Below the pieces are notes generated by a model. That model was not told the DNA's origin and did no database searches. It saw nothing but the letters and a program-made list of their open reading frames with translations. This document shows positions 1 through 64,000 of a stretch of DNA of 64,000 nt, piece by piece. The translations under genes were made by a program, and so were the position numbers. The number at the start of each line of letters is the position of its first letter. Position 1 is the stretch's first letter. The stretch is taken from NCBI GenBank assembly GCA_965250035.1, contig OZ252282.1, positions 2,998,536-3,062,535 on the forward strand. Reading direction: 5' to 3'. The stretch comes from Enterobacterales bacterium. GTDB taxonomy: Bacteria > Pseudomonadota > Gammaproteobacteria > Enterobacterales > GCA-2746155.

Positions 1-7609: not shown

Positions 7610-7987
7610 ATGTCAAAGGTTCTTTTTACGCTGTTAATTATCGTCGGATTGATCAATTTTCTTCCTGTCATGGGTGTGATATCTGCCATGAGGCTAGAGG
7701 AAGCCTACAGTATTGAACTCGCTTCGAATGATTTGATTATTCTAATGCGTCATCGAGCATTGTTATTTGGCCTGGTCGGTGGCTTCATAATCTATTCCGC
7801 TTTCAAGCCAATTTACCGATCAGCAGCAATGCTATTTGCCGGTGTCAGTATGGTCGGATTTGTTGCGCTCGCTCATCTGACTGGTAATTTCAATGAGAAC
7901 ATCAATCAAATTATGCTCGTTGATTATGTTGGCATTGTGCTGTTGGGGATTGCAGTTGGAATACGAACGTTTCGTGAACGCAATTAA
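7610..7987 (+). CDS. Hypothetical 4-TM membrane protein, in the same cassette as 7384..7584
   Basis: 125 aa and hydrophobic. A GAGG RBS lies upstream. Confidence 0.55.
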   Translation: MSKVLFTLLIIVGLINFLPVMGVISAMRLEEAYSIELASNDLIILMRHRALLFGLVGGFIIYSAFKPIYRSAAMLFAGVSMVGFVALAHLTGNFNENINQIMLVDYVGIVLLGIAVGIRTFRERN

Positions 7988-8032
7988 CAAGCGTTTGCAG
8001 TCTGGGGTCATGCACTATAGGGGGCATTAGTA

Positions 8033-8443
8033 GTGGCGAAAATATTATTTATTGGCGGTGCTTCAATCTTTGGCGTGTTAGGCACAATCCATTTGGTATA
8101 CACATTCTTCACCAATAAGTTCGACGCGTTTGATCCATCAGTTAAGGTCGCCATGAAAAGCACCTCTCCGGTGCTTACCAGAGAAACGACCATGTGGAAC
8201 GCCTGGATAGGTTTCAATGCAAGCCATAGCCTTGGAGCCATGATATTCGCGGGTGTCTATATCCCTCTCAGCCTGTTTCATTTTGAGATAGTTCGGCAAT
8301 CGATTTGGTTCTCGTATTTACCCGTGGTCGTGGGGGTGTCATATCTGATACTGGCTAGACGCTACTGGTTTAAAATTCCATTTACTGGCATTCTCATTGC
8401 AACAATATGTTTTGCTGGCGGTCTAATCATACTAAACATATAA
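8033..8443 (+). CDS. Hypothetical 4-TM membrane protein (cassette ORF)
   Basis: 136 aa with a GTG start. Confidence 0.55.
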   Translation: MAKILFIGGASIFGVLGTIHLVYTFFTNKFDAFDPSVKVAMKSTSPVLTRETTMWNAWIGFNASHSLGAMIFAGVYIPLSLFHFEIVRQSIWFSYLPVVVGVSYLILARRYWFKIPFTGILIATICFAGGLIILNI

Positions 8444-8458
8444 ATAGATTAAGCACAG

Positions 8459-8545
8459 AAAACGGATGCGTGTGTTATGGTTTTGTACACGTCAATCATT
8501 ACACCCTGTGTCACTAGTGTGTAAGGCTTTAAAACCAGCTTAGGG
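8459..8545 (+). repeat. attC-like recombination site (third family)
   Basis: AAAACGGATGCG...GTAAGGCTTTAAAACCAGCTTAGGG. It shares AACGGATGC and AAGGCTTTAAA with the element at 7291-7381. Confidence 0.5.
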
Positions 8546-8550
8546 ATATC

Positions 8551-8910
8551 ATGATGAATAAAGAACAAATCAACTATGTAGAGTTTCCAGCGTCAGATAT
8601 AGAAGCGACCAAGAATTTTTTCACGACTGTTTTCGGTTGGTCGTTTGAAGATTATGGCCCAGAGTATGCGGCATTCTCTAATCAGGGGTTAGATGGTGGG
8701 TTTTTTAAATCCGATAAGACATCGACAACGGAGACAGGTGGTGCGCTCGTCGTATTTTATAGCGAGGATCTTGAGGATACGCTGAAAAGGGTGCAAGCGG
8801 CTGGTGGGACAATCAGTGTGGATATCTTCTCATTTCCGGGTGGTCGTCGGTTTCATTTCATCGAGCCGAGCGGTAACGAGTTAGCCGTGTGGTCAGATAA
8901 AGGCCTATGA
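8551..8910 (+). CDS. VOC (glyoxalase/bleomycin-resistance/dioxygenase) family protein (cassette ORF)
   Basis: 119 aa. INYVEFPASDIEATKNFFTTVFGW...GNELAVW is a typical single VOC module. Confidence 0.8.
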   Translation: MMNKEQINYVEFPASDIEATKNFFTTVFGWSFEDYGPEYAAFSNQGLDGGFFKSDKTSTTETGGALVVFYSEDLEDTLKRVQAAGGTISVDIFSFPGGRRFHFIEPSGNELAVWSDKGL

Positions 8911-8956
8911 TCGCGCTTTGCTCAGTGATGAGTCTTAAATCTTATCAGGCTGTACA

Positions 8957-9328
8957 ATGAAGCTCTTATACACCGATAGTAGTTTAGAAGCGCTAAATGC
9001 CATGAAGCATCGTTTAGAGCAAAATGGCATTCCAGCCTATATCTCAAATACTGAGGCAGCGAGGAATCTACCTTTTGTCTCCTCGCAACAGGGGTTATGG
9101 GTGTATCTGGATGAACAATACAATGATGCGACAGCTCTGATGAAGGATCCGGATCATGTTGTGCTGAGCGCAGTGGATATCGACGAATTTTACGAAGTCG
9201 CGGATGAGGTGAAAAAAGACCGGTCAACCTTGAATAGTGCCCTCAGAGATATCTTCATCAGGGGTGTCTTGCTATTAGTTGGCATGTTCTTATTCATCAC
9301 GTTATTTGATGCTTATTATGCAACCTAA
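8957..9328 (+). CDS. Hypothetical protein with a DUF2007-like N-terminal domain and a C-terminal TM helix
   Basis: 123 aa. The family assignment is tentative and comes from recall. Confidence 0.45.
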   Translation: MKLLYTDSSLEALNAMKHRLEQNGIPAYISNTEAARNLPFVSSQQGLWVYLDEQYNDATALMKDPDHVVLSAVDIDEFYEVADEVKKDRSTLNSALRDIFIRGVLLLVGMFLFITLFDAYYAT

Positions 9329-9424
9329 TCAGACTGCAATTGGCATTGTGTTTGACAGTTTAGGTGTGCTCCATCCTGAATGACGAGTTACCAAACAATC
9401 AATATTTTTCTACTGGGCAACTAA

Positions 9425-9823
9425 GTGCTGACAGGAATCAATCATATAACGATAGCGGTGAGCGATTTAGAGCGCTCGTTATCATTCTATTCGGAAATAC
9501 TCGGCATGACTGCGCATGTGAAATGGCGCAGAGGCGCGTATCTCACCTTGGGTGATGACTGGTTTTGTCTCACGCTGGATGAAGTTGCTCCCGCCCAAGA
9601 TTACAGCCATATTTCGTTTAACATTTCAGAAGAAGATTTCGATGCATTTTCAGCCGCACTTCGTGAAAACAATATTCGGGAATGGAAAGAAAATACCAGT
9701 GAAGGGAAATCACTGTATCTATTGGATCCCGATGGGCATAAACTTGAGGTGCACTCGGGTAGCCTGTCGTCTCGGCTAGATGAACTTCGCAATCGTCCAT
9801 ATGATGGTTTGGAATGGCTATGA
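9425..9823 (+). CDS. fosA: FosA-family fosfomycin-resistance glutathione transferase homolog
   Basis: 132 aa, starting MLTGINHITIAVSDLERSLSFY. Residues corresponding to FosA metal ligands are H7, H62 and E108. Also present are T9, Y39, W46, C48, the K+-loop region KENTSEGKSLYLLDPDGHKLEVH, and R117. GTG start. Confidence 0.85.
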   Translation: MLTGINHITIAVSDLERSLSFYSEILGMTAHVKWRRGAYLTLGDDWFCLTLDEVAPAQDYSHISFNISEEDFDAFSAALRENNIREWKENTSEGKSLYLLDPDGHKLEVHSGSLSSRLDELRNRPYDGLEWL

Positions 9824-9871
9824 ACAGTTGATCATGGTGGCAGTATGAATGAGATTAGATCGGAGAAATAA

Positions 9872-10237
9872 GTGTATATTCTAGCAGCGATATTACTGTT
9901 CGTTATCGGAATCGCCCATTCCTATCTAGGAGAACGGTATATTCTCATTCGATTGTTTCGCAGAAACGATTTACCGAAAATAATGGGCAGTGAAGATTTT
10001 ACTAAAAACACCCTGCGGTTTGCCTGGCATATCACAACATTGGCCTGGTTTGGTTTTGCAGCCATTCTATTCCATATGGCTAGTGATCAACTCAATGGAA
10101 CCGTCATCGGTAATGTTATTGGGATAACATTTTTATTCCATTTCGCGATTGCAGTCATCGCTTCAAGAGGAAAACACTTATCCTGGCCGGTATTCTTAAC
10201 AATCGGATTGGTCGTGTTGTATGCCTCGAACAGTTAA
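9872..10237 (+). CDS. Hypothetical 4-TM membrane protein
   Basis: 121 aa with a GTG start. An attC-like site follows it. Confidence 0.5.
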   Translation: MYILAAILLFVIGIAHSYLGERYILIRLFRRNDLPKIMGSEDFTKNTLRFAWHITTLAWFGFAAILFHMASDQLNGTVIGNVIGITFLFHFAIAVIASRGKHLSWPVFLTIGLVVLYASNS

Positions 10238-10341
10238 CTCAGTCGTTCGCGTTACATTTAAGTGAAAATATCCTGTAAAAGTGTCAATATGACATCAACA
10301 CATCTCGCCTAGCATAAAAATAATTCAGGAGGATGTTATGT
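10234..10341 (+). repeat. attC-like recombination site
   Basis: TTAACTCAG...GGAGGATGTTATGT. It begins in the stop codon at 10235-10237 and ends with GTTATGT at 10335-10341. Confidence 0.45.
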
Positions 10342-10389
10342 CATCCATAGACGATTATGTCATCCCGGTAGCGGTGGATAAGAAGAACA

Positions 10390-10764
10390 ATGTTTGACCA
10401 TGTTGTATTTGGTGTAAAGGATTATGAGCGCAGTAAGGCGTTCTATCTCCGCGCGTTGAGTCCAATTGGTATTCAGATTTTGGCTGAGGACGAGCTTGGT
10501 ATCGAAATGAGTGCCGATGGCAAGTCTTCACTTTGTATCCGTCGGCAGGTAGAGGACAATCCGGCCCCTTTGCATATCGCGTTCATTGCAGAGAGTCGAG
10601 AGCAGGTTGATCAGTTCCATCGACTCGCACTGGAGACGGGAGCTCGTGATAACGGCGCACCTGGGATACGACCAAATTATACAGGCAGTTATTATGCCGC
10701 TTTTGTCCTAGACCCTGACGGACACAATATAGAGCTGGTGGTTCACGAAGACGAATTGAGTTGA
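10390..10764 (+). CDS. VOC/glyoxalase family protein (cassette ORF)
   Basis: 124 aa. MFDHVVFGVKDYERSKAFY...DPDGHNIELV. Confidence 0.8.
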   Translation: MFDHVVFGVKDYERSKAFYLRALSPIGIQILAEDELGIEMSADGKSSLCIRRQVEDNPAPLHIAFIAESREQVDQFHRLALETGARDNGAPGIRPNYTGSYYAAFVLDPDGHNIELVVHEDELS

Positions 10765-10792
10765 ATTCAATGAGTCGTGAGTTATTGTGATG

Positions 10793-10905
10793 ATTAACCC
10801 TGATAGGTGCGAGCTAAGACTTTATCATGTATGCTCATAAATGCATTCTGCATGAGATCACTCATCTATAATTACATCATTAGATCAGGTAACCGGCGGT
10901 TATGT
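10793..10905 (+). repeat. attC-like recombination site (last recognisable one)
   Basis: GATTAACCCTGATAGG...TAGATCAGGTAACCGGCGGTTATGT. The inverted repeat is AACCCTGAT / ATCAGGTAACC. The GTTATGT core at 10899-10905 contains the ATG at 10902. Confidence 0.5.
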
Positions 10906-11132
10906 TTAATAAGAAAATTCTCAATCTGATACTCATCATCATTCTCATTGTTTGCCTGTGGATCGGTTGGGGCGATTTTGATTTCACTCAATCCGATATG
11001 ACACAACAAGAAATACGTGATTCAATCAGAGAGCACATTCGTCGGGCTATTCAAATTGCTATCCAGTTTGTCATACCCATCGCCATTCTTGGTTATTTCA
11101 TCAAAGAGCTGTTTGGCAAGCGTGATTCATAA
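10902..11132 (+). CDS. Hypothetical small membrane protein (last cassette-like ORF)
   Basis: 76 aa with two TM helices. Its ATG is embedded in a GTTATGT core, and I found no attC-like site downstream. Confidence 0.4.
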   Translation: MFNKKILNLILIIILIVCLWIGWGDFDFTQSDMTQQEIRDSIREHIRRAIQIAIQFVIPIAILGYFIKELFGKRDS

Positions 11133-11183
11133 AAATTCTGATGCGTCATTTACAAAACCTACTATTTCGTCTGGGGAGATTCC

Positions 11184-12959
11184 ATGAGTTATGAACTAGT
11201 CACTTTATTTGCCTTGATGAGCGCGGTGCTTGGGATGCTGCTTTGGGGTAAATGGCGCTACGATCTGGTGGCGTTCGTAGCATTAGTCTTGGGTTTGCTG
11301 CTGCAAGTGATCCCGTATGACCAGGCATTTTCAGGTTTTGGTCATCCGGCGGTGATTATCATCGCCCTGGTACTGGTGGTTTCCCGTGCCTTGTCGCAGT
11401 CGGGTGCAATCGAACTCCTGACGGGTCGCATCATCGATGCGGGTCGCAGCCTACCCATGCATATCGCCTCATTAGGGTCCGTGGGCGCGTTGCTCTCCGC
11501 CTTCATGAATAATGTTGCATCGCTGGCAATCTTGATGCCGGTGGATATGCAATCTGCCGCCAAAGCGAAACGTTCACCGGCCTTGTCTCTAATGCCCCTG
11601 TCGTTCGCCACGATTCTGGGTGGGATGGTGACACTGATCGGTACGCCCACCAATATTGTGATTTCGCAATTTCGTGAAACCGCCCTGGGCGAGGCCTACA
11701 GCATGTTTGATTTTGCGCCGGTCGGGCTTGGCGTGGCACTCGTTGGCCTGGCATTTATTTCTTTTGTCGGCTGGCGACTGGTGCCGGCTGAACGCGGTAA
11801 ACATGATGCTGGCAGTGAATTGGCCAACCTGGATGGCTACGTGGTTGAGGTTGGTTTGAGTGAGGGCTCACCGGCGATCGGCCAAACGATAAAACAACTG
11901 AATGGCTTTGCCCAGGAACATGATGTCATCGTTCTGGGACTGGTACGAAAGGGCAAACGGCTTCCGGGTCGGGCACTGAATCAACCGATTAACAAAGGGG
12001 ATTTATTGGTTTTGGAGGCAGCGCCCCAGGCCATCGAGAGTTTTTCTACTGCCTTTAAACTGACCTACTCGCGCTCGAAAAAACACGACGGGGCTCTGGC
12101 GGGAACCATGGAGATGATCGAAGTCGTGGTGAGTGCGGAATCGCGGATCAGCAAACGCTCTGCTTTGGATTTGCGTTTGTTATACCGTCATCAAACCATG
12201 TTGCTCGGCGTCTCGCGCAAGGGTAAGCCATTTCGCGAACGGGTCCGCGAATTAACGATTCTGCCCGGCGATGTATTGTTGCTAATGGGTGAGGAGGAGC
12301 AGCTCAATCTGGTGGTGAAATGGTTAGGCGTGTTGCCTCTGGCTCCGCGTGGCCTGCAAGTCACTCAGTATAAGAAGGCCTGGTTGAGTATCAGCCTGTT
12401 CGCGGCCGCCATTGTGCTGGCCTCGTTAGGGTTGGTTTATTTACCGGTGGCACTCGCTGCCTGCGTGGTGTTGTATTTATTACTCAAAGTGATGACCCTG
12501 TCCCAGGCCTATGATGCGATTCAGGGATCCGTCTTGATTCTGTTAGCCTCCTTAATCCCAATCGCCGTGGCACTCGAAAATGCCGGCGGTACTGAATTAA
12601 TTGCGCAGGGTATTCTCAACCTGACGGCTGGCTGGAGTCCGGTGGCGATCCTGGTGTTATTGATGGTCGTGACCATGACACTATCGGATGTATTAAACAA
12701 TGTCGCCACGGTGCTGGTTGCTGCCCCGGTGGCGATGGATATCGCCGAGCGTTTGCAGGTGAATCCCGATGCCATGCTAATGGGCGTTGCTGTGGCCGCA
12801 TCCTGTGCCTTCCTGACACCCATTGGGCACAAGAATAACACCATCATCATGGGGCCAGGTGGCTATCGCTTCGGTGATTACTGGCGTATGGGCCTGCCAC
12901 TGGAAGTCATCGTGCTGCTCGTCGCCGTGCCGCTTATCCTGATGGTATGGCCGCTATAA
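11184..12959 (+). CDS. SLC13/DASS-family anion permease with two central TrkA-C domains
   Basis: 591 aa. Polytopic N- and C-terminal halves flank a soluble ~200 aa insert with TrkA-C-like repeats (DGYVVEV...GDLLVLEA and EVVVSAES...GDVLLLMG). Confidence 0.85.
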   Translation: MSYELVTLFALMSAVLGMLLWGKWRYDLVAFVALVLGLLLQVIPYDQAFSGFGHPAVIIIALVLVVSRALSQSGAIELLTGRIIDAGRSLPMHIASLGSVGALLSAFMNNVASLAILMPVDMQSAAKAKRSPALSLMPLSFATILGGMVTLIGTPTNIVISQFRETALGEAYSMFDFAPVGLGVALVGLAFISFVGWRLVPAERGKHDAGSELANLDGYVVEVGLSEGSPAIGQTIKQLNGFAQEHDVIVLGLVRKGKRLPGRALNQPINKGDLLVLEAAPQAIESFSTAFKLTYSRSKKHDGALAGTMEMIEVVVSAESRISKRSALDLRLLYRHQTMLLGVSRKGKPFRERVRELTILPGDVLLLMGEEEQLNLVVKWLGVLPLAPRGLQVTQYKKAWLSISLFAAAIVLASLGLVYLPVALAACVVLYLLLKVMTLSQAYDAIQGSVLILLASLIPIAVALENAGGTELIAQGILNLTAGWSPVAILVLLMVVTMTLSDVLNNVATVLVAAPVAMDIAERLQVNPDAMLMGVAVAASCAFLTPIGHKNNTIIMGPGGYRFGDYWRMGLPLEVIVLLVAVPLILMVWPL

Positions 12960-12981
12960 TAACCGGGTGAAACAGGAATAA

Positions 12982-13497
12982 ATGACGATGATCCGGACCG
13001 AAACAACCGACGACCACGAGGTGGTACACCAGATAAATCAACGGGCATTTAATGCCGAGGGTGAAGCGCGGATTGTCGCTAATCTACGTAACAACTGCGA
13101 TGGGATTATTTCCCTGGTTGCCCAGTTGGATGATCGGGTCGTGGGTCATATTCTCTTCAGTCCCGTTCGCATTGAAGACGGAGATAAGATACTCCATGGC
13201 ATGGGATTAGCCCCCATGGCCGTTTTGCCGGAATATCAACATCAGGGGATCGGCAAACAACTCATCGAGGAAGGACTCAGCAGGATAAAACAAACGGATT
13301 GTCCTTTTGTCATTGTTCTCGGACACCCGGAATATTATCCCAAATTTGGTTTCCAGCGCGCCGCCGATTATGGGTTAAAGCCCCAGTGGGATGGCATTCC
13401 GGATGAGGTATTCATGTTACTGGTGTTGAACAAGGACGCCCTGACGAACGTGTCGGGCGTCGTGTATTACCGCGATGAATTCAATGATGCGATGTAA
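12982..13497 (+). CDS. GNAT family N-acetyltransferase
   Basis: 171 aa. The QHQGIGKQLIEEGL acetyl-CoA motif and the YYPKFGF tail are YhbS-like. Confidence 0.85.
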   Translation: MTMIRTETTDDHEVVHQINQRAFNAEGEARIVANLRNNCDGIISLVAQLDDRVVGHILFSPVRIEDGDKILHGMGLAPMAVLPEYQHQGIGKQLIEEGLSRIKQTDCPFVIVLGHPEYYPKFGFQRAADYGLKPQWDGIPDEVFMLLVLNKDALTNVSGVVYYRDEFNDAM

Positions 13498-13512
13498 CTA
13501 TCGCCAGTAATA

Positions 13513-13875
13513 TCAGGGCGTACCAAGCCCGACGAATCCAACCATTCGGGTGATTACGCCATCAGCGGACTCAATAAAATACTGGCCGTGCTGAAGCTGT
13601 TCGCTGCCATCCGGTCCTGGGCCACCGAAGGCAATTGTCGCGCGTGTGACATCTGCAGTCGTATCGGCGGACACAACCCTGGCTGACCATCCGGGTGCGT
13701 TCATGCTGAACATGGCGACATAATCAGTCAGCGCCTGCTTGCCAACGATTGTCTCCGGTGTGCGAGGGTCATGGTAAGAAACGGTTTCAGACACGGCACT
13801 GGCAATCTCAGCCGCTCGACGATCAGAATCTTGCAACTCCCAGGCTGCGAAGAATGTTGTGATTGGATCAGACAC
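13513..13875 (-). CDS. NTF2/SnoaL-like fold protein
   Basis: 120 aa. This is the only minus-strand gene in the 11-29.6 kb block. The assignment rests on size and sequence pattern and is moderately confident. Confidence 0.55.
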   Translation of the reverse strand: MSDPITTFFAAWELQDSDRRAAEIASAVSETVSYHDPRTPETIVGKQALTDYVAMFSMNAPGWSARVVSADTTADVTRATIAFGGPGPDGSEQLQHGQYFIESADGVITRMVGFVGLGTP

Positions 13876-14005
13876 GATAATTCCTTTTGTTATTTTTTAA
13901 AATAGTAGCACAGATGCTTGTTCATTTTACGAATGATCAATGGTGTAATATGATCATCACATAAATCCCCCCGTTCATCTTACTACAGGTACAGAGTACG
14001 TTGAT

Positions 14006-14479
14006 ATGAAGACTATTCACATGATGTTTATTGTTGCGCTGACAGCTGTGCTTGGGAACAGCGTCACTGCGTCTGAATTTGAAGAGCCTTTCAATCCCTT
14101 CAAGGATCGAAAAATTTCGGTGCTAGACATTGATGATATGAGTCAGGTTGTCAGAGCCTGTCAGTTACGATCGACCGAGCGGTTATCTTATTGGCCCTTG
14201 ACGAATGACTTTGTGAATCTAATCGATGATTTGATGAATAAAAAGCTCAAGGAAGCGGGCTATAAACCCTCGAATAAGCGCGCCACGCATAAGCAGTACC
14301 TTGGTGTCACGACCGAGACGAATGTTAATCTGGTTTATATTTTTGTCTATCCACAACCGAGTCGTGTGATCGAGAAAGAGGCAGGCAATCCAGTGCTATT
14401 ATGTCGTACAGGCTCAGAGAACCTGATATATGAGTTTGATAAAAATCAATTCCTATTTACGCCAGTCACTTTGGATTAA
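14006..14479 (+). CDS. Hypothetical secreted protein
   Basis: 157 aa with signal-like MKTIHMMFIVALTAVLGNSVTA. Confidence 0.5.
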   Translation: MKTIHMMFIVALTAVLGNSVTASEFEEPFNPFKDRKISVLDIDDMSQVVRACQLRSTERLSYWPLTNDFVNLIDDLMNKKLKEAGYKPSNKRATHKQYLGVTTETNVNLVYIFVYPQPSRVIEKEAGNPVLLCRTGSENLIYEFDKNQFLFTPVTLD

Positions 14480-14515
14480 ATTAACGTTTTCATCCGATAG
14501 AAATGAGGTCTGACC

Positions 14516-15199
14516 ATGTTGATATTGCATATTGCTAACAAAAACTACTCCTCCTGGTCACTGAGGCCCTGGGTACTGATGCAGGAACTGGAGATGCCCT
14601 TCACAGAACAACTGCATGTATTCGGTGACAGCGTGGATTGGGATGAATATCGCAGCATCAATCCTTCGGGCCTGGTTCCGTGCCTGGTTGATGGCGACAA
14701 TACGATTTGGGATTCGCTGGCCATTATGGAGTATCTGGCCGAAAAGTATCCCGCCGTATGGCCGACTGATTCGACTGCCCGGGCCTGGGCGCGTTGTGCC
14801 AGTGCCGAGATGCACTCGGGATTCCCGGCGCTGCGGAATATTTGTTCAATGAACTGTGGACTCAGAGTGAAACTCAATGAAGTACCTCTGGCTTTGGCCC
14901 ACGATATTTCGCGTATTGATGCGCTCTGGCAGGAGGGGCTGGAACGCTTCGGCGGCCCTTATCTGGCAGGAGATTCATTCACCGCAGTCGATGCAATGTA
15001 TGCGCCCGTCGTTTTCCGATTTCTGACCTATGGTACCAGCCTCAGTGCCGCATCAGCGGATTATCTTGAGCGCATGTTAAACAGGCCGTCCATGCAGCTC
15101 TGGTATTCTGACGCCCTGCAGGAACCTTACCGGGACGAGTCCCATGAAATCGATGTCGCCAGCCACGGCACGATCACCGACGACTTTCGTGGCAACTGA
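14516..15199 (+). CDS. Glutathione S-transferase family protein
   Basis: 227 aa. IANKNYSSWSLRPW at the N-terminus and VPCLVDGDNTIWDSLAIMEYL form a thioredoxin-fold GST N-domain. Confidence 0.8.
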   Translation: MLILHIANKNYSSWSLRPWVLMQELEMPFTEQLHVFGDSVDWDEYRSINPSGLVPCLVDGDNTIWDSLAIMEYLAEKYPAVWPTDSTARAWARCASAEMHSGFPALRNICSMNCGLRVKLNEVPLALAHDISRIDALWQEGLERFGGPYLAGDSFTAVDAMYAPVVFRFLTYGTSLSAASADYLERMLNRPSMQLWYSDALQEPYRDESHEIDVASHGTITDDFRGN

Positions 15200-15213
15200 T
15201 CGGCGCCCAATTA

Positions 15214-16080
15214 ATGCAATTCAGAGTTGATGATGTTACTGATCCCAGGGTTGTCGATTTTCTGGCACAACACATTCAGGATATGCTGTCTGTCTCACCA
15301 CCTGAGAGCAAACATGCGTTAGATATCGATGGCCTGAGACAGTCTGATATTACCTTCTGGACTGCGTGGCAGGATGATTTACTGGTCGGTTGTGGTGCAT
15401 TGAAAGAGTTAGATCCGACCCATGGTGAAATTAAATCAATGCGCACCAATGCCGAGTCGCGCAGCAAGGGAGTGGGTTCGCAGATATTGAGTCACCTAAT
15501 GAAGGTGGCGAAACTGAGGGGCTATAATCGATTAAGTTTAGAAACCGGCTCTATGCCGTTTTTTGAACCGGCAAGGAAGTTGTATCGTAAATTTGGCTTT
15601 AGCCATTGTGACCCTTTTGCTGAATATCGACTCGATCCAAACAGCGTTTACATGACGATTGAACTGGCTAACAACTATCGTGGTAAATGCACCTGTGGTG
15701 CCGTGCGGATTGTTCTGTCTATGCCACAGGCCATTGAAAACTATTGTTCCAGAGCCTGTGATTGCGACTTCTGCACCAGGCGCCATATCGAATATATCTC
15801 ACATCCCGACGGTGCCGTCTTGATAGAGGCGAACTACGCCCTCGAAACCATCAAACAGGGTAGCGATCAGGCCGAGTTTCTCGCCTGTTCTGAATGCGAC
15901 GATGTCATTACGGCTTCTTATCCCGAACCGCGCAGGATTGGCTCACTCAATGCGACCTTGCTGGCTGATTATCCTGCCTTACAGGGTGCTGAGGTTGTGT
16001 CACCGAAATTATTGAACGCCGACGACAAGCTGGCGCGTTGGCGAAAGCTATGGATGCCAATCGACGTTATGGGAGAATAG
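15214..16080 (+). CDS. GNAT acetyltransferase fused to a C-terminal GFA-like (Cys-rich, CxCG...CxCxxC) domain
   Basis: 288 aa. The N-terminal ~150 aa carry a GNAT motif (SRSKGVGSQILSHL). The C-terminal part carries GKCTCGAVRIV and CDCDFCTRRH. Confidence 0.7.
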   Translation: MQFRVDDVTDPRVVDFLAQHIQDMLSVSPPESKHALDIDGLRQSDITFWTAWQDDLLVGCGALKELDPTHGEIKSMRTNAESRSKGVGSQILSHLMKVAKLRGYNRLSLETGSMPFFEPARKLYRKFGFSHCDPFAEYRLDPNSVYMTIELANNYRGKCTCGAVRIVLSMPQAIENYCSRACDCDFCTRRHIEYISHPDGAVLIEANYALETIKQGSDQAEFLACSECDDVITASYPEPRRIGSLNATLLADYPALQGAEVVSPKLLNADDKLARWRKLWMPIDVMGE

Positions 16081-16083
16081 GTT

Positions 16084-16512
16084 ATGCAATTCCGACCAGC
16101 GGCCGCAGCAGATATTCGTGCGATTTGTGATCTGCTTAATGAGAATAATCTGCCTTCAAGCGACGTTGCAGATCATCTCGACCACTTAATTGTGGCGGAG
16201 GATCATGACAACCTGATCGCTATGGGCGGCTATGAGGACTGTGGCCAGTACGGGTTAATTCGCTCCTTTGCCGTGCGGCCTGAATACCGTGGTCAACGCC
16301 TGGCTGAGACGATCTTCGCGAAATTGACCGAACAGGCGCGCGCCTCTGGTAAACAGAGATTCTATCTGTTGACCACCACCGCAGACGCTTATTTCAGTCG
16401 TCTGGGATTTGTAGCCTGTCATCGAGACGAGGTGCCTGATGCGATCCGGTCCACGCAACAATTCTCCGATCTCTGTCCTGCTTCTGCCACGGTGATGTGC
16501 CTGGATATATAG
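16084..16512 (+). CDS. ArsN2-type GNAT N-acetyltransferase
   Basis: 142 aa. LIRSFAVRPEYRGQRL, YLLTTTADAYFSRLGF and the C-terminal CPASATVM match the ArsN2 pattern. Confidence 0.75.
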   Translation: MQFRPAAAADIRAICDLLNENNLPSSDVADHLDHLIVAEDHDNLIAMGGYEDCGQYGLIRSFAVRPEYRGQRLAETIFAKLTEQARASGKQRFYLLTTTADAYFSRLGFVACHRDEVPDAIRSTQQFSDLCPASATVMCLDI

Positions 16513-16576
16513 CGCCAATCGCAAGTGAATTATGCTAATGTAAGCGCATTATTCTGATGACAAAGACGCATTCGAT

Positions 16577-17308
16577 ATGAAAAAGGTCGTTATGATTACC
16601 GGCGCCAGCCGCGGCATTGGTGCTGCCACAGCCAGACGGTTGGGCAAAGAGGGCTATGCCGTCTGTGTGAATTATCTCAACAGTGCACAACAGGCTGAGT
16701 CAGTTGTGAATGACATAAGCACCGCAGGCGGGACTGCGTTCGCATGCCAGGCAGATGTGGCTGATCCCGAACAGGTGGCCTCCCTGTTCGAGTCCTGTCG
16801 TCAGGCCCTGGGACCGATTACCCATTTGGTCAATAATGTTGGCATCCTCATGACGCAATCGTCTTTGGTAGACATAGAACTGGCGCGTTTTAACCGCATC
16901 ATGCAGACCAACGTGAACTCCTGTTTTCTCTGCTCGAAGACATTCATACAGCAATGTGATGATCGCGGTGCCATAGTCAATGTCTCATCACTTGCCGCCA
17001 AATCTGGCGCGCCATTCGAATATATCGATTATGCGGCATCCAAGGGTGCGATGGACTCTCTGACCCGGGGCTTGGCACTGGAATTGGCCGAGCGAGGCAT
17101 ACGAGTCAATGGCGTCAGGCCAGGATTTATTACCACAGAGATCCATGCGACGGGTGGTGAGCCGGATCGGGTGGAACGGCTCGCGGGCAATATCCCGCTT
17201 CGGCGCGGTGGCACGGCGGAAGAAGTCGCCCAGGCGATCGCCTGGCTATTATCGGATGAGGCATCCTATGTCACCGGGTCCTTCATTGATATAGCCGGTG
17301 GTCGATGA
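16577..17308 (+). CDS. SDR family oxidoreductase
   Basis: 243 aa with TGASRGIG cofactor motif, NNVG, and a YAASK catalytic motif. Confidence 0.9.
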   Translation: MKKVVMITGASRGIGAATARRLGKEGYAVCVNYLNSAQQAESVVNDISTAGGTAFACQADVADPEQVASLFESCRQALGPITHLVNNVGILMTQSSLVDIELARFNRIMQTNVNSCFLCSKTFIQQCDDRGAIVNVSSLAAKSGAPFEYIDYAASKGAMDSLTRGLALELAERGIRVNGVRPGFITTEIHATGGEPDRVERLAGNIPLRRGGTAEEVAQAIAWLLSDEASYVTGSFIDIAGGR

Positions 17309-17871
17309 AAATTTATGACCAGATAGGCGCCGCCTATCGCCAGTGGCGCTCGGCTGATATCGGCGTGTCGGACATTGAGGGGCTGGTTAAACAGTCTCAG
17401 GCGCGCTCGGTGCTCGACCTGGGGTGCGGCAATGGTTTTCCAATTGCCGAAGCGATTGCGCCTCTGGTCGACTGTTATGTCGGTGTCGACTCCTCGGCAA
17501 CATTACTCAAGGAATTCTCAGACAACATCCCAGACGCTGAGGCGATTCACAGCCCCATCGAGGCAATGGATTTGGCGAGTCGACGGTTTGATTTGGTCTT
17601 TTCATTTGGATGTATTTTTCACTTACAACCCAAGGTGCAACAGCAGGCCCTGAGGTTGGCTGCCAATGCGTTGAACAAGGGGGGCGTGCTCAGTTTTAAT
17701 TCGGGAACCGAGGCAGGCTACACCACGGGACATGTCGGAGGCCATGAACTCGACCACTGGTCCCTGGGCGAGCAGGCTTATGTTGAGTTGCTGACGGAAG
17801 CTGGTTTGCGATATGAGGGCAATCATCTGGGCGCTGGTCAAAACTTGTTTTTCACGTTTAGTCGATCATGA
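17305..17871 (+). CDS. Class I SAM-dependent methyltransferase
   Basis: 188 aa with VLDLGCGNG motif I. A 4-nt ATGA overlap links it to the SDR gene. Confidence 0.8.
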   Translation: MKIYDQIGAAYRQWRSADIGVSDIEGLVKQSQARSVLDLGCGNGFPIAEAIAPLVDCYVGVDSSATLLKEFSDNIPDAEAIHSPIEAMDLASRRFDLVFSFGCIFHLQPKVQQQALRLAANALNKGGVLSFNSGTEAGYTTGHVGGHELDHWSLGEQAYVELLTEAGLRYEGNHLGAGQNLFFTFSRS

Positions 17872-18341
17872 CAATGCAAATCAGAGACGCGCAATTAACT
17901 GAAGCAAAGCGGTTAACGGACATCGCCTTAACTTCGAAGGCCCACTGGGGTTACTCAGAGGTGTTCATGCGAGCCTGTCGCGAGGAATTAACAGTCTCCG
18001 AGGAGAAGCTGACTAGCGAGCACTTTACCTACCGTGTGATTGGGACCGACGATGGCATACAGGGGTTTTATGCACTGGAGCGTATCTCAAGTGAAGTCGT
18101 CGAACTGGAGGCCCTGTTCGTTGTGCCAGAGGCGATTGGTACAGGACTCGGAAAAGCCCTGATGCACCATGCGATCGACACCGCGTGTTCGTCAGGGTTC
18201 GACCGCCTCCTGATTCAGAGCGATCCCCATGCGGATGATTTCTATTCAGCTCAGGGTTGTATTGTGAGCGGTCGGAAGGAATCCGAGAGCATTCCGGGGC
18301 GGTATCTTACTGTTTTTCAATACAAATTAAACAACGCCTGA
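17868..18341 (+). CDS. GNAT family N-acetyltransferase
   Basis: 157 aa with an IGTGLGKALMHH motif. It has a 4-nt overlap with the methyltransferase gene. Confidence 0.75.
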   Translation: MTMQIRDAQLTEAKRLTDIALTSKAHWGYSEVFMRACREELTVSEEKLTSEHFTYRVIGTDDGIQGFYALERISSEVVELEALFVVPEAIGTGLGKALMHHAIDTACSSGFDRLLIQSDPHADDFYSAQGCIVSGRKESESIPGRYLTVFQYKLNNA

Positions 18342-18415
18342 TACGGCATTTATTTGCCTTTAGCTGTTAATCACAGTAAATTGTTTCGCAACAATACTAA
18401 TTACAGTCGTTATCT

Positions 18416-20569
18416 ATGTCCGGTTCCTTCTTCAGTGAGTTAAAACGTCGCAATGTATTCAAGGCGACTGCGGGGTATGTACTTCTCGGCTGGGTTGTAT
18501 TACAGATCGCCGATGTCGTTGTTCCGGCACTGAATTTGCCTGACTGGACTATGACTCTGCTGTTGGTCATTGGTCTGTTTGGTTTACCCTTCGTGATTTT
18601 CTTCTCCTGGGTTTATGAACTGACACCGGATGGCCTCAAGCTGACCAAGGAAGTCGATAGCGCTGAATCTGTCACGCACACAACAGGTAAAAAACTTGAA
18701 TACGTGATTATTGGCTTCTTATCGGTTTCGTTACTCCTGGTCATCGTAAAGCCGAATGTCCTGCCTAACCTGGGGGGAGATGATGAACCGCAGGTGACGA
18801 CCAGCGAAGCAGCTCAACGAGATACCGAAGAGGCGATACCATCCATTGCCGTGTTACCTTTTGCTGATTTCAGTCCTGAAAAAGATCAAGGCTATTTTAG
18901 TGATGGCATCTCGGAAGAAATTCTCAACTTACTGGCAAAAACCAATCGCTTGCGCGTGGCGGCGCGTACCTCATCTTTCGCCTTTAAGGGCGACAATTCC
19001 GATATCCGCGAGATTGGTGAAAAGCTAGAGGTCGAGACGGTGCTCGAAGGCTCGATACGCAAGTCGAACAACACCATTCGGGTTACGGCGCAGTTGATAA
19101 ATGTTGCCGATGGCTATCATATCTGGTCTGAGACCTATGACCGTGAACTGAAAGATGTGTTCGCGATTCAGGATGAGATCTCGACGGCGATTTTAAACTC
19201 TCTGAAGGTCCACCTGCTTGGTGAAGAGCTGAAAGATGGTAGCCATGAGGTCGATCTACAGGCTTATGACAAGTTCCTGATTGCTAATGAGCGATTACAG
19301 AGGAATAGTCGGGACGATCTGTTGTCGGCGATTGAACTGCTTGAAGAAGCGATTGCGATTCAACCCGATTACACCGAGGCTAAAATTAAGCTGGTACTGG
19401 CTGCCTTGCAAATGGAGGGTAAGGCGAATGATCGAGAGGAATTTCTTGAACGAGAGAAGATTACCGACCAATTCGTGACAGTACATTTGGATCCCATCGA
19501 GGCAGAAACTTCGGGTAATTTTGAACTCAATGGTGTGTTAGGTCGTTACCATCAGAAACGTTACCGAAATGAGGTTTCTCAGGCGTACTTGGCCAAGGCA
19601 TTGGAGCTAAATGCCAATTATGCGGATGCGTATCTGTTACGCGCCGATAATCATTTCCAGAATGCTGATTATAAAGCCATGCTGGCGGACCGCGAGAAGG
19701 CCTATAAGCTGGATCCCATGTCGATTGAGATCAGTCGCGAACTCGCCTATGACTACCTGGCTTTCTGGCGACCCGATGATGCCGATAAGATTATCGAGCG
19801 CATGTTTGACCTATTTCCTGACCATCCTACCGCATTCGCCGTTAGGGCGAATAATTACGCATCCCGTGGTATGTATGCTGACGCTGTTTTGGTGCTTGAA
19901 CAGGCAGTGCAGAAAAATCCGGACAATGAACGCTTCAAGAACTTCCTAGCCTGGGGCTATACCTATCTGAATAAGCCTGACAAAGTGGCGAGCATGGATC
20001 GCCACTGGACCGATTATGAAATGGCCATGCGTCTGGGTAATATTGAATTGGGGTTGGAGTTGTTGGCTGAGGGTCTCGCAAGTGACAAACGCGAAGAGTG
20101 GCTCACTCCCGCCGCAGATATGTACATGCTGACAGGCGATATCGACAAACTAAAGTCGACCATCGTTGAATCTATCGCCCTGATGGATAAGCGAAACGTA
20201 CCGTGGGATAAGCGATGCGATACCTACCTGATTGCTGCCTTAAGAATGGTGGATATGAATGATAATATTCAGACCATGATGGATGAGTGTCGCAAGACGA
20301 CCCTGAAACGACTCGAAGCCGGCTTCCTGTGTCCCTGTTCCTGGTACAGACTGGTGTCTTTTGCCATTGTCGATAATCGACCGGAAGATGCCGTGAAGCG
20401 GGCGGTAGAATGGCTGGATAACGGGGACTCGGATCCGAAACTGAAGATCGATCCTTTATTTATTCGACTGCAGGATCATGAGATGTACGACACCTTGCTA
20501 CAACGCAATGATGCCCAGGTAGAACGGCAGATCCGAATCTACGACACACAATCCAGCACCTCTTCCTAA
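18416..20569 (+). CDS. Membrane-anchored TPR-repeat protein
   Basis: 717 aa. The N-terminus RRNVFKATAGYVLLGWVVLQIADVV has 2 TM helices. An IAVLPF...DGISEEI domain follows, then a long helical-repeat region. Confidence 0.75.
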   Translation: MSGSFFSELKRRNVFKATAGYVLLGWVVLQIADVVVPALNLPDWTMTLLLVIGLFGLPFVIFFSWVYELTPDGLKLTKEVDSAESVTHTTGKKLEYVIIGFLSVSLLLVIVKPNVLPNLGGDDEPQVTTSEAAQRDTEEAIPSIAVLPFADFSPEKDQGYFSDGISEEILNLLAKTNRLRVAARTSSFAFKGDNSDIREIGEKLEVETVLEGSIRKSNNTIRVTAQLINVADGYHIWSETYDRELKDVFAIQDEISTAILNSLKVHLLGEELKDGSHEVDLQAYDKFLIANERLQRNSRDDLLSAIELLEEAIAIQPDYTEAKIKLVLAALQMEGKANDREEFLEREKITDQFVTVHLDPIEAETSGNFELNGVLGRYHQKRYRNEVSQAYLAKALELNANYADAYLLRADNHFQNADYKAMLADREKAYKLDPMSIEISRELAYDYLAFWRPDDADKIIERMFDLFPDHPTAFAVRANNYASRGMYADAVLVLEQAVQKNPDNERFKNFLAWGYTYLNKPDKVASMDRHWTDYEMAMRLGNIELGLELLAEGLASDKREEWLTPAADMYMLTGDIDKLKSTIVESIALMDKRNVPWDKRCDTYLIAALRMVDMNDNIQTMMDECRKTTLKRLEAGFLCPCSWYRLVSFAIVDNRPEDAVKRAVEWLDNGDSDPKLKIDPLFIRLQDHEMYDTLLQRNDAQVERQIRIYDTQSSTSS

Positions 20570-20574
20570 GATAG

Positions 20575-20883
20575 ATGTCAGGCAGCTATCCCGACAGAAT
20601 AAAAAGACTTCCGCTGTATGATGGTCGATTCGATGCTTACAAACTCGCTGCAGAAGGTGCTGAGGTCCTGTTTGCCTCTTACCCGGCGGGTACGGTCATT
20701 CCAGTACATAGTCACGATACCGATAATCATGGCGTGATTACTAAAGGTGAATTGTTGCTGACCATGCATGGTGAAACGACACGCATCGGAGTGGGCCAGT
20801 GGTATCATGTACCGGCACATGTTGAGCATGCCGCGCGATTTGATGTCGAAACAGATGAGATAGAATTCTGGTTCCAATCATAA
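20575..20883 (+). CDS. Cupin domain protein
   Basis: 102 aa with HSHDTDNHGVITKGE...VPAHVEHAA cupin motifs. Confidence 0.75.
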   Translation: MSGSYPDRIKRLPLYDGRFDAYKLAAEGAEVLFASYPAGTVIPVHSHDTDNHGVITKGELLLTMHGETTRIGVGQWYHVPAHVEHAARFDVETDEIEFWFQS

Positions 20884-20924
20884 ACCAATACACACGTATT
20901 AATTAACAACGACAAGGAGACATC

Positions 20925-21356
20925 ATGACTCCCGAGATAGCCATTCTGGCACCCGTCGTGGTGTTAGTCTTCTGGTCCATGATTATGTGGTTATGGATGT
21001 ACGCTACCCGAATACCCGCCATCATGAAGGCGAAGATTCACCCCGATCCAAAAATCCCTCGGGGTGAACAGTTGAAACTACTGCCCTATAAGGTGCGCTG
21101 GAAGGCTGATAACTATAACCATCTGATGGAACAGCCAACCGTATTTTACGCGGTGGCGATCGCATTAGCCGTGATGGCAGAGGGCAGCGGTATTAACCTT
21201 TACCTCGCCTGGGCCTATGTCATCCTGCGCATCATTCATAGTATTTTTCAGAGCCTCGTTAACCATATCGGTTACCGTTTTATGTTATTTGTATTATCGA
21301 ATATTCCATTGCTCTGGTTAACGATCAATGCAATGCTCCATGTGTTTCAGGTGTAA
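20925..21356 (+). CDS. MAPEG family membrane protein
   Basis: 143 aa with 4 TM helices. A NHLMEQPTVFY-type motif is present. Confidence 0.65.
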   Translation: MTPEIAILAPVVVLVFWSMIMWLWMYATRIPAIMKAKIHPDPKIPRGEQLKLLPYKVRWKADNYNHLMEQPTVFYAVAIALAVMAEGSGINLYLAWAYVILRIIHSIFQSLVNHIGYRFMLFVLSNIPLLWLTINAMLHVFQV

Positions 21357-21411
21357 TGATTCGAATCCATTGAAGACCAGGCGGCTCATCATCTAACGGA
21401 ACAGAAATGAC

Positions 21412-21858
21412 ATGAGACATCGCGGCTATACCATTACCACTGATCCTTCACAATTTGACTATGATGTCATCCATGCGTTTTTGAATAATAGCTACTGGTC
21501 GCCGGGCATCCCATTGCATACCCTTAAAAAGGCGATCGAGAATTCGCTTAGCTTTGCAGTGCTGAATGCTGATGACGAGACGGTTGGATTCGCACGCATG
21601 ATCACGGATAGGGCGACCTTTGCCTACCTGGCTGACGTGTTCATCATTGAGTCAATGCGTGGCCAGGGATTGAGTAAATGGCTAATGCAAACAATCCAGG
21701 ACCATCCCGATCTTCAGGGTTTGCGTCGGATGGTTTTGATCACACGCGATGCGCATGGCTTGTATGAACAGTATGGCTTCGGCCCGATTGCGCATCCTGA
21801 GCGGATGATGGAAATTGTCAGGCCAGATATTTACCTGTCTAAGGAACCGGAATTATGA
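21412..21858 (+). CDS. GNAT family N-acetyltransferase
   Basis: 148 aa with an MRGQGLSKWLM motif. Confidence 0.8.
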   Translation: MRHRGYTITTDPSQFDYDVIHAFLNNSYWSPGIPLHTLKKAIENSLSFAVLNADDETVGFARMITDRATFAYLADVFIIESMRGQGLSKWLMQTIQDHPDLQGLRRMVLITRDAHGLYEQYGFGPIAHPERMMEIVRPDIYLSKEPEL

Positions 21859-22517
21859 ACCGGCTAATTGATTTAAGTCATACCCTGGAAGATGGCCTGG
21901 TCACTTACAAAGGATTACCCGCGCCGATTATTTGCGACTTCCTCTCCCGTGAGGAGTCGGCCAAACAGTATGAAGATGGCACCTCATTTCATATCGGGAA
22001 GATAGAGCTCTGTTCCAATACTGGCACCTATATTGATTCGCCGTTTCATCGTTATGCCGATGGCAAGGATCTGTCTGAGCTGGAGCTGGAGCAGCTCGCC
22101 GGCTTGGAGGGGATCAAAGTCAGCGTTCCGAACCATGCAGGCGTCATCACCGAGGCGGTGTTTGAAGGACTGGACGTAAAGGGCAAGGCGGTTCTGATTG
22201 AAACCAACTGGTCGCGACACTGGAATACCGAAAGCTACTATGAGAATCATCCTTATTTATCGGAAGGGGCAGCTGTGTTCCTGCGTGATGCGGGTGCATG
22301 CCTGGTGGGCATTGATTCCTATAATATCGATGATATTACGGATGGCCGGCGTCCGGTTCATACGATCCTGTTGGGTGCCGATGTATTGATTGTCGAACAT
22401 ATGACGAATTTGGCGCAAGTCCCGGCCGGGGGATTTAAGTTCTATGCCGTGCCTGTGAAGATCAAGGCATTCGGCACCTTTCCTGTGCGTGCCTTCGTCG
22501 AATTGGCGGACAGCTAG
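21855..22517 (+). CDS. Cyclase family protein (arylformamidase/kynurenine-formamidase-like)
   Basis: 220 aa. NTGTYIDSPFH resembles the HxGTHxDxPxH motif. It has a 4-nt overlap with the upstream GNAT gene. Confidence 0.75.
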   Translation: MNRLIDLSHTLEDGLVTYKGLPAPIICDFLSREESAKQYEDGTSFHIGKIELCSNTGTYIDSPFHRYADGKDLSELELEQLAGLEGIKVSVPNHAGVITEAVFEGLDVKGKAVLIETNWSRHWNTESYYENHPYLSEGAAVFLRDAGACLVGIDSYNIDDITDGRRPVHTILLGADVLIVEHMTNLAQVPAGGFKFYAVPVKIKAFGTFPVRAFVELADS

Positions 22518-22618
22518 ATTCCGTCCGCACAGGCAGAAACGTTCTGTAACGAACTGGACTTAACGAAAAGCGAATTTTTATACTAGAATGTTTACATAAA
22601 TTATCGGATGAGCTCACT

Positions 22619-23695
22619 ATGAAAACGGCTGTATTGATACTCCTTTCCTTAATCACCCTGGACATTGTTGCGGATGAATATAGCTACGAAACGATCCGTG
22701 ATCCCAGAGAACTGACGCCAGAACAGGCAGCGAAGGCGGCCGATAATTACCAGAAGTACTGTGCCTTGTGTCATGGTGAGAATCGTGAAGGTTATGCGAA
22801 TGATCATGCGCCCTCACTCAAGAGCAAACAACTGCTGCAATCCGGCGTTGCCCACAGTATATTGCGTCCCTTGTCCTATGGTCGTGTCGGCACGGCTATG
22901 GGGGGTTATCTCGATGAAGTCGGTGGGCCGCTCACACTGGACGAGGCCTGGGATCTGACCTATTGGTTATTCTGGCAGGAGGATGTCGAGCGTCTGCGCC
23001 TTTCTGAGAACCCAGTTGAAGGCGATGTGGCAGAAGGCGCGGAGTTATATCAGCAACATTGCACCGAGTGCCATGGTAAGCAAGGGGAGGGCGTGAATGC
23101 CCCCGCGCTGGCGAACCAGTCGGCTCTGGCTCACAATAAGGATGAATTTATCCGTTATGCTATTCGCGAAGGGCGTGATGGAACGCCCATGGTGGCATGG
23201 AAAAATGTCCTGAGCTCGGATCAAATCGACAGCATCACGGCATTCCTGCGTAGCAAGGCCGATGGTTGGGAGCCGACTAAACCCGTGTTACGCGAGTTAC
23301 CCAGCAAGGAAGATTATGTCCTGAATCCGGACGCTGATAATCCGGACTTCCCAATCAAGGATGATATGTATGTTATGGCCGCGGATCTGCATGCCGCGCT
23401 TCAGGCCGGTAAGCGCATGATGTTAATGGACACCCGGGTGCCCTCGGTGTGGCAACGTGCGCACATCAAGGGATCAGTGCCGATGCCCTACTATGTCGAT
23501 GTCGATGAAGTGATCAGCGATTTACCGAAGGATGTGATGATTATCGGCTATTGTTCCTGCCCCAGGGCGGCTTCTGATCATCTGATGCGTCAATTGCGTG
23601 ATAAGGGCTTTGAGAATGCTTACACCATGTATGAAGGGATATTCGGCTGGATGAATCTCGGCTACCCTGTGATGCGTGGCGTGGGGCTCGAATGA
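22619..23695 (+). CDS. Secreted di-heme c-type cytochrome fused to a C-terminal rhodanese-like domain
   Basis: 358 aa with a signal peptide. It has two CxxCH motifs (CALCHG, CTECHG). The C-terminal ~110 aa are rhodanese-like, with the loop GYCSCPRAAS. Confidence 0.75.
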   Translation: MKTAVLILLSLITLDIVADEYSYETIRDPRELTPEQAAKAADNYQKYCALCHGENREGYANDHAPSLKSKQLLQSGVAHSILRPLSYGRVGTAMGGYLDEVGGPLTLDEAWDLTYWLFWQEDVERLRLSENPVEGDVAEGAELYQQHCTECHGKQGEGVNAPALANQSALAHNKDEFIRYAIREGRDGTPMVAWKNVLSSDQIDSITAFLRSKADGWEPTKPVLRELPSKEDYVLNPDADNPDFPIKDDMYVMAADLHAALQAGKRMMLMDTRVPSVWQRAHIKGSVPMPYYVDVDEVISDLPKDVMIIGYCSCPRAASDHLMRQLRDKGFENAYTMYEGIFGWMNLGYPVMRGVGLE

Positions 23696-23755
23696 AGCAG
23701 CGCGCAGTCGCAACCTAGTCATCAGTTGATTGGGCACTGAAACCACGTTAATCCA

Positions 23756-24964
23756 ATGAACAACGCTACAAGCACAGTGTCTCCTGGTGCGATCTTCCTG
23801 GCATTCCTGAAACTTGGTCTGACATCCTTTGGTGGTCCTATCGCCCATATCGGCTACTTCAGGATGGAATTCGTCGAGCAGCGCGGCTGGGTGACCGAGG
23901 CCGAATTCGCGCAGCTCCTGGCGACCAGTCAGTTCCTCCCAGGTCCAGCGAGTAGTCAGTTGGGATTTAGCATCGGTCTGCTAAAAGCCGGATGGATTGG
24001 TGCCTTTGCGGCGTTTATTGCATTCACGATGCCGTCGGTCTTGTTGTTGATCGCCTTTGCAGGGGTGCTTCCCATGCTCGCCGGTGAGGCGGGGCAGGCG
24101 TTACTTCACGGTCTAAAACTCGTCGCCTGTATTGTGGTTGCTGACGCCGTCATTAGCATGGCTAAATCGCTCTGTCCGGATTGGCAAACGCGGGCTATCG
24201 CCATCGCATCCTTGCTCATCCTGTTATTGTTGACCACCGTCTATGCGCAAATTTTGGTGCTTGGATTAGCCGCACTTGTGGGCGTTATTTTCCTAGGCAA
24301 GCACTGCCAAACGAGAGCAACTGAACCGGTGAGCGTTGCCTATGGCGCGGCGGTTAGCTGGATGCTGCTGGTTTGCTTTGTTGTGCTTCTCGTGACACTG
24401 CCCTTGCTTGCTTCTTCCCAACCTGGATTGGTTTCCATCGCCGATACCTTCTATCGCGCGGGTGCGCTGGTATTTGGCGGAGGGCATGTCATATTACCCT
24501 TGCTGGATGATTCGATTGTCGGACGGGGTTGGGTGACCGAGGAAGAATTTCTGGCTGGTTATGGCGCGGCTCAGGCGATTCCCGGGCCGATGTTTGCATT
24601 CTCCGCCTATCTGGGAATGCTCATAGATGGCGAACAGAGTAATGTGGCATCCGCTGCAATTGCGACATTATTCATGTTCCTCCCGGGATTTCTGTTGATG
24701 GCCGCTGTGTTGCCATTCTGGCGCACCCTGTCACAGAATCGAATGGCGGCAGCCGTGATTAAGTCTGTTAATGCCGCTGTGGTCGGATTATTAGCCGCTG
24801 CGCTCTATGATCCAATCTTTACCTCAGGAATCACGGCGTTATCTGACATCATCATCGTACTCTTGGGATTCATGCTCCTGTTCAAATGGCGTGTCTCACC
24901 GCTCATCATTGTGGTATTTTGTGTATCTGCGACCTTGTTACAGACTGTTATGATGACGCTATGA
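23756..24964 (+). CDS. chrA: Chromate ion transporter (CHR family), full-length two-domain form
   Basis: 402 aa. FLKLGLTSFGGPIAHIGYF and the second-half motif FGGGHVILPLL are characteristic of the family. Confidence 0.9.
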   Translation: MNNATSTVSPGAIFLAFLKLGLTSFGGPIAHIGYFRMEFVEQRGWVTEAEFAQLLATSQFLPGPASSQLGFSIGLLKAGWIGAFAAFIAFTMPSVLLLIAFAGVLPMLAGEAGQALLHGLKLVACIVVADAVISMAKSLCPDWQTRAIAIASLLILLLLTTVYAQILVLGLAALVGVIFLGKHCQTRATEPVSVAYGAAVSWMLLVCFVVLLVTLPLLASSQPGLVSIADTFYRAGALVFGGGHVILPLLDDSIVGRGWVTEEEFLAGYGAAQAIPGPMFAFSAYLGMLIDGEQSNVASAAIATLFMFLPGFLLMAAVLPFWRTLSQNRMAAAVIKSVNAAVVGLLAAALYDPIFTSGITALSDIIIVLLGFMLLFKWRVSPLIIVVFCVSATLLQTVMMTL

Positions 24965-25416
24965 TGAGCCATGAAACTAACCAGCAACAGGAAGACACCA
25001 TTGAGGCCGATGTCAGGGCCCGACTACTGCTATTTGCCTATCTCGTGATTCTGGCATCCGGTTTATTCCTGTTCATCGACTCACTGAATTCAATCAAGCC
25101 CTTATTGTTGGGAGAATCTGAACAGTTGTTAATGGCAAAACAGTATCTGGTTGGCCTATTTGATTATGTGCTGATTTTCAGTGTCATTCATGCCGTGGTA
25201 CTTAGTATCCTGTTCATCAGTATCGCCAACAGGGCGCGTCAAAGCGGGTGTTTCCCTCCGCCGGGTACCTGGGTCATCACCAGGACGACCATTAAACGCG
25301 GCGATAAAGCCAAACCCTCTACCTGGTTTTGTTATGCCTGCGCGTTGATCGTATGGTTGCCGGTTGCATTACCAATCTATCTGACGTGGTTGTTGGATGA
25401 GGTTGTGCGATTGTGA
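24961..25416 (+). CDS. Hypothetical membrane protein
   Basis: The ATG at 24961 overlaps the chrA stop (ATGA). The track start at 24886 would overlap chrA by 79 nt. The protein has 3-4 TM helices. Confidence 0.5.
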   Translation: MMSHETNQQQEDTIEADVRARLLLFAYLVILASGLFLFIDSLNSIKPLLLGESEQLLMAKQYLVGLFDYVLIFSVIHAVVLSILFISIANRARQSGCFPPPGTWVITRTTIKRGDKAKPSTWFCYACALIVWLPVALPIYLTWLLDEVVRL

Positions 25417-25703
25417 TTTATGCTGAGTTTAGCTATCAGGGCCACTATTCAGATTATCATGATGCGATCGTTCAGTGTCTGGAAGCTGAGTTTAAGGAAC
25501 TCCAACACGGCCATCAGGGCGATTCCTGGATCTGGGTATTCGATGGTGAAGACAAGGTGGCGATAGATACCTTTTATTCAATGCAGCATGAGATTAAGTC
25601 TGAATCTGATAATATTTCACACATTCATCGAGTGATCGATACCCTAAAACGAACCTTTGAAATTCGGGTATTCAATGAACCGGAACTGGAACCCCATGAA
25701 TAA
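25413..25703 (+). CDS. Hypothetical small acidic protein
   Basis: 96 aa with a GTG start that overlaps the upstream stop by 4 nt. Confidence 0.45.
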   Translation: MIYAEFSYQGHYSDYHDAIVQCLEAEFKELQHGHQGDSWIWVFDGEDKVAIDTFYSMQHEIKSESDNISHIHRVIDTLKRTFEIRVFNEPELEPHE

Positions 25704-25728
25704 TTTTTTGATACGGGAAGTATTTATA

Positions 25729-26493
25729 ATGAAACGCCTCATACTGACTTTGATCGTATGCTTTTTCACGGTTAACAATGCACAAGACAAGGAACCACTC
25801 AGAGTCTTATTTGTTGGCAATAGTTACACCTATTACTGGAATCTTCCCCAGGCCGTATCCTTGATGGCGAAGTCTCAGGGCAGAGCGATTATTACGCGTC
25901 AGTCTACCGTGGGTGGCTCGAATCTGGAGCAGCATTGGAAGGGCGAGAATGGCTCTCGAACCAGGGCACTGATTAGCCAGGGCGGTTGGGACTATGTGGT
26001 ATTCAATAATCATAGCCTGAGTACAATTAATACCCCGGAGAGTTTTTTTGACTATGGCCAGAAGTTTGCCGATCTGGTCAAAAGCCAGGGCGGCGAAGCG
26101 GTTTTTTATATGACCTGGGCGCGTTCACATAACAAGTTGATGATTAACATCATTTCTCCGTCCTATCGACGGCTGGCAGAAGAAACCAACTCTCATGTCG
26201 TGCCAGTGGGTGAGATATGGATGCGCGCGGTCACGTTGCATCCGGAATATAATCTCTATACTTCGGATGGTAGCCATCCGTCACCACTCGGTACCTATCT
26301 TACGGCGCTGGCATTTACCAAGTTTTTCACCGGCGAATCGGTCCTGAGCATTCCCAATGGCCTGCAAATGAAGGATAGTGATGGCGAGAAACTCTACATC
26401 ACCCTCACGCCGCAGATGGAGGGGAATTTCTTGCGCGCTCTGGTAGATTCGTTTGATTTCACTACGCTCGCAGACGGTCAGACACAACCATGA
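25729..26493 (+). CDS. Secreted SGNH/GDSL-like hydrolase-fold protein
   Basis: Starting at 25729 gives the signal peptide MKRLILTLIVCFFTVNNA. RVLFVGNSYTY is an SGNH block-I-like motif. Confidence 0.6.
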   Translation: MKRLILTLIVCFFTVNNAQDKEPLRVLFVGNSYTYYWNLPQAVSLMAKSQGRAIITRQSTVGGSNLEQHWKGENGSRTRALISQGGWDYVVFNNHSLSTINTPESFFDYGQKFADLVKSQGGEAVFYMTWARSHNKLMINIISPSYRRLAEETNSHVVPVGEIWMRAVTLHPEYNLYTSDGSHPSPLGTYLTALAFTKFFTGESVLSIPNGLQMKDSDGEKLYITLTPQMEGNFLRALVDSFDFTTLADGQTQP

Positions 26494-27182
26494 AAACCAT
26501 CGGCTTACTGGGCGGCATGAGCTGGGAAAGCACCCAGGGATATTATCGCGCGATCAATGAAGGAATTAAGGAGCGGCTCGGAGGCCTTCATTCTGCGCAA
26601 ATTGCCCTGTACAGCGTCGATTTCCAGCCGATTGAAACCTTGCAACATGATGGCGACTGGGATGGTACTGCCCAGATTCTAACGGCCGCTGCAGGGCGGG
26701 TCGAAGCGGCGGGCGCCGACTGCCTGTTGATTTGCACCAACACCATGCATAAGGTTGCCCCACAGGTTGAGTCGGCAATCTCCATTCCCTTGTTGCATAT
26801 CGCCGATGCAACCGCTCAGGAATTGCTGGGCAGGGAGATAACTAAAGTGGGCCTCCTAGGGACCGGCTTTACCATGGAGCAGGCGTTCTACAAGGGCCGA
26901 TTGACTGAGAAATTCGGATTGGAGGTCATCGTGCCCAATGACGACGATCGGGCGATCGTGCACAGGGTAATCTATGAAGAACTGTGTCTTGGCAAAATTG
27001 ATCAGCAGTCCAAGGCGGATTATTTGCGCATTATCGCCTTGCTTGCAGAGCAGGGGGCTCAGGCCGTCATCCTTGGCTGTACCGAGATCGGCCTGCTGGT
27101 CAAACAACAAGATACCGGCGTGCCACTCGTCGACACGACCATGATCCACGCCCAGGCGGCGGTTGATTTCGCGCTGTCTTAA
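26490..27182 (+). CDS. Aspartate/glutamate racemase family protein
   Basis: 230 aa. MKTIGLLGGMSWEST, CTNTMH and GCTEI carry the two catalytic Cys motifs. Confidence 0.85.
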   Translation: MKTIGLLGGMSWESTQGYYRAINEGIKERLGGLHSAQIALYSVDFQPIETLQHDGDWDGTAQILTAAAGRVEAAGADCLLICTNTMHKVAPQVESAISIPLLHIADATAQELLGREITKVGLLGTGFTMEQAFYKGRLTEKFGLEVIVPNDDDRAIVHRVIYEELCLGKIDQQSKADYLRIIALLAEQGAQAVILGCTEIGLLVKQQDTGVPLVDTTMIHAQAAVDFALS

Positions 27183-27194
27183 ACGACTAATCAC

Positions 27195-28271
27195 ATGGCT
27201 GAACCGCTCAAGAATCTTTACACCCCGGCTCTGATCGAAAATCTAAGCCGCGCGATCAGTGTCCAGTATCCAGAGTTCGATAGTGAGGGATTTAGTCGTT
27301 ATGTGTTTGATGCCGATTGGGACGACAAAGAGCTGAAGGAGCGCATGCATCACATCACCACGGGGCTTAATGAATTCATTCCTTTGCCTTATGAACAGGC
27401 GGTGTCGATTCTATCTCGTGCAGCCAGCCAGTTTTATGGCTTCGAATACATGTTCTTCCCAGGGTTTGTTGAATGCTATGGTATGGCGCATTTACCACTG
27501 TCGATTGCGGCCATGGAAACGATGACGGAATTCGCCAGTGCCGAATTCGCGGTGCGCCCTTTCATCAAGTTATATCCACAAGAGATGCTTGAGCAGTTGC
27601 TACGTTGGTCTCAGTCGGAAAATCATCATGTGCGACGACTGGCATCGGAAGGGTGCCGGCCACGGCTGCCATGGGCCATGGCATTACCAGACTTTAAAAA
27701 AGATCCGCGACCGATACTGCCGATACTCGAGCAGCTGAAAGACGATGAGAGTGAATTTGTCCGCAAGAGTGTGGCCAATAACCTGAATGATATTTCGAAA
27801 GATAATCCGGACATCGTGATTGCACTGGCAAAACGCTGGTTAGGCGACAACAAACAGACAGACTGGATTGTAAAACACGCCTGCCGCACCCTCTTGAAGC
27901 AGGGAGTGCCCGAGGTGATGGCCCTGTTCGACTATTCAGCGGCGGATCATTTCGAGGTCACCGATCTCGAAGTCTCGAAGCAGGTTGGTATGGGTGAAAC
28001 GCTGACGTTTTCCTTTACCCTGTCGAATCGCACCCAGTTAGGCAAACTGCGTCTGGAATATGCCGTTGGTTTTTTACGCAAAAACGGAACACACTCCAAG
28101 AAGGTGTTTAAGATCTCGGAATCCGAGGTAGAATCAACAACCAAACAGGTTAGCCGACACCATTCCTTTAAACCGATAACAACCCGGACATATTATTCGG
28201 GTATACATTATCTAACGATCATTGCGAATGGGGTCGAACTCGCCGAGGCAGAGTTTGAGTTGAGCTCATAG
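27195..28271 (+). CDS. DNA alkylation repair protein (HEAT-like repeat family)
   Basis: 358 aa. SENHHVRRLASEGCRPRLPW and ESEFVRKSVANNLNDISKDNP are characteristic of the family. Confidence 0.8.
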   Translation: MAEPLKNLYTPALIENLSRAISVQYPEFDSEGFSRYVFDADWDDKELKERMHHITTGLNEFIPLPYEQAVSILSRAASQFYGFEYMFFPGFVECYGMAHLPLSIAAMETMTEFASAEFAVRPFIKLYPQEMLEQLLRWSQSENHHVRRLASEGCRPRLPWAMALPDFKKDPRPILPILEQLKDDESEFVRKSVANNLNDISKDNPDIVIALAKRWLGDNKQTDWIVKHACRTLLKQGVPEVMALFDYSAADHFEVTDLEVSKQVGMGETLTFSFTLSNRTQLGKLRLEYAVGFLRKNGTHSKKVFKISESEVESTTKQVSRHHSFKPITTRTYYSGIHYLTIIANGVELAEAEFELSS

Positions 28272-28448
28272 TGTATGACTATAATCCTACATACTGATGA
28301 AAATCATACTGAGGCATAGAGGTTCCTTTCTTTGATAAAAGAAGTGTCGGAGGCAGGGATGCCGACGCCAAGCCCACAGGGATGTGTTCACGGCGTCTTC
28401 GACTTAGCAAAGAAAACCGAATATGCCGAGCAGAATGAGGTTTAGCGT

Positions 28449-28775
28449 TTGGACTATTTATTTGTGTATGGAACTCTGGCTCCCGGCCGACCCAATTCGC
28501 ATGTGTTAGCCAATGTGGAGGGTGACTGGGTGCCGGCCACGGTTCGTGGCACATTGTATGAAGAAGGCTGGGGAGCAGCGCAGGGGTATCCCGGAATCAT
28601 ATTGGACGATAGTCAGGCCGAGGTAGATGGTTTATTATTTGCTTCCAGCAACTTGAGCCATCATTGGCCACGTCTGGATGCATTCGAGGGGGATGGTTAT
28701 CGTCGGGTATTAACCGAGGCGGTCACCAAAGAGGGCAAGATCATCCAGGCCCATATTTATGAGTTAACACGCTAA
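28449..28775 (+). CDS. Gamma-glutamylcyclotransferase (AIG2/GGCT-like) family protein
   Basis: 108 aa. It has YLFVYGTL at the N-terminus. The start is TTG, with GAGG 8 nt upstream and an in-frame stop immediately upstream. Confidence 0.7.
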   Translation: MDYLFVYGTLAPGRPNSHVLANVEGDWVPATVRGTLYEEGWGAAQGYPGIILDDSQAEVDGLLFASSNLSHHWPRLDAFEGDGYRRVLTEAVTKEGKIIQAHIYELTR

Positions 28776-28801
28776 GTAAGCGACCAAGCATAGGAAAGAA
28801 C

Positions 28802-29635
28802 ATGCCAAAGATTACGTTATTTATTCTGTCTGTACTTCTGATGAGCACGGCTTGTGCCACAACCAAAGAAGTCGAGACCAGTTTCCAGCATGACAACATG
28901 GACAGCACGCTGTGGTTCCAGACCTCTGCTGAATACCGTGCCAATGCCATACAGACCTATCGGATGGCTGGCATGCAAATGGATATGGCACTGAACGACG
29001 GCGGTTGGAAAGCCATGCTGGAGCAGAAGCAAAAGGCTGCGAGTCTGCCACCGGCGATCGTGCTGGATGTCGATGAGACGGTACTGGATAACTCGCCTTT
29101 TCAGGCCATGATGATCAAGACCAATACGACCTTCAGCAGTTCACCCTGGGATGCCTGGGTGGGTCTGGCCCAGGCGAAGGCTGTACCGGGTGCCGTCGAG
29201 CTAATTAATATGGCCCTTGATAAAGGCATTGCGGTCGTTTATTTGACCAATCGCGAATGTGCGCAACGCCCTGGTTCGGACGACCCCTGCCCGCAAGTAC
29301 AGGATACCGCGAAGAATCTGCGAGAAGTCGGCATCAAGTCCGTGGATGAGGATTTGGTATTGCTGAAATATGGCAAGCCGGAATGGACATCTGAGAAGCG
29401 GTCGCGCCGCCTGCATCTGGCGGACAAGTTTCGGGTCCTGATGCTGTTCGGTGATGATTTCGGTGATTTCCTGCCGAATGTGAAGAAAGACATTACGCCT
29501 GAACAACGTGCCAAACTCGTTGAAAAATATCGCGCCAACTGGGGTAAGACCTGGTTTGCATTGCCCAACCCAACCTACGGCTCCTGGCGCAGTATCCTGA
29601 CTAAGGATAAGCGTGACTACCTGACGGATTACTAG
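28802..29635 (+). CDS. 5'-nucleotidase / class C acid phosphatase, lipoprotein e(P4) family
   Basis: 277 aa with lipobox LLMSTAC, HAD motif LDVDETVLDNSP, and GDDFGDF. Confidence 0.85.
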   Translation: MPKITLFILSVLLMSTACATTKEVETSFQHDNMDSTLWFQTSAEYRANAIQTYRMAGMQMDMALNDGGWKAMLEQKQKAASLPPAIVLDVDETVLDNSPFQAMMIKTNTTFSSSPWDAWVGLAQAKAVPGAVELINMALDKGIAVVYLTNRECAQRPGSDDPCPQVQDTAKNLREVGIKSVDEDLVLLKYGKPEWTSEKRSRRLHLADKFRVLMLFGDDFGDFLPNVKKDITPEQRAKLVEKYRANWGKTWFALPNPTYGSWRSILTKDKRDYLTDY

Positions 29636-29659
29636 TCTACGTTCCTGAGCGTATTCTAG

Positions 29660-30493
29660 TCAGCTTTTCTGCCCGAGATAATGAGCGACTGGTCGGCCAT
29701 CGGCCAGTCGATGGGTTTCGTTTATAACCGGCACTAGCCCCGGGAATGTATCTACTAATTCATTGGGTTTGAGCAGGAAATTTGGATTCCTGGGCGAACC
29801 GTATTTTTCACTGCCGACCATGAAGGTGGAATAGACGAGCATGCCTTTGTCATTTAGATGGTCGTACAACTGCGGTAGGAATGGCCGATGCAAATAGCGC
29901 ATCACCACGATCAAATCAAAGCGCTCAGTTTGCAGCGGATTGTCGGCCGTTTCCATGTCGGCCTGCCGAGTGATTACCTTACAACCCGACGACTGTGCCA
30001 GCGATTGGCAGCGATCGAGGGCATCCTGCTTGATATCAATCGCCGTGACATCCCAGCCACGCTGAGCCAGGAACACGGCATCACGACCGGCACCGCAGGC
30101 CAGATCCAAAGCCTTCCTACCCGATGTGCGTTGTTCGATTGCATCAATTGCCCGGATCAGTAGTGGGTTCGCACGCCACAGCGGTACCGACTGGCAGCCC
30201 TCCGCGGTTAATTCCTCGCTTGCTGCCCAATCCCAGAAGGCTGGATTCGCGACGATACAACGAGTCACCCGATAACCTTTCTCTGCGAGGAACCCGCTTG
30301 CCTCATCGAGGCTTTGTGGATCACCCAATAGCTGAATTTCCTGATGTTTATCAGGCAGTTCATGCATGGATCCGGCTAGCCTGCTCCAGGGCAGAGAGGT
30401 AGTGTTATTAACGTGGTTGCGGATGAATTCCGGCTGTGGTCTTAGATCAATGCAGGGGCTGTCGAACCAATCCGCTCGCCAATCAGCGGGCAT
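29660..30493 (-). CDS. SAM-dependent methyltransferase with an N-terminal rhodanese-like (apparently inactive) domain
   Basis: 277 aa with [11 protein letters not shown] motif I. It overlaps the ridA stop by 11 nt. Confidence 0.7.
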
Positions 30494-30872
30494 TCAGCAC
30501 CATGACACCATCCATCTCGACGTCCGTTCCCTTGGGGAGTTGGGCCACACCGACCGCGGCGCGGGCGGGGAAAGGTTCGTTGAAATACTGCGCCATGATT
30601 TCGTTCACGGTGGCGAAATGTCCAAGGTCGGTCAGGAAAATAGTGACCTTGACCAGATCATCCAGATCGCCCCCGGCGGCCTGGCAGACGGCGGCCAGAT
30701 TTTTGAATACCTGATGGATACGCGCACTGATGTCCCCGCCCACCATTTCCATCGTGGTCGGGTCGAGGCCAATCTGTCCGGACAAATAAACGGTTTCGCC
30801 GACCTTAACGGCCTGTGAATAGGTGCCGATTGCTGATGGCGCCTGATCGGTGTGAATGATTTCTCTGCTCAT
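30483..30872 (-). CDS. ridA: RidA family reactive-intermediate deaminase
   Basis: 129 aa. [12 protein letters not shown]...[10 protein letters not shown] is a YjgF/RidA signature. It lies downstream of spoT, as in Pseudomonas. Confidence 0.9.
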
Positions 30873-30916
30873 GGGATTCCTCTATTCTTTATTCCACTGC
30901 TCTTAATGACATTGCT

Positions 30917-33013
30917 CTAAAAGGAACTTCGACTAATCTTAGCGACGGTGGGGATCAGTCGTAGGCGTTTAATGATGGTCGCCAGGTGATCGCGATTCTG
31001 CACGGCGATGAGGAAATTCAGACGATAGTGGGAACCTTCGTGCTCATCGATTTCCATATTGGCGATGTTAATATCTGACTCGGCTAGTTTTGCTGTGATT
31101 TTGGCTAACACGCCGCGCTCGTTCTGGACGTCGATGCCGATGTTCACAAGGAAGTCACCGGTGACATCATCGGACCAGAGCATCGGGATAATCTTATCTT
31201 CCTGGCCACGCAACTCGGCGATGTTGCTACATTGATCCCGATGCACCATGATGCCCTTTCCAGCGCTGACGAAACCGACAATCGGATCCCCCGGAATGGG
31301 GCGACAGCATTTGGCATAATTGACCAGCATGCCCTCAGTACCTTGGATTGCCAGAGTGCGGGATTCATCGGTCGTGTCATCCTTGATGTCGGGATTCAGG
31401 TGATGGGCAACGATCATAGCCGCAATGGAACCGAGTCCAATGGCTTTGAGTAATTCATCGAGATTGGCCTGCTTGGTGATCTTGACTGCCCGGGCGATTT
31501 CTTCTTCGCTGAAGTCCTCGAGATTCTGACCCTTGAGTGCCTTATCCAATAGACGCCGGCCGAGTTTGATGGCCTCATCGATGCGCAGATTCTTCAGGTA
31601 ATGACGAATATTCGCACGTGCCTTGCCGGTGATGACGAAACTGAGCCAGGCCGGATTCGGCCGCGCGCCCGGGGCTGTGATGATTTGTACCGTCTGGCCA
31701 TTGACCAGTTGGGTGCTGAGTGGCGCGAGGCTGCGATCGATTTTACAGGCGATACAACTATTGCCGACATCGGTATGGATAAAGTAGGCGAAATCCACCG
31801 GTGTTGCACCCTGAGGCAGCGAGATAATCTCGCCATCGGGTGAGAATACATAGACCTCGTCCGGAAACAGATCAATCTTGACGTTTTCGATAAAGTCAGA
31901 GGAGTCTGAGGCGGTTTCCTGGAACTCGATTAGACTGCGCATCCACTCTCGGGCCTTCATCTCTGCCGAATTGGAGGTGGTGCTGGACTTATACAACCAG
32001 TGCGCAGCGACACCATGTTCCGCCATCTTGTGCATGTCCTCGGTCCTGATCTGGATCTCGACGTGCAGTCCATGGGGGCCCTTCAGCGTCGTATGTAATG
32101 ACTGATAGCCGTTGGCTTTGGGGATTGCGATATAGTCTTTGAAGCGGTTATGCACTGGCTTATAGAGCATGTGCATCTGGCCCAGGATCTGATAGCAGCT
32201 ATCGATCTTATCCGTGATGATGCGGAAGCCATACACATCCATGACTTCGAAGAAGGTCATCTTCTTCTCTCGCATCTTGCGATAGATGCTGAACAGGTTC
32301 TTCTCGCGTCCGACGACTTCGAAGTTAATATCGGTCTCGCCCAGCTTATTCTGGATTGCCTGTTGAATCGTATTGATGATTTCTTTGCGGTTACCACGGG
32401 CTTTCTTGACCGACGCCTCGAGTATGCCATGACGCATGGGATGCAGTGCGGCGAATCCAAGTACCTGCATCTCCTCGCGGATGTTATTGATACCCAGCCT
32501 GTTTGCGATGGGGGCGTAGATATCCAGGGTCTCATGGGCGATGCGGCGGCGTTTGTCCGCGCGCAGATGGCCCAGGGTGCGCATATTATGCAGCCGATCG
32601 GCCAGTTTGATCATGATGACGCGGATATCACGTACCATGGCCATCATCATCTTACGGAAATTTTCGGCCTGGGCTTCGGCACGCGTCGAGAATTTAATCT
32701 TGGTGAGCTTACTTACGCCCTCAACGAGTTCGGCGACAGATTCTCCGAACTTCTCTGCCATCTCGGTTCGACTCACGCCGGTGTCTTCTATCACGTCATG
32801 CATCAGCGCAGCCATAATCGTCTGGTGATCCAGGTGTATTTCGCTAAGGATTCTCGCGACGGCTACGGGATGGGTAATATAGGGTTCGCCGCTGGATCGC
32901 ATCTGCCCCTCATGGGCTTCCTTGGCATAAATATAGGCTTCCTCGACCAGTTTGATCTGCTCGGCACTGAGATATGTTTCCAGCTGTTCGGTAAGCCCAC
33001 TAATTAAATACAC
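30917..33013 (-). CDS. spoT: Bifunctional (p)ppGpp synthetase/hydrolase SpoT
   Basis: 698 aa with HD domain (HPVAVARIL...HDVIEDT), synthetase, TGS and ACT regions. GTG start. Confidence 0.95.
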   Translation of the reverse strand: MYLISGLTEQLETYLSAEQIKLVEEAYIYAKEAHEGQMRSSGEPYITHPVAVARILSEIHLDHQTIMAALMHDVIEDTGVSRTEMAEKFGESVAELVEGVSKLTKIKFSTRAEAQAENFRKMMMAMVRDIRVIMIKLADRLHNMRTLGHLRADKRRRIAHETLDIYAPIANRLGINNIREEMQVLGFAALHPMRHGILEASVKKARGNRKEIINTIQQAIQNKLGETDINFEVVGREKNLFSIYRKMREKKMTFFEVMDVYGFRIITDKIDSCYQILGQMHMLYKPVHNRFKDYIAIPKANGYQSLHTTLKGPHGLHVEIQIRTEDMHKMAEHGVAAHWLYKSSTTSNSAEMKAREWMRSLIEFQETASDSSDFIENVKIDLFPDEVYVFSPDGEIISLPQGATPVDFAYFIHTDVGNSCIACKIDRSLAPLSTQLVNGQTVQIITAPGARPNPAWLSFVITGKARANIRHYLKNLRIDEAIKLGRRLLDKALKGQNLEDFSEEEIARAVKITKQANLDELLKAIGLGSIAAMIVAHHLNPDIKDDTTDESRTLAIQGTEGMLVNYAKCCRPIPGDPIVGFVSAGKGIMVHRDQCSNIAELRGQEDKIIPMLWSDDVTGDFLVNIGIDVQNERGVLAKITAKLAESDINIANMEIDEHEGSHYRLNFLIAVQNRDHLATIIKRLRLIPTVAKISRSSF

Positions 33014-33104
33014 AATCTGCTACCCTGATACTGACACGACATCAGTATTTCACTACGACGGTGGTAATAGTTCGATTTTGTAAGATTTAGCGGTAATTTG
33101 CAAA

Positions 33105-33126
33105 GCCCGGATGAGAATTTCCGGGC
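33105..33126 (-). terminator. Hairpin between rpoZ and spoT (weak terminator or attenuator candidate)
   Basis: GCCCGG-N10-CCGGGC. On the minus strand it is followed only by TTTGCAAATT, so the T-tract is weak. Confidence 0.3.
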
Positions 33127-33169
33127 TGGATGAGGGTTTATTAACCCCAGCCGTTGATTTACGGCGGTA

Positions 33170-33439
33170 TTAATCGATCAGTTTAGCCGCTTCAGCTTCG
33201 AGGGCTTCCATTTCCTGGCGAGCCTTTTCTTCTTTGGCTTCTTGTTCCATGATCTCTTTGCTTACCAAGCCTTCTTCGATTTCGCGTAATGCGACGACGG
33301 TTGGCTTGTCATTGTCCCATTCAACTTTGGGCTCTTTGGTGCCATTGGCTAAATCACGAGCTCTTTCAGTCGCGAGCAGAATCAGGTCGAAGCGATTGCC
33401 GACGACTTCCACTGCATCTTGTACGGTTACACGTGCCAT
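33170..33439 (-). CDS. rpoZ: DNA-directed RNA polymerase subunit omega
   Basis: 89 aa. [28 protein letters not shown]. Confidence 0.95.
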
Positions 33440-33485
33440 TTATTTCTCCAGTCTATCTTGAGAGCAGTCGCGCATTGTACTGATG

Positions 33486-34100
33486 TTAGAGTAGGTCGTC
33501 AATCAGCTTTTGCTGGCGGATCTGCTGTTTTTCAAGTCGTAGCTGACTTGCGGTGATGATCGCTTTGAGGTGTTGTTTGGCGAGCTCAAAATCGTCGTTG
33601 ATGACCACATAGTCATATTCTGAATAGTGTGATATTTCTGCGATTGCCTTGGACATGCGATTAGCGATGACCTCGGCATCATCCTGGCCTCTTCCTTCAA
33701 GCCGACTCTGTAGGGTCTCGCGGGAAGGTGGCAGTATAAAGATCGAAACCGAATCAGTGAGCCGTTCGCGCACCTGTTGCGCGCCTTGCCAGTCGATCTC
33801 CAACACCAGATCATTGCCTTTATCCAGTGCTTCCTGCACCGTCTTGATGGACGTGCCATAGTAGTTGCCAAAGACCTCGGCGTATTCCAGGAACTCGCCT
33901 GTTTCGATACGTTGTTTAAACCCGGTCACATCCGTGAAGTGATAATGCACGCCATCCTGCTCTCCCTGCCGTTGAGGACGGGTCGTGGTGGAGACTGAAA
34001 TGGCGAAATTATCGAGCTCCGCGGCGACGGCTTTGAGCAGTGAAGTCTTACCTGCGCCGGATGGGGCTGATACGATGAAAAGTGTTCCAGACGTTTGCAT
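33486..34100 (-). CDS. gmk: Guanylate kinase
   Basis: 204 aa with P-loop SAPSGAGKTS, then TTRPQRQGEQDGVHYHF. Confidence 0.95.
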   Translation of the reverse strand: MQTSGTLFIVSAPSGAGKTSLLKAVAAELDNFAISVSTTTRPQRQGEQDGVHYHFTDVTGFKQRIETGEFLEYAEVFGNYYGTSIKTVQEALDKGNDLVLEIDWQGAQQVRERLTDSVSIFILPPSRETLQSRLEGRGQDDAEVIANRMSKAIAEISHYSEYDYVVINDDFELAKQHLKAIITASQLRLEKQQIRQQKLIDDLL

Positions 34101-34160
34101 ATGAGTAACAGTTAAATATCCTGTGCCTATAGTAACCTATTAGATGCTGAATAACACTCG

Positions 34161-34754
34161 CTAGCCGGCCGGCTCTCTGACAAGTAAATGGTAATCTGTC
34201 TTAAGCACGGGTTCGTGCAGGATCGCTGCTGTGCGATAGCCATAGCGCTCATAAAAACTAATGTTCCGAGGAACGAATGTCTCTAGGAAGGTGGCAACCT
34301 GTGACGCATCGGCCTGTTCCAGTATCGGTTCGAGCAATTGCCTACCCAGGCCTTGACCCTGTCGGGCTGGCGTCACGCCTAGAATCGACAGGTACCAGTA
34401 GGAAGACTGAACATGGGGCGAGGATAAACGATCCATGGAATCACAAACATCACGATAGTGCTGATAGGCTCGTTGGCCGAGGTGTTCAATGAAGTAGGCC
34501 GGCTTGTCGTCTTGCAATGCAGTTGCTTCAGCGTGGGGCAGGGACCAGATCGCGGCCCCCCAACCGGCAACTGGCTGGGGCAGAGTGAGTCCACCGGATG
34601 CCTGTGCCAGGCGCATGGAAAAGTCATAGTAGTGCAACATGCCGGTGTGACCGTCCCGCCCGGATGCGCTGATCTGTTGCTCTAGCTGATTGTAAAAAGG
34701 GTCATCAGCCAGAGCCCAGTATAATGATTCAGCGATTTGGGGATAAAGCACCAT
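34161..34754 (-). CDS. GNAT family N-acetyltransferase
   Basis: 197 aa with RQGQGLGRQLLEPIL and YERYGY motifs. Its start overlaps the yicC stop. Confidence 0.65.
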   Translation of the reverse strand: MVLYPQIAESLYWALADDPFYNQLEQQISASGRDGHTGMLHYYDFSMRLAQASGGLTLPQPVAGWGAAIWSLPHAEATALQDDKPAYFIEHLGQRAYQHYRDVCDSMDRLSSPHVQSSYWYLSILGVTPARQGQGLGRQLLEPILEQADASQVATFLETFVPRNISFYERYGYRTAAILHEPVLKTDYHLLVREPAG

Positions 34755-35620
34755 TACTCTATATTTTGAATTTGCTCACGCATCTGTTCGATCAGCACTT
34801 TCATCTCGACCGAAGCCGCCGTGGTGATCTTACTGATGGATTTTGAGCCAATGGTATTGGCCTCGCGGTTTAGCTCCTGCATCAGGAAATCCAGGCGTCG
34901 TCCGACCGAGCCACCCTTGTTGAGGATCCGCGCGATTTCGGCTAAGTGAGTTTCGAGACGGTCAATCTCCTCTGCGATATCGGATTTCTGAGCCATGATC
35001 ACGAACTCCTGCTCGAGTCGTTCGGAGTCCGTTTCGAGGTTCAGATCGGCCAGGCGATCTTCAACCTTCTGTCGTTGTGCCGCCTGGATCTCTCCAATCG
35101 CTGGCTTGATGATATCCAACTGTTGTTGAATACCCGTGACCCGCTCGAGAATGATGTCCTTCATCGCCTGACCCTCGCGTTGGCGGGCCTTGATTAAGTC
35201 CTCAAGCGTTGCCTTAAAGAGTTCCAGGATAAGGTTATCTCGGGACTTCTCATCGGTTTCGGGTTCTTCCAATACGCCGGGCCACTGCATGATTTGGAGA
35301 CTCGACAGGTGGTCATGATTGTTGGCCAAATCGGCCACCTGCTGATGGGTTTGCAATAATGATTCAACCAGTGACTGATTCACCGACCAGCTTTGTGCCT
35401 GACTGGGATCAGAGGTGATGCGCAGATTGATATCGCACTTGCCCCGATTCAGGGTGTTACGAATAATCTCACGTAAAGGCATCTCCAGGTGACGAACAAT
35501 TTCAGGCAGTCGAAAATTCAAATCCAGGAATCGCTGGTTCACTGAACGCACTTCCCATTGCAGGGTGCCAAATTCAGTATGTTCCTGGCGCCTGGCAAAG
35601 GCAGTCATACTTGCAATCAT
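34754..35620 (-). CDS. yicC: YicC family stress-induced protein
   Basis: 288 aa. The N-terminus is SMTAFARRQ and the C-terminus is REANTIGSKS. Confidence 0.9.
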   Translation of the reverse strand: MIASMTAFARRQEHTEFGTLQWEVRSVNQRFLDLNFRLPEIVRHLEMPLREIIRNTLNRGKCDINLRITSDPSQAQSWSVNQSLVESLLQTHQQVADLANNHDHLSSLQIMQWPGVLEEPETDEKSRDNLILELFKATLEDLIKARQREGQAMKDIILERVTGIQQQLDIIKPAIGEIQAAQRQKVEDRLADLNLETDSERLEQEFVIMAQKSDIAEEIDRLETHLAEIARILNKGGSVGRRLDFLMQELNREANTIGSKSISKITTAASVEMKVLIEQMREQIQNIE

Positions 35621-35761
35621 AGGTTGTATCTTTGTTGTTTAACGAGGGCGTTATCATACCGCATTGCGATATATGAGGCAGATTTTTTTAAAAAGCGATC
35701 ATTAATGATGTCATGAGATAGGGTATAATTGACGCATTGAATTATATCCCCCGGAGCCCCT

Positions 35762-36481
35762 ATGCGAAATGATGAACGCGCCGCCGATCAATTGCGGCCA
35801 ATAACGATTGAACGGAAATATACTTGCCATGCCGAAGGCTCGGTATTGATTGGATTCGGTAATACCAAAGTCCTGTGTAATGCGAGTGTGATCGAAGGAG
35901 TTCCGCGCTTTTTGAAAGGCAAGAATCAAGGTTGGGTGACGGCAGAATATGGCATGTTACCGCGCTCGACACATGACCGCATGAACCGTGAAGCTTCGCG
36001 TGGCAAGCAGGGCGGCAGGACACTGGAAATCCAACGGCTCATTGGTCGCTCATTGCGTGCGGCTGTGGACATGCGACTACTCGGCGATTACACCATTCAG
36101 GTTGATTGTGATGTGATACAGGCCGACGGCGGTACCCGGACAACATCCATTTCCGGCGCCTGTATCGCAATGGTCGATGCATTTCACTGGATGCTGGGTA
36201 AGGGTCTCATCAGTCATAATCCACTGAAACAGATGGTCGCAGCCATCTCAGTGGGTATCGTCAAGGGCGAGGTATTGCTGGATCTCAACTATGAGGAAGA
36301 TTCTAGTTGTGACACCGACATGAACTTCGTGATGACTGAGTCTGGCGGCCTGATAGAGGTCCAGGGTACGGCTGAGGACGGTAGTTTCTCGCCGGATGAG
36401 CTGAACAAGATGTTGTCCTATGCCCAGGCGGGTATCAACGACATCATCAAGCTGCAACACCAGCATATCGACGGAGACTAG
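35762..36481 (+). CDS. rph: Ribonuclease PH
   Basis: 239 aa. [29 protein letters not shown]. Confidence 0.95.
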
Positions 36482-36483
36482 TC

Positions 36484-37125
36484 ATGCAGCCATATCAACA
36501 GGATTTTCTGCAATTTGCGATTGCGAAAGAAGTACTCAAGTTTGGTGAATTTACTCTCAAGTCGGGCCGTATAAGCCCCTACTTCTTCAATGCCGGTAAC
36601 TTTCAAACGGGTGCCGATCTGGCCAAACTGGCGGCGGCCTATGCCAATGCGATTGTTGAGGCGGGTATTGAATTTGATGTGTTATTTGGCCCGGCCTACA
36701 AGGGGATTCCTCTGGCGGCCGCAACCGCAGTAGCCCTGTACGAACAGCACCAGATTGATATTCCCTGGTGTTTTAACCGCAAGGAAGCCAAGGATCATGG
36801 CGAGGGAGGCAGTATTGTAGGGGCTCCGTTGGCGGGAAAAATCCTCATCATTGATGATGTTATTACGGCGGGAACGGCGATACGGGAGTCTATGGAACTC
36901 ATCGAACAGGCATCGGCTAGCGCCGCCGGTGTGGTGATCGCGCTGGACCGCCAGGAGAAAGGAAAAGGGGAACGATCTGCGATTCAGGAGGTCGAACAGG
37001 ATTATGAGATACCGGTGAAAGCCATTATTCAACTTGAAAATATCACTGAGTATCTGGTACAACAAGGACAGGATGATGAAACGGTACAGAAAATCAATGC
37101 CTACAGGTCACAATACGGAATATAG
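36484..37125 (+). CDS. pyrE: Orotate phosphoribosyltransferase
   Basis: 213 aa with [14 protein letters not shown] and the PRPP motif [13 protein letters not shown]. Confidence 0.95.
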
Positions 37126-38116
37126 CAAGCCCTCAAAGCTGTTATGGTTAGCAGCACTGGTTTTGTTGCAATTGAGTCTGTTCAGCGAGTTAACTGCCAA
37201 GACTCGGATGTATCGCTATGTCGATGAAAATGGCAAGACGGTGGTCAGTTCGACTCTGCCGCCCAAGTACTCTCAAGGTGGCTATGAGATCATTAATGAC
37301 AAGGGTATCGTCATAGAAACAGTCGCGCCTCGTAAGACGGAGGAGCAGTTACGCCAAGAGGCCGAAGAGGCCAAGCGATTGGAGGCCGAACGACAAGCTC
37401 GGCTAGAACAAGAGCGACTGGATACCATCCTGATTAACAGCTATACAGACATTTCAGATATCGAGCGCGCCCGCGATAATGAGCTCGAGTCCAAAGATCG
37501 AGATATTATGTTGTTAAAAAACAACATTCGCCGTTATACCCGATTGCTGGAGGATTCCCAGACCAGGGCGGCTCGTGATGAGCGACTGGGAAAAGCCATC
37601 AGCAAACCACTACAGAAGGAAATAGAGCAATTTAAGCGTCGCATTGCCAAGGAAGGAAACAATGTGGTGGATATCGAAGAAGAGAAGGCGATCATCAGTG
37701 ATCGATACAATAGCAGCATTATCCGCTTTAGCGAGTTGAAGGCGGCCGAGCGCTTGCGACTGTATAATGAAGATCGAGAAGGTACCAAGGAAAAACACAC
37801 CATCTTCGATTGCCTGGGTGAAACGGCCTGTGATCAAGCCTGGAATGCGTCACTACGATTTGCCAGTGAATACTCGACAACCGAGCTGGCCTGGGCAAAT
37901 GAATCAACCATTATGATGCGTAAACCACGCAATGATGATGATATCTCACTGGTACTGACACGGGTTAATAACACCAGAAGCCGATCCGCTAGTATCGTTT
38001 TAGAAGTGCGTTGTAATAAGACTCAGGGGGGCGAGGCATTCTGTGCATCACCCGCAGTCCGAAGTGTCAAAGATGCGTTTAACAGTTATCTGTCATCGGG
38101 TGTGAGCAACAGCTGA
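37097..38116 (+). CDS. DUF4124-like secreted protein with a coiled-coil region (start uncertain)
   Basis: A signal-like [20 protein letters not shown] is followed by [15 protein letters not shown]. The track start at 37034 lies deep inside pyrE. The ATGs at 37073, 37076 and 37097 are all possible starts. Confidence 0.55.
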
Positions 38117-38679
38117 TTCAATAACTGCCACTGGGTGTTCCAGTTTTCCAACGGCGAACGCTGGAACTCACTACGAACGTAAATCTGTATCCTGCCATCC
38201 AGTACATTCAATAATAGTTCTGCCACCTTATTGGCGTCGAGGGGCTGGTTATTCGCCGCAGCCCATTCGCGGGTGGATTGTTTTATCTGGGTTTCTAGAC
38301 GGTTGTAGAACTGGATGATGCGCTTGCGCAGGCGTTGTTGTTCGCCGGTCAGTGCCTCGCCGGTCAGAATGCGGCAGATCCCCGGATTCTTATCCGCGAA
38401 TGACAGCATCAGGCCGATTATTTGCCCGACACGGTCGTCATTGATATTGGTAGCGGATGTAATCCGATTAATGCGGGTGAATACGGTCTCTTCCACGAAT
38501 TCAATCAGGGCTTCATACATTTTCGCCTTACTGGGGAAGTGGCGATAGAGTGCGGCTTCTGAAACGCCGACTTCAGCGGCCAGATTGGCCGTGGTAATCC
38601 GCTCACCCTGATTGGATTCCAGCATATAAGCCAGGGACTCGAGAATTTGCTGCTTGCGCGAGGGCTTCTGTACTGACAT
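38086..38679 (-). CDS. slmA: Nucleoid occlusion factor SlmA (TetR family)
   Basis: 197 aa. RKQQILESLAYMLESNQGERITTANLAAEVGVSEAALYRHFPSKAKMYEALIEFVEE is collinear with E. coli SlmA. Confidence 0.85.
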   Translation of the reverse strand: MSVQKPSRKQQILESLAYMLESNQGERITTANLAAEVGVSEAALYRHFPSKAKMYEALIEFVEETVFTRINRITSATNINDDRVGQIIGLMLSFADKNPGICRILTGEALTGEQQRLRKRIIQFYNRLETQIKQSTREWAAANNQPLDANKVAELLLNVLDGRIQIYVRSEFQRSPLENWNTQWQLLNQLLLTPDDR

Positions 38680-38691
38680 TGATTAAATCCT

Positions 38692-41292
38692 CTAGAACGG
38701 CAATTCGAGATCCGGTTCGAAACGCAACATCTGCTGACGGAAGACCGCCTTAATGTTGGTCAGATCCTGCTCGGTTTCTGCTTCAAAACGTATTACCAGA
38801 CTAGGAGTGGTATTCGAGGCTCGAACAAGACCCCAGCCCGTTGAATAGTCCACACGAATACCATCGATATCAGTCACCCGTCCGCCGGCAAAATTGCCTT
38901 CCGTAATGAGGGTGTGCACGAATTCGAATTTCTGATCATCAGCCATGTCGAGGTTTAACTCAGGAGTTATTACAGAGTCCGGTAATTTACCGAACACATG
39001 GGCCGATTTTTCGACTTCATTGGATAAGATTTCCAGCATTCTTGCCCCGGAATAGAGTGCATCATCGAAGCCATACCAGCGTTCTTTGAAGAAGATGTGA
39101 CCACTTTGTTCACCCGCCAGTAGAGCGCCGGTCTCTTTCATTTTGGCTTTAATCAGGGAATGACCCGTGCGCCACATAATTGGACGGCCATTGTTACTCT
39201 TAATGGCACGTTGCAGATGTCTGGTACATTTCACATCGAAAATAATATCTGCACCCGGATGACGCGACAGCACATCCTTAGAGAACAGGATCATCTGCCG
39301 GTCGGGCCAGATGATCTTACCTGCTGAGTCGACAACGCCAAGGCGGTCACCGTCGCCATCGAAGGCTAAACCGATATCAGCCTCCTCGCTGAGTACTGCC
39401 TCACGCAGATCCTCAAGGTTCTCCGGCTTGCTGGGATCGGGATGATGATTCGGGAAGTCTCCATCGACATCACAGTACAGACCAATCACCTCGCAGCCAA
39501 GCGCTTGAAACAGAATGGGGGCAACCGAACCCGCGACGCCATTTCCGGCATCGATCACGATCTTCAGGGGTTGGGCCAGCGCCACATCGCCGGTGATGTT
39601 ATTAATATAATCCGCCATGATATCCTGATGCGTCTCTTCACCCGTACCACTGAGCAGATCACGACGTTTAATTCGATTGTAGAGTGCGGTTATGCCATCA
39701 CCATGCAGCGAGTCTCCCGCGATCACGATCTTTAGACCATTGTATTCTGGCGGGTTATGGCTACCTGTCACCATGACCCCAGTCTGAGACTGCAGGTAAT
39801 GGGTCGCAAAATATAGCAGTGGCGTGGGTACTACCCCAATATCGATGACATTTCTGCCCGAGGCCATAATGCCTTCTTTGAGGGCCTCAACCAAGCGGGT
39901 GCCTGACGACCTGCCATCGCGGGCGACAATGACTGACTGCTCGCCTTGATCGAAGGCTTCAGAACCAATCGCCTGGCCGATCCAGCGTACGCCGTCTTCG
40001 GTCAGCGTATCGTCTACGATACCGCGAATATCATAGGCTCGGAAAATCGAAGGCGATACGATATCTTCGTGCTCATGTGCTGACATGCTGTCATCCTGAG
40101 CCAGTTTTTCAGCGGCCTTAGCCTTCGCATCGTCCGAGGTCTCGACGGTTGATGACATGTCTGGTGGCATACCAATTTCACCACTGATCATATCCTGTGG
40201 CATATCGGTCGTGATGCGCTTGTCTTTCTCCTGGGCATCCTGATGTTTCTCGAGACGGACGTTGGCGGTACGTTGCAGTGTATAGGCCATGTCATAGAAA
40301 ATCATTAGAGAGAATGCCTTGGCGGGAACTTCAATCTCACCTTCGGGGTTATCCAGAATCAGTGCCATCAATGCTGAAGCATCTTTGGTCAGGGTCGTAT
40401 TCAATCGGCGGTAGCCGTAGAAGCCGAGAACCGAGACGATAGCAAAAATCATTAATAGTCCGAGCATGAAGATGAACTGCTCTTCACCGGCATCGAAATC
40501 TTCTTCGGGAGAGGGCCAGTAAGCCATCTGCCAGAGCGACTGTTCCAGGCTGGCTATGATGATCGGCTCGCCGACTTTCAGTGCCTGGTCTCCATAGGTA
40601 CCGAGGGTATGGATGGTACCTGAATATTCCTGGCGAAACTCGATGTAGCCTGGAATGGAGCGGATGATGCTCAGTCCGTCATTGATTAACTCGACATCAA
40701 TACCCGCCAGAACATAACCAAGTAATACGCCGTCACTGTCATAGACATTTTCTACCAGGGCGATGTATTCATCGGCCTGCCCGACGCGCACAACCTCCGG
40801 GGGTTGCTTCTTGCCGCGTCCGGAATTACGCAATAATTCCAGGGTAACGTTAGAGATGGGAGGGATCGAACTCATGTCGACATCCAGGGTCCCCACCGGC
40901 ACCAGACGGACACCGATCGCCTTTGGTAAGACGTTGGTCAGAGTCGCTTCGAGTTCCGTGGTATTAGCCTGGGTGGCAATTTCAAAACTCCGAATGACAT
41001 CCGGTGAGCGGGCAATCACTTCCATCCGCTTGCTGACTGCAATGATGCTTGATTCTGCCAGTTCGGCGTAGTTGGAGAAGACCAGATCCAGGTAGCGTTG
41101 ACTACGCTCAATCTCGGGTTGGACGATAGCAAAGTAATACAGGGCGCTGGCGATCAGACCGGTGCTAACAACGATGAACAAATATATCTTACTACTGATA
41201 CTTGCCAGTGTTACCCCGGCACGATGGAGGCGTTGATTACTTTTGGGACTTTGTTCGGCCGTTTCCGGCGCTTTTACCTTCTTTCTCTTCAC
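38692..41292 (-). CDS. algC: Phosphomannomutase/phosphoglucomutase with a ~400 aa N-terminal membrane-associated extension
   Basis: 866 aa. The C-terminal 464 aa run from the internal Met at 40086 (MSAHEHEDIVSPSIFRAYDIRG). They carry TGSHNPPEYNG with the catalytic Ser, and DGDGDR. The N-terminal part has at least 2 TM helices. Confidence 0.9.
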   Translation of the reverse strand: MKRKKVKAPETAEQSPKSNQRLHRAGVTLASISSKIYLFIVVSTGLIASALYYFAIVQPEIERSQRYLDLVFSNYAELAESSIIAVSKRMEVIARSPDVIRSFEIATQANTTELEATLTNVLPKAIGVRLVPVGTLDVDMSSIPPISNVTLELLRNSGRGKKQPPEVVRVGQADEYIALVENVYDSDGVLLGYVLAGIDVELINDGLSIIRSIPGYIEFRQEYSGTIHTLGTYGDQALKVGEPIIIASLEQSLWQMAYWPSPEEDFDAGEEQFIFMLGLLMIFAIVSVLGFYGYRRLNTTLTKDASALMALILDNPEGEIEVPAKAFSLMIFYDMAYTLQRTANVRLEKHQDAQEKDKRITTDMPQDMISGEIGMPPDMSSTVETSDDAKAKAAEKLAQDDSMSAHEHEDIVSPSIFRAYDIRGIVDDTLTEDGVRWIGQAIGSEAFDQGEQSVIVARDGRSSGTRLVEALKEGIMASGRNVIDIGVVPTPLLYFATHYLQSQTGVMVTGSHNPPEYNGLKIVIAGDSLHGDGITALYNRIKRRDLLSGTGEETHQDIMADYINNITGDVALAQPLKIVIDAGNGVAGSVAPILFQALGCEVIGLYCDVDGDFPNHHPDPSKPENLEDLREAVLSEEADIGLAFDGDGDRLGVVDSAGKIIWPDRQMILFSKDVLSRHPGADIIFDVKCTRHLQRAIKSNNGRPIMWRTGHSLIKAKMKETGALLAGEQSGHIFFKERWYGFDDALYSGARMLEILSNEVEKSAHVFGKLPDSVITPELNLDMADDQKFEFVHTLITEGNFAGGRVTDIDGIRVDYSTGWGLVRASNTTPSLVIRFEAETEQDLTNIKAVFRQQMLRFEPDLELPF

Positions 41293-41328
41293 GTTGGATT
41301 ACCTTCCTAATTATCCAATCCGGTTAGA

Positions 41329-42525
41329 TTATGATAAATCCTTTAATTGTTGTTCGATGAGCTGAAGTAATTCGGTTGCGACATTCAGCTTTGATGACTT
41401 CGCAATACGATGACTGGTATCACTGTCTGCGAGCATCACAACGAGCTCGTTGTGATCACTGTTGAAGCCGATTTCATGATTTGAGACGTCATTAATACAA
41501 ATCATATCCAGATTCTTTTTCTCGAGTTTATCTCTGCCGTACTGCTCTGCCTGTTCGGTTTCCGCAGCGAAACCAACGCAGTATGGTCGTGCCTGGTGTT
41601 GCGCAACGGCACTTATTATATCTGGATTTTTTACCATAGTAAGTACTAACTGATCATCATTTTTCTTTAATTTTTGTGACGCAGGTTCAGATATTCTGTA
41701 GTCTGCCACTGCCGCACAGCCGATGAAAATGTCAGCGCTTGAGATGTTCTCCAGCACTTTCTCCTGCATTTCAGTGGCTGAGGTCACATCGATCCGTTCG
41801 ACCCCGGCGGGTGTCGGCAGGTTGACTGGGCCACTGACGAGCTTCACTTGAGCCCCACTTCGCGCGGCGACTGTGGCAATGGCGAAGCCCATTTTTCCGG
41901 AGCTGTGATTAGAGACATAACGCACGGGATCAATCGCTTCCCGGGTCGGTCCAGCCGTGATTAAGAGCGTTTTTCCCGCCATATCGAGCGACGATTGTCT
42001 GGCTAAATCGCTCAGAAACTGTGCGATGGCGTCTGGTTCTTCCATTCGTCCCAATCCGACATCGCCGCAGGCCTGTTCGCCACTGGCAGGGCCGATGAGG
42101 TTTATCCCACGTGTCTGCAGGATGTCGATATTCGCGCGGGTGGCCGCATTGGCCCACATTTGCTGATTCATAGCCGGTGCGATAAAGACTGGCGACGCGC
42201 TGGCAAGCACGACGGTGGTTAGCAGATCGGTTGCTAATCCATGGGCAATTTGTGCAATACAGTTGGCACTCGCCGGAGCGATGAGGATGTAGTCAGCCCA
42301 TTTGGCGAGCTCTATGTGCCCCATGGCAGCTTCGGCCTCGGGATCCATCATCTGGCTATGGACGCGATGACCGGATACCGCTTGCAGACTCATTTCGCCG
42401 ATAAAGCTATGGGCTGCGTCGGTCATAACAACACGGACATCGGCTCCCTGCTCACGCAGGCGTCTGATGAGATCCGGGCTTTTGTATGCGGCAATACCGC
42501 CACTAATTCCTAAAAGAATATTCAT
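41329..42525 (-). CDS. coaBC: Bifunctional phosphopantothenoylcysteine decarboxylase / phosphopantothenate-cysteine ligase
   Basis: 398 aa. ILLGISGGIAAYK and TAGPTREAIDPVRYVSNHSSGKMG. Confidence 0.95.
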   Translation of the reverse strand: MNILLGISGGIAAYKSPDLIRRLREQGADVRVVMTDAAHSFIGEMSLQAVSGHRVHSQMMDPEAEAAMGHIELAKWADYILIAPASANCIAQIAHGLATDLLTTVVLASASPVFIAPAMNQQMWANAATRANIDILQTRGINLIGPASGEQACGDVGLGRMEEPDAIAQFLSDLARQSSLDMAGKTLLITAGPTREAIDPVRYVSNHSSGKMGFAIATVAARSGAQVKLVSGPVNLPTPAGVERIDVTSATEMQEKVLENISSADIFIGCAAVADYRISEPASQKLKKNDDQLVLTMVKNPDIISAVAQHQARPYCVGFAAETEQAEQYGRDKLEKKNLDMICINDVSNHEIGFNSDHNELVVMLADSDTSHRIAKSSKLNVATELLQLIEQQLKDLS

Positions 42526-42623
42526 TGGCTATACAACGAGTATCAGTGATTGCTGATAGTAAATTTGCTCTGACAATCTATTATTTTGGCTATGACAGAG
42601 ACAGTATACCCAACCGCAACCCG

Positions 42624-43298
42624 ATGACAATTAAAAATCTCCCTCAGGCAGAGCGTCCACGCAGGAAATTGTTACAGCTTGGCGTCACCAGCCTGAGTAA
42701 CGCTGAACTACTGGCCATTTTGATTGGTTCCGGCCGACAGGGTTGCTCTGCGCTGGATATTGGTCATCAACTAATCAAGGACTGGCCTAGTCTGAATGAA
42801 CTCGTCAATGCCGATCTCAATCAATTGCGCACATGTCATGGCGTGAGTCAGGTATTTTACTGTCGCCTGCAGGCTAGTATGGAATTAGCCAGTCGCTGTT
42901 TACAGGAAACGCTTCAGCGTGAAACGACCATTGAAAATCCCGCGACGACACGGCGTTTTCTAATCAGTCGTCTCAGACATCTGAACCATGAGGTATTCGC
43001 CGTACTGTTTCTGGATAATGCACATCGTCTGATTCAGTATGAAGTCTTGTTCGAAGGCACCATCAATGGCGCCAGTGTCTATCCGCGTCGCGTGTTAGAG
43101 CGGGCGATGAAATGGAATGCCGCTGCCGTGATTCTGGCACATAACCATCCATCAGGTATTGCCGAGCCTAGTCAGGCCGATGAGCAGATAACGCAAACGC
43201 TGGTAAAGACATTATCTTTTGTTGATGTACGTGTTCTTGATCATATTATTATCGGTGCCAACAACGCCATCTCATTAGCCGAACGCGGCCTCCTATGA
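42624..43298 (+). CDS. radC: RadC-family JAB-domain protein
   Basis: Starting at 42624 gives MTIKNLPQAERPRRKL. The protein contains SNAELLAILIGSG and the JAMM motif HNHPSG. The track start at 42525 adds a non-conserved leader. Confidence 0.9.
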   Translation: MTIKNLPQAERPRRKLLQLGVTSLSNAELLAILIGSGRQGCSALDIGHQLIKDWPSLNELVNADLNQLRTCHGVSQVFYCRLQASMELASRCLQETLQRETTIENPATTRRFLISRLRHLNHEVFAVLFLDNAHRLIQYEVLFEGTINGASVYPRRVLERAMKWNAAAVILAHNHPSGIAEPSQADEQITQTLVKTLSFVDVRVLDHIIIGANNAISLAERGLL

Positions 43299-43470
43299 CC
43301 CTATTTTATTGTTGCACTCATTCGAAATAGTTTTACTATTCCTTCAATCGTGCGCCTCAAACTAGGCCCATATAAGACGCGTTTATACAAGCGAAGGGCA
43401 TGAATACTATTGTTAAGCACATATGCTAAATTTGTTAAAAAGCAAGAACTGGAGTGCTATTAGAGATGCG

Positions 43471-44385
43471 TTAAGGAATGCTTTTAAGCTCAGGCCTGAA
43501 AGGCAAGTCTTTCGGCTCTTTGATATCCCATACCATCCCGAGTCGATGGAGTAGAAGCAACACGTTCCATCCTAAGTCAACTTCACCTGGATAAATTCCT
43601 AATCTTGCAGATCCAGGATAAGCATGATGATTGTTGTGCCAGCTTTCTCCCATAGTCAATATGGCTGCGAATCGTACATTGTGCCCTTGGATACTTGCCC
43701 CTTGAATATGCCAGTGTCTTTTCCCGTGGTTATGTGCGAAGTAGCCAATTAGCCAATGCCCTAAAACAGATACGCATACTCTCATGCATATTCCCCAAAT
43801 CACCCATGTAATTCCTCCTGCAACAAAAAGCAAAATAGCCCAAGGGAGTTGCTGAAACATCCAAGTCTTTTCCATAAATTTATAAACCTTGTCACGAGCA
43901 ATCCTTTCTTCAATTTTAAATACCGGGGGGTTATTAAGCTCTATATCACAGAAAAGTTGCCAGTAGGCGTCTATCATCATAGGCTGCTGGTGGCCGAAGT
44001 AATCATGGCATTTGCTCTGACGTTGTGCCCAATCTCTCATGTCGTGAGTTTTTATCATTCCAAATGGGCCTGCCAATCCTACGATTACCCCTAGATGAAC
44101 TAAGAAGTATTCAAGCCACAGTGGACATTGATAACTGTTATGAATTAGCTTTCGATGCATACCGAGGGAATGACCCAAGCACAAGGATATAGATGTTGAT
44201 ATGGCAAACACTAACAGTGCTTCAAGTGAAAAGGTCATAACTCCACCTATGGCGGATATAGATAACATGCTACCCAACCAAATCAATTTGCTTCTCGATA
44301 GTAGTACTTCTCCAACAAAGGCATTACAGTTGTCTGAATCAATAATACGATTGTTGCTGTAAGGTCCAGTTTCTTCTAGTTTCAT
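43471..44385 (-). CDS. Membrane fatty-acid (acyl-CoA/acyl-lipid) desaturase family protein
   Basis: 304 aa. The His boxes are HSLGMHRKLIH, HNHGKRHWH and WHNNHHAYP. The gene lies in low-GC sequence. Confidence 0.8.
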   Translation of the reverse strand: MKLEETGPYSNNRIIDSDNCNAFVGEVLLSRSKLIWLGSMLSISAIGGVMTFSLEALLVFAISTSISLCLGHSLGMHRKLIHNSYQCPLWLEYFLVHLGVIVGLAGPFGMIKTHDMRDWAQRQSKCHDYFGHQQPMMIDAYWQLFCDIELNNPPVFKIEERIARDKVYKFMEKTWMFQQLPWAILLFVAGGITWVIWGICMRVCVSVLGHWLIGYFAHNHGKRHWHIQGASIQGHNVRFAAILTMGESWHNNHHAYPGSARLGIYPGEVDLGWNVLLLLHRLGMVWDIKEPKDLPFRPELKSIP

Positions 44386-45332
44386 GCTTCACCACCTAAT
44401 TTTTCTGGCGTGATAACCTCATCCAACAAGAATTGAGCCGTCTTACCTACAGCATATTCTTGCAATGGACCAAAATACCAAACTGGATCCAAAAATCTTT
44501 GATAACTTATTTTCAAAGTTACTTTGGTTTCGCTATCACTTAGTGAATCAAAGAATATTTCTGTGCCATGAAGCTTCAGGTAGTTTGATATGTAACTGGT
44601 GTCTTCTAGAAAGCTCGTTCTAATGTAGTTATCCTCAACTTCACTGATTTCTAGTGCCATGCTTCCTTCATGTGTATTTGTGACGAACCATCGATGGTAG
44701 CGGAAATTGATATTGTGAACATCGCCAGGCTCTAATGATTCGGCTTCAATCTGATAAGGCATAGGGAAAATCGATAGAATCCAGTGTCTAGACTTATTCA
44801 ACTCAATGGGCTGTTTTAGTTTAAGTTTAATCTCATCAATCCTTGCGGGAATGACTTTATTAACTTCAACAACATATTCCCGTTCAAAACTCAGCTCTGG
44901 AGTAACTCCCTCAAAAGCACTTAGTAAAATCAGTGTGGGAAGTACTTGCACGTAAGTTTTTCCTTGATGCTTAGTGCCCCTATACCTTTTAATTGCTTCA
45001 ATAAGAAACATGAGCAGTAAGATACTGAAGTAAATCGGCATAAACATTACGACGCATACGAATCCTTCAAATAGTACTACTGAACTTCCGAGCATTATTA
45101 TCAAAGATAGTATGATCAAATTGAGGTATCGCCTTTTCCAATTTTTCTTCGTTTCAAGGGGCTCAATGAAAAGAAGGATAATAGCGACAAGGTATGGAAT
45201 CCCAACATACAATAATGCAGACCGGTCAAAGTCATATTCCGTTAATAATCTGATCAAAAGAGAAATAACTCCGATAGCTCCCAACACGAAAAGGTTTCTA
45301 TTTCTGATTTCCTTGAATTCTTGATTCGCCAT
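44382..45332 (-). CDS. Hypothetical protein with an N-terminal 4-TM domain and a C-terminal soluble domain (possibly SRPBCC-like)
   Basis: 316 aa. It is translationally coupled to the desaturase by an ATGA overlap. The SRPBCC call is only a guess from size and pattern. Confidence 0.5.
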   Translation of the reverse strand: MANQEFKEIRNRNLFVLGAIGVISLLIRLLTEYDFDRSALLYVGIPYLVAIILLFIEPLETKKNWKRRYLNLIILSLIIMLGSSVVLFEGFVCVVMFMPIYFSILLLMFLIEAIKRYRGTKHQGKTYVQVLPTLILLSAFEGVTPELSFEREYVVEVNKVIPARIDEIKLKLKQPIELNKSRHWILSIFPMPYQIEAESLEPGDVHNINFRYHRWFVTNTHEGSMALEISEVEDNYIRTSFLEDTSYISNYLKLHGTEIFFDSLSDSETKVTLKISYQRFLDPVWYFGPLQEYAVGKTAQFLLDEVITPEKLGGEA

Positions 45333-45411
45333 GGTGTTTTGTCCTTTGATGTCTTATCATCTACATTTGAAGAATTTAGTTAATTAACTATTTAGTTAAA
45401 TATATAAATCA

Positions 45412-45753
45412 ATGAGCAGCGTATTTCAAGCATTATCGTCTTCTGTGAGAAGAAAAATTCTGGCCTACTTATCAGAAGCAAGCCTGACAGCCGGTGAAAT
45501 TGCTGAGCGTTTTGAAATTAGCAAGCCAGCATTGTCTAAACACTTAAATATACTCTTGAATGCTGGAGTGATTGCAGCAGAGAAGAAAGGCCAATACGTT
45601 CATTACAGCCTGGTCAAAGAAAATCTATTTGCTTCTATGAATGACTTTCTAGTCGATTTTTGTCCTGAGGGGAAGCCATTGAAAGTTGAAAGTGCTGAAA
45701 TCGCAAAAAAGAAAACAAAGTCATCGAAAAGCATAACTGAACAAAAACGATGA
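45412..45753 (+). CDS. ArsR/SmtB family transcriptional regulator
   Basis: 113 aa. RRKILAYLSEASLTAGEIAERFEISKPALSKHLNIL is a winged HTH. It is divergent from the 45332-43471 operon. Confidence 0.85.
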   Translation: MSSVFQALSSSVRRKILAYLSEASLTAGEIAERFEISKPALSKHLNILLNAGVIAAEKKGQYVHYSLVKENLFASMNDFLVDFCPEGKPLKVESAEIAKKKTKSSKSITEQKR

Positions 45754-46010
45754 TTTAAGTATTCATCTAACAAGGACAATCTTAGACGCGTTAATGGAGC
45801 GAACCGCTTGTAATCCACTGCGCTTTCATTCGATGATGAGTTTATGACGTCCCTGTAAAAGGAAATATTAGTTAGTGTAGACGGTATATCAATGGCCACA
45901 GAAGTTAATATAAATCGAGCTGAAAATAACGTTATTTTTCGCGATCTGGGGCTAGATATCGCCTAATAATTGATGAAGTTAAATAATTGGCTTTAAAAAC
46001 GGTCAATTGC

Positions 46011-46039
46011 TTGCCTCGAAGGGGTCTATCTGGTATAAA
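46011..46039 (+). promoter_or_regulatory. Candidate sigma70 promoter for rpmB-rpmG
   Basis: TTGCCT (46011-46016), a 17 nt spacer, then TATAAA (46034-46039), about 95 nt upstream of the rpmB ATG. Confidence 0.45.
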
Positions 46040-46134
46040 GTGCGCCCTTCCACTCCCTACAGGGTAAATGTATGGGGAAAGTGGTCACAGAATTTTAGAG
46101 TTTGGACTCGGTCGAAGCTAGCGGAGGCAAGAAA

Positions 46135-46371
46135 ATGTCCAGAGTATGTCAAGTAACCGGTAAGAGACCCGTTACAGGAAATAATGTATCACACGCAAAT
46201 AATCGTACGCGCCGTCGATTTTTGCCAAACCTTCACACCCATCGTTTTTGGGTTGAAGACGAAAAGCGTTTCGTTAAACTGCGCCTGTCTGCGAAAGGTA
46301 TGCGTATCGTTGATAAGTTGGGTATTGAAGAAGTGCTCAAGCAGATCCGTGCTCGCGGTGAAAAAGTCTAA
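46135..46371 (+). CDS. rpmB: 50S ribosomal protein L28
   Basis: [33 protein letters not shown], with a GGAGG RBS upstream. The track start at 46102 is too early. Confidence 0.95.
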
Positions 46372-46389
46372 ATAGTAGGAGAATAACCC

Positions 46390-46545
46390 ATGCGTGATAA
46401 AATCAAACTGGTATCAAGTGCAGGCACAGGTCACTTCTACACGACTGACAAGAACAAGAAGAATATGCCTGGTAAGATGGAAATCAAAAAGTACGATCCC
46501 GTGGTACGTAAGCACGTGATGTACAAGGAAGCAAAAATCAAGTAA
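46390..46545 (+). CDS. rpmG: 50S ribosomal protein L33 (not in the ORF track because it is under 60 aa)
   Basis: My own translation gives [51 protein letters not shown] (51 aa). An AGGAG RBS lies upstream. Confidence 0.9.
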
Positions 46546-46571
46546 TTCGCTTTACTTGCCTTCGACTTCTC

Positions 46572-46601
46572 AAAGCCCGTTTCTAACGGGCTTTGTCTTT
46601 T
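46572..46601 (+). terminator. Rho-independent terminator after rpmG
   Basis: AAAGCCCGTT-TCT-AACGGGCTTT followed by GTCTTTT. Confidence 0.8.
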
Positions 46602-46655
46602 ATGGGCGGGCAAAACCTTTTGCTGACGGACCCTTATTACTCCATAATACGTGCC

Positions 46656-47126
46656 ATGGATAAGCGCCTCTTTCTCAATATCGTCATCGTTGCGATTCTT
46701 TCATTTTATCTCATCTTCGGGATCGCCTATCGCGGCCTGTTAGAGGAGTCTGAGCCGGACTTGGCGGAAGATTCCAATTGGGAGCAGCCCTACCTGATTC
46801 CCAAAGGCTGGACGCTCACAGAAATTGAATTTGCACCACAAATCCGCCTGACACCGACTGCTGAGGGTTGGCAAGCAGGGGAGCTGATTTCCACTGAGGT
46901 AGCTGGCCTGGTTGTCAATAATTGGCAGGGATTGGTCATTCAGGATATTGCGTCCTATGACGAGTTGCCAGTCGGCACGACCGTATTGGCATTCGTCGAG
47001 CAGCGCACTGCACCCATTGCCTATCGACTGATTGAGCAGTCCGGTTCGATTCAAATCTATCGTCTGGAAGACAAGAAACTATTCACGCTGCCGCAGGATC
47101 TTAAGCCCGTTATCTGGATAAACTAA
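46656..47126 (+). CDS. Hypothetical membrane-anchored protein
   Basis: The track start at 46593 lies inside the rpmG terminator. The ATG at 46656 gives MDKRLFLNIVIVAILSFYLIFGIAY, a single N-terminal TM helix. The stop overlaps the mutM start. Confidence 0.5.
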   Translation: MDKRLFLNIVIVAILSFYLIFGIAYRGLLEESEPDLAEDSNWEQPYLIPKGWTLTEIEFAPQIRLTPTAEGWQAGELISTEVAGLVVNNWQGLVIQDIASYDELPVGTTVLAFVEQRTAPIAYRLIEQSGSIQIYRLEDKKLFTLPQDLKPVIWIN

Positions 47127-47941
47127 TGCCCGAATTGCCAGAAGTAGAGACCAGTCGGCGGGGTATCATGCCGCATATCGAAGGCGAAACATTGCGTCAA
47201 ATCGTGGTACGGCAACCCAGCCTGCGCTGGCCGGTCGATATTGAACAGTGCCATAGGTTGGCTGGTCAGACACTGTTGGGCGTGCAGCGACGAGGCAAGT
47301 ATCTGTTACTCGAATTTGAGACAGGCACTCAATTATTGCATCTCGGCATGTCAGGCAGCCTGAGAGTCCTGCCACCCGATATTGTGCCGGGCAAGCACGA
47401 CCATGTCGATTTCATTTTTGCGAACAACAAGATGCTGCGCTTCAATGATCCGCGTCGCTTCGGGGCCCTGATCTGGGCCGGCAATGACCCTCAGTCCCAC
47501 CCATTACTCGCTTCATTAGGGCCGGAACCACTCGCAGAGGAATTCAATGTCGACTACTGCTATGCCAGGAGTCGAGGCAAAAAGCAGGCGATTAAGCAAT
47601 GGATCATGGATGGCCATGTGGTGGTCGGCGTGGGAAATATCTACGCCAATGAATCGCTGTTTAAGGCGGGTATACATCCCTCACGACAGGCTGGCAGGAT
47701 CAGCCATGCGCGGTATGAACGACTGGTAGCGACTATCAAGGAAGTCATAGCGGCAGCGATCACTCAGGGAGGCACGAGTTTACGTGACTTTACCCAAGCC
47801 GATGGCAAGCCGGGTTACTTCAAGCAGTCGCTGGCCGTTTATGGCAGGGGCGGTGAGCCTTGTGTCCAGTGTGATGCGGCATTGCACGAAACCCGCCACG
47901 GTCAGCGCGCGACGGTATATTGTGTGAATTGCCAGACCTAG
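47126..47941 (+). CDS. mutM: Formamidopyrimidine-DNA glycosylase
   Basis: 271 aa. MPELPEVE at the N-terminus, with a C-terminal zinc finger CxxC...CxxC. Confidence 0.95.
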   Translation: MPELPEVETSRRGIMPHIEGETLRQIVVRQPSLRWPVDIEQCHRLAGQTLLGVQRRGKYLLLEFETGTQLLHLGMSGSLRVLPPDIVPGKHDHVDFIFANNKMLRFNDPRRFGALIWAGNDPQSHPLLASLGPEPLAEEFNVDYCYARSRGKKQAIKQWIMDGHVVVGVGNIYANESLFKAGIHPSRQAGRISHARYERLVATIKEVIAAAITQGGTSLRDFTQADGKPGYFKQSLAVYGRGGEPCVQCDAALHETRHGQRATVYCVNCQT

Positions 47942-48094
47942 ACAGCCAGGCAGGCAGAGATGCCCAGTTTAAGCGTGTATTCGGGATAATTTGATCTGGA
48001 CTCGATGCCACTGACATTATATAGTTGTCGGCCAGAATAAAATAACTGTCGCCAATACAGTTATCACGACATAACAATAAATTAAGGTTTAAGT

Positions 48095-48508
48095 ATGCGC
48101 AGAAAACACCCAAAAGATGATGACGAAACAGCGGTCGACATGACGCCGATGTTGGACATCGTCTTCATCATGCTGATTTTCTTTATTGTGACGACTTCAT
48201 TCGTTAAGGAATCCGGTATTAACATCAACCGTCCTGATCCTAATCAGCAGAATGATCCTCCGCCACCCAAAGAGAAGAAAAATGTGTTCATCAAGATCGA
48301 TGCCACAAATCGGGTGTACATGGATAATCTGGATGTGGATGTCCGAGCGGTGCGGGCACGTGTTGAACAAAAGCGTGCTCAGAATCCTGATGCCATTGCG
48401 ATTGTTGGTGTTCATCCATCGTCAGAAACAGATACGCTGATTGCTGTGGTTAACGCGGCACGTGAGGCGGGTGTTGAAAGAGTCTCGGTTGATACCTATA
48501 AAGACTAA
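48095..48508 (+). CDS. exbD: ExbD/TolR family biopolymer transport protein
   Basis: 137 aa. DMTPMLDIVFIMLIFFIVTTSF. No exbB, tolQ or tonB gene is adjacent. Confidence 0.8.
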   Translation: MRRKHPKDDDETAVDMTPMLDIVFIMLIFFIVTTSFVKESGININRPDPNQQNDPPPPKEKKNVFIKIDATNRVYMDNLDVDVRAVRARVEQKRAQNPDAIAIVGVHPSSETDTLIAVVNAAREAGVERVSVDTYKD

Positions 48509-48523
48509 ATCTGATCAACATCG

Positions 48524-48553
48524 AAAAATGCAGCCGATGGCTGCATTTTTTTT
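48524..48553 (+). terminator. Rho-independent terminator after exbD
   Basis: AAAAATGCAGCC-GAT-GGCTGCATTTTTTTT. Confidence 0.85.
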
Positions 48554-48583
48554 GTTTAGCGTTTAATCAATGGTGAATTAGGA

Positions 48584-48925
48584 ATGTCTGAAGTATTGCT
48601 ATTAATCGGTTTTGCCCTGCTGGCCACTTACCTCTGGACCGCTGTCAAAGCGAAAGAGATTGCCATCCGTGCCGGGCATCAGGCATGTGAACAGAAAGGT
48701 CTGCAGTTTTTGGATCAGACCGTCGAGCAATACCGTGTCAGGCCAGGACTGGATAGCCGGAACAACCCTTGTTGGGTGCGCGAATATCAGTTCGAATTCG
48801 CGACCGATGGCGAGTTACGCTACGGTGGACAGCTCGTGATGCATGGCCACCGGGTGCATCAGTTGACACTGGATCCCTATCCGGAGACGATTATCGAACC
48901 GGTAGCGTTCAGTAACCGCCACTAG
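48584..48925 (+). CDS. DUF3301-like small membrane-anchored protein
   Basis: 113 aa with an N-terminal TM helix. The family call comes from recall. Confidence 0.6.
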   Translation: MSEVLLLIGFALLATYLWTAVKAKEIAIRAGHQACEQKGLQFLDQTVEQYRVRPGLDSRNNPCWVREYQFEFATDGELRYGGQLVMHGHRVHQLTLDPYPETIIEPVAFSNRH

Positions 48926-49854
48926 TCGTTAGGCTTGATCGCCAGCACGTCACAATTCATGTAATACAAAATCTGCTCCGCCGTATTGCCAATCATGTAA
49001 CCCTTAAATCCCGATCGGGCAACAGTGCCAAGTACAATCATGCGACTGTCGAGTTCGTCAGCGAGCTTGGAGATAGCCATTTCAGGATTGCCGATTACGA
49101 CATGGAATTGGTCCTCATTTAACCCGGCCTGAAGCACCGCATCGCGCCCCTTGTCAGCGGCAGACTGCTGCATCTTATCGAGATAGGTATTTGGATCGAT
49201 GGCGGCATACTCCATATCAACCAGGATAGGTAGCGGCGGGCAGGCCGAAGCCGCATGGACCTTGTCATCGAGTAGTTTGCCCATAAAGGTGGCTGTACCT
49301 AAGATTCGTTTATTGAGTGCCTGATGCTCGTCCTCGGCGTCGAGAACATCAATGGCTGCCAGAATGGTACTGCCGCTAGGCCAGGCTTCCTCGGTCACAA
49401 TGAGAACCGGACAAGGGCAGTCACGTAACAGGTGCCAGTCGAGTGGTGTATGAATAAAGCCTTCGAGCCGGAAATGTTTCGTGGCGGTCTTGATCAGGAG
49501 ATCATAGTCATTCTTGCTGCAATGTTCGCTGATGCCTGTATGGGCGACCGGTGTCCAAATAACTTCAGCGCTAATTTCCAGGCTATCGGTATCCAGGCTA
49601 GCCAGCAGCTCTTCGATATCCGCATTTCGCCGCGCAATGAGCCGTTCGCGCAATAATTCTTCAGTCTCAACCAGTATCTCGCCATTGATGAAATTCAAGG
49701 TCGTGTATAGGGTGGATACGATATGAATGGATACGCCTGTTTTGCGTGCTAATTCAAGGGCGCGTAGCAGGGCTGTCTGCTGGTGATGCGTTTCATCATA
49801 AATCACCAGAATACGATTAAGTTGTTCCATCACTGACTCCTTGTCGTATTGCAT
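48922..49854 (-). CDS. Tandem universal stress protein (UspE-like)
   Basis: 310 aa with two Usp domains. The second ends with GTVARSGFKGYMIGNTAEQIL. Confidence 0.85.
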   Translation of the reverse strand: MQYDKESVMEQLNRILVIYDETHHQQTALLRALELARKTGVSIHIVSTLYTTLNFINGEILVETEELLRERLIARRNADIEELLASLDTDSLEISAEVIWTPVAHTGISEHCSKNDYDLLIKTATKHFRLEGFIHTPLDWHLLRDCPCPVLIVTEEAWPSGSTILAAIDVLDAEDEHQALNKRILGTATFMGKLLDDKVHAASACPPLPILVDMEYAAIDPNTYLDKMQQSAADKGRDAVLQAGLNEDQFHVVIGNPEMAISKLADELDSRMIVLGTVARSGFKGYMIGNTAEQILYYMNCDVLAIKPND

Positions 49855-49967
49855 AAAAATATTTCATGTTGGCAGAAAAACTGGTTCATGTAATACCATT
49901 AGATCCTTATTATAATAACAGTTATGTATTGGCATGGTGTTGATACATGTCAGATCAGGGACATTTT

Positions 49968-50978
49968 ATGAAGACTGGAATCCTAATCGTTAATCTAGGC
50001 ACACCTGATTCACCTGAGGTGAAAGACGTGCGTATCTTTCTGCGAGAGTTTCTCTCTGATCCGCTCGTGGTTGATCTGCCTGACATCCCGCGCTGGATTC
50101 TCGTGAATCTGATCATCGCACCATTTCGTGCGCCTGGCTCCAGTGAAGAGTACAAGCGACTCTGGACTGACAAGGGCTCGCCGCTGAAATACCATACTGA
50201 GGAATTGCTTGCCCAGCTACAAGACTATTTCGAAGACGACACGATCGTGGAAATGGCGATGCGTTATCGTAATCCCTCAATTGCCGATCGACTCCAGCAC
50301 TTACGCGCCGAGGGTATCGAGCAATTGACCGTGGTGCCATTGTTTCCACAGTATGCCGAGGCAACCAACCTGTCGGTGATTCAGGAGGTTAAGGATCAAC
50401 TGGCAAGGATTGATTGGCGTGTCGATGTCAGTTTTGTGGATAGTTTTCCGGTACAACCGGATTTCATCAAGGCAATCATTAGCGCCGCAAACTTACCAGA
50501 GACAGACTTTGACCATACCTTATTCAGTTTCCATAGCCTGCCTGAGAGGCAACTCAAACGGCTCTATGATACCTGCATCACAGAGAATTGTTGCGCGACC
50601 TGGGGTGAGCACAACAAAGACTGCTATCGTGCCCAGTGCTTCGCGACCGCGCGTGCTATCGCTGAGAGTCTGAATCTCGATGAGTCTGACTACACGGTAT
50701 GCTTCCAGTCGCGGGCGGGTAATATTCCCTGGGTGCAGCCCTATACCGATGAGGTAATTGATGCGCTCAACGCCCGGGGTGTGAAATCGCTTTGTGTCTT
50801 TTCTCCGGCCTTCGTGGCTGATTGTCTCGAAACCGATGTTGAGATCGGCCATACCTATCGCGATCAGTTCATTGATGGCGGCGGCGAGACCTTCTACGTC
50901 GCTCCCTGTGTGAATAGCCATCCAGAGTGGGTGGCTGCCTTGGCTGAGATTATCAAGGATCATCTCAAGGCGGCTTAA
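49968..50978 (+). CDS. hemH: Ferrochelatase
   Basis: MKTGILIVNLGTPDSP is a canonical N-terminus. An alternative upstream ATG lies at 49947. The catalytic-region motif FSFHSLP is present. Confidence 0.9.
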   Translation: MKTGILIVNLGTPDSPEVKDVRIFLREFLSDPLVVDLPDIPRWILVNLIIAPFRAPGSSEEYKRLWTDKGSPLKYHTEELLAQLQDYFEDDTIVEMAMRYRNPSIADRLQHLRAEGIEQLTVVPLFPQYAEATNLSVIQEVKDQLARIDWRVDVSFVDSFPVQPDFIKAIISAANLPETDFDHTLFSFHSLPERQLKRLYDTCITENCCATWGEHNKDCYRAQCFATARAIAESLNLDESDYTVCFQSRAGNIPWVQPYTDEVIDALNARGVKSLCVFSPAFVADCLETDVEIGHTYRDQFIDGGGETFYVAPCVNSHPEWVAALAEIIKDHLKAA

Positions 50979-51080
50979 CGAGACCCGCTCGACAAAATAC
51001 ATGCTGATAGCGGGCTGACCCTGTTCATTTCTTCAGTCTATTGCCATACTAGGTCTATGCAGTAAATAGTGTGATTACAG

Positions 51081-53120
51081 ATGTCATCAGTTCATGACAA
51101 TATAACCATCGTCGTCCCTAACGCACTGGAGTTGTTAAACACGCCAGTCTGGATCTGGGACATGGAAGCAGAAAACATCATCTGGGGCAATCCATCCTGC
51201 CTGGAGCTATGGGGTGCCGACACCGTCCAGCAACTACAACAGATGGATTTCACCAATCAGCCATTGCTGACACAATTTCAAGAAATGTCTAAACGGTTTC
51301 GTGCCGGACTCAGTGTCGAAGAAGAGCAGATTTTCAGTATCCGGGGCACACCCACAACGGTAACCTGTCAATGTCAGGGCATTGATATCGATGGCTATGA
51401 ACTAACCGCCCTGGTTGAAGTGCGACAGGTAGCCAGGAGCCCGCAGGATGCGAACGTTCAGTCCAGTATTGAAGCGCTACAGCACACGCCGGCAATGGTT
51501 TCCATATTCACGATGGACGGCGTCTGTCTGATGCGTAATCCGGCGGCAATGCGCAGCTTTGGCTTCCTCAATCCGAACGACAAGGAAACCATCTTTGACC
51601 GTATCTGCGATGCTTCGGTAGCGCAGGAATTGCGCGATAGTATGACGCGCGGCACATCGTTTTCCGCCGAGATCATGACCCAGACCAAACAGGGTGAACG
51701 TTGGCATCATTTCGATGCTCGAATCATCCTTAATCAAAATAACAGCCAGGTCATTCTGGTCAATGAGCTGGATGTCCACAAGCGTAAGATGGCGTCCGAT
51801 CAGGCGTATCGTCTCGCCTATTATGACCCCCTGACGGAATTACCCAATCGTGTGGCATTTGCTAATCGTGTCGAGGATATATTACTTGGTTTGAGTCACA
51901 AGCAGGATGAGAGTGCATTAGTCATCTACCTCAACATCAACAATTTCAGCGATGTTAACAGTACCTTTGGCTTTGCAGCGGGGGATAAGCTGCTTCAGGA
52001 TGTTGGGCAGCGACTCACCGAGAGTTTGCCGGACGCTGAAATCGTCTCTCGCGTGGGTGCGGATAAATATGCCGTGGTCTATCAGCTGTCCAGCGATGCC
52101 AACCAGATCCAAGAATTTGTGAATCGCATCATTTCCCAGTTCGACAAGCCGTATCAGATCCTCGAGCATGCCTATCTGGTTGGGATCCGAATGGGTATTT
52201 CTCTGCTCCCGGAACATGCCCAGAGCGAAATGGAGGCGAGTCGGGTAACGGATATTGCGCTCAACCATGCCCGAGATAAGGGACGCAATGCCTGGGTATT
52301 GTATAACTCACGGATGTCGATTGTGACGTATGAGAAAACCCAACGTGTTCAACAGATCTATGAGGCGATGGCGAAAGGCCAATTCATGCTCTATTTCCAG
52401 CCGCAAATCGATCTGGCGACTGGGAAGATGATCGGTGCAGAAACCCTGATGCGCTGGCGCCAGGAGGATGGCAGTTTCGTATCACCCGCGGTCTTTATCC
52501 CCCTGGCTGAACAGATGGGTGTTATCAATGACATCAGCCGCTGGGTGATACGCGAGGCTTGTCGACTGAATCGCAGTTGGTCTGATAAGGGTTTTGATTC
52601 GTTTCGGGTGGCGGTGAATATCTCGGGCGCTGAATTCGATGATCCAGATTTCGTTGGGATGGTGAAAGATGCCCTCTTCAGTAGTGGTCTTGAGCCCCAT
52701 TTACTTGAGTTAGAGGTCACAGAGACGGCCCTGGTACATGACATTGATCAGGCGGTCGAGGTCCTCAATCGGATCAAGGAATTAGGCGTTGAGGTGGCGA
52801 TTGATGATTTCGGCACGGGTCACTCTTCGCTCAATTATTTGAAACGTTTTCCAATTGACCGGCTAAAAATCGATAAGTCTTTTGTGGACCAAATCAAGTC
52901 CGGTGGCAAACAGGATCTCGCCATCGTAAAGGCGATCCTCGATATGGCCTCAGCTTTTGAGATCAGTACAATCGCGGAGGGAATCGAGCATGCAGAACAG
53001 GCTAAAATTCTGCATGACATCGGTTGCCATGAAGGCCAGGGGTATCATTTTTCTAAACCCCTATCGGTCGCCGAGTTTGAAAATCTGATGATGTCCAAAC
53101 AGGAAGCGCCGCAAGTCTAA
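51081..53120 (+). CDS. PAS-GGDEF-EAL signalling protein (degenerate GGDEF, EAL-type phosphodiesterase)
   Basis: 679 aa. The GGDEF position reads GADKY. The EAL domain has ETLMR, DDFGTGHSS, EGIE and QGYHFSKP. Confidence 0.9.
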   Translation: MSSVHDNITIVVPNALELLNTPVWIWDMEAENIIWGNPSCLELWGADTVQQLQQMDFTNQPLLTQFQEMSKRFRAGLSVEEEQIFSIRGTPTTVTCQCQGIDIDGYELTALVEVRQVARSPQDANVQSSIEALQHTPAMVSIFTMDGVCLMRNPAAMRSFGFLNPNDKETIFDRICDASVAQELRDSMTRGTSFSAEIMTQTKQGERWHHFDARIILNQNNSQVILVNELDVHKRKMASDQAYRLAYYDPLTELPNRVAFANRVEDILLGLSHKQDESALVIYLNINNFSDVNSTFGFAAGDKLLQDVGQRLTESLPDAEIVSRVGADKYAVVYQLSSDANQIQEFVNRIISQFDKPYQILEHAYLVGIRMGISLLPEHAQSEMEASRVTDIALNHARDKGRNAWVLYNSRMSIVTYEKTQRVQQIYEAMAKGQFMLYFQPQIDLATGKMIGAETLMRWRQEDGSFVSPAVFIPLAEQMGVINDISRWVIREACRLNRSWSDKGFDSFRVAVNISGAEFDDPDFVGMVKDALFSSGLEPHLLELEVTETALVHDIDQAVEVLNRIKELGVEVAIDDFGTGHSSLNYLKRFPIDRLKIDKSFVDQIKSGGKQDLAIVKAILDMASAFEISTIAEGIEHAEQAKILHDIGCHEGQGYHFSKPLSVAEFENLMMSKQEAPQV

Positions 53121-53124
53121 TCCG

Positions 53125-54783
53125 CTAGTCGGCCGCGAACACCTGTTCTCCTGCCAAATAGGTTGCCAGCACCTTAATTTTCCAGATGTCTTGCTCGGGT
53201 ATTTCCATATAATCCCGATCCACCAGGATGAAGTCGGCCCACTTGCCGGCCTCGAGTGAACCGATGACCTTTTCCTGATGACCGGCGTATGCGGCGTCCA
53301 ATGTGAAGGAGCGCAATGCCTCTTCACGCGTCATCTTTTGATCCACTCGCCAGCCACCCATTGGCTTGTTGTTTCGATCCTGTCGGGTTACGCCGGCATG
53401 TAAGCCATAAAAGGGATTCGATGGTTCGACTGGGAAGTCAGAGCCATTGGCGATGCGGGATCCTTGTTGTAAAAATTTACGCCAGGCATAGGCACCCGCG
53501 AGACGCTTCTCACCCACCCGTGCCTTGGCCATATTCATGTCCGATGTCGCATGGGTTGTCTGCATGGAAGGGATGACATCAAGCTCCTTGAAGCGCGGGA
53601 TGTCCTTCAGGTGGACGATCTGTGCATGTTCGACTCGATTGCGCAGGTTTCGGTATTGCGGATATTTAGCAAAGATATCTAAGAGTAGTCGATTACCCTT
53701 ATCCCCGATGGCGTGGGTATTCACCTGAAAGCCGTTCTCCATGGCGAACTTAGTCATCGCCTCGGTGTTTTCCGGTGTATGCAACAGTAGGCCAGTACTC
53801 TCTGGACGATCGGAATAGGGCTCATCCAGTGCCGCACCACGGCTACCCAATGCACCGTCAATCTGGATTTTTATGCTGCGAATCGAGAGTTTGTCGTCAT
53901 ACAAGGAAGGCTCAGGGCCATTTTTTATGACGTCTTCGTAGCCATCAGAAGTGACCGATAGCATGCCATAGACCCGGACATCGAGTGCATCGGCTTCGCC
54001 GATCTTTTTGAACGCGACGATTTCCTCTGGTGATATGCCTGCGTCATGGACCGAGGTGATACCCTCGGAGGCCAGTTTTGCAAAGGCGGTTTCAATGTAA
54101 TCGATGATTTGTTGTTCTGAAATTTCAGGGATGGCGCGGCTGACAATATCCATGGCGTTATCAATCAACACGCCCGTCGGATTGCCGTTTTCATCCTTCA
54201 GGATTTCACCACCCTGAGGATCCAAGGTATTGCGATCGATGCCTGCGCGCCGCAGGGCTTCTGAATTGGCCCAGGCAGCATGGCCATCGACGCGATTCAA
54301 GAAGACGGGCTTCCCGGGGACCGCATTGTCGAGGGTCTCGGCATTAGGGAATTCGTTCTTGTCCCATAACACCTGATTCCAGCCACGGCCGAGGATCCAT
54401 TCCTGGGTGTTATTCTTGCGCGCGAATTCTGCCACGAGCTGCGCCGCATGCTCGGCTGATTTACTCTTAGTCAGGTCGACATTTTGTAACGACTGACCAT
54501 AGCTCATGATGTGACCATGGGCATCGATTAGACCGGGTAGCAGATAGTTTCCCTGGCCATCAATCAGAGTACGTTTCTTTTTCGTCTGTAATAGTTTCTC
54601 AACGGAGGGCTTATCCAGGGTTTGTACTACCTTGCCCTGATCATCATAGAGTAGTCCATGAAAGGTCAATAAGCCATCCTCGGTAATGGTATAGCCTTTG
54701 ATATTATGAACCAGGGTTTCTGCGAGTGCAGGGGCACTGATAATAAGAACCAATAGACTGATAATTGTGCGATGTAGATTCAT
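53125..54783 (-). CDS. Secreted metal-dependent amidohydrolase (YtcJ-like, amidohydrolase_3)
   Basis: 552 aa with signal peptide MNLHRTIISLLVLIISAPALA and the GLIDAHGH metal motif. Its start is 14 nt downstream of the kinase gene. Confidence 0.85.
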   Translation of the reverse strand: MNLHRTIISLLVLIISAPALAETLVHNIKGYTITEDGLLTFHGLLYDDQGKVVQTLDKPSVEKLLQTKKKRTLIDGQGNYLLPGLIDAHGHIMSYGQSLQNVDLTKSKSAEHAAQLVAEFARKNNTQEWILGRGWNQVLWDKNEFPNAETLDNAVPGKPVFLNRVDGHAAWANSEALRRAGIDRNTLDPQGGEILKDENGNPTGVLIDNAMDIVSRAIPEISEQQIIDYIETAFAKLASEGITSVHDAGISPEEIVAFKKIGEADALDVRVYGMLSVTSDGYEDVIKNGPEPSLYDDKLSIRSIKIQIDGALGSRGAALDEPYSDRPESTGLLLHTPENTEAMTKFAMENGFQVNTHAIGDKGNRLLLDIFAKYPQYRNLRNRVEHAQIVHLKDIPRFKELDVIPSMQTTHATSDMNMAKARVGEKRLAGAYAWRKFLQQGSRIANGSDFPVEPSNPFYGLHAGVTRQDRNNKPMGGWRVDQKMTREEALRSFTLDAAYAGHQEKVIGSLEAGKWADFILVDRDYMEIPEQDIWKIKVLATYLAGEQVFAAD

Positions 54784-54797
54784 ATTCTCTCCGGATA

Positions 54798-55658
54798 TTA
54801 GACGTTTGCGAGCAGCTCTGACAGGCGCTCTTGTTGAGATTCAGTGACTTGTTCGACTTCTTTCTGGACTGCCAACTCCCAAAGCAGGGCGACATATTCA
54901 TAGACCCACAACCAGTCTTTAAATGCCCGTTCATGAGATGACCAGTATTCACCGAAATAACTCTTCAAGACATTCTTTTGTTGCTGTTGCGTCAGCGCAT
55001 TGCCTTTACACAGGGCGGCAAGTTCAAATAACGGTGAGTTAACGCCGGAAAATTCCCAGTCGAAAAAGTGAATTGACTCGTTGATGAGGATATTGCTTGC
55101 TAGCAGATCATTGTGACAGAGACAATTATCATATTGCTCGGCTGACGACTCGATGATGCCCCTTGCCTTGGAGAGCAGTTCCCCACGCAACAACTCAGGG
55201 GCGACAGAATCCTGATCGATTTTGGCGCGGTAATTGTTAATGCTGTTGAGTAAATCCTGCTCGGGCAAATCGTCCACCGGCAGGGAGTGGATCTGTTTAA
55301 TACGCTCCATCAGTCGCTTGACACGATTCATATCATCGAAATCTTCTTCGCTCCAGTAATCGCCTTCGATCCAGCGCGCTATTGAGAATTGCTCATCCAG
55401 ATCGAAGTAGATAATGACGGGTGCCACCTGGAGCGGCTCCAGGTGCGACATGATACGCATCTCCTTTTTATGGTCGATGCCGAGGTCGATGGCCTCATGG
55501 TTAAAGAATTTTATGACGTATTCATCTTTACTGAATTTAAGATGATAGCTCTCGTTGGTAATGCCCTGGGTGAGATGCTTATAGGATATAAGCATGCGAC
55601 TGCTCAGTTCAGGTACCATTTCCAGGTAACGTTTAAGATTTGAAATCGAGCGTGTCAC
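54798..55658 (-). CDS. APH/choline-kinase-fold phosphotransferase, candidate thiamine kinase
   Basis: 286 aa with Brenner-like motif LCHNDLLASNIL and FFDWEF. Its position in a TPP-riboswitch operon supports the call. An alternative start at 55619 would remove the overlap with the PnuC-like gene. Confidence 0.7.
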   Translation of the reverse strand: MTRSISNLKRYLEMVPELSSRMLISYKHLTQGITNESYHLKFSKDEYVIKFFNHEAIDLGIDHKKEMRIMSHLEPLQVAPVIIYFDLDEQFSIARWIEGDYWSEEDFDDMNRVKRLMERIKQIHSLPVDDLPEQDLLNSINNYRAKIDQDSVAPELLRGELLSKARGIIESSAEQYDNCLCHNDLLASNILINESIHFFDWEFSGVNSPLFELAALCKGNALTQQQQKNVLKSYFGEYWSSHERAFKDWLWVYEYVALLWELAVQKEVEQVTESQQERLSELLANV

Positions 55659-56247
55659 GATACTGTTTCTTCCATACTAAATACCCTGAAATGCTAAGGA
55701 CAATGTACAACCCGAATAACAGGGCTGTCAGGATTAGGTCCTTATTCAGATAAAGGTAAATTGAAATACTATTGATCACGATCCAGTAAAGCCAGTTCTC
55801 TAAAACCTTACGCGTGACCATCCAGGTGGTTAATACTGCACTCCAAGTCGTGAAAGAGTCAAGCCAAGGATAACTGGCATTGGTATTTTGTAGCAGGGTG
55901 GCTGACAGGGCTGTGAGGGCCAGGATTAGCAATAATGCCATCAGATGCTGTCTTAGATTCCAGCGACTGATGGCTAGTTCATGCCCCTGATCGTCCTTTC
56001 GGGTCCATGCATACCAGCCATAGATCGCCATCCCCATGTAGTAAACCTGCAGGAGCGACTCCATGAACAGGGTGACCTCGAAAAACAGCCAGGTGTAGAT
56101 GGCAGTACTGAGCAGGGCCGCTGGCCAGCACAGGATATTCTGTTTCATTGCGAATAACAGATAAGCAATGGCCAGGATGACGGCTACGAGTTCCCATATC
56201 CTGGCCGCGGTCCAGCCCTCGGCTAGCCACTGGAGGATTTCAGTCAT
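55633..56247 (-). CDS. pnuC: PnuC-family vitamin transporter, probably of thiamine (PnuT) type
   Basis: 204 aa with 7 TM helices. Trp-rich motifs (WLYWIVINS) are typical of PnuC. It is under TPP riboswitch control. Confidence 0.8.
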   Translation of the reverse strand: MTEILQWLAEGWTAARIWELVAVILAIAYLLFAMKQNILCWPAALLSTAIYTWLFFEVTLFMESLLQVYYMGMAIYGWYAWTRKDDQGHELAISRWNLRQHLMALLLILALTALSATLLQNTNASYPWLDSFTTWSAVLTTWMVTRKVLENWLYWIVINSISIYLYLNKDLILTALLFGLYIVLSISGYLVWKKQYRDTLDFKS

Positions 56248-56248
56248 G

Positions 56249-56500
56249 CTATTTGGGGGCTAGGTTACCGTTGATAAACTTGCACACAAACACGGCTTTA
56301 CCCTGCTCCTGCCAGGATGAAGTCATGGCTTGTTCGAGCAGCGGGAATACGACGCTGGAATCACCGAATAATTGGGTGCTCATGGTATTGGTAATAGCCG
56401 TTACCCCATCCGTTTGATTGATTTTGGCGATGAAGGCTTTGATTGGTGCGATGTATTCTTCCGCAAGCGGATAGCAACTGAGTTCGACTGATATATTCAT
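56249..56500 (-). CDS. Small YkoF/MTH1187-like (thiamine-binding-type) protein
   Basis: 83 aa. MNISVELSCYPL... has the pattern of the ferredoxin-like UPF0045/YkoF fold. The call rests on recall and operon context. Confidence 0.55.
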   Translation of the reverse strand: MNISVELSCYPLAEEYIAPIKAFIAKINQTDGVTAITNTMSTQLFGDSSVVFPLLEQAMTSSWQEQGKAVFVCKFINGNLAPK

Positions 56501-56518
56501 AATGTATCCTGATTGATG

Positions 56519-58591
56519 TTAATAACGGTATCTTACCGTAAATCCTACATGCCTTGGATCGCCAAGGCGTTCATACAGCTTGACCGGGAAATCGGGTGGC
56601 TCATTGGCAAAGTAGAAGCCACGCACGGTGGTGCGTTCATTGGTCAGATTCTGGGCCCACAGATAATAACTCCAGGATGCCTCCTGATAGCCAAACTTCA
56701 GATTCACGGTATGACTGGAATCGGCGATCTGATCGTGGCTGAAAGAATAGTAAAAGTCATCTTTCATTTGCGCCTGTATACGGCCGAACCAGCCGTCATC
56801 GTCGGCATAGTTAAGCGCAAACGATAACATGGTGTTGGGGGCATGGGCCTGCTCACGTCCCTGCAGGCGCTGTTCAGCACCCTGAAATTCCTCGATTTTC
56901 GTGCTCAGATAACCCACGGTCATATCATAAGACCAGTTGTCATTGAGTTGATAACTCAGTTCGGCCTCGAGTCCCCGGTTATAGCCTTCGGCGGCGTTAT
57001 CGATGAGGAAGATAAAGGTCAGCGGATCGGTTGGATCCAACTGTTGCGACGTACTGATCTGAACTTCATCCCGCTGCATGTTGAAAATCGATGCGGACCA
57101 GCGTAGCGCGCCATCGGCGGATCGGCCACGCAGCCCGGCTTCCATATTCAGCACGTATTCCGGATCGAATTGACGCAATTCATCCGGGATCGACAGGCTT
57201 AGGTTAAAGCCCCCCGCCTTGTAACCACGGGCGATAGAATACCAGGATGTTAAGGTATCCGAGTGCTGCTTTATCAGGCTGATTTCACCACCATTCATGG
57301 TATCGGTCGGATTGAAATCGACCGGAGAGGTATCTCGATAGTCTGCCTCACGCCGTTCACGACGCAGGCTGACCGAGACGGTCGTATCTTCTGCCAATGC
57401 CCAGCGTAGTTGACCATAGATGGCCAGGGTATCGGCGGAATATTGTGAACTTAGGCTGCGGAAAATGGCACCGTTATATAGGTCAGTGATGTCATTATCT
57501 TCCTCCAGCGATTGTTGATAAAGACCCACAACCCAGTCAGTCGCACGTCGATCAGAGATCGGTTTGGACAGCAGTCGGACCTCATTGGTACTTGTGTTTC
57601 GACGCCGATCGGTGTCCGAGGTGAAATCATAGGGGCCGTTGACTCCCCATAGGTCAGGATTACCCCAGTCGCCATCGAATGCAACCCGGTTATCGATATC
57701 GGCATAGGTGCTGATGATTAGCCAGTCCAGCTGCTCTCCGGTCACCTCCCAGCGAGCGGCCATGGCAGTGGTCTTTTGTGAGTCCTCGCCGGGTTTATCG
57801 GTGGTTGTTATGTAGCTGTTATCCAGTGCCCAGAGATCATACCCATTGTCGAGTTCTGACTCGATAAGGGTCAGTTTAATTTCATGATTCTCGGCGGGTA
57901 ACAGGCGCAGTTTGGCGCGCATGTTAAATTCATCACGTTCGTTGGTATCATCGCGATTAAGGTACACGTTATCGCGGAAGCCATTGTTGACATACTGGTC
58001 GACGCTGATGAGACCGAGCACACTGTCATCCTCGGACAGGCTTCCCGAAGCCGACACTGACACACCATAGGTGTCATGATCGGCAATCATGAACTGACTA
58101 TTCAGTTCCGTTTCTGCCAGCGGATCTCGGCTCTGTACCCGGATCATTCCGGCGATCGCATTGGCACCATAGCGAGCACTTTGTGGGCCCCTGAGTACCT
58201 CGACCTGGCTAATATCGAATAGGCTGGCTAGCATACCCATGCTACTAAAATCGATATCATCGATAATCATCGCGACGGATGGATTGGGGGCGCCCTCATA
58301 CTGGTCTAACTCACCAATTCCGCGGATCTGAAAAAATTTCGGCCGCGAGCTACCGCCGGCCCAATTGAGGTTGGGTAGCAGGTTGATGACCTCCTCGAAG
58401 TGCTGCTCGGCAGCCTGTTGCAGCGCTTCTTCACTCATCACGCTGATACTCGAAGTGGTATTTTGTAAGTCGCTGTCACGATAATCTGCCGTGACGGTGA
58501 TCCGGTTGTCTGATTCCGACGACTCGTCAGCGATCAGTGAATAGTTGAGGGCTGCGGCAATCAGCAGCGATATATAGCGGACTGGTTTCAT
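56519..58591 (-). CDS. TonB-dependent outer-membrane receptor
   Basis: 690 aa with a signal peptide and a plug domain (VEVLRGPQSARYGANAIAGMI). The C-terminus is ...GFTVRYRY. Confidence 0.9.
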   Translation of the reverse strand: MKPVRYISLLIAAALNYSLIADESSESDNRITVTADYRDSDLQNTTSSISVMSEEALQQAAEQHFEEVINLLPNLNWAGGSSRPKFFQIRGIGELDQYEGAPNPSVAMIIDDIDFSSMGMLASLFDISQVEVLRGPQSARYGANAIAGMIRVQSRDPLAETELNSQFMIADHDTYGVSVSASGSLSEDDSVLGLISVDQYVNNGFRDNVYLNRDDTNERDEFNMRAKLRLLPAENHEIKLTLIESELDNGYDLWALDNSYITTTDKPGEDSQKTTAMAARWEVTGEQLDWLIISTYADIDNRVAFDGDWGNPDLWGVNGPYDFTSDTDRRRNTSTNEVRLLSKPISDRRATDWVVGLYQQSLEEDNDITDLYNGAIFRSLSSQYSADTLAIYGQLRWALAEDTTVSVSLRRERREADYRDTSPVDFNPTDTMNGGEISLIKQHSDTLTSWYSIARGYKAGGFNLSLSIPDELRQFDPEYVLNMEAGLRGRSADGALRWSASIFNMQRDEVQISTSQQLDPTDPLTFIFLIDNAAEGYNRGLEAELSYQLNDNWSYDMTVGYLSTKIEEFQGAEQRLQGREQAHAPNTMLSFALNYADDDGWFGRIQAQMKDDFYYSFSHDQIADSSHTVNLKFGYQEASWSYYLWAQNLTNERTTVRGFYFANEPPDFPVKLYERLGDPRHVGFTVRYRY

Positions 58592-58633
58592 AATGGTTCC
58601 AATAACAGAAAATTAATAAGCACTTGTTTGGAA

Positions 58634-58728
58634 CCGACGGATGGTCATACCTTTCCCTACGCCAGTATAATCTGGATCAGGTTCCAGGGTTCGCAGTGCG
58701 TCTCAGGTCAAATGACCACCCCTAAGGT
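58634..58728 (-). promoter_or_regulatory. TPP (THI-box) riboswitch
   Basis: The minus strand reads GGGGTGGTCATTTGACCTGAGACGCACTGCGAACCCTGGAACCTGATCCAGATTATACTGGCGTAGGGAAAGGTATGACCA. It has the conserved CUGAGA and ACCUGAUCnnGnUAAUnCnnGCGUAGGGAA cores and a P1 stem TGGTCAT/ATGACCA. Confidence 0.9.
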
Positions 58729-58808
58729 GATGCAGAGTATAACCGATCCCTTTATCTATTTGCCATATCTACAACGTATGGTATTTTGGGATTAATAAAA
58801 TAAGAAGA

Positions 58809-60455
58809 GTGACTATGGATAAGATTACCCCAATTGAAGCTTTTGTGAATCACACTCAGGCGACCCCTGATAAAGTGTTTATGCACCAACCCTATGAGAA
58901 TGAGGTCGTCGAACTGACCTATGCCGAGGCCATGCAGCATGTGCTGCGGCTCAGTCACTGGTTCAAACGCTACCCACCGCATAGTCATATTGGCATACTG
59001 TCGCTCAATTGCATGCATTGGATCCTGACGGATTTGGCCATCATGATGGCAGGCCATGTAAGCATTCCGATCTATCCCACCTCTTCATCTGCCAGTATCA
59101 ATCAGATCCTAGAACATAGTGAATGCCGTTGTCTGTTTATTGGTAAGATGCCTCCTGAGAAAGAGGGGCTGGGCGTGGTTGATACATCCCTGGATATTGT
59201 GAGCATGTATAGCCATCGTGAACAGTATCTGGACTGGGATCAGCTGGCTGTCGGCGAGGAACACGATACCCATATTGTGTATCCACCGTTCTCTGATCTG
59301 GCGAGTATTATCTATACCTCAGGCACCACGGGTATGCCGAAAGGCGTGATGGTAACCTACGAATCACTGTTCTCGGCCGGTGAGATCATCATCGACTGGG
59401 TCAAGGTCAAAGACACCGATCGCTTCATTTCCTATCTGCCACTGGCCCATGTGGCTGAGCGGGCAGCGGTCGAGATGGCCAGTGTCTATGCCGGTGCCGA
59501 AATCTTTTTCGTTCACTCACTGGATACCTTCAATGAAGATATGGTGAGGGCTAAACCGACAATCTTCTTTGGTGTTCCCAGGATCTGGATTAAATTACAA
59601 CAAGGTATCGAGGCCAAGATTCGTCCTGCTGTGTTGAACGTTATTCTCGGAATTCCATGGCTTGGTAACAGGTTTGCGAACACCTTACGCGAGAAACTGG
59701 GACTCGATCAGGTCAAGATCGCCTTATCAGCCGCCGCTGCATTGCCAGTGGACATTATCCACTGGTTTGACAAGATCGGGATACCCATTTGCGAGGCCTA
59801 TGGCATGTCTGAATCCATGGGAGCGGCGACATTTAACCACCCTGATTTCCGTCGCATTGGTAGCGTGGGGAAGGCGCTTCCGGGAACCGAACTGACAATT
59901 ATGGAGAATGATGAGGTGGCGTATCGTTCTACCTGCCTGATGGCGGGGTATTACAAGGAGCCGTCCCTCACCAGTCAGGCGATCAGGGATGGTTGGTTAT
60001 ATACCGGGGATACCGGTCGCATCGATGAGGATGGTTATTTATGGATAACCGGTCGACTTAAAGACATATTTAAGACACAAAAAGGAAAGTACATCGCGCC
60101 GTTGCCCATTGAGTCAGAATTATTGCCTCGTGCCGGTATGGAACAATTGTGCCTTATTGGCTCGAACCTGACTCAGCCGGTCGTTGTGGCACCGGTAATA
60201 GATAAGCCAGAGGGCGATGCCCTGAGAGCATTCGAGGCCAAATTAGAGCAGGTGCTCGATGAGATCAATACACACTTACCGGCCCACGAGCAGATTTCAC
60301 ATTGGTTCCTAGTCAATGAGGAATGGTCCCCGGAAAACAACTTGATCACACCGACGCTAAAGCTACGCCGGCAACCGATTGAGTCGCGTTACGAGGCTCA
60401 GATCCGTAAGGCCGTAACCGATGACAAGGTGATTCAGTGGTTAACGACCGACTAA
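58809..60455 (+). CDS. AMP-dependent acyl-CoA synthetase/ligase (long-chain fatty-acid-CoA ligase-like)
   Basis: 548 aa with AMP-binding motif IIYTSGTTGMPKGV and YTGDTGRIDEDGYLWITGRLKD. Confidence 0.9.
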   Translation: MTMDKITPIEAFVNHTQATPDKVFMHQPYENEVVELTYAEAMQHVLRLSHWFKRYPPHSHIGILSLNCMHWILTDLAIMMAGHVSIPIYPTSSSASINQILEHSECRCLFIGKMPPEKEGLGVVDTSLDIVSMYSHREQYLDWDQLAVGEEHDTHIVYPPFSDLASIIYTSGTTGMPKGVMVTYESLFSAGEIIIDWVKVKDTDRFISYLPLAHVAERAAVEMASVYAGAEIFFVHSLDTFNEDMVRAKPTIFFGVPRIWIKLQQGIEAKIRPAVLNVILGIPWLGNRFANTLREKLGLDQVKIALSAAAALPVDIIHWFDKIGIPICEAYGMSESMGAATFNHPDFRRIGSVGKALPGTELTIMENDEVAYRSTCLMAGYYKEPSLTSQAIRDGWLYTGDTGRIDEDGYLWITGRLKDIFKTQKGKYIAPLPIESELLPRAGMEQLCLIGSNLTQPVVVAPVIDKPEGDALRAFEAKLEQVLDEINTHLPAHEQISHWFLVNEEWSPENNLITPTLKLRRQPIESRYEAQIRKAVTDDKVIQWLTTD

Positions 60456-62149
60456 TTTTCCTTGATTGATATGATATAGTCGCCTCGCTCGAGTGCATCC
60501 ATGACATCCAGGCCTGACGTTACTCGGGCGAATATTGTGTAACGGCGATCCAAGTGCCAGTTTGGCTTGAGGTTGAAGAAGAACTGACTACCTCCGGTAT
60601 CCTTGCCGGCCGTTGCCATGCCAACGCTGCCCCGCTCATGACGGGCGAAGGATAACTCTTCTCTGATTGAATAGCCCGGGCCACCACTCCCAGTGCCTGT
60701 TGGGTCGCCTCCCTGGGCGACAAAGTTTGGAATAACCCGATGAAACAGTACCCCATCATAGTAGCCATCCATTGCCAGTTGATAGAAATTCAATGCGCTA
60801 TAGGGGGCGGCTGACAGTAGTTGTAAGGTGATGTCTCCACGACTGGTCTTCAGTGTCAGGGAGCGGCCGAAAACTGCCTGGGCCGCTACATACTTGGCGG
60901 TCTTTGAATCGGGTCGGCTGCCATCAGACGCCTGCTCATCCTGTAACGATTCAGCATAGTCTCGAATCGTCTCATGGTTCGATGACAGTGCACGCCGGAT
61001 GATGGCTTTGGCAGCGTCTGTGTCCATCTCGGCCACGACTTGTAATATCATACTCTCCCAGGTCGCCTGTGCGGGGCTTTTACTGTCGAACACTGCCAGC
61101 CAGCGATCCCTATAATTCTCAGATTGCGCCTGAAAAAGTAAACTCATGGCGCGATAGGTTACCCATTCTGAGGAGTCCTCACTCAGATGCTTGAGCCAGG
61201 CGATGGACTGGTCGGTCGGAGCAATGGTTGCCAGTCCCTGGATAAAGCCGATCTTTACCTGACTCGATGAATCCTTAACCACAGCCAGATAGGCTTTATT
61301 CTGAGTTTCCGATTGCGCGAGTCGGGCCGCGGCAGTGGCCGCCTGTGAGCGGACACCCGGATCGGTGGAGTGGGTTAATGAACGGATGACATAGTCGCCG
61401 AAGCTGGCATCCTGTTGTTCGGCCACGAGTGCCAGCAGCAGCTTATGATGATTCGGGGCGGTCACGGCCTGAATCGTTTTCTGTAAGTGTGCCTTATCAA
61501 ATAACGCTGTCTCGGTGCGGATCCGGGTCAGCGCATACAGGCAGTGATCGGCAAGCATCGCGCTGCCCTGGGCCATACTCAGTAGTTTGAATACCTGGGT
61601 AGAATTCGGCACTGAGATGCTATCCCGGTACATACTCCAGGCATAGTTCAGGGCATCGCAGGCAGCAGCCCGCACCGCGAGTGACTCATCATCTAGAAAT
61701 GGCAAAATAATGGCAATTTTGTCTTTATCCTCTGCCGCTTTGGGTAGCAGGCCTATGCCTGCCAATAATTCCGCTTTGACCTCAGTGTTTGATTCAGAAT
61801 CCAGGCGTTTTACCAGCCACTGATAGGCCGGTTCCGCACCACTGATAGCCAGTGCGTAGGCGGCATGTTTGCGGATCTCAGGCTGTGGTGAGTAGAGGCT
61901 GGACCCAATCAGCGTGACGGTATCCGGATCACCGATTCGACCCAATCCAATCAGTGCGGCTTTCTGTATTGCCAGATCATTCATGGCCAAGGCGCGCTGG
62001 AACAGTTGCTGGTCGGCATCGCGCCGATCGGTGGCTTCGTATAGTTGCGCCAGAAGGGATGATTGCTCATCCGGATTGGCGAATAGCGACGACTGGCTGG
62101 TGAGTGCCAGCAGAATAAGCGACAGAAACAGATTGGAATAGGTTTTCAT
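60452..62149 (-). CDS. Secreted HEAT-repeat protein fused to a C-terminal cyclophilin-type peptidyl-prolyl isomerase
   Basis: 565 aa with a signal peptide and ~390 aa of helical repeats. These are followed by FHRVIPNFVAQGGDPTGTGSGGPGY...GSQFFF. Confidence 0.85.
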   Translation of the reverse strand: MKTYSNLFLSLILLALTSQSSLFANPDEQSSLLAQLYEATDRRDADQQLFQRALAMNDLAIQKAALIGLGRIGDPDTVTLIGSSLYSPQPEIRKHAAYALAISGAEPAYQWLVKRLDSESNTEVKAELLAGIGLLPKAAEDKDKIAIILPFLDDESLAVRAAACDALNYAWSMYRDSISVPNSTQVFKLLSMAQGSAMLADHCLYALTRIRTETALFDKAHLQKTIQAVTAPNHHKLLLALVAEQQDASFGDYVIRSLTHSTDPGVRSQAATAAARLAQSETQNKAYLAVVKDSSSQVKIGFIQGLATIAPTDQSIAWLKHLSEDSSEWVTYRAMSLLFQAQSENYRDRWLAVFDSKSPAQATWESMILQVVAEMDTDAAKAIIRRALSSNHETIRDYAESLQDEQASDGSRPDSKTAKYVAAQAVFGRSLTLKTSRGDITLQLLSAAPYSALNFYQLAMDGYYDGVLFHRVIPNFVAQGGDPTGTGSGGPGYSIREELSFARHERGSVGMATAGKDTGGSQFFFNLKPNWHLDRRYTIFARVTSGLDVMDALERGDYIISIKEN

Positions 62150-62295
62150 AGAGTAATTATTTATCCGTATTGCAGGTTGTCATCATCTTGCCACATTTCG
62201 TCAGCCCATGGACATGGTTGCGCAGAATTTTTTCCCTACTCTCCTGCCATCATGCCGTCATGAGTCAACCGTTTTGAGAATGATGGAATGTAAAG

Positions 62296-64000
62296 ATGAT
62301 AATACGAATACGATTTAGACCCTTGCCAATGATCCTGCTGCTGGTGGGTTTGTTCCTGTTGCCGACTATAATTCAGGCGAGTCCAATCAAGCGGCTCAGT
62401 GAACTGACGAGCGGTAGCATGGTGGTTGAGCATGAACAGGGTGCTAACACCTTGCCACTGCTCGATACGCAGGTCAGGATGACCATCACCGGTATGAATG
62501 TTAAGACCGAGGTGAAGCAGTTTTTCGAAAATCCATCGCCCGATTATGTCAACGCCACCTACTATTTCCCACTTCCCGAGGATGCTGCAGTCAGTCGTTT
62601 GGAGATGCTGATTGGCGATCGCTTGATTGTGGGCAAAATCAAGGAGAAGCAAGAGGCTAAACGTATCTATAATGAGGCCGTGAAGGCGGGTAAGAAGGCG
62701 GCGTTGCTGGAGCAGGACAGGGCGAACCTGTTTCGTAATAAGGTGGCCAATATTGCGCCTGGGGAAACGATCGAAATAACACTGACCATGCATCATAAGG
62801 TACGTTATTCCCAGGGGACATTCTCGTTACGTTTCCCGACGACCATCACGCCACGCTATGAGGGGCGGCAGACTCTCACCGAACAATTCAAGCCTGACGA
62901 AGGCGCTTGGAGTCAGCAAGCGCACACCTCGACAGAGGCAGGGCCTGTTGTGGTTCACAGCACTAGCCGCAAGGACCAACAACTATCGATCGATGTGTCG
63001 CTCGACGCAGGCGTTGAGTTGGCCGCAATCCGATCGAACAGCCATTCGATCTCATCCCACAAGCGTAAACATAATCAATACGAGATCGGCTTGCAGAAAT
63101 ACCATGTGACCGATCGTGATTTCGAATTGAGCTGGACACCCAGGTCGGATAAGCAACCGCGCCTACTCAGTTTTACCCAGGCACATGAGAGCGATCCCGG
63201 TTATCTGTATACCCAGGTCGTCGTCCTGCCGCCGACTGATCAGGCGATTCGTAACCAGGCGATCGCGCGAGATGTGACCTTCATAATCGATCATTCCGGA
63301 TCGATGCAGGGCCAGTCGATGAGTCAGGCCAAGCTGGCATTGACACAGGCGATTAGTGACTTGTCTGCACAGGATCGTTTTAACGTCATTGGCTATAACC
63401 ACGAGGCGCATTCTCTGTTTCATGGCGCGGTTCCGGTCGATCAACAGTCGAAGCACTGGGCGTTGGATTACCTGCAGAAGATGGAAGCGAATGGGGGCAC
63501 GGAAATGGTCAAGGCCCTGACTCTGGCCCTGAATGAACCCACCTACCCCGACAGGGTGCGACAGATTATCTTTCTGACGGATGGTGCCGTGAGTTATGAG
63601 GACAAGCTGTTTGAAATGATCCACAGCCGATTAGGCGATGCCCGATTGTTCACCATCGGGATTGGCTCGGCGCCGAATAGTTACTTTATGCGCAAGGCCG
63701 CTGAATTTGGTCAGGGTACCTACACCTATATCAGCAATAGTGGTGATATCGCGACGAAGATGACTCAATTACTGGAGCAATTGCGCTATCCCGTCATGCA
63801 GGATGTGCAGATTGAATTTTCCGAGCCCGTTGAGCATTATCCATTGCAGGTTCCGGACCTGTATCTGGGAGAACCAATCCATTTAATCATTCGGCGTCCG
63901 GCTACCGATATCGAAATGCGGATTAGTGGTAAACGCGACACACTGGACTGGCGAGCTAACCTGACACTGGCGACGGATTTATCCAACAACGCGAGTGGCA
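62296..64000 (+). CDS. VIT + von Willebrand factor A domain protein (marine proteobacterial sortase-target type). The ORF is partial and continues beyond the window.
   Basis: My own translation from the ATG at 62296 stays open to 64000. It begins MIIRIRFRPLPMILLLVGLFLLPTIIQA (signal peptide). A VIT-like region (YYFPLPEDAAVSRLEM) follows. The VWA MIDAS motif is IIDHSGSM, followed by FLTDGAV and FTIGIGSAPN. The ORF is absent from the track because it has no stop codon in the window. Confidence 0.85.
   Translation, partial: MIIRIRFRPLPMILLLVGLFLLPTIIQASPIKRLSELTSGSMVVEHEQGANTLPLLDTQVRMTITGMNVKTEVKQFFENPSPDYVNATYYFPLPEDAAVSRLEMLIGDRLIVGKIKEKQEAKRIYNEAVKAGKKAALLEQDRANLFRNKVANIAPGETIEITLTMHHKVRYSQGTFSLRFPTTITPRYEGRQTLTEQFKPDEGAWSQQAHTSTEAGPVVVHSTSRKDQQLSIDVSLDAGVELAAIRSNSHSISSHKRKHNQYEIGLQKYHVTDRDFELSWTPRSDKQPRLLSFTQAHESDPGYLYTQVVVLPPTDQAIRNQAIARDVTFIIDHSGSMQGQSMSQAKLALTQAISDLSAQDRFNVIGYNHEAHSLFHGAVPVDQQSKHWALDYLQKMEANGGTEMVKALTLALNEPTYPDRVRQIIFLTDGAVSYEDKLFEMIHSRLGDARLFTIGIGSAPNSYFMRKAAEFGQGTYTYISNSGDIATKMTQLLEQLRYPVMQDVQIEFSEPVEHYPLQVPDLYLGEPIHLIIRRPATDIEMRISGKRDTLDWRANLTLATDLSNNASG

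Follow-up and report, generated by a model that had tools for sequence, protein, structure and literature searches.

A divergent FosC2/FosG-like fosfomycin-resistance homolog, probably a stranded former cassette, beyond the attC sites of an integron array

The window analysed here, 64,000 nucleotides of the chromosome of a rarely sequenced environmental gammaproteobacterium, carries a gene, referred to below as fos, that is read, at a probability of roughly 70%, as encoding a full-length FosA-type enzyme and as having once been a cassette that lost its attC sites to erosion, leaving it fixed in the chromosome and beyond the reach of integrase excision. Because it lies beyond the recognisable cassette array with no usable recombination site adjoining it (Table 1), fos is not mobile; it is a relative of known resistance genes of an ordinary, environmental kind. 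The SpoT protein of the host is about 65% identical to its closest named matches, Kangiella among them.

Table 1. Features in and around the cassette array and fos, in window positions
Feature	Position	Strand	Description
Recognisable cassette array, 12 attC sites	591..6750	+	R'' (..TAACMAG) and R' (GTTRRRY) boxes
attC sites 1-6	591-655, 921-978, 1500-1561, 1921-1981, 2641-2740, 3304-3402	+	R''/R' boxes
attC sites 7-12	4094-4226 (by eye only), 4620-4720, 5129-5189, 5426-5486, 5880-5940, 6653-6750	+	R''/R' boxes
Last recognisable attC, partly decayed	7533..7594	+	Held out of training; CM R1 28.4 bits, E 4e-4 over whole window; folding potential lost (z +0.68); at compositional boundary
Tail block	7610..11132	+	Eight small co-oriented ORFs including fos; GC3 0.42-0.49; between recognisable array and first core gene
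Exact R'' consensus TAACAAG	7985..7991	+	Overlaps stop codon of ORF 7610-7987
Heavily decayed long-type attC	8438..8535	+	Aligned over its full length by CM R2 (13.8 bits; E 0.34 in 60 kb)
Possible 44-nt attC vestige	9323..9366	+	ACCTAATCAGA-[25 nt]-TTTAGGTG; overlaps stop codon of upstream ORF
Upstream mini-ORF, 14 codons	9380..9424	+	MTSYQTINIFLLGN*; in fos frame; TAA stop abuts fos GTG; read from sequence
fos gene	9425..9823	+	Encodes a 132-aa homolog of fosfomycin:glutathione transferases (FosA superfamily; FosC2/FosG-like group with short loop); starts at GTG, stops at TGA
Database gene call P0001	9506..9823	+	105 aa from internal ATG (Met28); lacks H7 and T9
Spacer 3' of fos, 48 nt	9824..9871	+	No attC
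Exact array R' consensus GTTATGT	10335..10341	+	49 nt upstream of ORF 10390
Exact R' consensus GTTATGT	10899..10905	+	Overlaps ATG of ORF 10902
SLC13/CitMHS transporter gene	11184..12959	+	First gene with core-like composition; 86-91% conserved in relatives

The open reading frame of fos is exactly the one that an earlier, sequence-only reading of this DNA had assigned to a FosA homolog; it is full-length and free of lesions, its product has the N-terminus MLTGINHITIAVSDLERS, and its start codon lies immediately 3' of an in-frame TAA. The gene call on record, P0001 (called here on loci L001 and L094), is identical to the product over 80% of the 132-residue query, and an exact-sequence look-up of that product returned no record, the collection holding the truncated call only. 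At 149.4 bits the 105-residue call falls below the curated Fos_GSH cut-off of 180, and protein-based resistance screens would therefore miss fos. This amounts to a blind spot, as many genes of the family start with GTG or TTG and the gene caller here settled on an internal ATG. The GTG start was considered as a defect of the gene and rejected, because fosC2, fosG and 23 further homolog loci, 25 of the 84 in all, use GTG or TTG. Selection on the protein is reflected in a pN/pS of 0.20 against P0002, its closest database relative, and of 0.24 over the 26 N-terminal codons missing from the database call.

Membership of the family is clear from the NCBIfam Fos_GSH equivalog NF000496, which matches residues 1-131 of the product at 199 bits (E 3e-59), and from matches to FosA sequences of known structure at E 1e-43 to 1e-39 (1e-43 for Tn2921, 3e-42 for PA1129). 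The Mn2+ ligands H7, H62 and E108 (His7, His64 and Glu110 in PA1129 numbering) are, gaps aside, invariant across 55 aligned glutathione-type sequences. On the residue list of PMC12037509, the K+ loop (N90, S92, E93, G94, S96) and the fosfomycin contacts (T9, Y60, K88, S92, S96, Y98, R117) are identical to those of FosA, FosC2, FosG and FosC3; the stretch K88-H110 (KENTSEGKSLYLLDPDGHKLEVH) aligns with its equivalents in FosA, FosC2 and FosG, as does Y126. The product has the glutathione-type residues Y39, W46 and C48, as opposed to FosB residues (A48 in FosB1), and a threonine at position 50. Apart from residue 50, all of the 17 functional positions checked are identical to FosA, FosC2 and FosG, and every residue listed in the sequence-only reading (H7, H62, E108, T9, Y39, W46, C48, R117 and the K+ loop) is present and in alignment. 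An AF2 model (pLDDT 86.3) has the VOC fold, with paired beta-alpha-beta-beta-beta modules that superpose on FosA, and Foldseek matched it to 8r37, 5v3d, 1npb and 1lqk, FosA structures of KP, Tn2921 and PA1129, at TM 0.91-0.93 and rmsd 1.7-2.2 A. The ORF thus encodes a glutathione-type Fos protein of the FosA superfamily whose active site, judged from sequence and model, is apparently intact, in agreement with the catalytically intact look claimed for it earlier.

It is nevertheless conceivable, if rather improbable, that fos only looks intact, and is either in decay and hardly translated or codes for a VOC enzyme with a substrate other than fosfomycin. The 96-nt spacer upstream holds neither a Shine-Dalgarno sequence nor a sigma-70-like promoter, so that, with a GTG start, its translation signals are weak, and as no promoter is predicted for fos itself its expression level is uncertain; the abutting mini-ORF may have a role in translational coupling. 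No named Fos subfamily model scores the product above its cut-off, and in a comparison with 123 close homologs the product differs from the consensus (positions conserved at 90% or more) at two places, S50 to T and A64 to S. The first is at a near-invariant position, occupied by Ser in 118 of the homologs, Ala in four and Cys in one. Ser50 of FosA presumably has a role in GSH handling; a literature search on this residue found no account of it. Activity also varies at such distances: the fosfomycin MIC of E. coli rose 128-fold with FosC3, which is only 59% identical to FosC2 (PMC12037509), while a FosC2-like ORF of Proteus vulgaris, 58.8% identical to FosC2, conferred no resistance on overexpression (PMC13148022), so that similarity of this order is no guarantee of activity. 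Against a compromised or repurposed gene stand the undamaged full-length frame, the low pN/pS, N-terminus included, the retention of all metal, K+ and substrate residues, the score above the Fos_GSH cut-off, and the tolerance of position 50 for Ala and Cys in natural homologs.

From family membership, residues and fold, we infer that the product would be an active enzyme conferring fosfomycin resistance. If expressed, it would work as FosA does, as a domain-swapped dimer in which H7, H62 and E108 bind Mn2+ and the N90-S96 loop holds K+; fosfomycin would be held by T9, Y60, K88, S92, S96, Y98 and R117, and glutathione would be added to C1 of its epoxide, inactivating the drug.

Within the family, fos belongs with the 132-residue forms in which the dimer-interface loop is short, such as FosC2, FosG, FosC3 and FosK. 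None of the subfamily models claims it: the product scores 197.6 bits against a cut-off of 250 for FosC2 (NF000074), 191.1 against 240 for FosG (NF000467), and 179.1 against 250 for the FosG/FosC2-related 'fos-Vibrio' model (NF000124), as compared to 312 and 282 bits for FosC2 and FosG on their own models. In a tree with 200 bootstrap replicates (numpy implementation), the product is sister to the metagenomic P0002 in 185, either FosC2 or FosG is the named reference closest to it in 158, and a FosA/FosL clade without it is recovered in 150. It is a distinct lineage near the short-loop FosC2/FosG group; since it groups with resistance enzymes, the clustering with non-resistance VOC paralogs that had been named as telling against a resistance gene was not found.

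The same comparisons bear on the suggestion that fos could be a progenitor or reservoir of mobile fos genes, which finds no support here. The best match in 5.8 billion database proteins is P0002, at 74% identity, and the closest mobile, plasmid-borne fos is at 63.6%; fos gave rise to none of the mobile fos genes known. P0002 (ENA contig k141_4581006) is likewise one of a tightly packed series of small genes in a single orientation, with no attC, and differs in its ATG start, in having S50, and in its entirely different neighbour genes. The flanks of P0002 (locus L083) are in fact unrelated to those of fos in the window, implying that the gene moved as a single unit.

The window opens inside an attC, and 13 attC sites, all upstream of fos, lie between 591 and 7594. 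Pairing in the array sites is in register with compensatory changes, and they score 50-61 bits with covariance model CM R1 and 80-106 bits with CM R2, although as the training set of both models; CM R1, CM R2 and the nhmmer model all derive from the array's own attC sites. RNAalifold found no consensus structure in the short attC alignment, and the structure was set by hand and its register checked. Public contigs start at positions 428 and 6025, inside the array, and intI and attI lie outside the window. The placement of fos inside this array, as first described, stands in part: the genes are co-oriented and the array is real, but fos sits 1.8 kb past the end of the last recognisable attC, past the decayed site at 8438-8535 as well, and in a block of different composition. 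GC3 is 0.24-0.37 upstream of the tail and 0.48-0.62 (mostly 0.51-0.62) from 11184 on, the values of the tail falling between.

The immediate flanks of fos offer little for an integrase to act upon, and the earlier description of their attC-like sites as poorly defined was correct and, if anything, understated. Covariance searches yielded at most 6.1 bits upstream, for the candidate at 9323-9366 (CM R1, E 0.67 in a 621-nt search, not significant alone). Its bottom strand folds at z -1.67, within the range of true attC sites, with AAT in place of the AAC core, and it would set a 5' cassette boundary 66 nt upstream of fos, as compared to about 22 nt, with a GGAGG box, in cassette-borne homologs. 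On the 3' side, CM R1, CM R2 and nhmmer found no match in 9824-9871 or beyond, and 9815-9871 has no hairpin potential (MFE -0.3 kcal/mol, z +1.07). Cassette-borne homologs carry ACATAACAA a few nucleotides from the stop codon; in nine of them a GTTA-type R' core precedes the start by no more than 40 nt and the stop codon coincides with an xTAACA-type R'' core, and those inspected also have a GGAGG-type ribosome-binding site, none of which is found at the fos of the window.

It is thus very improbable, and largely refuted here, that fos is a live, mobilisable cassette and a progenitor or reservoir of clinically mobile fos genes. The run of small co-oriented ORFs downstream of 13 attC sites and the 44-nt inverted repeat upstream of fos are what such a cassette might be expected to show, and relatives of the same group are indeed true cassettes, in arrays of Vibrio, Pseudoalteromonas, Aliidiomarina and Halomonas and in plasmid integrons. 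The general claim that mobile fos genes travel as integron cassettes is borne out by fosC2 in its class 1 integron, by further plasmid integrons and in the literature (PMC11721406). For the gene of the window, however, no 3' attC is apparent by CM, HMM or folding, the upstream candidate is short, low-scoring and altered in its core, and the best plasmid-borne and database matches are distant. As it stands, with no usable attC, fos could not be excised by an integrase.

Whether fos was ever a cassette is a separate question, and the answer is probably that it was, stranded after its attC sites eroded and the gene became fixed in the chromosome. The alternative is unlikely on balance, but has some substance: fos would be an accessory gene of the usual chromosomal kind, never a cassette, and its neighbourhood a variable stretch of small genes that borders the array by chance. 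No cassette boundary is found at 66 of the 84 homolog loci, which makes such an origin possible; at the L083 locus the spacers are tight and neither CM reports an attC at E <= 1; and the composition of the tail is unlike that of attC-bearing cassettes. Similarly, a related genome (L096) has compact co-oriented small genes on both sides of its SLC13 transporter and no convincing attC, with none at E <= 1 by CM R1 and weak matches only by CM R2 (E 0.11-0.42). A fortuitous neighbourhood does not readily account for the decayed long-type attC at 8438-8535, the best non-training plus-strand match by both CM R2 and nhmmer, nor for the exact R'' and R' consensus motifs at ORF boundaries in the tail, the monotonic fall of attC scores toward fos, the many true cassettes in the FosC2/FosG-like group, or the movement of the gene as a single unit that its unrelated flanks in the window and in L083 suggest. 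In favour of a former cassette, the attC score falls along the array as GC3 rises, exact remnants persist in the tail spacers, and the L083 flanks are unrelated; against it, the vestiges next to fos are weak and individually non-significant. Constrained folding of AAC...GTT pairs in the tail spacers discriminated poorly even for true sites and was left out as evidence.

A broader and more tentative extension of the former-cassette reading, possible though somewhat doubtful, is that the 3.5-kb tail with fos is a record of integron cassettes turning step by step into chromosomal fossils. With distance from the active array, the attC score declines from about 50-105 bits to 28, 14, 6 and then nothing, while GC3 moves from about 0.3 to 0.45 and toward the 0.6 or so of the host. 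On this reading a resistance-type cassette may have been domesticated, with translation through the 14-codon upstream ORF, and the 20 kb or more that flank the SLC13 transporter on its two sides may consist of one-time cassettes now devoid of attC, whose members (VOC, DUF2007, GNAT and methyltransferase genes) are reordered between related genomes with orientation kept.

The direct risk from fos is little, given that it has no usable attC, no close mobile relative and a rarely sequenced environmental host. With no named Fos more than 64% identical to it, the product adds a further divergent lineage to the pool of FosC2/FosG-like enzymes in the environment, and the graded decay of attC sites along the array offers a small, clean example of cassettes becoming fixed chromosomal genes.

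Among known systems, FosC2 shares with the product of fos its length of 132 residues, the short dimer-interface loop, the GTG start and the same Mn2+, K+ and fosfomycin residues, at 63.6-64.4% identity. fosC2 is a class 1 integron cassette on plasmids of E. coli and Enterobacter. Its 22-nt 5' UTR contains GAGGAG, an R' core lies upstream, and an entire attC starts 5 nt past the stop codon, whereas the fos of the window has none of these. The published probable source of fosC2 is Aliidiomarina shirensis (Ortiz de la Rosa 2022, cited in PMC10352792), and the A. shirensis cassette, already published, is 97% identical with the same 5' UTR and attC; for this pair, an origin of mobile fos genes in chromosomal arrays is already in print. 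FosG is similarly of equal length, with the same active site and a GTG start, at 62.9-63.6% identity, but the copy examined is on an IncC plasmid and has a recognisable attC 3' of the gene, unlike fos.

FosC3 of Aeromonas caviae is likewise a chromosomal Fos in the FosC2/FosG neighbourhood, with no mobile element adjoining and the same residues 7H, 62H, 108E, 9T, 60Y, 88K, 92S, 96S, 98Y and 117R (PMC12037509); the product of fos is about 57.6% identical to a FosC3-like A. caviae protein. FosC3, however, has a conserved core-genome context and a measured MIC and kinetics, whereas fos lies in a variable tail beside an integron array and is known from sequence. More distant still are the FosA enzymes of Pseudomonas aeruginosa (PA1129) and of Tn2921, at 51-53% identity, whose dimer-interface loop is longer by 2 (PA1129) to 5 (Tn2921) residues (PMC12037509) and with which the product of fos shares its fold, its metal and K+ sites and, presumably, its chemistry.

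The open reading frame proposed by the sequence-only reading, here called fos, was confirmed at its exact coordinates (see the table), with an intact frame whose length is typical of its family. It begins with GTG immediately 3' of an in-frame TAA, and its N-terminus therefore corresponds to the family's residue 1. On the equivalog model Fos_GSH (NF000496) the product reaches 199 bits over residues 1-131, the curated cut-off being 180, and Pfam returns a generic Glyoxalase/VOC domain only. Solved FosA structures match the product by sequence at E values of 1e-43 to 1e-39, followed by FosB and FosX structures at 1e-23 and 1e-13; judged by such comparisons, the resemblance to Fos proteins is beyond chance. 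In an alignment of FosA (PA1129, Tn2921), FosA3, FosA5, FosA8, FosL1, FosLL, FosC2, FosG, a FosC3-like protein and 40 genomic homologs, every residue singled out earlier is conserved (H7, H62, E108, T9, Y39, W46, C48, R117 and the K88-H110 stretch), as are Y60, K88, N90, S92, E93, G94, S96, Y98 and Y126, and all residues that PMC12037509 gives as binding Mn2+, K+ or fosfomycin in 132-aa enzymes are kept. Only two residues depart from the consensus (at least 90%) of 123 close homologs, namely S50 to T and A64 to S. An AlphaFold2 model (pLDDT 86.3) reaches TM scores of 0.91-0.93 to FosA crystal structures. Sequence, residues, predicted fold and phylogeny together make the assignment of fos as a putative FosA-type enzyme well supported.

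Among named subfamily models, the best scores are for FosC2 (197.6 bits), FosG (191.1) and a Vibrio FosG/FosC2-related group (179.1), all well under the cut-offs of 240-250; FosC2 and FosG score 312 and 282 bits on their own models. Identity is 64.4% to FosC2, 63.6% to FosG, 57.6% to the FosC3-like protein of A. caviae, 51-53% to the FosA enzymes (PA1129, Tn2921, FosA3, FosA5), 48.5% to FosA8 and 38.9% to FosB1. In a neighbour-joining tree with 200 bootstraps, the product is sister to P0002, a metagenomic protein 74% identical to it, in 185/200 replicates, and the pair adjoins a clade containing FosG and FosC2. One of these two is the nearest named reference in 158/200 replicates and the product falls outside the FosA/FosL clade in 150/200, with weak monophyly with the FosC2/FosG clade (56/200). 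Placement in the resistance family rather than among non-resistance VOC paralogs was thus upheld. No full-length match above 74% was found among 5.8 billion clustered proteins, and a plasmid search gave none above 63.6%; fos therefore represents a distinct lineage of short-loop, 132-aa glutathione-type Fos enzymes. Published precedents for function point both ways: FosC3, 59% identical to FosC2, raises the fosfomycin MIC of E. coli 128-fold (PMC12037509), and an ORF of Proteus vulgaris with 58.8% identity to FosC2 confers no resistance (PMC13148022).

Comparison with P0002 gives pS 0.78 (synonymous sites saturated), pN 0.16 and pN/pS 0.20, and the 26 N-terminal codons are likewise constrained (pN/pS 0.24). 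Non-ATG starts occur among 84 homolog loci (GTG in 19, TTG in 6), including fosC2 and fosG, and on these sequence grounds starting at GTG does not count as a lesion. The database gene call P0001 (105 aa) starts at Met28 and lacks H7 and T9; it scores 149.4 bits on Fos_GSH, under the cut-off, so protein-based annotation would not name it Fos. A consensus scan found no promoter-like site in the 96-nt spacer upstream of fos. This spacer holds a 14-codon mini-ORF whose TAA abuts the GTG, and translational coupling between the two is speculation. A site inside fos, at the K+-loop codons, resembles a terminator on both strands, and is probably due to chance because the scan gave 2 such sites against 1.1 expected.

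Features of the window (attC scores are from covariance models R1 and R2, built from the array's own short and long attC sites)
Feature	Position	Observation
Array ORFs	234-7584	GC3 0.24-0.37
Thirteenth attC	7533-7594	R1, 28.4 bits, E 4e-4
Tail, eight ORFs	7610-11132	GC3 0.42-0.49; fos 0.43
R'' consensus TAACAAG	7985	exact; on a stop codon
attC candidate	8438-8535	R2, + strand, 13.8 bits, E 0.34 over 60 kb
VOC/glyoxalase gene	8551-8910	also matches bleomycin-resistance-like N-terminal domain
attC candidate	9323-9366	6.1 bits, E 0.67 (621-nt search)
Mini-ORF	9380-9424	14 codons
fos (VOC/glyoxalase gene)	9425-9823	+ strand, 132 aa
Terminator-like site	9697-9715	6-bp hairpin and T-rich run
R' consensus GTTATGT	10335, 10899	exact; just 5' of or overlapping next ORF start
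VOC/glyoxalase gene	10390-10764	
SLC13 transporter	11184-12959	GC3 0.62
ORFs from transporter on	11184 onward	GC3 0.51-0.62; single ORF 0.48
attC-like match	21113-21178	R1, + strand, 18.8 bits, E 0.02-0.07

The window starts within an attC and continues as small plus-strand ORFs with attC sites between them, 12 of which, between 591 and 6750, were recognised from an R'' box (..TAACMAG) and an R' box (GTTRRRY). They are of two types, of about 60 and 100 nt. The hand-set structure of the short type pairs 64% of cells in its proper register and 30-47% with the partner shifted, and it shows compensatory changes. Trained on seven short sites, R1 recovers a held-out thirteenth attC and no other convincing new match in 64 kb; R2, trained on four long sites, has as its best new plus-strand match a full-length alignment filling exactly one inter-ORF spacer, with which nhmmer agrees. 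The long sites (2641-2740, 3304-3402, 4620-4720, 6653-6750) have in common a conserved core, TGTCACA..TTTTG...CAAAAA..TCGCCACAC, and RNAalifold gives their top strand three hairpins, not one long imperfect hairpin. ORFs 5961-6239 and 6253-6765, 13 nt apart with no attC between, appear to form one cassette ending at attC 6653-6750, which overlaps the 3' end of the second. The R1 match at 21113-21178 (CTATAACC...CGTGATGGC) sits within ORF 20925-21356, 10 kb past the array, with further weak nhmmer and R2 matches spread over 20750-21360; this match may be coincidental or a relic of great age.

Along the tail, between the recognisable array and the SLC13 transporter gene, attC scores drop from the array's 50-105 bits through 28, 14 and 6 until no signal is left, and the first GC3 step falls at the last recognisable attC. 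The attC sites and the GC3 boundary thus place fos not inside the cassette array, as had been claimed, but 1.8 kb past it in an attC-poor tail. Model searches of the flanks, suggested earlier, gave at best the 6.1-bit upstream candidate (ACCTAATCAGA-25 nt-TTTAGGTG), which folds about like true attC sites (z -1.67) and is only 44 nt long; its core reads AAT instead of AAC, and it extends over the stop codon at the end of the preceding ORF. The 48-nt spacer 3' of fos has no attC match and essentially no folding (MFE -0.3 kcal/mol, z +1.07). An estimate based on how often GTTATGT occurs outside the array puts the chance expectation for the tail spacers at about 0.07 copies. The idea of a cassette-borne progenitor found no support, since fos lies outside the recognisable array, lacks a usable attC and has no closely related mobile gene. 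Most likely fos is a former cassette stranded at the array's decaying distal end. It is also possible that fos was never a cassette: of 84 homolog loci, 66 have neither cassette boundary and nine have both, so chromosomal Fos_GSH genes are mostly non-cassette, and P0002 is encoded (locus L083) among tightly packed small genes where neither R1 nor R2 finds an attC at E <= 1, its neighbours wholly different and its flanks without similarity to those of fos. What stands out at this locus is the tidy attC decay gradient and the annotation blind spot for fos. A 2.2-kb stretch of the tail holds three VOC/glyoxalase-superfamily genes, fos among them.

Over 13.6-13.8 kb, two Logan contigs match the window without a difference. 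The host SpoT is 100% identical only to an NCBI contig and two Logan assemblies; it matches MAG proteins at up to 90% and named proteins, Kangiella among them, at about 65% or less, and by this measure the host is a gammaproteobacterium, possibly related to the Kangiella group. In a related genome (locus L096), SpoT is 89% and the SLC13 transporter 86% identical, and small co-oriented genes differing from those of the window flank the transporter on both sides; around it R1 finds nothing at E <= 1 and R2 weak matches only (14-17 bits, E 0.11-0.42). The two genes directly upstream of fos have homologs on the opposite side of the L096 transporter, and a GNAT/GNAT/methyltransferase set is reversed in order with orientation kept. 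The product of 8551-8910 has a 70% identical homolog directly 3' of that transporter. In the first 29.6 kb or so of the window (1-29635), ORFs of 90 aa or longer are almost all on the plus strand. Those at 12982-22517 are small accessory genes (GNATs, GST, SnoaL, SDR, methyltransferase), spaced as tightly as in an operon and with GC3 like that of the host; their L096 homologs (51-66% identity) lie to either side of the conserved transporter, in another order and with unchanged orientation. The L096 transporter (10001-11776) has GC3 0.40 versus the window's value, and all L096 genes examined fall at 0.26-0.46, a large compositional shift between close relatives.

Fos relatives do travel as cassettes: fosC2 is a genuine one, immediately downstream of intI1, and others occur in plasmid integrons of Shewanella and Vibrio gangliei and in chromosomal arrays of Vibrio coralliilyticus, Pseudoalteromonas luteoviolacea, Aliidiomarina shirensis, Halomonas elongata and a Porticoccaceae MAG. 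Duplicated fos regions were also seen: two paralogs with 83% identical 3' ends appear 1.5 kb apart in a gammaproteobacterial MAG (L003, 6330-6400 and 7876-7946), and Vibrio sp. HI00D65 (L028, 6041-6742 and 10130-10828) carries a duplication of about 700 nt spanning fos, its copies 95-98% identical and 4.1 kb apart. The cassette-borne genes have an R' core (GCGTTATGTT or a near variant), then about 12 nt with a GGAGG-type box, weaker in fosG, then GTG, and at the 3' end TAA followed by ACATAACAA and the remainder of attC. Their box lies 6-9 nt upstream of the start, whereas fos has just "CTGGGCAACTAA" ahead of its GTG. The A. shirensis gene (L004, 6001-6396) and fosC2 on pIMP-HB623 (L002, 3001-3399) encode 97% identical proteins, with 5' UTR (gttatgttcgctgaggagagtcaGTG) and attC nearly identical. 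The notion of chromosomal arrays as sources of mobile fos genes is itself already published, having been proposed for fosC2 from A. shirensis according to a citation in PMC10352792, and the likeness of these two loci reproduces that proposal.

What the first reader, a model, noticed from the sequence alone, without database searches (positions are those of the whole stretch)
43299..45900. Low-GC three-gene insertion splits the conserved radC-rpmB junction
radC and rpmB-rpmG are normally adjacent. Here about 2.8 kb separates them, and the coding part looks markedly AT-richer than the flanks.

The insertion carries an ArsR-family regulator (45412..45753). Divergent from it is a two-gene operon: a 4-TM plus soluble-domain protein (44382..45332), translationally coupled by an ATGA overlap to a membrane desaturase with three His boxes (43471..44385).

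The 9-mer AGACGCGTT occurs on both sides (43375-43383 and 45784-45792) and brackets exactly these three genes. It may be a target-site or att-like duplication, although a 9-mer match could be chance. I see no recombinase. The module would be a regulator-controlled lipid-modification unit acquired horizontally.
Basis: partly seen in the sequence, partly recalled or inferred. Interest (0 to 1): 0.55.

Follow-up and report, generated by a model that had tools for sequence, protein, structure and literature searches.

The report
Imported lipid-enzyme gene islet at radC–rpmB
A 2.7-kb piece of foreign DNA sits between two normally adjacent housekeeping genes; it carries a repressor and a two-gene operon for an unusual desaturase-like membrane enzyme and its lipid-binding partner, so it is a real but fairly ordinary horizontal insertion whose cargo is an uncharacterised gene pair.

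Summary
radC (stop 43298) and rpmB (start 46135) are 2836 nt apart. In nine related contigs from at least three lineages, and in E. coli, they are 133–216 nt apart in the same gene order.

The insert runs from 43299 to about 45966. It is compositionally foreign:
- GC is 0.39 against 0.49 for the rest of the window.
- GC3 is 0.35–0.40 against a median of 0.56.
- The dinucleotide signature lies 5.1 SD from the core.
- Codon-usage z-scores are −4.0 to −5.2.

In other hosts the same module matches host GC, and its closest homologues sit in hosts of 36–38% GC.

The cargo is:
- an SdpR-like ArsR-family repressor with no metal sites;
- a protein with four transmembrane helices and a START/Bet v 1 (SRPBCC) domain, with no Pfam family;
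- an SCD1-fold desaturase-like protein in which HDxRDWAQR-x3-CH replaces the canonical second His box.

The last two genes are linked in all 61 informative loci. A TAGTTAA-TTAACTA-NN-TAGTTAA operator is 100% conserved across loci and occurs in two gene orders.

The 9-mer is part of a significant 38-nt imperfect direct repeat. It lies inside the foreign DNA, so it is not a junction duplication. I found no recombinase, tRNA, plasmid or phage link. Function is inferred, not shown.

The parts
42624..43298 (+). radC (left native flank). The gene callers' start is further upstream; relatives use the 224-aa form.
   Evidence: Pfam RadC 149 bits and NCBIfam PRK00024 246.6 bits. 67-71% identical to RadC of the syntenic relatives.
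43299..45966 (.). Foreign insert of about 2.67 kb. The left junction is directly after the radC stop. The right junction is approximate.
   Evidence: It has no counterpart in 9 empty-site relatives. The native rpmB leader resumes at about 45967-45975. GC 0.39, delta* z=5.1, codon-usage z -4.0 to -5.2.
43357..43395 (+). Left copy of the imperfect direct repeat (core AGACGCGTT at 43375-43383).
   Evidence: 30 identities over 39 columns with the right copy, p=0.0025. The ungapped 23/30 match was reached by 0 of 2000 shuffles. There are only two copies in the window.
43471..44385 (-). SCD1-fold desaturase-like membrane protein (304 aa) with a non-canonical second His box (H114-D-x-R-D-W-A-Q-R ... 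C126-H127 ... H132).
   Evidence: Pfam FA_desaturase 30.0 bits against a cutoff of 29.7. AlphaFold2 pLDDT 86, and Foldseek to SCD1 4ymk/6wf2/4zyo with TM 0.68-0.73 and E about 1e-10. Motif conservation.
44382..45332 (-). 'Mid' protein (316 aa): four transmembrane helices, an interfacial helix and a C-terminal START/Bet v 1 (SRPBCC) domain. Translationally coupled to the desaturase-like gene by the ATGA overlap at 44382-44385.
   Evidence: No Pfam or NCBIfam hit. AlphaFold2 pLDDT 78, pTM 0.70. Foldseek finds Bet v 1/START/StARkin folds with probability 1.00 and E about 2e-6. Distant family members reach Pfam PF10604.
45376..45407 (.). Conserved operator block in the 79-nt divergent promoter region. 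Half-sites: TAGTTAA (45377-45383), TTAACTA (45384-45390), TT, TAGTTAA (45393-45399).
   Evidence: The 32 nt are 100% identical in at least 10 loci whose proteins are 57-77% identical. Variants occur in L087, L092 and L137. It also lies upstream of the desat-arsR-mid operons of L094, L099 and L107.
45412..45753 (+). SdpR-like ArsR-family transcription factor (113 aa). It has no metal-site motifs and carries an invariant C-terminal FCPxG segment (Cys84).
   Evidence: HTH_5 53.6 bits. NF033789 SdpR 85.5 bits, below its cutoff of 100. The closest solved structure is SrnR 7p6f, E=6e-15. Orthologue alignment.
45766..45803 (+). Right copy of the imperfect direct repeat (core at 45784-45792).
45967..46134 (+). 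Native rpmB promoter and leader (TTGCCT ... TATAAA), conserved in the relatives.
   Evidence: Alignment to L003 and to five metagenome contigs with an identical L28.
46135..46545 (+). rpmB-rpmG (right native flank).
   Evidence: Pfam L28 and L33. L28 is 96-99% identical in the relatives.

Best explanation
A segment of about 2.67 kb (43299 to about 45966) was acquired horizontally from a lower-GC donor, probably a marine gammaproteobacterium. It was inserted immediately after the radC stop codon, splitting the ancient radC-rpmB junction.

It carries a self-contained regulated module. An SdpR-like, non-metal ArsR-family repressor most likely binds the triple half-site operator TAGTTAA-TTAACTA-NN-TAGTTAA in the 79-nt divergent promoter region. 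From there it would repress both its own gene and the two-gene operon.

The operon encodes an integral-membrane enzyme with the stearoyl-CoA desaturase fold and an altered metal-ligand set: His boxes 1 and 3 are kept, and box 2 is replaced by HDxRDWAQR-x3-CH. It also encodes a membrane-anchored START/Bet v 1 protein. By the positive-inside rule, the hydrophobic-ligand pocket of that protein faces the cytoplasm, the same side as the catalytic face of SCD-type enzymes. The partner most likely extracts or presents a lipid substrate or product to the enzyme, so the module performs an inducible oxidative modification of a membrane lipid.

Shown here: the insertion, its foreign composition, the folds, the gene linkage and the operator conservation.

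Inferred: repression at the operator, the enzyme-partner interaction, the lipid substrate and the chemistry.
For: Insertion:
- 9 of 9 syntenic relatives, from at least three lineages, have radC-rpmB gaps of 133-160 nt. E. coli has 216 nt in the same pyrE-slmA-coaBC-radC-rpmB-rpmG-mutM order.
- Insert GC is 0.39 against 0.49 and GC3 is 0.35-0.40 against 0.56. Delta* z=5.1 and codon-usage z is -4.0 to -5.2.
- In 17 other hosts the module's GC tracks the host (difference -0.064 to +0.016). The closest homologues sit in hosts of 36-38% GC.
- The same module occurs at unrelated genomic sites.

Module:
- mid is followed by a co-directional desaturase-like gene in 56 of 61 loci. In the other 5 the desaturase-like gene lies upstream.
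- The ATGA overlap couples the two genes translationally.
- The enzyme has the SCD1 fold, TM 0.68-0.73. The partner has the START/Bet v 1 fold, and family members reach PF10604.
- One natural protein fuses the mid architecture to a PEMT-like phospholipid methyltransferase.
- The operator is 100% identical over 32 nt across loci whose proteins are 57-77% identical. It is kept in both the divergent and the co-directional gene order.
- The regulator is more conserved (58-89%) than the enzymes.
Against: - No activity, substrate, metal content, DNA binding or protein-protein contact has been measured.
- The canonical HxxHH second His box is missing in all 60 linked homologues. Classical diiron desaturation is therefore not assured, and the protein could have different chemistry or be non-catalytic.
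- No electron-donor gene is in the module.
- Only 16 of 77 mid loci carry the ArsR-like gene, so the regulator is an optional add-on.
- Desaturase-like homologues also occur without mid.
- The transfer vector and mechanism are unknown. There is no recombinase within ±10 kb, no tRNA and no plasmid or phage carrier.
- The nearest empty-site relatives are only about 70% identical in their flanking proteins, so the right junction is approximate.
Confidence: 0.6

Rival explanations
1. The module is ancestral at this site and was deleted in the relatives. The low GC would then reflect the membrane-protein and AT-rich nature of the genes rather than foreign origin.
For: The available relatives are distant, at 67-86% identity in the flanking proteins, so several losses are not impossible. 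The module's proteins are about as diverged from their nearest homologues (72-77%) as the housekeeping proteins are from theirs.
Against: - At least three lineages and E. coli all lack it, with tight 133-216-nt gaps and an intact rpmB promoter about 38 nt after radC.
- Module GC tracks host GC in 17 other hosts over a range of 0.36-0.70, so low GC is not intrinsic to the genes.
- GC3, codon usage and dinucleotide signature all lie outside the host range.
- The module sits at unrelated loci elsewhere.
Confidence: 0.04
2. The module is mainly an SdpR/SdpI-type signalling circuit. The membrane START protein would sense a hydrophobic ligand and sequester the SdpR-like repressor at the membrane to derepress the operon. 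The desaturase-like protein would be the output, or a non-catalytic scaffold.
For: - The regulator's best NCBIfam match is the SdpR autorepressor subfamily, 85.5 bits.
- The SdpI-SdpR sequestration paradigm and its operon linkage are documented (PMC2910880).
- The closest solved relative, SrnR, is deposited as a transcriptional regulator. That it works with a partner protein, SrnQ, is from my own knowledge.
- In L094, L099, L101 and L107 the regulator gene lies between desat and mid in one operon.
- The START domain is predicted to be cytoplasmic, where it could reach the regulator.
- The regulator has no metal-site motifs.
Against: - mid is not an SdpI family member: there is no PF13630 hit even at E≤1.
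- The SdpR score is below the curated cutoff of 100.
- Only 16 of 77 mid loci have the regulator, so sequestering it cannot be mid's primary role.
- mid is always linked to the enzyme, not to the regulator.
Confidence: 0.15
3. The repressor senses directly through its single invariant cysteine (Cys84, FCPxG) by oxidation or by adducts with lipid-derived electrophiles. The module would then be a membrane oxidative-damage response.
For: - Cys84 and the surrounding C-terminal motif are invariant in 14 orthologues down to 58% identity.
- The recurrent neighbours in ArsR-less loci are redox and membrane genes: DCC1-like thiol-disulfide oxidoreductase, DoxX, DUF2269 and SDR/epimerase. The P0205 locus also has MsrB and flavodoxin-like genes.
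- One-Cys thiol-switch repressors are an established class, for example OhrR (my own knowledge).
Against: This is purely sequence-based. The conserved segment could instead be a dimerisation or partner-binding helix. No peroxidase or repair enzyme is in the module.
Confidence: 0.15
4. The 38-nt direct repeats are attL/attR-like sites of a small site-specifically recombining cassette. A recombinase encoded elsewhere moved exactly the three genes.
For: - The repeat is statistically real, occurs only twice in the window, is in direct orientation and brackets exactly the three genes.
- Its core is near-palindromic (TAA-G-ACGCGT-TTA).
Against: - Both copies lie inside the foreign DNA, 58 nt and about 163 nt from the junctions defined by the empty sites.
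- The relatives' empty sites contain no copy.
- Other module copies lack the motif on their flanks.
- There is no recombinase within ±10 kb, no tRNA, and no plasmid or phage carrier.
- The by-eye match to the XerC/XerD dif arms is poor.
Confidence: 0.15

Closest known systems
Stearoyl-CoA (Δ9 acyl-CoA) desaturase, SCD1 (PDB 4ymk, 4zyo, 6wf2); bacterial DesC/DesB-type 'acyl-CoA desaturases'
   Same: - The whole-chain fold matches, TM 0.68-0.73.
- His box 1 (HRKLIH), the TM4 histidine (AH218N) and box 3 in the typical GE-x-WHNNHHA(F/Y)P context are all present.
- It has four transmembrane helices and is about 300 aa.
- NCBI names its homologues 'acyl-CoA desaturase'.
   Different: - The canonical box 2 (HRxHH) is absent in all 60 linked homologues. 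It is replaced by the invariant HDxRDWAQR-x3-CH-x4-H.
- Sequence similarity to SCD1 is marginal, phmmer E=1.3e-3 at 16-18% identity.
- The Pfam score is only just at threshold.
- There is no cytochrome b5 or ferredoxin partner gene.
- It has an obligate-looking START-domain partner gene.
SRPBCC / Bet v 1 / START superfamily (for example the Lam4 StARkin domain 5yqj, plant cytokinin-binding protein 2flh, MSMEG_0129 5z8o, Pfam PF10604 Polyketide_cyc2)
   Same: The C-terminal 150-307 segment has the β-α-α-β6-α helix-grip fold. Distant family members reach PF10604. The superfamily binds large hydrophobic ligands (PMC2577659).
   Different: - It is fused to a conserved 4-TM domain with its own invariant polar residues (R28, E89, C93, P99, Y101).
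- The window protein matches no Pfam or NCBIfam model.
- It is genetically tied to a desaturase-like enzyme.
SdpR-SdpI autorepressor and membrane-sequestration circuit of Bacillus subtilis
   Same: An SdpR-like winged-helix repressor is encoded next to a polytopic membrane protein. It lacks metal sites. Autoregulation is implied by the operator lying directly in front of its own gene.
   Different: - The membrane partner is not an SdpI homologue.
- There is no toxin gene.
- The regulator scores below the SdpR subfamily cutoff, 85.5 against 100.
- It has a unique invariant FCPxG tail.
- The regulator is present in only about a fifth of the loci.
Small integrase-less genomic islets (strain-specific 'indel' cassettes in conserved intergenic regions)
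   Same: It has foreign composition, empty sites in relatives, an insertion directly after a stop codon that leaves the downstream promoter intact, and no mobility genes.
   Different: It carries an internal pair of significant 38-nt direct repeats that bracket the cargo and are not at the junctions.

Membership tests
ArsR/SmtB family transcription factors | Winged helix-turn-helix of the HTH_5/HTH_20 type | tested here: met
   PF01022 scores 53.6 bits (cutoff 22) and PF12840 scores 51.2 bits. NF033788 scores 75.1 bits (cutoff 55).
ArsR/SmtB family transcription factors | A metal- or metalloid-sensing site (α3 CXC, α3N or α5 His/Asp/Glu cluster) | tested here: not met
   The 14-orthologue alignment shows one invariant Cys (C84, C-terminal tail), no CXC motif and no α5 DxHx10Hx2E-type cluster. 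All metal-specific NCBIfam equivalogs score far below their cutoffs.
SdpR autorepressor subfamily (NF033789) | Score above the curated subfamily cutoff | tested here: not met
   85.5 bits against a cutoff of 100. It is still the best-scoring NCBIfam model.
SdpR autorepressor subfamily (NF033789) | An adjacent SdpI-family membrane partner | tested here: not met
   The mid protein has no SdpI or other Pfam hit at E≤0.01. None appears among the matches of the 35 family members at E≤1.
Membrane fatty-acid desaturase / SCD-like (PF00487; acyl-CoA Δ9 desaturase) | SCD-type four-helix membrane fold with a cytosolic cap | tested here: met
   AlphaFold2 pLDDT 86.4, pTM 0.83. Foldseek matches 4ymk, 6wf2 and 4zyo with TM 0.68-0.73, E from 2.5e-10 to 1.3e-9 and probability 1.00. 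The next hit has E=0.2.
Membrane fatty-acid desaturase / SCD-like (PF00487; acyl-CoA Δ9 desaturase) | Pfam gathering threshold | tested here: inconclusive
   30.0 bits against a cutoff of 29.7. Many close homologues have no precomputed PF00487 hit.
Membrane fatty-acid desaturase / SCD-like (PF00487; acyl-CoA Δ9 desaturase) | His box 1 (HxxxxH) and His box 3 (HxxHH) | tested here: met
   H77-RKLI-H82 and H250-NN-H253-H254 are invariant in the 24-sequence alignment. Box 1 is present in 60 of 60 linked homologues. Each of the 60 has exactly one HxxHH, taken to be box 3; 55 of the 60 have it as HNNHH.
Membrane fatty-acid desaturase / SCD-like (PF00487; acyl-CoA Δ9 desaturase) | His box 2 (HxxHH), which supplies three of the nine diiron His ligands | tested here: not met
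   All 60 linked homologues contain exactly one HxxHH motif, taken to be box 3. The SCD1 alignment places (Q/K/R)-x-x-C126-H127, or S-K-C-H-D, opposite HRAHH.
Membrane fatty-acid desaturase / SCD-like (PF00487; acyl-CoA Δ9 desaturase) | O2-dependent desaturase activity on an acyl substrate | not testable with these tools
   This needs lipidomics or an enzyme assay.
DesA family fatty acid desaturase (NF049918 equivalog) | Score above the equivalog cutoff over the full length | tested here: not met
   47.6 bits against a cutoff of 400. Only residues 168-285 match.
SRPBCC / Bet v 1 / START superfamily | Helix-grip fold (β-α-α-β6-α) enclosing a hydrophobic pocket | tested here: met
   DSSP of the model shows E152-161, H165-172, H184-187, six strands and H284-307. 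The Foldseek top 50 are all Bet v 1/START/PYL/cyclase folds, with probability 1.00, E from 2e-6 to 6e-5 and TMt up to 0.69.
SRPBCC / Bet v 1 / START superfamily | Sequence-profile membership (PF10604, PF08327 and similar) | tested here: inconclusive
   The window protein has no hit. Family members do: P0385 scores 28.6 bits against a cutoff of 27.4, and P0369 scores 27.1 bits.
Integrative genomic island / mobile element | Empty site in relatives plus deviant composition | tested here: met
Integrative genomic island / mobile element | Integrase or transposase gene, or a tRNA/tmRNA target | tested here: not met
   There are no such Pfam families within ±10 kb, no tRNA or tmRNA in the 64 kb and no Rfam hit in 43000-46700.
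Integrative genomic island / mobile element | Direct repeats at the junctions (target-site duplication or att core) | tested here: inconclusive
   A significant 38-nt direct repeat exists, but it lies inside the insert. No copy is found in the relatives' empty sites.

The most novel reading that the evidence does not exclude
The mid and desaturase-like pair is an uncharacterised, widespread two-component membrane enzyme; the mid family alone has about 800 clusters at 50% identity. An SCD-fold protein with a rebuilt metal centre (seven of the nine canonical His, plus an invariant Cys and an HDxRD motif) would perform a lipid modification other than classical Δ9 desaturation, on a substrate handed over by a membrane-anchored START domain. 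In a subset of lineages the pair would be wired to an SdpR-like repressor through partner sequestration or a one-Cys thiol switch, making it a lipid-sensing regulatory circuit.
Probability: 0.2. Interest if true: 0.65.

Novelty: new variant of a known kind. Interest (0 to 1): 0.4.

Why it matters
As a genomic event it is a clean, well-controlled example of an integrase-less islet dropped into one of the most conserved gene junctions of Gammaproteobacteria without disturbing the rpmB promoter. That is useful but not surprising.

The cargo is more interesting. It exposes a tightly linked gene pair with no family description. One member is an SCD-fold enzyme that lacks the second His box thought to be essential for the diiron site. 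The other is a transmembrane START protein with no Pfam model.

The module also has an unusually well-defined regulator-operator pair, which makes it experimentally tractable. If the enzyme is active, it would widen the known ligand chemistry of membrane desaturase-like enzymes. It would also give a bacterial example of a START-domain lipid chaperone dedicated to a membrane enzyme.

Tried and rejected
- The bare 9-mer as evidence: rejected as weak, P=0.22 by shuffles. It was replaced by the extended repeat.
- The repeat as a target-site duplication: rejected, because both copies lie inside the foreign DNA and the empty sites contain no copy.
- A duplicated radC 3' end at the right junction: local alignment of the last 200 nt of radC against the right flank was no better than shuffles, p=1.0.
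- The left flank as a decayed copy of the rpmB promoter: MAFFT suggested it, but it is not significant, with left flank against the L003 intergenic region at p=0.72.
- The repeats as dif/XerCD-like sites: a by-eye comparison gave 7/11 for the XerC arm and only 4-5/11 for the XerD arm. Not pursued.
- Terminator and promoter scans of the insert gave nothing above shuffle expectation. One strand folding failed on the length limit and was not repeated.
- Rfam and tRNA searches were empty.
- Defence (PADLOC) and phage (PHROGs) libraries gave only generic wHTH matches.
- Plasmid and phage collections held no carrier.
- Organism name: cluster look-ups returned no names. The source is an unnamed 3.59-Mb genome whose closest relatives here include an Alteromonadales MAG.
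- The genome-contig scan with RadC gave only one useful relative. Exact look-up of L33 was far more productive.
- Literature searches found no description of this gene combination.
- N-terminally extended mid homologues as ArsR fusions: not supported, with no HTH domains found.


Full report
OBSERVATION

- a 304-aa protein at 43471..44385(-);
- a 316-aa protein at 44382..45332(-), whose stop overlaps the next start in ATGA (44382-44385);
- a divergent 113-aa protein at 45412..45753(+).

They lie between radC (Pfam RadC, 149 bits) and rpmB-rpmG (L28 and L33). The radC stop (43298) and the rpmB start (46135) are 2836 nt apart.

IS IT AN INSERTION?

A RadC-based genome scan gave one close relative, L003, an Alteromonadales MAG. 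It has the same PGM-coaBC-radC-rpmB-rpmG-orf-mutM-exbD order and a radC-rpmB gap of only 160 nt.

Exact look-up of the window's L33 protein returned nine further syntenic contigs; one of them, L145, is the same contig as L003. They represent at least three lineages. Their flanking proteins are 67-86% identical to the window's, L28 is 96-99% identical, and their GC is 0.44-0.47. All have gaps of 133-160 nt and no module.

An annotated E. coli chromosome shows pyrE-slmA-dut-coaBC-radC-(216 nt)-rpmB-rpmG-mutM, so the junction is ancient.

In the relatives the rpmB -35 element starts about 38 nt after the radC stop. In the window the conserved leader resumes at about 45967-45975. The foreign segment is therefore 43299 to about 45966, roughly 2.67 kb, inserted directly after the radC stop.

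COMPOSITION

- Insert GC is 0.390 against 0.486 for the rest of the window.
- GC3 of the three genes is 0.345-0.398 against a window median of 0.555. Outside the first ~10.7 kb of the window, no other gene of at least 100 aa falls below 0.43.
- The dinucleotide signature distance to the core is 108.6, against 42.1±13.0 with a maximum of 80 (z=5.1).
- The synonymous-codon log-likelihoods of all three genes fall below those of all 33 host genes, with z of -4.0 to -5.2.

Low GC is not intrinsic to these genes. In 17 other hosts with GC from 0.36 to 0.70, the module's GC differs from its flanks by only -0.064 to +0.016. The closest homologues (69-77% identity) sit in hosts of 36-38% GC.

Horizontal acquisition from a lower-GC donor is strongly supported. 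The alternative, ancestral presence with repeated loss, is not.

THE REPEAT

AGACGCGTT occurs only at 43375 and 45784. A shared 9-mer between the two intergenic stretches arises in 22% of shuffles.

It is, however, the core of a longer imperfect direct repeat, 43357-43395 and 45766-45803, with 30 identities over 39 columns and one gap. Local-alignment shuffles give p=0.0025. The ungapped 23/30 match was reached by 0 of 2000 shuffles. There is no third copy in the window.

It brackets exactly the three genes. Even so, both copies lie inside the foreign DNA, 58 nt and about 163 nt from the junctions. The empty sites contain no copy, and other module copies lack it on their flanks.

There is also:
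- no recombinase within ±10 kb;
- no tRNA or tmRNA in the window;
- no Rfam match in 43000-46700;
- no plasmid or phage carrier.

It is thus not a target-site duplication of this insertion. It may be a scar of an earlier mobilisation in the donor. Its origin remains unexplained.

THE CARGO

(i) The regulator is an ArsR-family winged-helix protein (HTH_5, 53.6 bits).
- Its best NCBIfam match is the SdpR autorepressor subfamily, at 85.5 bits against a cutoff of 100.
- The closest solved structure is SrnR, 7p6f, E=6e-15.
- Fourteen orthologues (58-89% identity) have no classical metal-site motifs. They share an invariant C-terminal segment, NL-x2-S-x2-DF-x3-FCPxG-x3-K-ES, with one invariant Cys.

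(ii) The middle protein has no Pfam or NCBIfam family.
- An AlphaFold2 model (pLDDT 78, pTM 0.70) has four long transmembrane helices, a short interfacial helix and a β-α-α-β6-α domain.
- Foldseek assigns that domain to Bet v 1/START/StARkin/polyketide-cyclase folds, with probability 1.00, E about 2e-6 and TMt up to 0.69.
- Distant family members reach Pfam PF10604.
- Positively charged segments at the N-terminus and after TM4 place the START domain in the cytoplasm. This is an inference from the positive-inside rule.
- The TM domain has its own invariant polar residues, including R28, E89, C93, P99 and Y101.
- The family has 818 representatives at 50% identity with E≤1e-3.

(iii) The third protein only just reaches Pfam FA_desaturase, 30.0 bits against 29.7.
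- Its model (pLDDT 86) clearly has the SCD1 fold, TM 0.68-0.73 and E about 1e-10.
- It keeps His box 1 (HRKLIH), the TM4 histidine and box 3 (GESWHNNHHAYP).
- The HRxHH box 2 of SCD1 aligns to (Q/K/R)-x-x-C126-H127.
- All 60 mid-linked homologues contain exactly one HxxHH (box 3). They carry the signature HDxRDWAQR-x3-CH instead of box 2.

'Three His boxes' is therefore not correct. This is a defined non-canonical subfamily that NCBI currently labels 'acyl-CoA desaturase'.

LINKAGE

Of 61 metagenome or genome loci with room downstream of mid, 56 have the desaturase-like gene immediately downstream and co-directional. In the other 5 it lies upstream, in a desat-arsR-mid operon.

The converse does not hold. 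Two desaturase-like homologues with the same variant motif have no mid nearby. The enzyme is therefore the core, and mid is an accessory that never occurs without it.

One natural protein, P0369, fuses the mid architecture to a PEMT-like phospholipid methyltransferase. This independently points to membrane lipids.

The ArsR-like gene accompanies the pair in 16 of 77 loci.

OPERATOR

The 79-nt divergent promoter region contains TAGTTAA-TTAACTA-TT-TAGTTAA at 45377-45399.
- A 32-nt block (45376-45407) is 100% identical in at least 10 loci whose proteins are only 57-77% identical.
- Variant forms occur in the more distant L087, L092 and L137.
- The same motif lies just upstream of the desat start in the co-directional operons of L094, L099 and L107.

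Non-coding sequence conserved more strongly than the genes, and retained across two gene orders, is good comparative evidence for a repressor-operator pair. Binding itself has not been shown.

MECHANISM (INFERRED)

The repressor occupies the operator and shuts off both promoters. An unknown signal relieves repression. Two candidates are:
- sequestration by the membrane START protein, by analogy with SdpI-SdpR (PMC2910880);
- a thiol switch at Cys84.

The operon then yields an SCD-fold metalloenzyme and a START-domain partner that shuttles a hydrophobic substrate between the bilayer and the active site. The outcome would be an oxidative lipid modification.

The altered ligand set means the chemistry may differ from Δ9 desaturation, or the protein may not be catalytic.

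COMPARISON AND NOVELTY

The event is an ordinary integrase-less islet. The cargo is a new variant of membrane desaturase systems:
- an SCD fold without box 2;
- an obligate-looking transmembrane START partner with no family model;
- an SdpR-like regulator with a sharply defined operator.

No paper in the searchable library describes this combination.

VERDICT

Interest is moderate, at 0.4.

Noticed in passing
window 234-7293 (weaker to ~10764): A second, larger foreign-looking stretch. It is a run of small same-strand ORFs with GC3 of 0.24-0.36 and a dinucleotide distance of 80-117, against 42±13 for the core. Pfam recognises only LysE (3442-4068), RraB (4734-5129), AAA_33 kinase (6775-7293) and a glyoxalase (9425-9823). 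There is no tRNA in the window.
   Followed up: partly
L142 6341-6790 and L148 6341-6790: Two related genomes carry an IS200-type Y1 transposase gene between rpmG and the orf151/mutM pair. The same ribosomal-protein neighbourhood has therefore been hit by an independent insertion.
   Followed up: no
L086 5929-6879 and 6876-7778: Two tandem, overlapping desaturase-like paralogues follow the mid gene. The second has a slightly altered motif, HDIRDWTQRQ.
   Followed up: no
P0369 (L153 715-3063, L154 168-2516): A 782-aa protein fuses the mid architecture (4 TM plus SRPBCC) to a PEMT-like phospholipid methyltransferase domain. Other methyltransferase genes flank it.
   Followed up: partly
L060-L062, L086, L150 flanks: Loci without the ArsR-like gene repeatedly carry DoxX_3, DUF2269, DCC1-like thiol-disulfide oxidoreductase, saccharopine-dehydrogenase-like and epimerase+DUF1731 genes near the pair. 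This hints at a larger membrane and redox gene neighbourhood.
   Followed up: partly
L049 9986-10531 and L151 3424-3972: A NADAR-domain gene sits directly beside the desaturase-like gene in two unrelated hosts, one with mid and one without.
   Followed up: no
window 38692-41292 (-): The phosphoglucomutase/phosphomannomutase is 866 aa. Its N-terminal extension of about 400 aa is conserved in length in all the syntenic relatives (864-865 aa).
   Followed up: no
window 46593-47126 (+): The ORF between rpmG and mutM (174-177 aa) has no Pfam or NCBIfam family. It is far less conserved (51-55% identity) than its neighbours in the relatives, and E. coli has no gene at this position.
   Followed up: no
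window 45400-45412: The arsR-like ATG is preceded by no recognisable Shine-Dalgarno sequence. A TATAAA hexamer ends 4-5 nt upstream, so the regulator mRNA may be leaderless. This comes from reading the sequence only.
   Followed up: no

What the first reader, a model, noticed from the sequence alone, without database searches (positions are those of the whole stretch)
53125..58591. Five-gene thiamine-scavenging operon ending in a periplasmic amidohydrolase
Downstream of the TPP riboswitch, all on the minus strand with gaps of 1-18 nt or overlaps, lie five genes:
- a TonB-dependent receptor
- an 83 aa YkoF/MTH1187-like protein
- a PnuC-family transporter
- an APH/choline-kinase-fold phosphotransferase, the same fold as E. 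coli thiamine kinase ThiK
- a 552 aa amidohydrolase with a signal peptide (GLIDAHGH metal site), 14 nt further on

From memory, comparative-genomics work has noted linkage of outer-membrane receptor, PnuT and kinase under THI elements. The amidohydrolase is the unexplained member. A periplasmic hydrolase in this position could convert a thiamine-related precursor or degradation product, such as an amide or formyl-aminopyrimidine derivative, into a transportable form. That role is inferred from context only.
Basis: partly seen in the sequence, partly recalled or inferred. Interest (0 to 1): 0.6.

Follow-up and report, generated by a model that had tools for sequence, protein, structure and literature searches.

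The report
Thiamine uptake operon with appended amidohydrolase
This is an ordinary vitamin-B1 (thiamine) uptake operon under a thiamine-sensing RNA switch; the fifth gene, a periplasmic amidohydrolase, probably rides on the same transcript in this one bacterial lineage, but its relatives elsewhere show no link to thiamine.

Summary
A TPP riboswitch (58637-58733, minus strand) precedes five tightly packed minus-strand genes:
- a TonB-dependent receptor
- an 83-aa YkoF-like protein
- PnuT
- a ThiK-like APH-fold kinase
- a 552-aa signal-peptide YtcJ-like amidohydrolase

The first four form a known kind of thiamine uptake-and-trapping cassette. It recurs, with its riboswitch, in many marine and sediment gammaproteobacterial contigs.

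The amidohydrolase follows the kinase directly in 8 of 9 distinct loci of the window's own lineage, with spacing from a 7-nt overlap to an 86-nt gap. Co-transcription there is therefore likely. That whole lineage also shares its flanking gene order. In one member an opposite-strand gene and about 560 nt separate the two genes, with no second riboswitch.

Outside this lineage the evidence is against a thiamine link:
- 76 of 80 species-level orthologue loci (40-52% identity) have no thiamine genes and no TPP aptamer within up to 10 kb.
- The other four (Woeseiaceae-like) carry it convergent to the cassette, behind gloB.
- Other lineages place it next to hut genes or an M42 peptidase.
- The linked clade shows no clade-specific change at family-conserved residues.

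A thiamine-precursor-processing role is not supported, though not excluded. Interest is low to moderate.

The parts
58637..58733 (-). TPP riboswitch aptamer (THI element)
   Evidence: Rfam RF00059, 66.6 bits against a gathering score of 54.3, E = 6.9e-11, full-length model match. My own model R1 re-finds it at 100.8 bits.
58595..58635 (-). Putative expression-platform hairpin (GGUUCCAA…UUGGAACC). Its 3' arm ends 3 nt before the receptor ATG and covers the likely ribosome-binding site. No U-tract follows it, so translational control is inferred.
   Evidence: Sequence. The hairpin appears in both the MFE and the centroid fold. The overall fold is not better than shuffled sequence (z = -0.77), so this part is an inference only.
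56519..58591 (-). TonB-dependent outer-membrane receptor (690 aa, signal peptide); presumed thiamine receptor
   Evidence: Pfam Plug plus TonB_dep_Rec_b-barrel. It is directly downstream of the riboswitch. Homologues sit behind a TPP aptamer in the ten related loci scanned whose upstream DNA is held: L020, L025, L041, L082, L084, L086, L088, L091, L093, L094.
56249..56500 (-). Small YkoF/MTH1187-like protein (83 aa, no signal peptide); presumed cytoplasmic thiamine/HMP-binding protein
   Evidence: Pfam Ykof, 25.1 bits (cut-off 21). The Woeseiaceae homologue also hits Thiamine_BP PF01910. It is present between the receptor and PnuT in most related loci.
55633..56247 (-). Pnu-family inner-membrane facilitator (PnuT, 204 aa)
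   Evidence: Pfam NMN_transporter, 177 bits. NCBIfam TIGR01528, 87.5 bits. The thiamine assignment rests on the riboswitch and kinase context and on PMC5749112.
54798..55658 (-). APH/choline-kinase-fold kinase, ThiK-like (286 aa); presumed thiamine-trapping kinase
   Evidence: Pfam APH plus Choline_kinase. NCBIfam ThiK TIGR02721 gives 91.3 bits (below the 299 cut-off) and GntI gives 143.9 bits. The catalytic HNDL..N and DWE motifs are invariant in alignment A2.
53125..54783 (-). YtcJ-like (COG1574, Amidohydro_3) metallo-amidohydrolase with signal peptide (552 aa); last gene of the cluster, substrate unknown
   Evidence: Pfam PF07969, 351.9 bits. H89/H91, K305, H357, H386 and D449 are invariant in 36 homologues; these are the positions I take to be the metal ligands. 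The AlphaFold model has pLDDT 91.7. The closest structures are the uncharacterised 3IGH and 3ICJ. A 14-nt gap with an SD sequence follows the kinase stop.

Best explanation
**The first four genes.** The riboswitch and the first four genes form a thiamine uptake-and-trapping cassette.
1. When TPP is low, the riboswitch allows expression. Control is probably at translation initiation of the receptor gene, with downstream genes following by coupling or polarity.
2. The TonB-dependent receptor brings thiamine across the outer membrane.
3. PnuT lets it diffuse across the inner membrane.
4. The ThiK-like kinase phosphorylates it so that it cannot leave. The small YkoF-like protein may help by binding it.

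**The fifth gene.** The amidohydrolase is the local orthologue of a very widespread periplasmic YtcJ-like metallo-amidohydrolase of unknown substrate. In this one gammaproteobacterial lineage it lies at the 3' end of the cassette and is most likely transcribed with it by read-through. It is not a specialised thiamine enzyme. Its position is best explained by lineage-specific gene order.

**Shown and inferred.** Shown: gene identities, the riboswitch, the spacing, and the comparative distribution. Inferred: the substrates, the mode of riboswitch control and co-transcription.
For: **Cassette identity**
- The four-gene cassette recurs behind TPP aptamers in related loci.
- PnuT facilitated diffusion with kinase trapping was shown experimentally for Shewanella woodyi PnuT (PMC5749112).
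- A riboswitch-controlled OM receptor-pnuT-kinase operon is described in Bacteroidetes (PMC5613172).

**Likely co-transcription in this lineage**
- The gap is 14 nt, carries an SD sequence and has no terminator.
- Direct co-directional adjacency holds in the window, L082, L084, L086 (7-nt overlap), L170, L171, L172 (4-nt overlap) and L091.

**Not thiamine-specific**
- Only 4 of 80 species-level orthologue loci have the cassette nearby, and only 2 of the 50 loci with at least 5 kb on both sides.
- No TPP aptamer was found in the other 76 loci.
- The nearest outgroups L089, L173 and L174 are unlinked.
- In L088 a response-regulator gene lies on the opposite strand, followed by a 115-aa ORF and about 560 nt of AT-rich spacer. 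There is only one riboswitch, upstream of the receptor.
- In Woeseiaceae-like loci the gene is convergent and overlaps gloB. Some of these loci keep gloB but lack the amidohydrolase.
- Other cassettes carry a different fifth gene, a VanZ-like protein.
- Elsewhere the amidohydrolase is followed by hutU/hutH or by an M42 peptidase.
- The NJ tree follows taxonomy, with the two linked groups as separate clades.
- The linked clade has 0 clade-specific substitutions at family-conserved sites.
- GC3 matches the neighbouring genes.
Against: - Overlapping stop and start codons with the kinase in two relatives suggest real operon integration, so expression would be TPP-repressed. That is odd for an unrelated housekeeping enzyme.
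- Adjacency survives although the gene downstream of the amidohydrolase varies (GGDEF-EAL, DUF885 or SSF) and the kinase has diverged to about 33% identity.
- A second, unrelated lineage (Woeseiaceae-like) also keeps the amidohydrolase within 1-3 genes of the cassette. By my rough estimate this has only about a 5% probability by chance.
- No transcript data are available.
- Whether the genome holds a second paralogue could not be checked.
Confidence: 0.6

Rival explanations
1. The amidohydrolase is a functional member of the system. It would be a periplasmic enzyme that converts a thiamine-related amide into a form the cell can import and use. [quoted passage not shown]
For: - Operon-like spacing and overlaps are conserved in 8 of 9 distinct loci of the lineage.
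- A second lineage shows proximity.
- The Amidohydro_3 family includes an N-substituted formamide deformylase (NfdA) and N-acyl-amine hydrolases (PMC13081902).
- FAMP occurs in seawater, and marine bacteria lack a clear YlmB deformylase (PMC10470507).
Against: - About 95% of orthologue loci are unlinked to thiamine genes or riboswitches.
- L088 breaks the linkage.
- The Woeseiaceae copy is convergent and co-operonic with gloB, and is dispensable next to the cassette.
- There is no sequence specialisation in the linked clade.
- The cluster has no TenA, ThiD or ThiE, which would be needed to use a deformylated pyrimidine.
- PnuT and a ThiK-like kinase point to intact thiamine as the cargo (PMC5749112).
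Confidence: 0.17
2. The amidohydrolase is an independent transcription unit. It would be driven by a promoter inside the 3' end of the kinase gene, would not be thiamine-regulated, and its adjacency would be purely positional.
For: - In L088 the orthologue must have its own promoter, because an opposite-strand gene and a 560-nt spacer precede it.
- L170 and L171 have AT-rich gaps of 81-86 nt that could hold a promoter.
- The riboswitch probably acts on translation of the first gene only, so distal genes may escape control.
Against: - The gap in the window is 14 nt, and there are 4- and 7-nt overlaps in L172 and L086.
- No promoter-like match lies upstream of the amidohydrolase start on the minus strand beyond chance level.
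- There is no terminator after the kinase.
Confidence: 0.18

Closest known systems
TPP-riboswitch-controlled outer-membrane receptor / PnuT / kinase thiamine uptake operons. Examples are Bacteroides OMthi-pnuT-tnr3 (PMC5613172) and the Shewanella pnuT locus, with PnuT characterised in PMC5749112. From memory, they were predicted by Rodionov et al. 2002, a paper not held in the library.
   Same: The layout is the same: a TPP aptamer upstream of a TonB-dependent receptor, a Pnu-family facilitator, and a cytoplasmic kinase for metabolic trapping, all in one transcription direction.
   Different: The kinase is an APH-fold ThiK-like enzyme rather than the Tnr3-type thiamine pyrophosphokinase of Bacteroides. 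A small single-domain YkoF-like protein is inserted between the receptor and PnuT. A periplasmic amidohydrolase is appended in this lineage only.
E. coli thiamine kinase ThiK/YcfN (NCBIfam TIGR02721)
   Same: Same APH/choline-kinase fold and the same catalytic motifs. The match is significant (E = 5.4e-26).
   Different: It scores 91 bits against an equivalog cut-off of 299. It scores higher against GntI (144 bits). The substrate has not been tested.
YtcJ-like metal-dependent amidohydrolases (Pfam PF07969 / COG1574). The solved structures are 3IGH and 3ICJ. Characterised Amidohydro_3 members include NfdA, aminoacylases and metallo-bile-salt hydrolases (PMC13081902).
   Same: Full-length Amidohydro_3 match, conserved HxH/K/H/H/D metal ligands, and TM-score 0.84 (normalised to the target) to 3IGH and 3ICJ.
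   Different: It is only 27-28% identical to the solved structures, which are themselves uncharacterised. It carries a signal peptide. No characterised enzyme could be shown to be a close relative, so the substrate is unknown.
Bacillus thiamine-pyrimidine salvage: ThiXYZ import of FAMP, YlmB deformylase, TenA (described in PMC3020362 and PMC10470507)
   Different: YlmB is an M20-family peptidase, an unrelated fold, and is cytoplasmic. The cluster here has no ThiY/ThiXZ and no TenA. No evidence links the amidohydrolase to FAMP.

Membership tests
TPP riboswitch (RF00059) | Covariance-model match above the curated gathering score, covering the full aptamer | tested here: met
   66.6 bits against 54.3, model positions 1-105 of 105.
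TPP riboswitch (RF00059) | Located in the 5' leader of a thiamine-related gene on the same strand | tested here: met
   The aptamer ends 45 nt upstream of the receptor ATG. The position is the same in ten related loci.
TonB-dependent receptor | N-terminal plug domain plus a C-terminal beta-barrel, with a signal peptide | tested here: met
   Pfam Plug 63.1 bits and TonB_dep_Rec_b-barrel 84.5 bits. The N-terminal hydrophobic leader is visible.
TonB-dependent receptor | Thiamine as the transported ligand | not testable with these tools
   Inferred from the riboswitch and the operon partners only.
PnuT (thiamine-specific Pnu transporter) | Pnu-family membrane protein | tested here: met
   PF04973, 177 bits. 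TIGR01528, 87.5 bits against a cut-off of 42.45.
PnuT (thiamine-specific Pnu transporter) | Thiamine rather than nicotinamide riboside as substrate | not testable with these tools
   NCBIfam would name it PnuC. The thiamine assignment rests on the TPP riboswitch and the adjacent ThiK-like kinase.
Thiamine kinase ThiK (TIGR02721 equivalog) | Score at or above the curated equivalog cut-off | tested here: not met
   91.3 bits against 299.45. The best NCBIfam hit is GntI at 143.9 bits, also below its cut-off.
Thiamine kinase ThiK (TIGR02721 equivalog) | APH-fold catalytic motifs (HxDxxxxN loop, metal-binding Asp) | tested here: met
   C181-H182-N183-D184-L185, N189 and D200-W201-E202 are invariant across nine cassette kinases.
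YkoF / Thiamine_BP family | Pfam match above the gathering score | tested here: met
   PF07615, 25.1 bits against 21, which is marginal. The Woeseiaceae homologue hits both PF07615 and PF01910.
YtcJ-like amidohydrolase (PF07969 / COG1574) | Full-length Amidohydro_3 domain with conserved metal ligands | tested here: met
   351.9 bits over profile positions 2-472 of 472. H89, H91, K305, H357, H386 and D449 are invariant. The fold match to 3IGH/3ICJ has E = 8e-45.
N-substituted formamide deformylase (NfdA-like) | Close sequence relationship to NfdA, or formamide-deformylase activity | not tested
NfdA is known only as another Amidohydro_3 member (PMC13081902).
Thiamine operon membership of the amidohydrolase | Same strand, short gap, and no terminator or promoter between it and the kinase | tested here: met
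   A 14-nt gap with an SD sequence. No terminator, and promoter-like matches at chance level.
Thiamine operon membership of the amidohydrolase | Linkage conserved across independent lineages | tested here: not met
   Co-directional linkage occurs only in one syntenic lineage and is broken in L088. 76 of 80 other orthologue loci are unlinked. Woeseiaceae-like loci are convergent, behind gloB.
Thiamine operon membership of the amidohydrolase | Thiamine-dependent co-transcription | not testable with these tools
   This needs RNA data.

The most novel reading that the evidence does not exclude
The widespread periplasmic YtcJ-like amidohydrolase family acts on a thiamine-derived amide, for example by deformylating FAMP to the aminopyrimidine that marine bacteria prefer. 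That would fill the role of the FAMP deformylase not yet identified in marine Gram-negative bacteria. Its placement in or beside TPP-controlled uptake cassettes in two unrelated lineages would then reflect that role.
Probability: 0.07. Interest if true: 0.7.

Novelty: new member of a known kind. Interest (0 to 1): 0.27.

Why it matters
If the amidohydrolase did process thiamine breakdown products, it would identify an unknown step of the marine vitamin-B1 cycle. FAMP-to-AmMP conversion has no assigned enzyme in marine bacteria (PMC10470507).

The evidence here points the other way. The cluster is one more example of a known riboswitch-controlled thiamine uptake cassette. Its last gene is best treated as a lineage-specific neighbour.

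The practical value is cautionary. Tight spacing within one syntenic lineage is not enough to assign a pathway role. This amidohydrolase should not be annotated as thiamine-related.

Tried and rejected
**Organism name.** Not obtained.
- The exact-sequence look-up and the kinase homologue search gave no names.
- Two clade members are only labelled 'Enterobacterales bacterium' and 'Gammaproteobacteria bacterium' MAGs.
It returned only orthologues of 40-52% identity and not the source genome.

**Common functional context for the amidohydrolase family.** Clustering of neighbour ORFs found none, only lineage-specific neighbours.

**Structural clue to the substrate.** The PDB sequence search and Foldseek gave only uncharacterised archaeal homologues as close matches.

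**Second riboswitch in front of the separated amidohydrolase of L088.** None was found.

**Clade-specific substitutions suggesting a new specificity.** None was found.

**Foreign origin by base composition.** GC and GC3 match the neighbouring genes.

**Literature.** Rodionov et al. 2002 and Melnick et al. 2004 are not held in the library, so statements about them are from memory.

**Riboswitch expression platform.** The leader does not fold better than shuffled sequence, so the proposed RBS-sequestering hairpin remains an inference.
Full report
**1. Observation**

The five minus-strand ORFs are at the stated coordinates:

| Gene | Coordinates | Length |
|---|---|---|
| TonB-dependent receptor | 56519-58591 | 690 aa |
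| YkoF-like protein | 56249-56500 | 83 aa |
| Pnu-family transporter | 55633-56247 | 204 aa |
| APH-fold kinase | 54798-55658 | 286 aa |
| Amidohydro_3 protein | 53125-54783 | 552 aa |

- The spacings are 18 nt, 1 nt, a 26-nt overlap and 14 nt.
- Pfam confirms every family assignment.
- The only Rfam hit in the 64-kb window is a full-length TPP aptamer at 58637-58733 on the minus strand (66.6 bits, gathering score 54.3). It ends 45 nt upstream of the receptor start codon.
- The amidohydrolase has a Sec-type leader and the HxH motif GLIDAHGH.
- A GGAGAG Shine-Dalgarno sequence lies in the 14-nt gap after the kinase stop codon.
- There is no terminator-like hairpin between the kinase and the amidohydrolase. 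Promoter-like matches in the region do not exceed chance.
- The amidohydrolase stop codon is 4 nt from the stop codon of a convergent PAS-GGDEF-EAL gene.

**2. The first four genes**

The kinase matches the E. coli thiamine kinase model TIGR02721 significantly (E = 5.4e-26). It scores far below the equivalog cut-off (91 against 299 bits) and scores higher against GntI. It is therefore ThiK-like, not ThiK. Its APH catalytic motifs are invariant among nine cassette kinases.

The transporter passes the PnuC model of NCBIfam. The thiamine assignment rests on context.

The same cassette recurs widely:
- A scan of metagenome contigs with a kinase alignment returned 80 loci. Most of those long enough show receptor, YkoF-like protein, PnuT and kinase in the same order.
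- A TPP aptamer precedes the receptor in all ten related loci scanned with Rfam whose upstream DNA is held.

The experimental background supports the model:
- PnuT of Shewanella woodyi is a thiamine facilitator that does not bind TMP or TPP, consistent with trapping by phosphorylation (PMC5749112).
- Riboswitch-controlled OMthi-pnuT-tnr3 operons are characterised in Bacteroides (PMC5613172).
- SO2713 of S. oneidensis is annotated pnuT (PMC5955497).

The likely mechanism is as follows:
1. Low TPP opens the leader.
2. The receptor imports thiamine across the outer membrane using TonB energy.
3. PnuT equilibrates it across the inner membrane.
4. The kinase traps it, possibly helped by the small cytoplasmic YkoF-like binder.

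No U-tract terminator lies between the aptamer and the start codon. A hairpin (58595-58635) covers the probable ribosome-binding site. I therefore infer translational control. The fold is not statistically distinctive (z = -0.77), so this step remains inference.

**3. The amidohydrolase within its own lineage**

Homologues of 61-89% identity form a close clade. Contig look-ups and the metagenome scan gave nine distinct loci of this clade.

- In eight loci the amidohydrolase follows the kinase directly on the same strand:
  - window: 14-nt gap
  - L082: 18-nt gap
  - L084: 16-nt gap
  - L086: 7-nt overlap
  - L170: 86-nt gap
  - L171: 81-nt gap
  - L172: 4-nt overlap
  - L091: about 30-nt gap, contig ends inside the gene

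- Overlaps and short gaps make co-transcription likely there.

Two observations weaken the inference.
- **Shared flanks.** The loci with enough flanking DNA (six to eight of the nine, depending on the side) share the same flanks: a divergent AMP-binding enzyme upstream, and GGDEF-EAL, ferrochelatase, Usp, DUF3301, ExbD and Fpg downstream. They represent one lineage with generally conserved gene order.
- **A broken link.** In L088 (65% identity, same flanks) the kinase is followed by a response-regulator gene on the opposite strand, a 115-aa ORF and about 560 nt of AT-rich spacer before the amidohydrolase. The only TPP aptamer is upstream of the receptor. In that genome the enzyme cannot be part of the riboswitch-controlled transcript.

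**4. The amidohydrolase elsewhere**

The family is very large: 8000 scored candidates all passed E <= 1e-20.

A scan of one genome per GTDB species returned 80 loci at 40-52% identity. They come from Gammaproteobacteria, Burkholderiales, Balneolaceae, Gemmatimonadota, Acidobacteriota and others.
- Only four of these loci have the thiamine cassette nearby (L020, L022, L025, L041; Woeseiaceae or unnamed Gammaproteobacteria).
- Among the 50 loci with at least 5 kb on both sides, two have it.
- A covariance model built from eleven TPP aptamers of these cassettes found an aptamer only in L020, L025, L041 and the window, across 1.44 Mb.
- The nearest outgroups of the linked clade are also unlinked: L089, L173 (Lacimicrobium alkaliphilum) and L174.

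In the Woeseiaceae-like loci the amidohydrolase is convergent to the cassette.
- Its stop codon overlaps the start of gloB (Lactamase_B plus HAGH_C), and gloB in turn faces the kinase.
- Of 27 kinase-anchored metagenome loci with a PnuT hit and at least 2.5 kb downstream, 16 show this convergent arrangement at 0.8-4.2 kb.
- Several others keep gloB next to the kinase with no amidohydrolase behind it: L097, L127, L128, L152 and L169. The gloB assignment is confirmed by Pfam for L097, by sequence for L127 and L152, and inferred from ORF size and position for L128 and L169.
- GloB, not the amidohydrolase, is therefore the stable neighbour there.

Other cassettes carry a different co-directional fifth gene, a VanZ-like membrane protein (L094, L108).

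In other lineages the amidohydrolase has other partners:
- urocanase and histidine ammonia-lyase in six Oxalobacteraceae loci
- an M42 aminopeptidase in eight Gemmatimonadota (mostly Gemmatimonadaceae) loci

No neighbour is shared across the family.

**5. Phylogeny and sequence**

- A neighbour-joining tree of 74 amidohydrolases groups sequences largely by taxonomy. The co-directional clade and the convergent clade are each monophyletic and are not sisters.
- The linked clade (26 sequences) has no position where it is fixed for a residue different from the one conserved in the rest of the family. Comparison clades show 0-2 such positions.
- The positions I take to be the metal ligands (H89, H91, K305, H357, H386, D449) are invariant.
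- The AlphaFold model is confident (pLDDT 91.7). It closely resembles only two uncharacterised archaeal hydrolases, 3IGH and 3ICJ.
- Characterised Amidohydro_3 enzymes include N-substituted formamide deformylase, aminoacylases and metallo-bile-salt hydrolases (PMC13081902). An N-acyl-amine substrate is therefore plausible, but nothing specifies which.
- GC and GC3 match the neighbouring genes.

**6. Weighing**

For a thiamine role:
- operon-like integration in this lineage, including overlaps
- persistence of the kinase-amidohydrolase junction while the gene downstream of it varies
- a second lineage with proximity, which I estimate would arise by chance about 5% of the time. The estimate assumes roughly 30 sampled lineages and about 6 neighbouring positions out of about 3500 genes. 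It is an order-of-magnitude figure, not a computed statistic.
- the open question of which enzyme deformylates FAMP in marine bacteria (PMC10470507)

Against a thiamine role:
- about 95% of orthologue loci are unlinked
- the L088 interruption
- the convergent, gloB-coupled and dispensable arrangement in Woeseiaceae-like loci
- heterogeneous partners elsewhere
- no sequence specialisation
- a cluster built around intact thiamine (PnuT plus a ThiK-like kinase), with no TenA, ThiD or ThiE to use a pyrimidine product

I conclude that the cassette is an ordinary member of a known kind. The amidohydrolase is most probably a lineage-specific 3' neighbour, probably co-transcribed, and not a dedicated thiamine enzyme (confidence 0.6). 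The functional-member reading stays at about 0.17 and the independent-transcript reading at about 0.18.

**7. Novelty and score**

This is a new member of a known kind. The ThiK-like kinase and the small YkoF-like protein distinguish this proteobacterial cassette from the Bacteroides version, but they recur widely in the loci examined. Only the appended amidohydrolase is unusual, and the comparative evidence for its relevance is weak. Interest 0.27.

Noticed in passing
L091:7387-11167: This close relative (kinase 55% identical) has riboswitch, receptor, YkoF-like protein, kinase and amidohydrolase but no pnuT. Only a 118-nt gap lies between the YkoF-like gene and the kinase. How thiamine would cross the inner membrane there is unclear.
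   Followed up: partly
L088:2676-9674: This relative lacks the YkoF-like gene (84-nt gap between receptor and PnuT). A response-regulator gene lies on the opposite strand, followed by an unannotated 115-aa ORF, between the kinase and the amidohydrolase.
   Followed up: partly
L094:10806-11726 and L108:10837-11766: In two more distant cassettes (one from a TARA Oceans contig) the co-directional fifth gene is a 306-309 aa VanZ-like membrane protein. It overlaps the kinase stop by 10 nt in L094. The L094 copy has a weak CBM_11-like C-terminal part. Its function with thiamine uptake is unknown.
   Followed up: partly
L020:9989-13347 (also L025, L041, L097, L127, L152): In Woeseiaceae-like contigs, gloB (hydroxyacylglutathione hydrolase) is the constant convergent neighbour of the cassette kinase. 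The amidohydrolase, when present, overlaps the gloB start by 4 nt.
   Followed up: partly
L023, L027, L029, L032, L038, L040 (about 40 nt downstream of the amidohydrolase in L023): In six Oxalobacteraceae loci the orthologous amidohydrolase is followed on the same strand by urocanase and histidine ammonia-lyase. In eight Gemmatimonadota (mostly Gemmatimonadaceae) loci it is followed by an M42 aminopeptidase. This may hint at a role in amino-acid or peptide nitrogen scavenging.
   Followed up: partly
window:53120-53125: The amidohydrolase and the convergent PAS-GGDEF-EAL gene (51081-53120, plus strand) end 4 nt apart with no terminator-like structure. Convergent transcripts would overlap.
   Followed up: no
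window:60452-62149 (-): A 565-aa protein fuses HEAT repeats to a cyclophilin-type peptidyl-prolyl isomerase. It is also present in four of the close-clade loci with enough upstream DNA (L001, L082, L084, L088). Its 3' end overlaps the convergent AMP-binding gene by 4 nt.
   Followed up: no
window:58580-58740 (-): In the MFE fold of the leader, the 5' part of the aptamer (GGGGUGGUCA) pairs with a segment just downstream of the aptamer (UGACCAUCC) instead of forming the aptamer. This could be the ligand-free alternative structure of the expression platform.
   Followed up: no

What the first reader, a model, noticed from the sequence alone, without database searches (positions are those of the whole stretch)
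62296..64000. Long VIT-VWA ORF (proteobacterial sortase-target type) hidden from the ORF track, with antisense shadow ORFs listed instead
Reading the + strand from the ATG at 62296, I get an uninterrupted ORF of more than 568 codons that runs off the window. It has a signal peptide and a VIT-like N-terminal region. Its VWA domain has an intact MIDAS motif (DHSGSM) plus the FLTDGAV and IGIGSAPN blocks. The track lists only two minus-strand ORFs here (62236..62796 and 63163..63624), and their sequences look like non-coding shadows. From memory, this architecture matches the family annotated as marine proteobacterial sortase target protein. That family is normally followed by a dedicated sortase and ends in an LPXTG-like signal. 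Sortase-dependent surface display in a Gram-negative organism is still poorly understood. The rest of the system should lie just beyond 64000.
Basis: partly seen in the sequence, partly recalled or inferred. Interest (0 to 1): 0.55.

Follow-up and report, generated by a model that had tools for sequence, protein, structure and literature searches.

The report
Gram-negative sortase target gene, truncated
The open frame at the window's end is a real gene for a known but barely studied protein family: a periplasmic VIT-VWA protein that a dedicated sortase, encoded just past the window edge, probably processes; the call is correct and fairly ordinary.

Summary
The observation and the interpretation both hold. 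The + strand is open from ATG 62296 to base 64000 (568 codons). It encodes VIT and VWA domains with an intact MIDAS site. Even truncated, it scores above the curated cut-off of NCBIfam TIGR03788, "marine proteobacterial sortase target protein".

An identical public contig extends the window. On it the gene ends at extrapolated position 64335 (679 aa). The protein ends in YPMTAL, a transmembrane helix and a short tail. A class GN sortase gene (TIGR03784, above cut-off) overlaps its end by 14 nt.

The ORF was "hidden" only because the ORF lister drops frames that run off the sequence. The two antisense ORFs are shadows.

This locus differs from the canonical five-gene Pds system in three ways:
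- No pdsS, pdsR or pdsO lies within 72 kb. About a third of the other loci I could judge also lack an adjacent pdsS/pdsR.
- The sorting motif is a minority variant, YPxTAL rather than LPxTAT.
- The basic tail is weak.

A conserved direct-repeat element (TTGCCACAATT-like) lies upstream of these operons across the family. The window holds a single copy, at 62178-62198. It is probably the operator of a PdsR-type response regulator.

The function (probably tethering to periplasmic peptidoglycan) is inferred, not shown. This is a new member of a known kind, of modest interest.

The parts
62296..64000 (+). First 568 of 679 codons of the sortase-target gene (TIGR03788 family). By extrapolation from the identical contig L009 (window = L009 + 52295), the gene runs on to position 64335. 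The sorting motif YPMTAL falls at 64234-64251 and the TM helix at about 64255-64323. The class GN sortase gene lies at 64322-64897, overlapping the target by 14 nt, and fnr at 65015-65737.
62296..62382 (+). Predicted Sec signal peptide (residues 1-29, probable cleavage after IQA).
   Evidence: Sequence; hydropathy; helix 9-25 in the AF2 model. No dedicated predictor was run.
62461..62787 (+). VIT domain (residues 56-164).
   Evidence: Pfam PF08487, E 4.6e-36.
63271..63744 (+). VWA domain (residues 326-483). The MIDAS residues are D332, S334, S336 (63289-63303), T402 and D429.
   Evidence: Pfam VWA_3 and VWA. The MIDAS residues are invariant in 50 family members. The whole ectodomain matches ITIH1 by fold and PARP4/ITIH4 by sequence.
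62178..62198 (+). Direct-repeat element TGTCATCATC-TTGCCACATTT, about 100 nt upstream of the ATG. It is a candidate operator for an OmpR/PhoB-type (PdsR-like) response regulator.
   Evidence: It is the only match in the 64 kb window. TTGCCACA is the most enriched upstream 8-mer across 76 loci (34 loci against 0.7 expected). The motif is strand-specific and copies are spaced 10-11 nt apart.
62236..62796 (-). Antisense shadow ORF, not a gene.
   Evidence: No family hits. The frame is not conserved as open in relatives.
63163..63624 (-). Antisense shadow ORF, not a gene.
60452..62149 (-). Divergently transcribed gene for a secreted HEAT-repeat/cyclophilin PPIase protein. It is a conserved neighbour of the target-sortase pair in this sub-clade. 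A functional link is not shown.
   Evidence: Pfam HEAT_2 and Pro_isomerase. The same arrangement occurs in L010, L014, L015, L016 and the P0002 contig.

Best explanation
Shown: 62296-64000 is the 5' 84% of a gene for a "marine proteobacterial sortase target protein". The protein has a Sec signal peptide, an ITIH-like VIT-VWA ectodomain with an intact metal-ion site, a disordered linker, the sorting motif YPMTA, a C-terminal transmembrane helix and a short tail. Its dedicated class GN sortase gene overlaps its 3' end just outside the window. That sortase has an N-terminal membrane anchor and the invariant residues His111, Cys169 and Arg182.

Inferred mechanism: the precursor is exported and held in the inner membrane by its C-terminal helix. 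The sortase cleaves between Thr650 and Ala651 and forms a thioacyl intermediate. It then passes the protein to an amine. The most likely acceptor is the side-chain amine of meso-diaminopimelate in peptidoglycan or lipid II. The VWA protein would then be covalently tethered to the sacculus inside the periplasm, where its MIDAS site binds a partner.

Inferred regulation: a conserved direct-repeat element upstream (62178-62198) suggests control by a PdsR-type response regulator encoded elsewhere in the genome. By analogy with Shewanella, that would mean induction by cell-wall damage.
For: Identity:
- TIGR03788 scores 701.3 bits against 551.65, and TIGR03784 scores 193.9 against 158.25.
- The extension contig is identical to the window.
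- A sortase lies directly downstream in 79 of 79 related loci that have enough downstream sequence.

Sorting signal:
- P648, T650 and A651 are at least 90% conserved.
- The family consensus is [L/F/Y]-P-x-T-A-T followed by a TM helix.
- In the model the motif sits in a disordered linker just before helix 654-676.

Catalysis:
- H111, C169 and R182 are invariant in 81-83 sortases.

Nucleophile analogy:
- The closest characterised sortases are class D (best non-GN models; nearest PDB entry 2ln7).
- B. anthracis SrtC cleaves LPNTA between T and A and uses m-diaminopimelate (PMC3297441).

Regulation:
- In S. oneidensis and S. algae, PghKR/PdsSR induces the sortase operon on peptidoglycan damage (bioRxiv 10.1101/2023.05.05.539549; PMC11580497).
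Against: - No biochemical study of any class GN sortase was found, and reviews call its role unknown.
- Deleting SO2194-2196 gave no ampicillin phenotype in Shewanella.
- The tail after the TM helix is RGEDAYP. It has one basic residue and a net charge of -1, against a family median of +3, so retention for sorting may be weak.
- Position 1 of the motif is Y and position 6 is L, both minority states.
- No pdsS, pdsR or pdsO lies within 72 kb, so the proposed regulator has not been observed.
- The first half-site, TGTCAT, also resembles a Pho box (my own knowledge), and TTGCCA is 5 of 6 matches to a sigma-70 -35 hexamer.
Confidence: 0.62

Rival explanations
1. True cell-surface display: the sortase product ends up outside the outer membrane as an adhesin.
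For: VWA domains are common in adhesins and in sortase-assembled pilus tip proteins; fold hits include SpaC, PitA and the LapA vWFA domain.
Against: - No secretion or outer-membrane translocation genes lie in the locus.
- The sortase is anchored in the inner membrane by an N-terminal helix.
- The linker between the folded core and the motif is only about 25 residues.
- The organism has an outer membrane, shown by TonB-dependent receptor and ExbD genes.
Confidence: 0.1
2. The sortase joins the target to something other than peptidoglycan, or merely releases it by hydrolysis. The alternative acceptor could be another envelope protein (for example an OmpA-like or Lpp-like protein), a lipid, or another copy of the target.
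For: [quoted passage not shown]
- Class C sortases, which make protein-protein links, are among the weaker homologues.
- The nearest eukaryotic relatives (ITIH) are transferred to a glycan through their C-terminus (my own knowledge).
Against: - This locus has no pdsO.
- My single-query tblastn, a weak test, found an adjacent pdsO only in L002.
- Only one substrate gene accompanies each sortase.
- The closest characterised enzymes use m-DAP.
Confidence: 0.2
3. The pair is a decaying or inactive remnant in this lineage, which has lost its PdsSR/PdsO partners.
For: There are no pds regulatory or OmpA-like genes nearby. The motif is non-canonical and the basic tail is weak.
Against: - Both frames are intact.
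- The catalytic triad and MIDAS residues are intact.
- The pair and its layout are conserved in relatives down to 44% identity.
- The upstream operator-like repeat is retained.
- 17 of 50 informative loci likewise lack adjacent pdsS/pdsR.
Confidence: 0.04

Closest known systems
Marine proteobacterial sortase target protein (NCBIfam TIGR03788) with class GN sortase (TIGR03784), e.g. S. oneidensis SO2195/SO2196
   Same: Both curated models are passed above their cut-offs. The architecture matches: signal peptide, VIT, VWA, P-x-T-A motif, TM helix and tail. The sortase gene lies immediately downstream and overlaps the target.
   Different: - Identity to named members is only 41-49%.
- The motif is YPMTAL rather than LPQTAT.
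- The tail has a single basic residue.
- No pdsO, pdsR or pdsS lies nearby.
Proteobacterial dedicated sortase (Pds) five-gene system: pdsS-pdsR | pdsO-target-sortase (Shewanella; Aliiglaciecola locus L002)
   Same: The target-sortase core is the same. A TTGCCACA-type direct repeat lies upstream, as in loci that carry pdsR.
   Different: The two-component system and the OmpA-like PdsO are missing from the 72 kb around the gene. The neighbours are instead a divergent HEAT-cyclophilin gene upstream and fnr-selD-selU downstream.
Class D sortase SrtC of Bacillus anthracis with its LPNTA substrates BasH and BasI
   Same: It is the closest characterised sortase class by HMM and PDB sequence search. 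The motif has Ala after Thr. The wall of the host carries m-diaminopimelate.
   Different: The score is far below the class D cut-off (62 bits against 165). The host here is diderm and there is a single VIT-VWA substrate. No biochemistry exists for the GN class.
Eukaryotic VIT-VWA proteins (inter-alpha-trypsin inhibitor heavy chains, PARP4)
   Same: The whole ectodomain is homologous: PARP4 at E 1e-30 over residues 46-631 and ITIH1 by Foldseek at E 1e-34. The MIDAS site is conserved.
   Different: This protein is bacterial, with a sortase signal at the C-terminus. ITIH is instead ester-linked to chondroitin sulphate or hyaluronan (my own knowledge).

Membership tests
TIGR03788 marine proteobacterial sortase target protein | Score above the curated equivalog cut-off (551.65 bits) | tested here: met
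   592.4 bits for the 568 aa in the window; 701.3 bits for the full 679 aa.
TIGR03788 marine proteobacterial sortase target protein | VIT domain plus VWA domain with a MIDAS site | tested here: met
   Pfam VIT 4.6e-36 and VWA_3 6e-23. D332, S334, S336, T402 and D429 are invariant in the family.
TIGR03788 marine proteobacterial sortase target protein | C-terminal sortase recognition motif followed by a transmembrane helix | tested here: met
   YPMTA at residues 647-651, then helix 654-676. The core P-x-T-A matches the family: P in 106 of 117, T in 109, A in 113. Y at position 1 occurs in 29 of 117 and L at position 6 in 8 of 117.
TIGR03788 marine proteobacterial sortase target protein | Cluster of basic residues at the extreme C-terminus | tested here: inconclusive
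   The tail is RGEDAYP, with one Arg and a net charge of -1. The family median is +3, but 14 of 117 members also have a net charge of 0 or below.
TIGR03788 marine proteobacterial sortase target protein | Encoded next to a dedicated sortase | tested here: met
   The sortase gene overlaps the target's end by 14 nt on the identical contig. The same adjacency holds in 79 of 79 related loci.
TIGR03788 marine proteobacterial sortase target protein | Proteobacterial (diderm) host | tested here: inconclusive
   TonB-dependent receptor and ExbD genes, and spoT-rpoZ-gmk type core genes, are in the window. The nearest named homologues are gammaproteobacterial. The source genome carries no name in the collection.
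TIGR03784 class GN sortase | Score above the curated cut-off; His-Cys-Arg triad; N-terminal membrane anchor | tested here: met
   193.9 bits against 158.25. H111, C169 and R182 are invariant. A hydrophobic segment covers about residues 8-35.
Canonical five-gene Pds system (pdsS, pdsR, pdsO, target, sortase) | Adjacent PdsS histidine kinase (TIGR03785) and PdsR regulator (TIGR03787) | tested here: not met
   tblastn of L002 and L003 PdsS/PdsR against the window plus 8 kb (72,149 b) gave only a 26%-identity receiver-domain hit in a CHASE hybrid kinase. That kinase and the neighbouring regulator are a generic hybrid kinase and an FNR. The rest of the genome could not be searched.
Canonical five-gene Pds system (pdsS, pdsR, pdsO, target, sortase) | [quoted passage not shown] | tested here: not met
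   There is no tblastn hit in 72 kb. The gene upstream is a divergent HEAT-cyclophilin. No OmpA-family Pfam call appears on the parts of the window that were annotated.
Gram-positive LPXTG cell-wall sorting (class A sortase substrates) | Canonical LPXTG pentapeptide | tested here: not met
   The motif is YPMTA, with Tyr for Leu and Ala for Gly.
Class D sortase (NF033746 / NF058671) | Score above the curated cut-off | tested here: not met
   62.1 bits against 165, and 66.4 bits against 140. It is the nearest characterised class, but this sortase is not a member.
Any sortase system | Cleavage at the motif and transpeptidation to an acceptor | not testable with these tools
   This needs biochemistry or mass spectrometry. 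No published assay for the GN class was found.

The most novel reading that the evidence does not exclude
The TTGCCACAATT-type direct repeat is the operator of the PdsR/PghR cell-wall-damage regulator. It is kept upstream of target-sortase operons even in lineages, such as this one, where the two-component genes are not adjacent. If so, this operon is a stress-induced module that staples a metal-dependent VWA scaffold to periplasmic peptidoglycan. The motif could then be used to map the peptidoglycan-damage regulon across proteobacteria and to set up expression conditions for a first biochemical test of a Gram-negative sortase.
Probability: 0.4. Interest if true: 0.55.

Novelty: new member of a known kind. 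Interest (0 to 1): 0.3.

Why it matters
What sortases do in Gram-negative bacteria is still unknown. The only functional data are that the operon is strongly induced by peptidoglycan damage in Shewanella, and that deleting it gave no ampicillin phenotype. This instance alone does not answer that question.

The comparison does yield three usable facts:
- The target-sortase pair is the invariant core, present in 79 of 79 loci.
- The two-component genes are dispensable as neighbours; about a third of informative loci lack them.
- A conserved, strand-specific, helically phased repeat lies upstream, giving a concrete and testable handle on regulation.

Tried and rejected
- FNR control: fnr lies directly downstream of the sortase, but none of five intergenic regions has a match to TTGAT-N4-ATCAA with 2 or fewer mismatches. 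Rejected.
- Sigma-70 promoter and terminator scan around the operon: hits were no more frequent than in shuffles. Uninformative.
- HEAT-cyclophilin as a system component: it is conserved next to the pair in the sub-clade down to 44% identity. It is absent from every other locus. This looks like lineage synteny; a functional link is unproven.
- Naming the organism: exact look-ups of 11 proteins returned no names, and the window has no tRNA genes.
- Literature search for a published PghR/PdsR binding site, or for the motif string: nothing relevant turned up, only primers.
- Antisense ORFs as real genes: rejected.
- pdsO detection across loci used a single tblastn query. It is a weak test, so I draw no frequency from it.

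Full report
OBSERVATION. Translating the + strand from the ATG at 62296 to base 64000 gives 568 codons with no stop. The N-terminus, MIIRIRFRPLPMILLLVGLFLLPTIIQA|SP, has the layout of a Sec signal peptide. The ORF lister shows only the minus-strand ORFs 62236..62796 and 63163..63624 in this stretch. That is because, by its own description, it omits ORFs that run off an end of the source. The "hiding" is a tool rule and has no biological meaning. The two antisense ORFs have no Pfam or NCBIfam match, and their frames are not kept open in relatives. They are shadows of the sense gene.

IDENTITY. Pfam finds VIT at residues 56-164 (E 4.6e-36) and VWA/VWA_3 at residues 326-483 (E 6e-23). NCBIfam TIGR03788, "marine proteobacterial sortase target protein" (an equivalog model), scores 592.4 bits on the truncated protein, against a curated cut-off of 551.65.

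EXTENDING THE WINDOW. I looked up the complete neighbouring gene (60452..62149, minus strand) in public assemblies. This returned a Logan contig (L001; the same contig as L009) that matches window 50452-64000 with 0 mismatches over 13,549 bases and continues 8,149 bases further. On it the gene is 679 codons long, ending at extrapolated window position 64335. The full protein scores 701.3 bits on TIGR03788.

The C-terminus reads ...KKIPNLAPDGSQAFNYPMTALNWQVQLLIGILLFVIGLWLNRGEDAYP*. Overlapping the last 14 nt is a 191-codon gene (extrapolated 64322-64897). It scores 193.9 bits on TIGR03784, "class GN sortase", against a cut-off of 158.25. It has an N-terminal hydrophobic anchor. His111, Cys169 and Arg182 are invariant across 81-83 family sortases.

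THE SORTING SIGNAL. Among the 120 best homologues, 117 have a recognisable signal. Its consensus is [L 50 / Y 29 / F 29]-P(106)-x-T(109)-A(113)-T(101), followed by a hydrophobic helix and a tail with a median net charge of +3. The window's YPMTAL keeps the P-x-T-A core. P648, T650 and A651 are at least 90% conserved in a 50-sequence alignment. Tyr at position 1 and Leu at position 6 (8 of 117) are minority states. The nearest relatives (P0002-P0007, 50-66% identity) read YPxT[A/G/S]L[N/D]W. The tail, RGEDAYP, has a single basic residue and a net charge of -1; 14 of 117 members are similarly non-basic.

An AlphaFold2 model (mean pLDDT 83, pTM 0.81) has a folded core over about residues 41-621. 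Residues 634-651, which contain the motif, form a disordered linker, and a terminal helix spans 654-676.

FOLD AND RELATIVES. By sequence the ectodomain is homologous to PARP4 (E 1e-30 over residues 46-631), ITIH4 and ITIH1. By structure the best match is ITIH1 (Foldseek E 1e-34, about 630 aligned columns). The MIDAS residues D332, S334, S336, T402 and D429 are invariant in the family.

LOCUS ARCHITECTURE. The literature describes a five-gene "proteobacterial dedicated sortase" system: pdsS, pdsR, pdsO, the target and the sortase (PMC11580497; bioRxiv 10.1101/2023.05.05.539549). I confirmed that layout in an Aliiglaciecola locus (L002), with TIGR03785, TIGR03787 and TIGR03789 all above their cut-offs. 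A Maricurvus locus (L003) has pdsS and pdsR.

In the window plus its 8-kb extension (72,149 bases), tblastn with those proteins finds none of the three. The neighbours are a divergent secreted HEAT-repeat/cyclophilin gene upstream, and fnr (NF008365, 313 bits against a cut-off of 228), selD, selU and a generic CHASE hybrid kinase downstream. The parts of the window I annotated (about 8.4-64 kb) are core chromosome: spoT, rpoZ, gmk, rph, pyrE, coaBC, radC, rpmBG, mutM and hemH. The first 8 kb or so I did not annotate.

The block HEAT-PPIase <-|-> target-sortase-fnr is conserved in relatives whose targets are 66%, 56%, 51%, 47% and 44% identical, even where other neighbours differ.

Across 92 loci from genomes and metagenomes:
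- The sortase lies directly downstream in 79 of 79 loci with at least 900 nt of downstream sequence.
- Of 50 loci with at least 4 kb upstream, 33 carry pdsR, 31 carry pdsS and 17 carry neither.

The two-gene form is therefore common, not peculiar to this window.

A CONSERVED UPSTREAM ELEMENT. Aligning the divergent intergenic regions of the sub-clade revealed shared blocks. Because I first defined the pattern after seeing it, I then ran an unbiased 8-mer enrichment. It covered 76 de-duplicated upstream regions (-260 to +10 of the estimated start), with the loci themselves as background. The top word is TTGCCACA, found in 34 loci against 0.7 expected (binomial p about 2e-48). It is followed by GCCACAAT, CCACAATT, TTTGCCAC and ATTTGCCA, which together spell tandem TTGCCACAATT repeats.

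Further properties of the sites:
- They are strand-specific: 47 of 76 regions on the gene's strand, against 5 of 76 on the other.
- Successive copies are spaced 10-11 nt apart (16 cases) or 21-22 nt apart (5 cases).
- Their median position is -137.
- They occur in 31 of 45 loci with an adjacent pdsR and in 16 of 31 without.

The window carries TGTCATCATC-TTGCCACATTT at 62178-62198. This is the only match in 64 kb to TTGCCACAWTT (0.19 expected) and to the two-half-site pattern (0.08 expected).

Helically phased direct repeats are typical of OmpR/PhoB-family regulators (established knowledge), and PdsR belongs to that family; its next-best models are CreB and PhoB. I infer that this is the PdsR operator, and that the window's operon is still controlled by such a regulator encoded elsewhere. 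This is unproven, for three reasons. The regulator was not observed. TTGCCA resembles a -35 hexamer. The window's first half-site also resembles a Pho box. I found no published binding site for PghR/PdsR.

MECHANISM. Steps shown by sequence are export signal, ectodomain, motif, membrane helix, and an adjacent intact membrane-anchored sortase. Steps inferred are cleavage between Thr650 and Ala651, and transfer to an amine.

The most likely acceptor is meso-diaminopimelate of peptidoglycan or lipid II. The nearest characterised sortases are class D. B. anthracis SrtC cleaves LPNTA between Thr and Ala and uses m-diaminopimelate (PMC3297441). Proteobacterial walls contain that residue (established knowledge). 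That 2ln7 is the B. anthracis enzyme rests on my memory.

The product would be a VWA protein stapled to the sacculus inside the periplasm, not displayed on the cell surface. Three points favour this: there is no outer-membrane export machinery in the locus, the sortase sits in the inner membrane, and the linker is only about 25 residues long.

In Shewanella the operon is induced more than 17-fold by ampicillin or by loss of PBP1a through PghKR. In S. algae it is induced 126- to 799-fold by a pdsS mutation. Deleting it did not change ampicillin resistance, and the authors state that the role of Gram-negative sortases remains unknown (also PMC8225981).

VERDICT. The finding is correct and well read. 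It is a divergent member of a curated family: 66% identity or less to any other sequence found, and 41-49% to named members. The family's existence has been known since the comparative analyses cited in PMC8225981, and the exact protein sequence is already in public collections, without a name. The departures from the textbook system are a YPxTAL motif, a weak basic tail and the lack of neighbouring pdsS, pdsR and pdsO. These are variations also seen elsewhere in the family. The conserved upstream repeat is the one result that may be new and useful. Interest is modest.

Noticed in passing
window 60452-62149 (-): A 565-aa secreted protein combines HEAT repeats with a C-terminal cyclophilin PPIase domain. 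It is transcribed divergently from the sortase target. It keeps this position in relatives down to 44% target identity (L010, L014, L015, L016, P0002 contig) and is absent from all other target-sortase loci. Whether it is a chaperone for the system or only a syntenic neighbour is open.
   Followed up: partly
L009 12720-15578 (extrapolated window 65015-67873): fnr (NF008365 above cut-off), selD and selU lie directly downstream of the sortase throughout the sub-clade. No FNR box was found upstream of the target gene.
   Followed up: partly
window 38692-41292 (-): An 866-aa protein carries all four PGM_PMM domains. From memory this looks longer than usual for phosphoglucomutase/phosphomannomutase enzymes, which would suggest an extra domain or a fusion.
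   Followed up: no
window ~12988-21858 (+): An unusual density of small GNAT acetyltransferase genes (at least five) is interspersed with glyoxalase, GST, SDR and methyltransferase genes. A 717-aa protein (18416-20569) in the same stretch has only faint TPR hits.
   Followed up: no
L003 5234-5872 (-): In Maricurvus an OmpA-like ORF, 28% identical to the Aliiglaciecola PdsO, lies beyond pdsS on the opposite strand instead of upstream of the target. PdsO placement evidently varies, and I did not test this ORF against TIGR03789.
   Followed up: no
L029, L032, L035, L038, L048, L059, L060, L073 and others, upstream of the target: Many metagenome loci share a longer, nearly identical upstream block, GCCACAATTTGCCACATTACGCCGGTGCATTGCCATG. 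It contains three phased half-sites. It may be the best-preserved form of the operator and a good probe for binding assays.
   Followed up: partly
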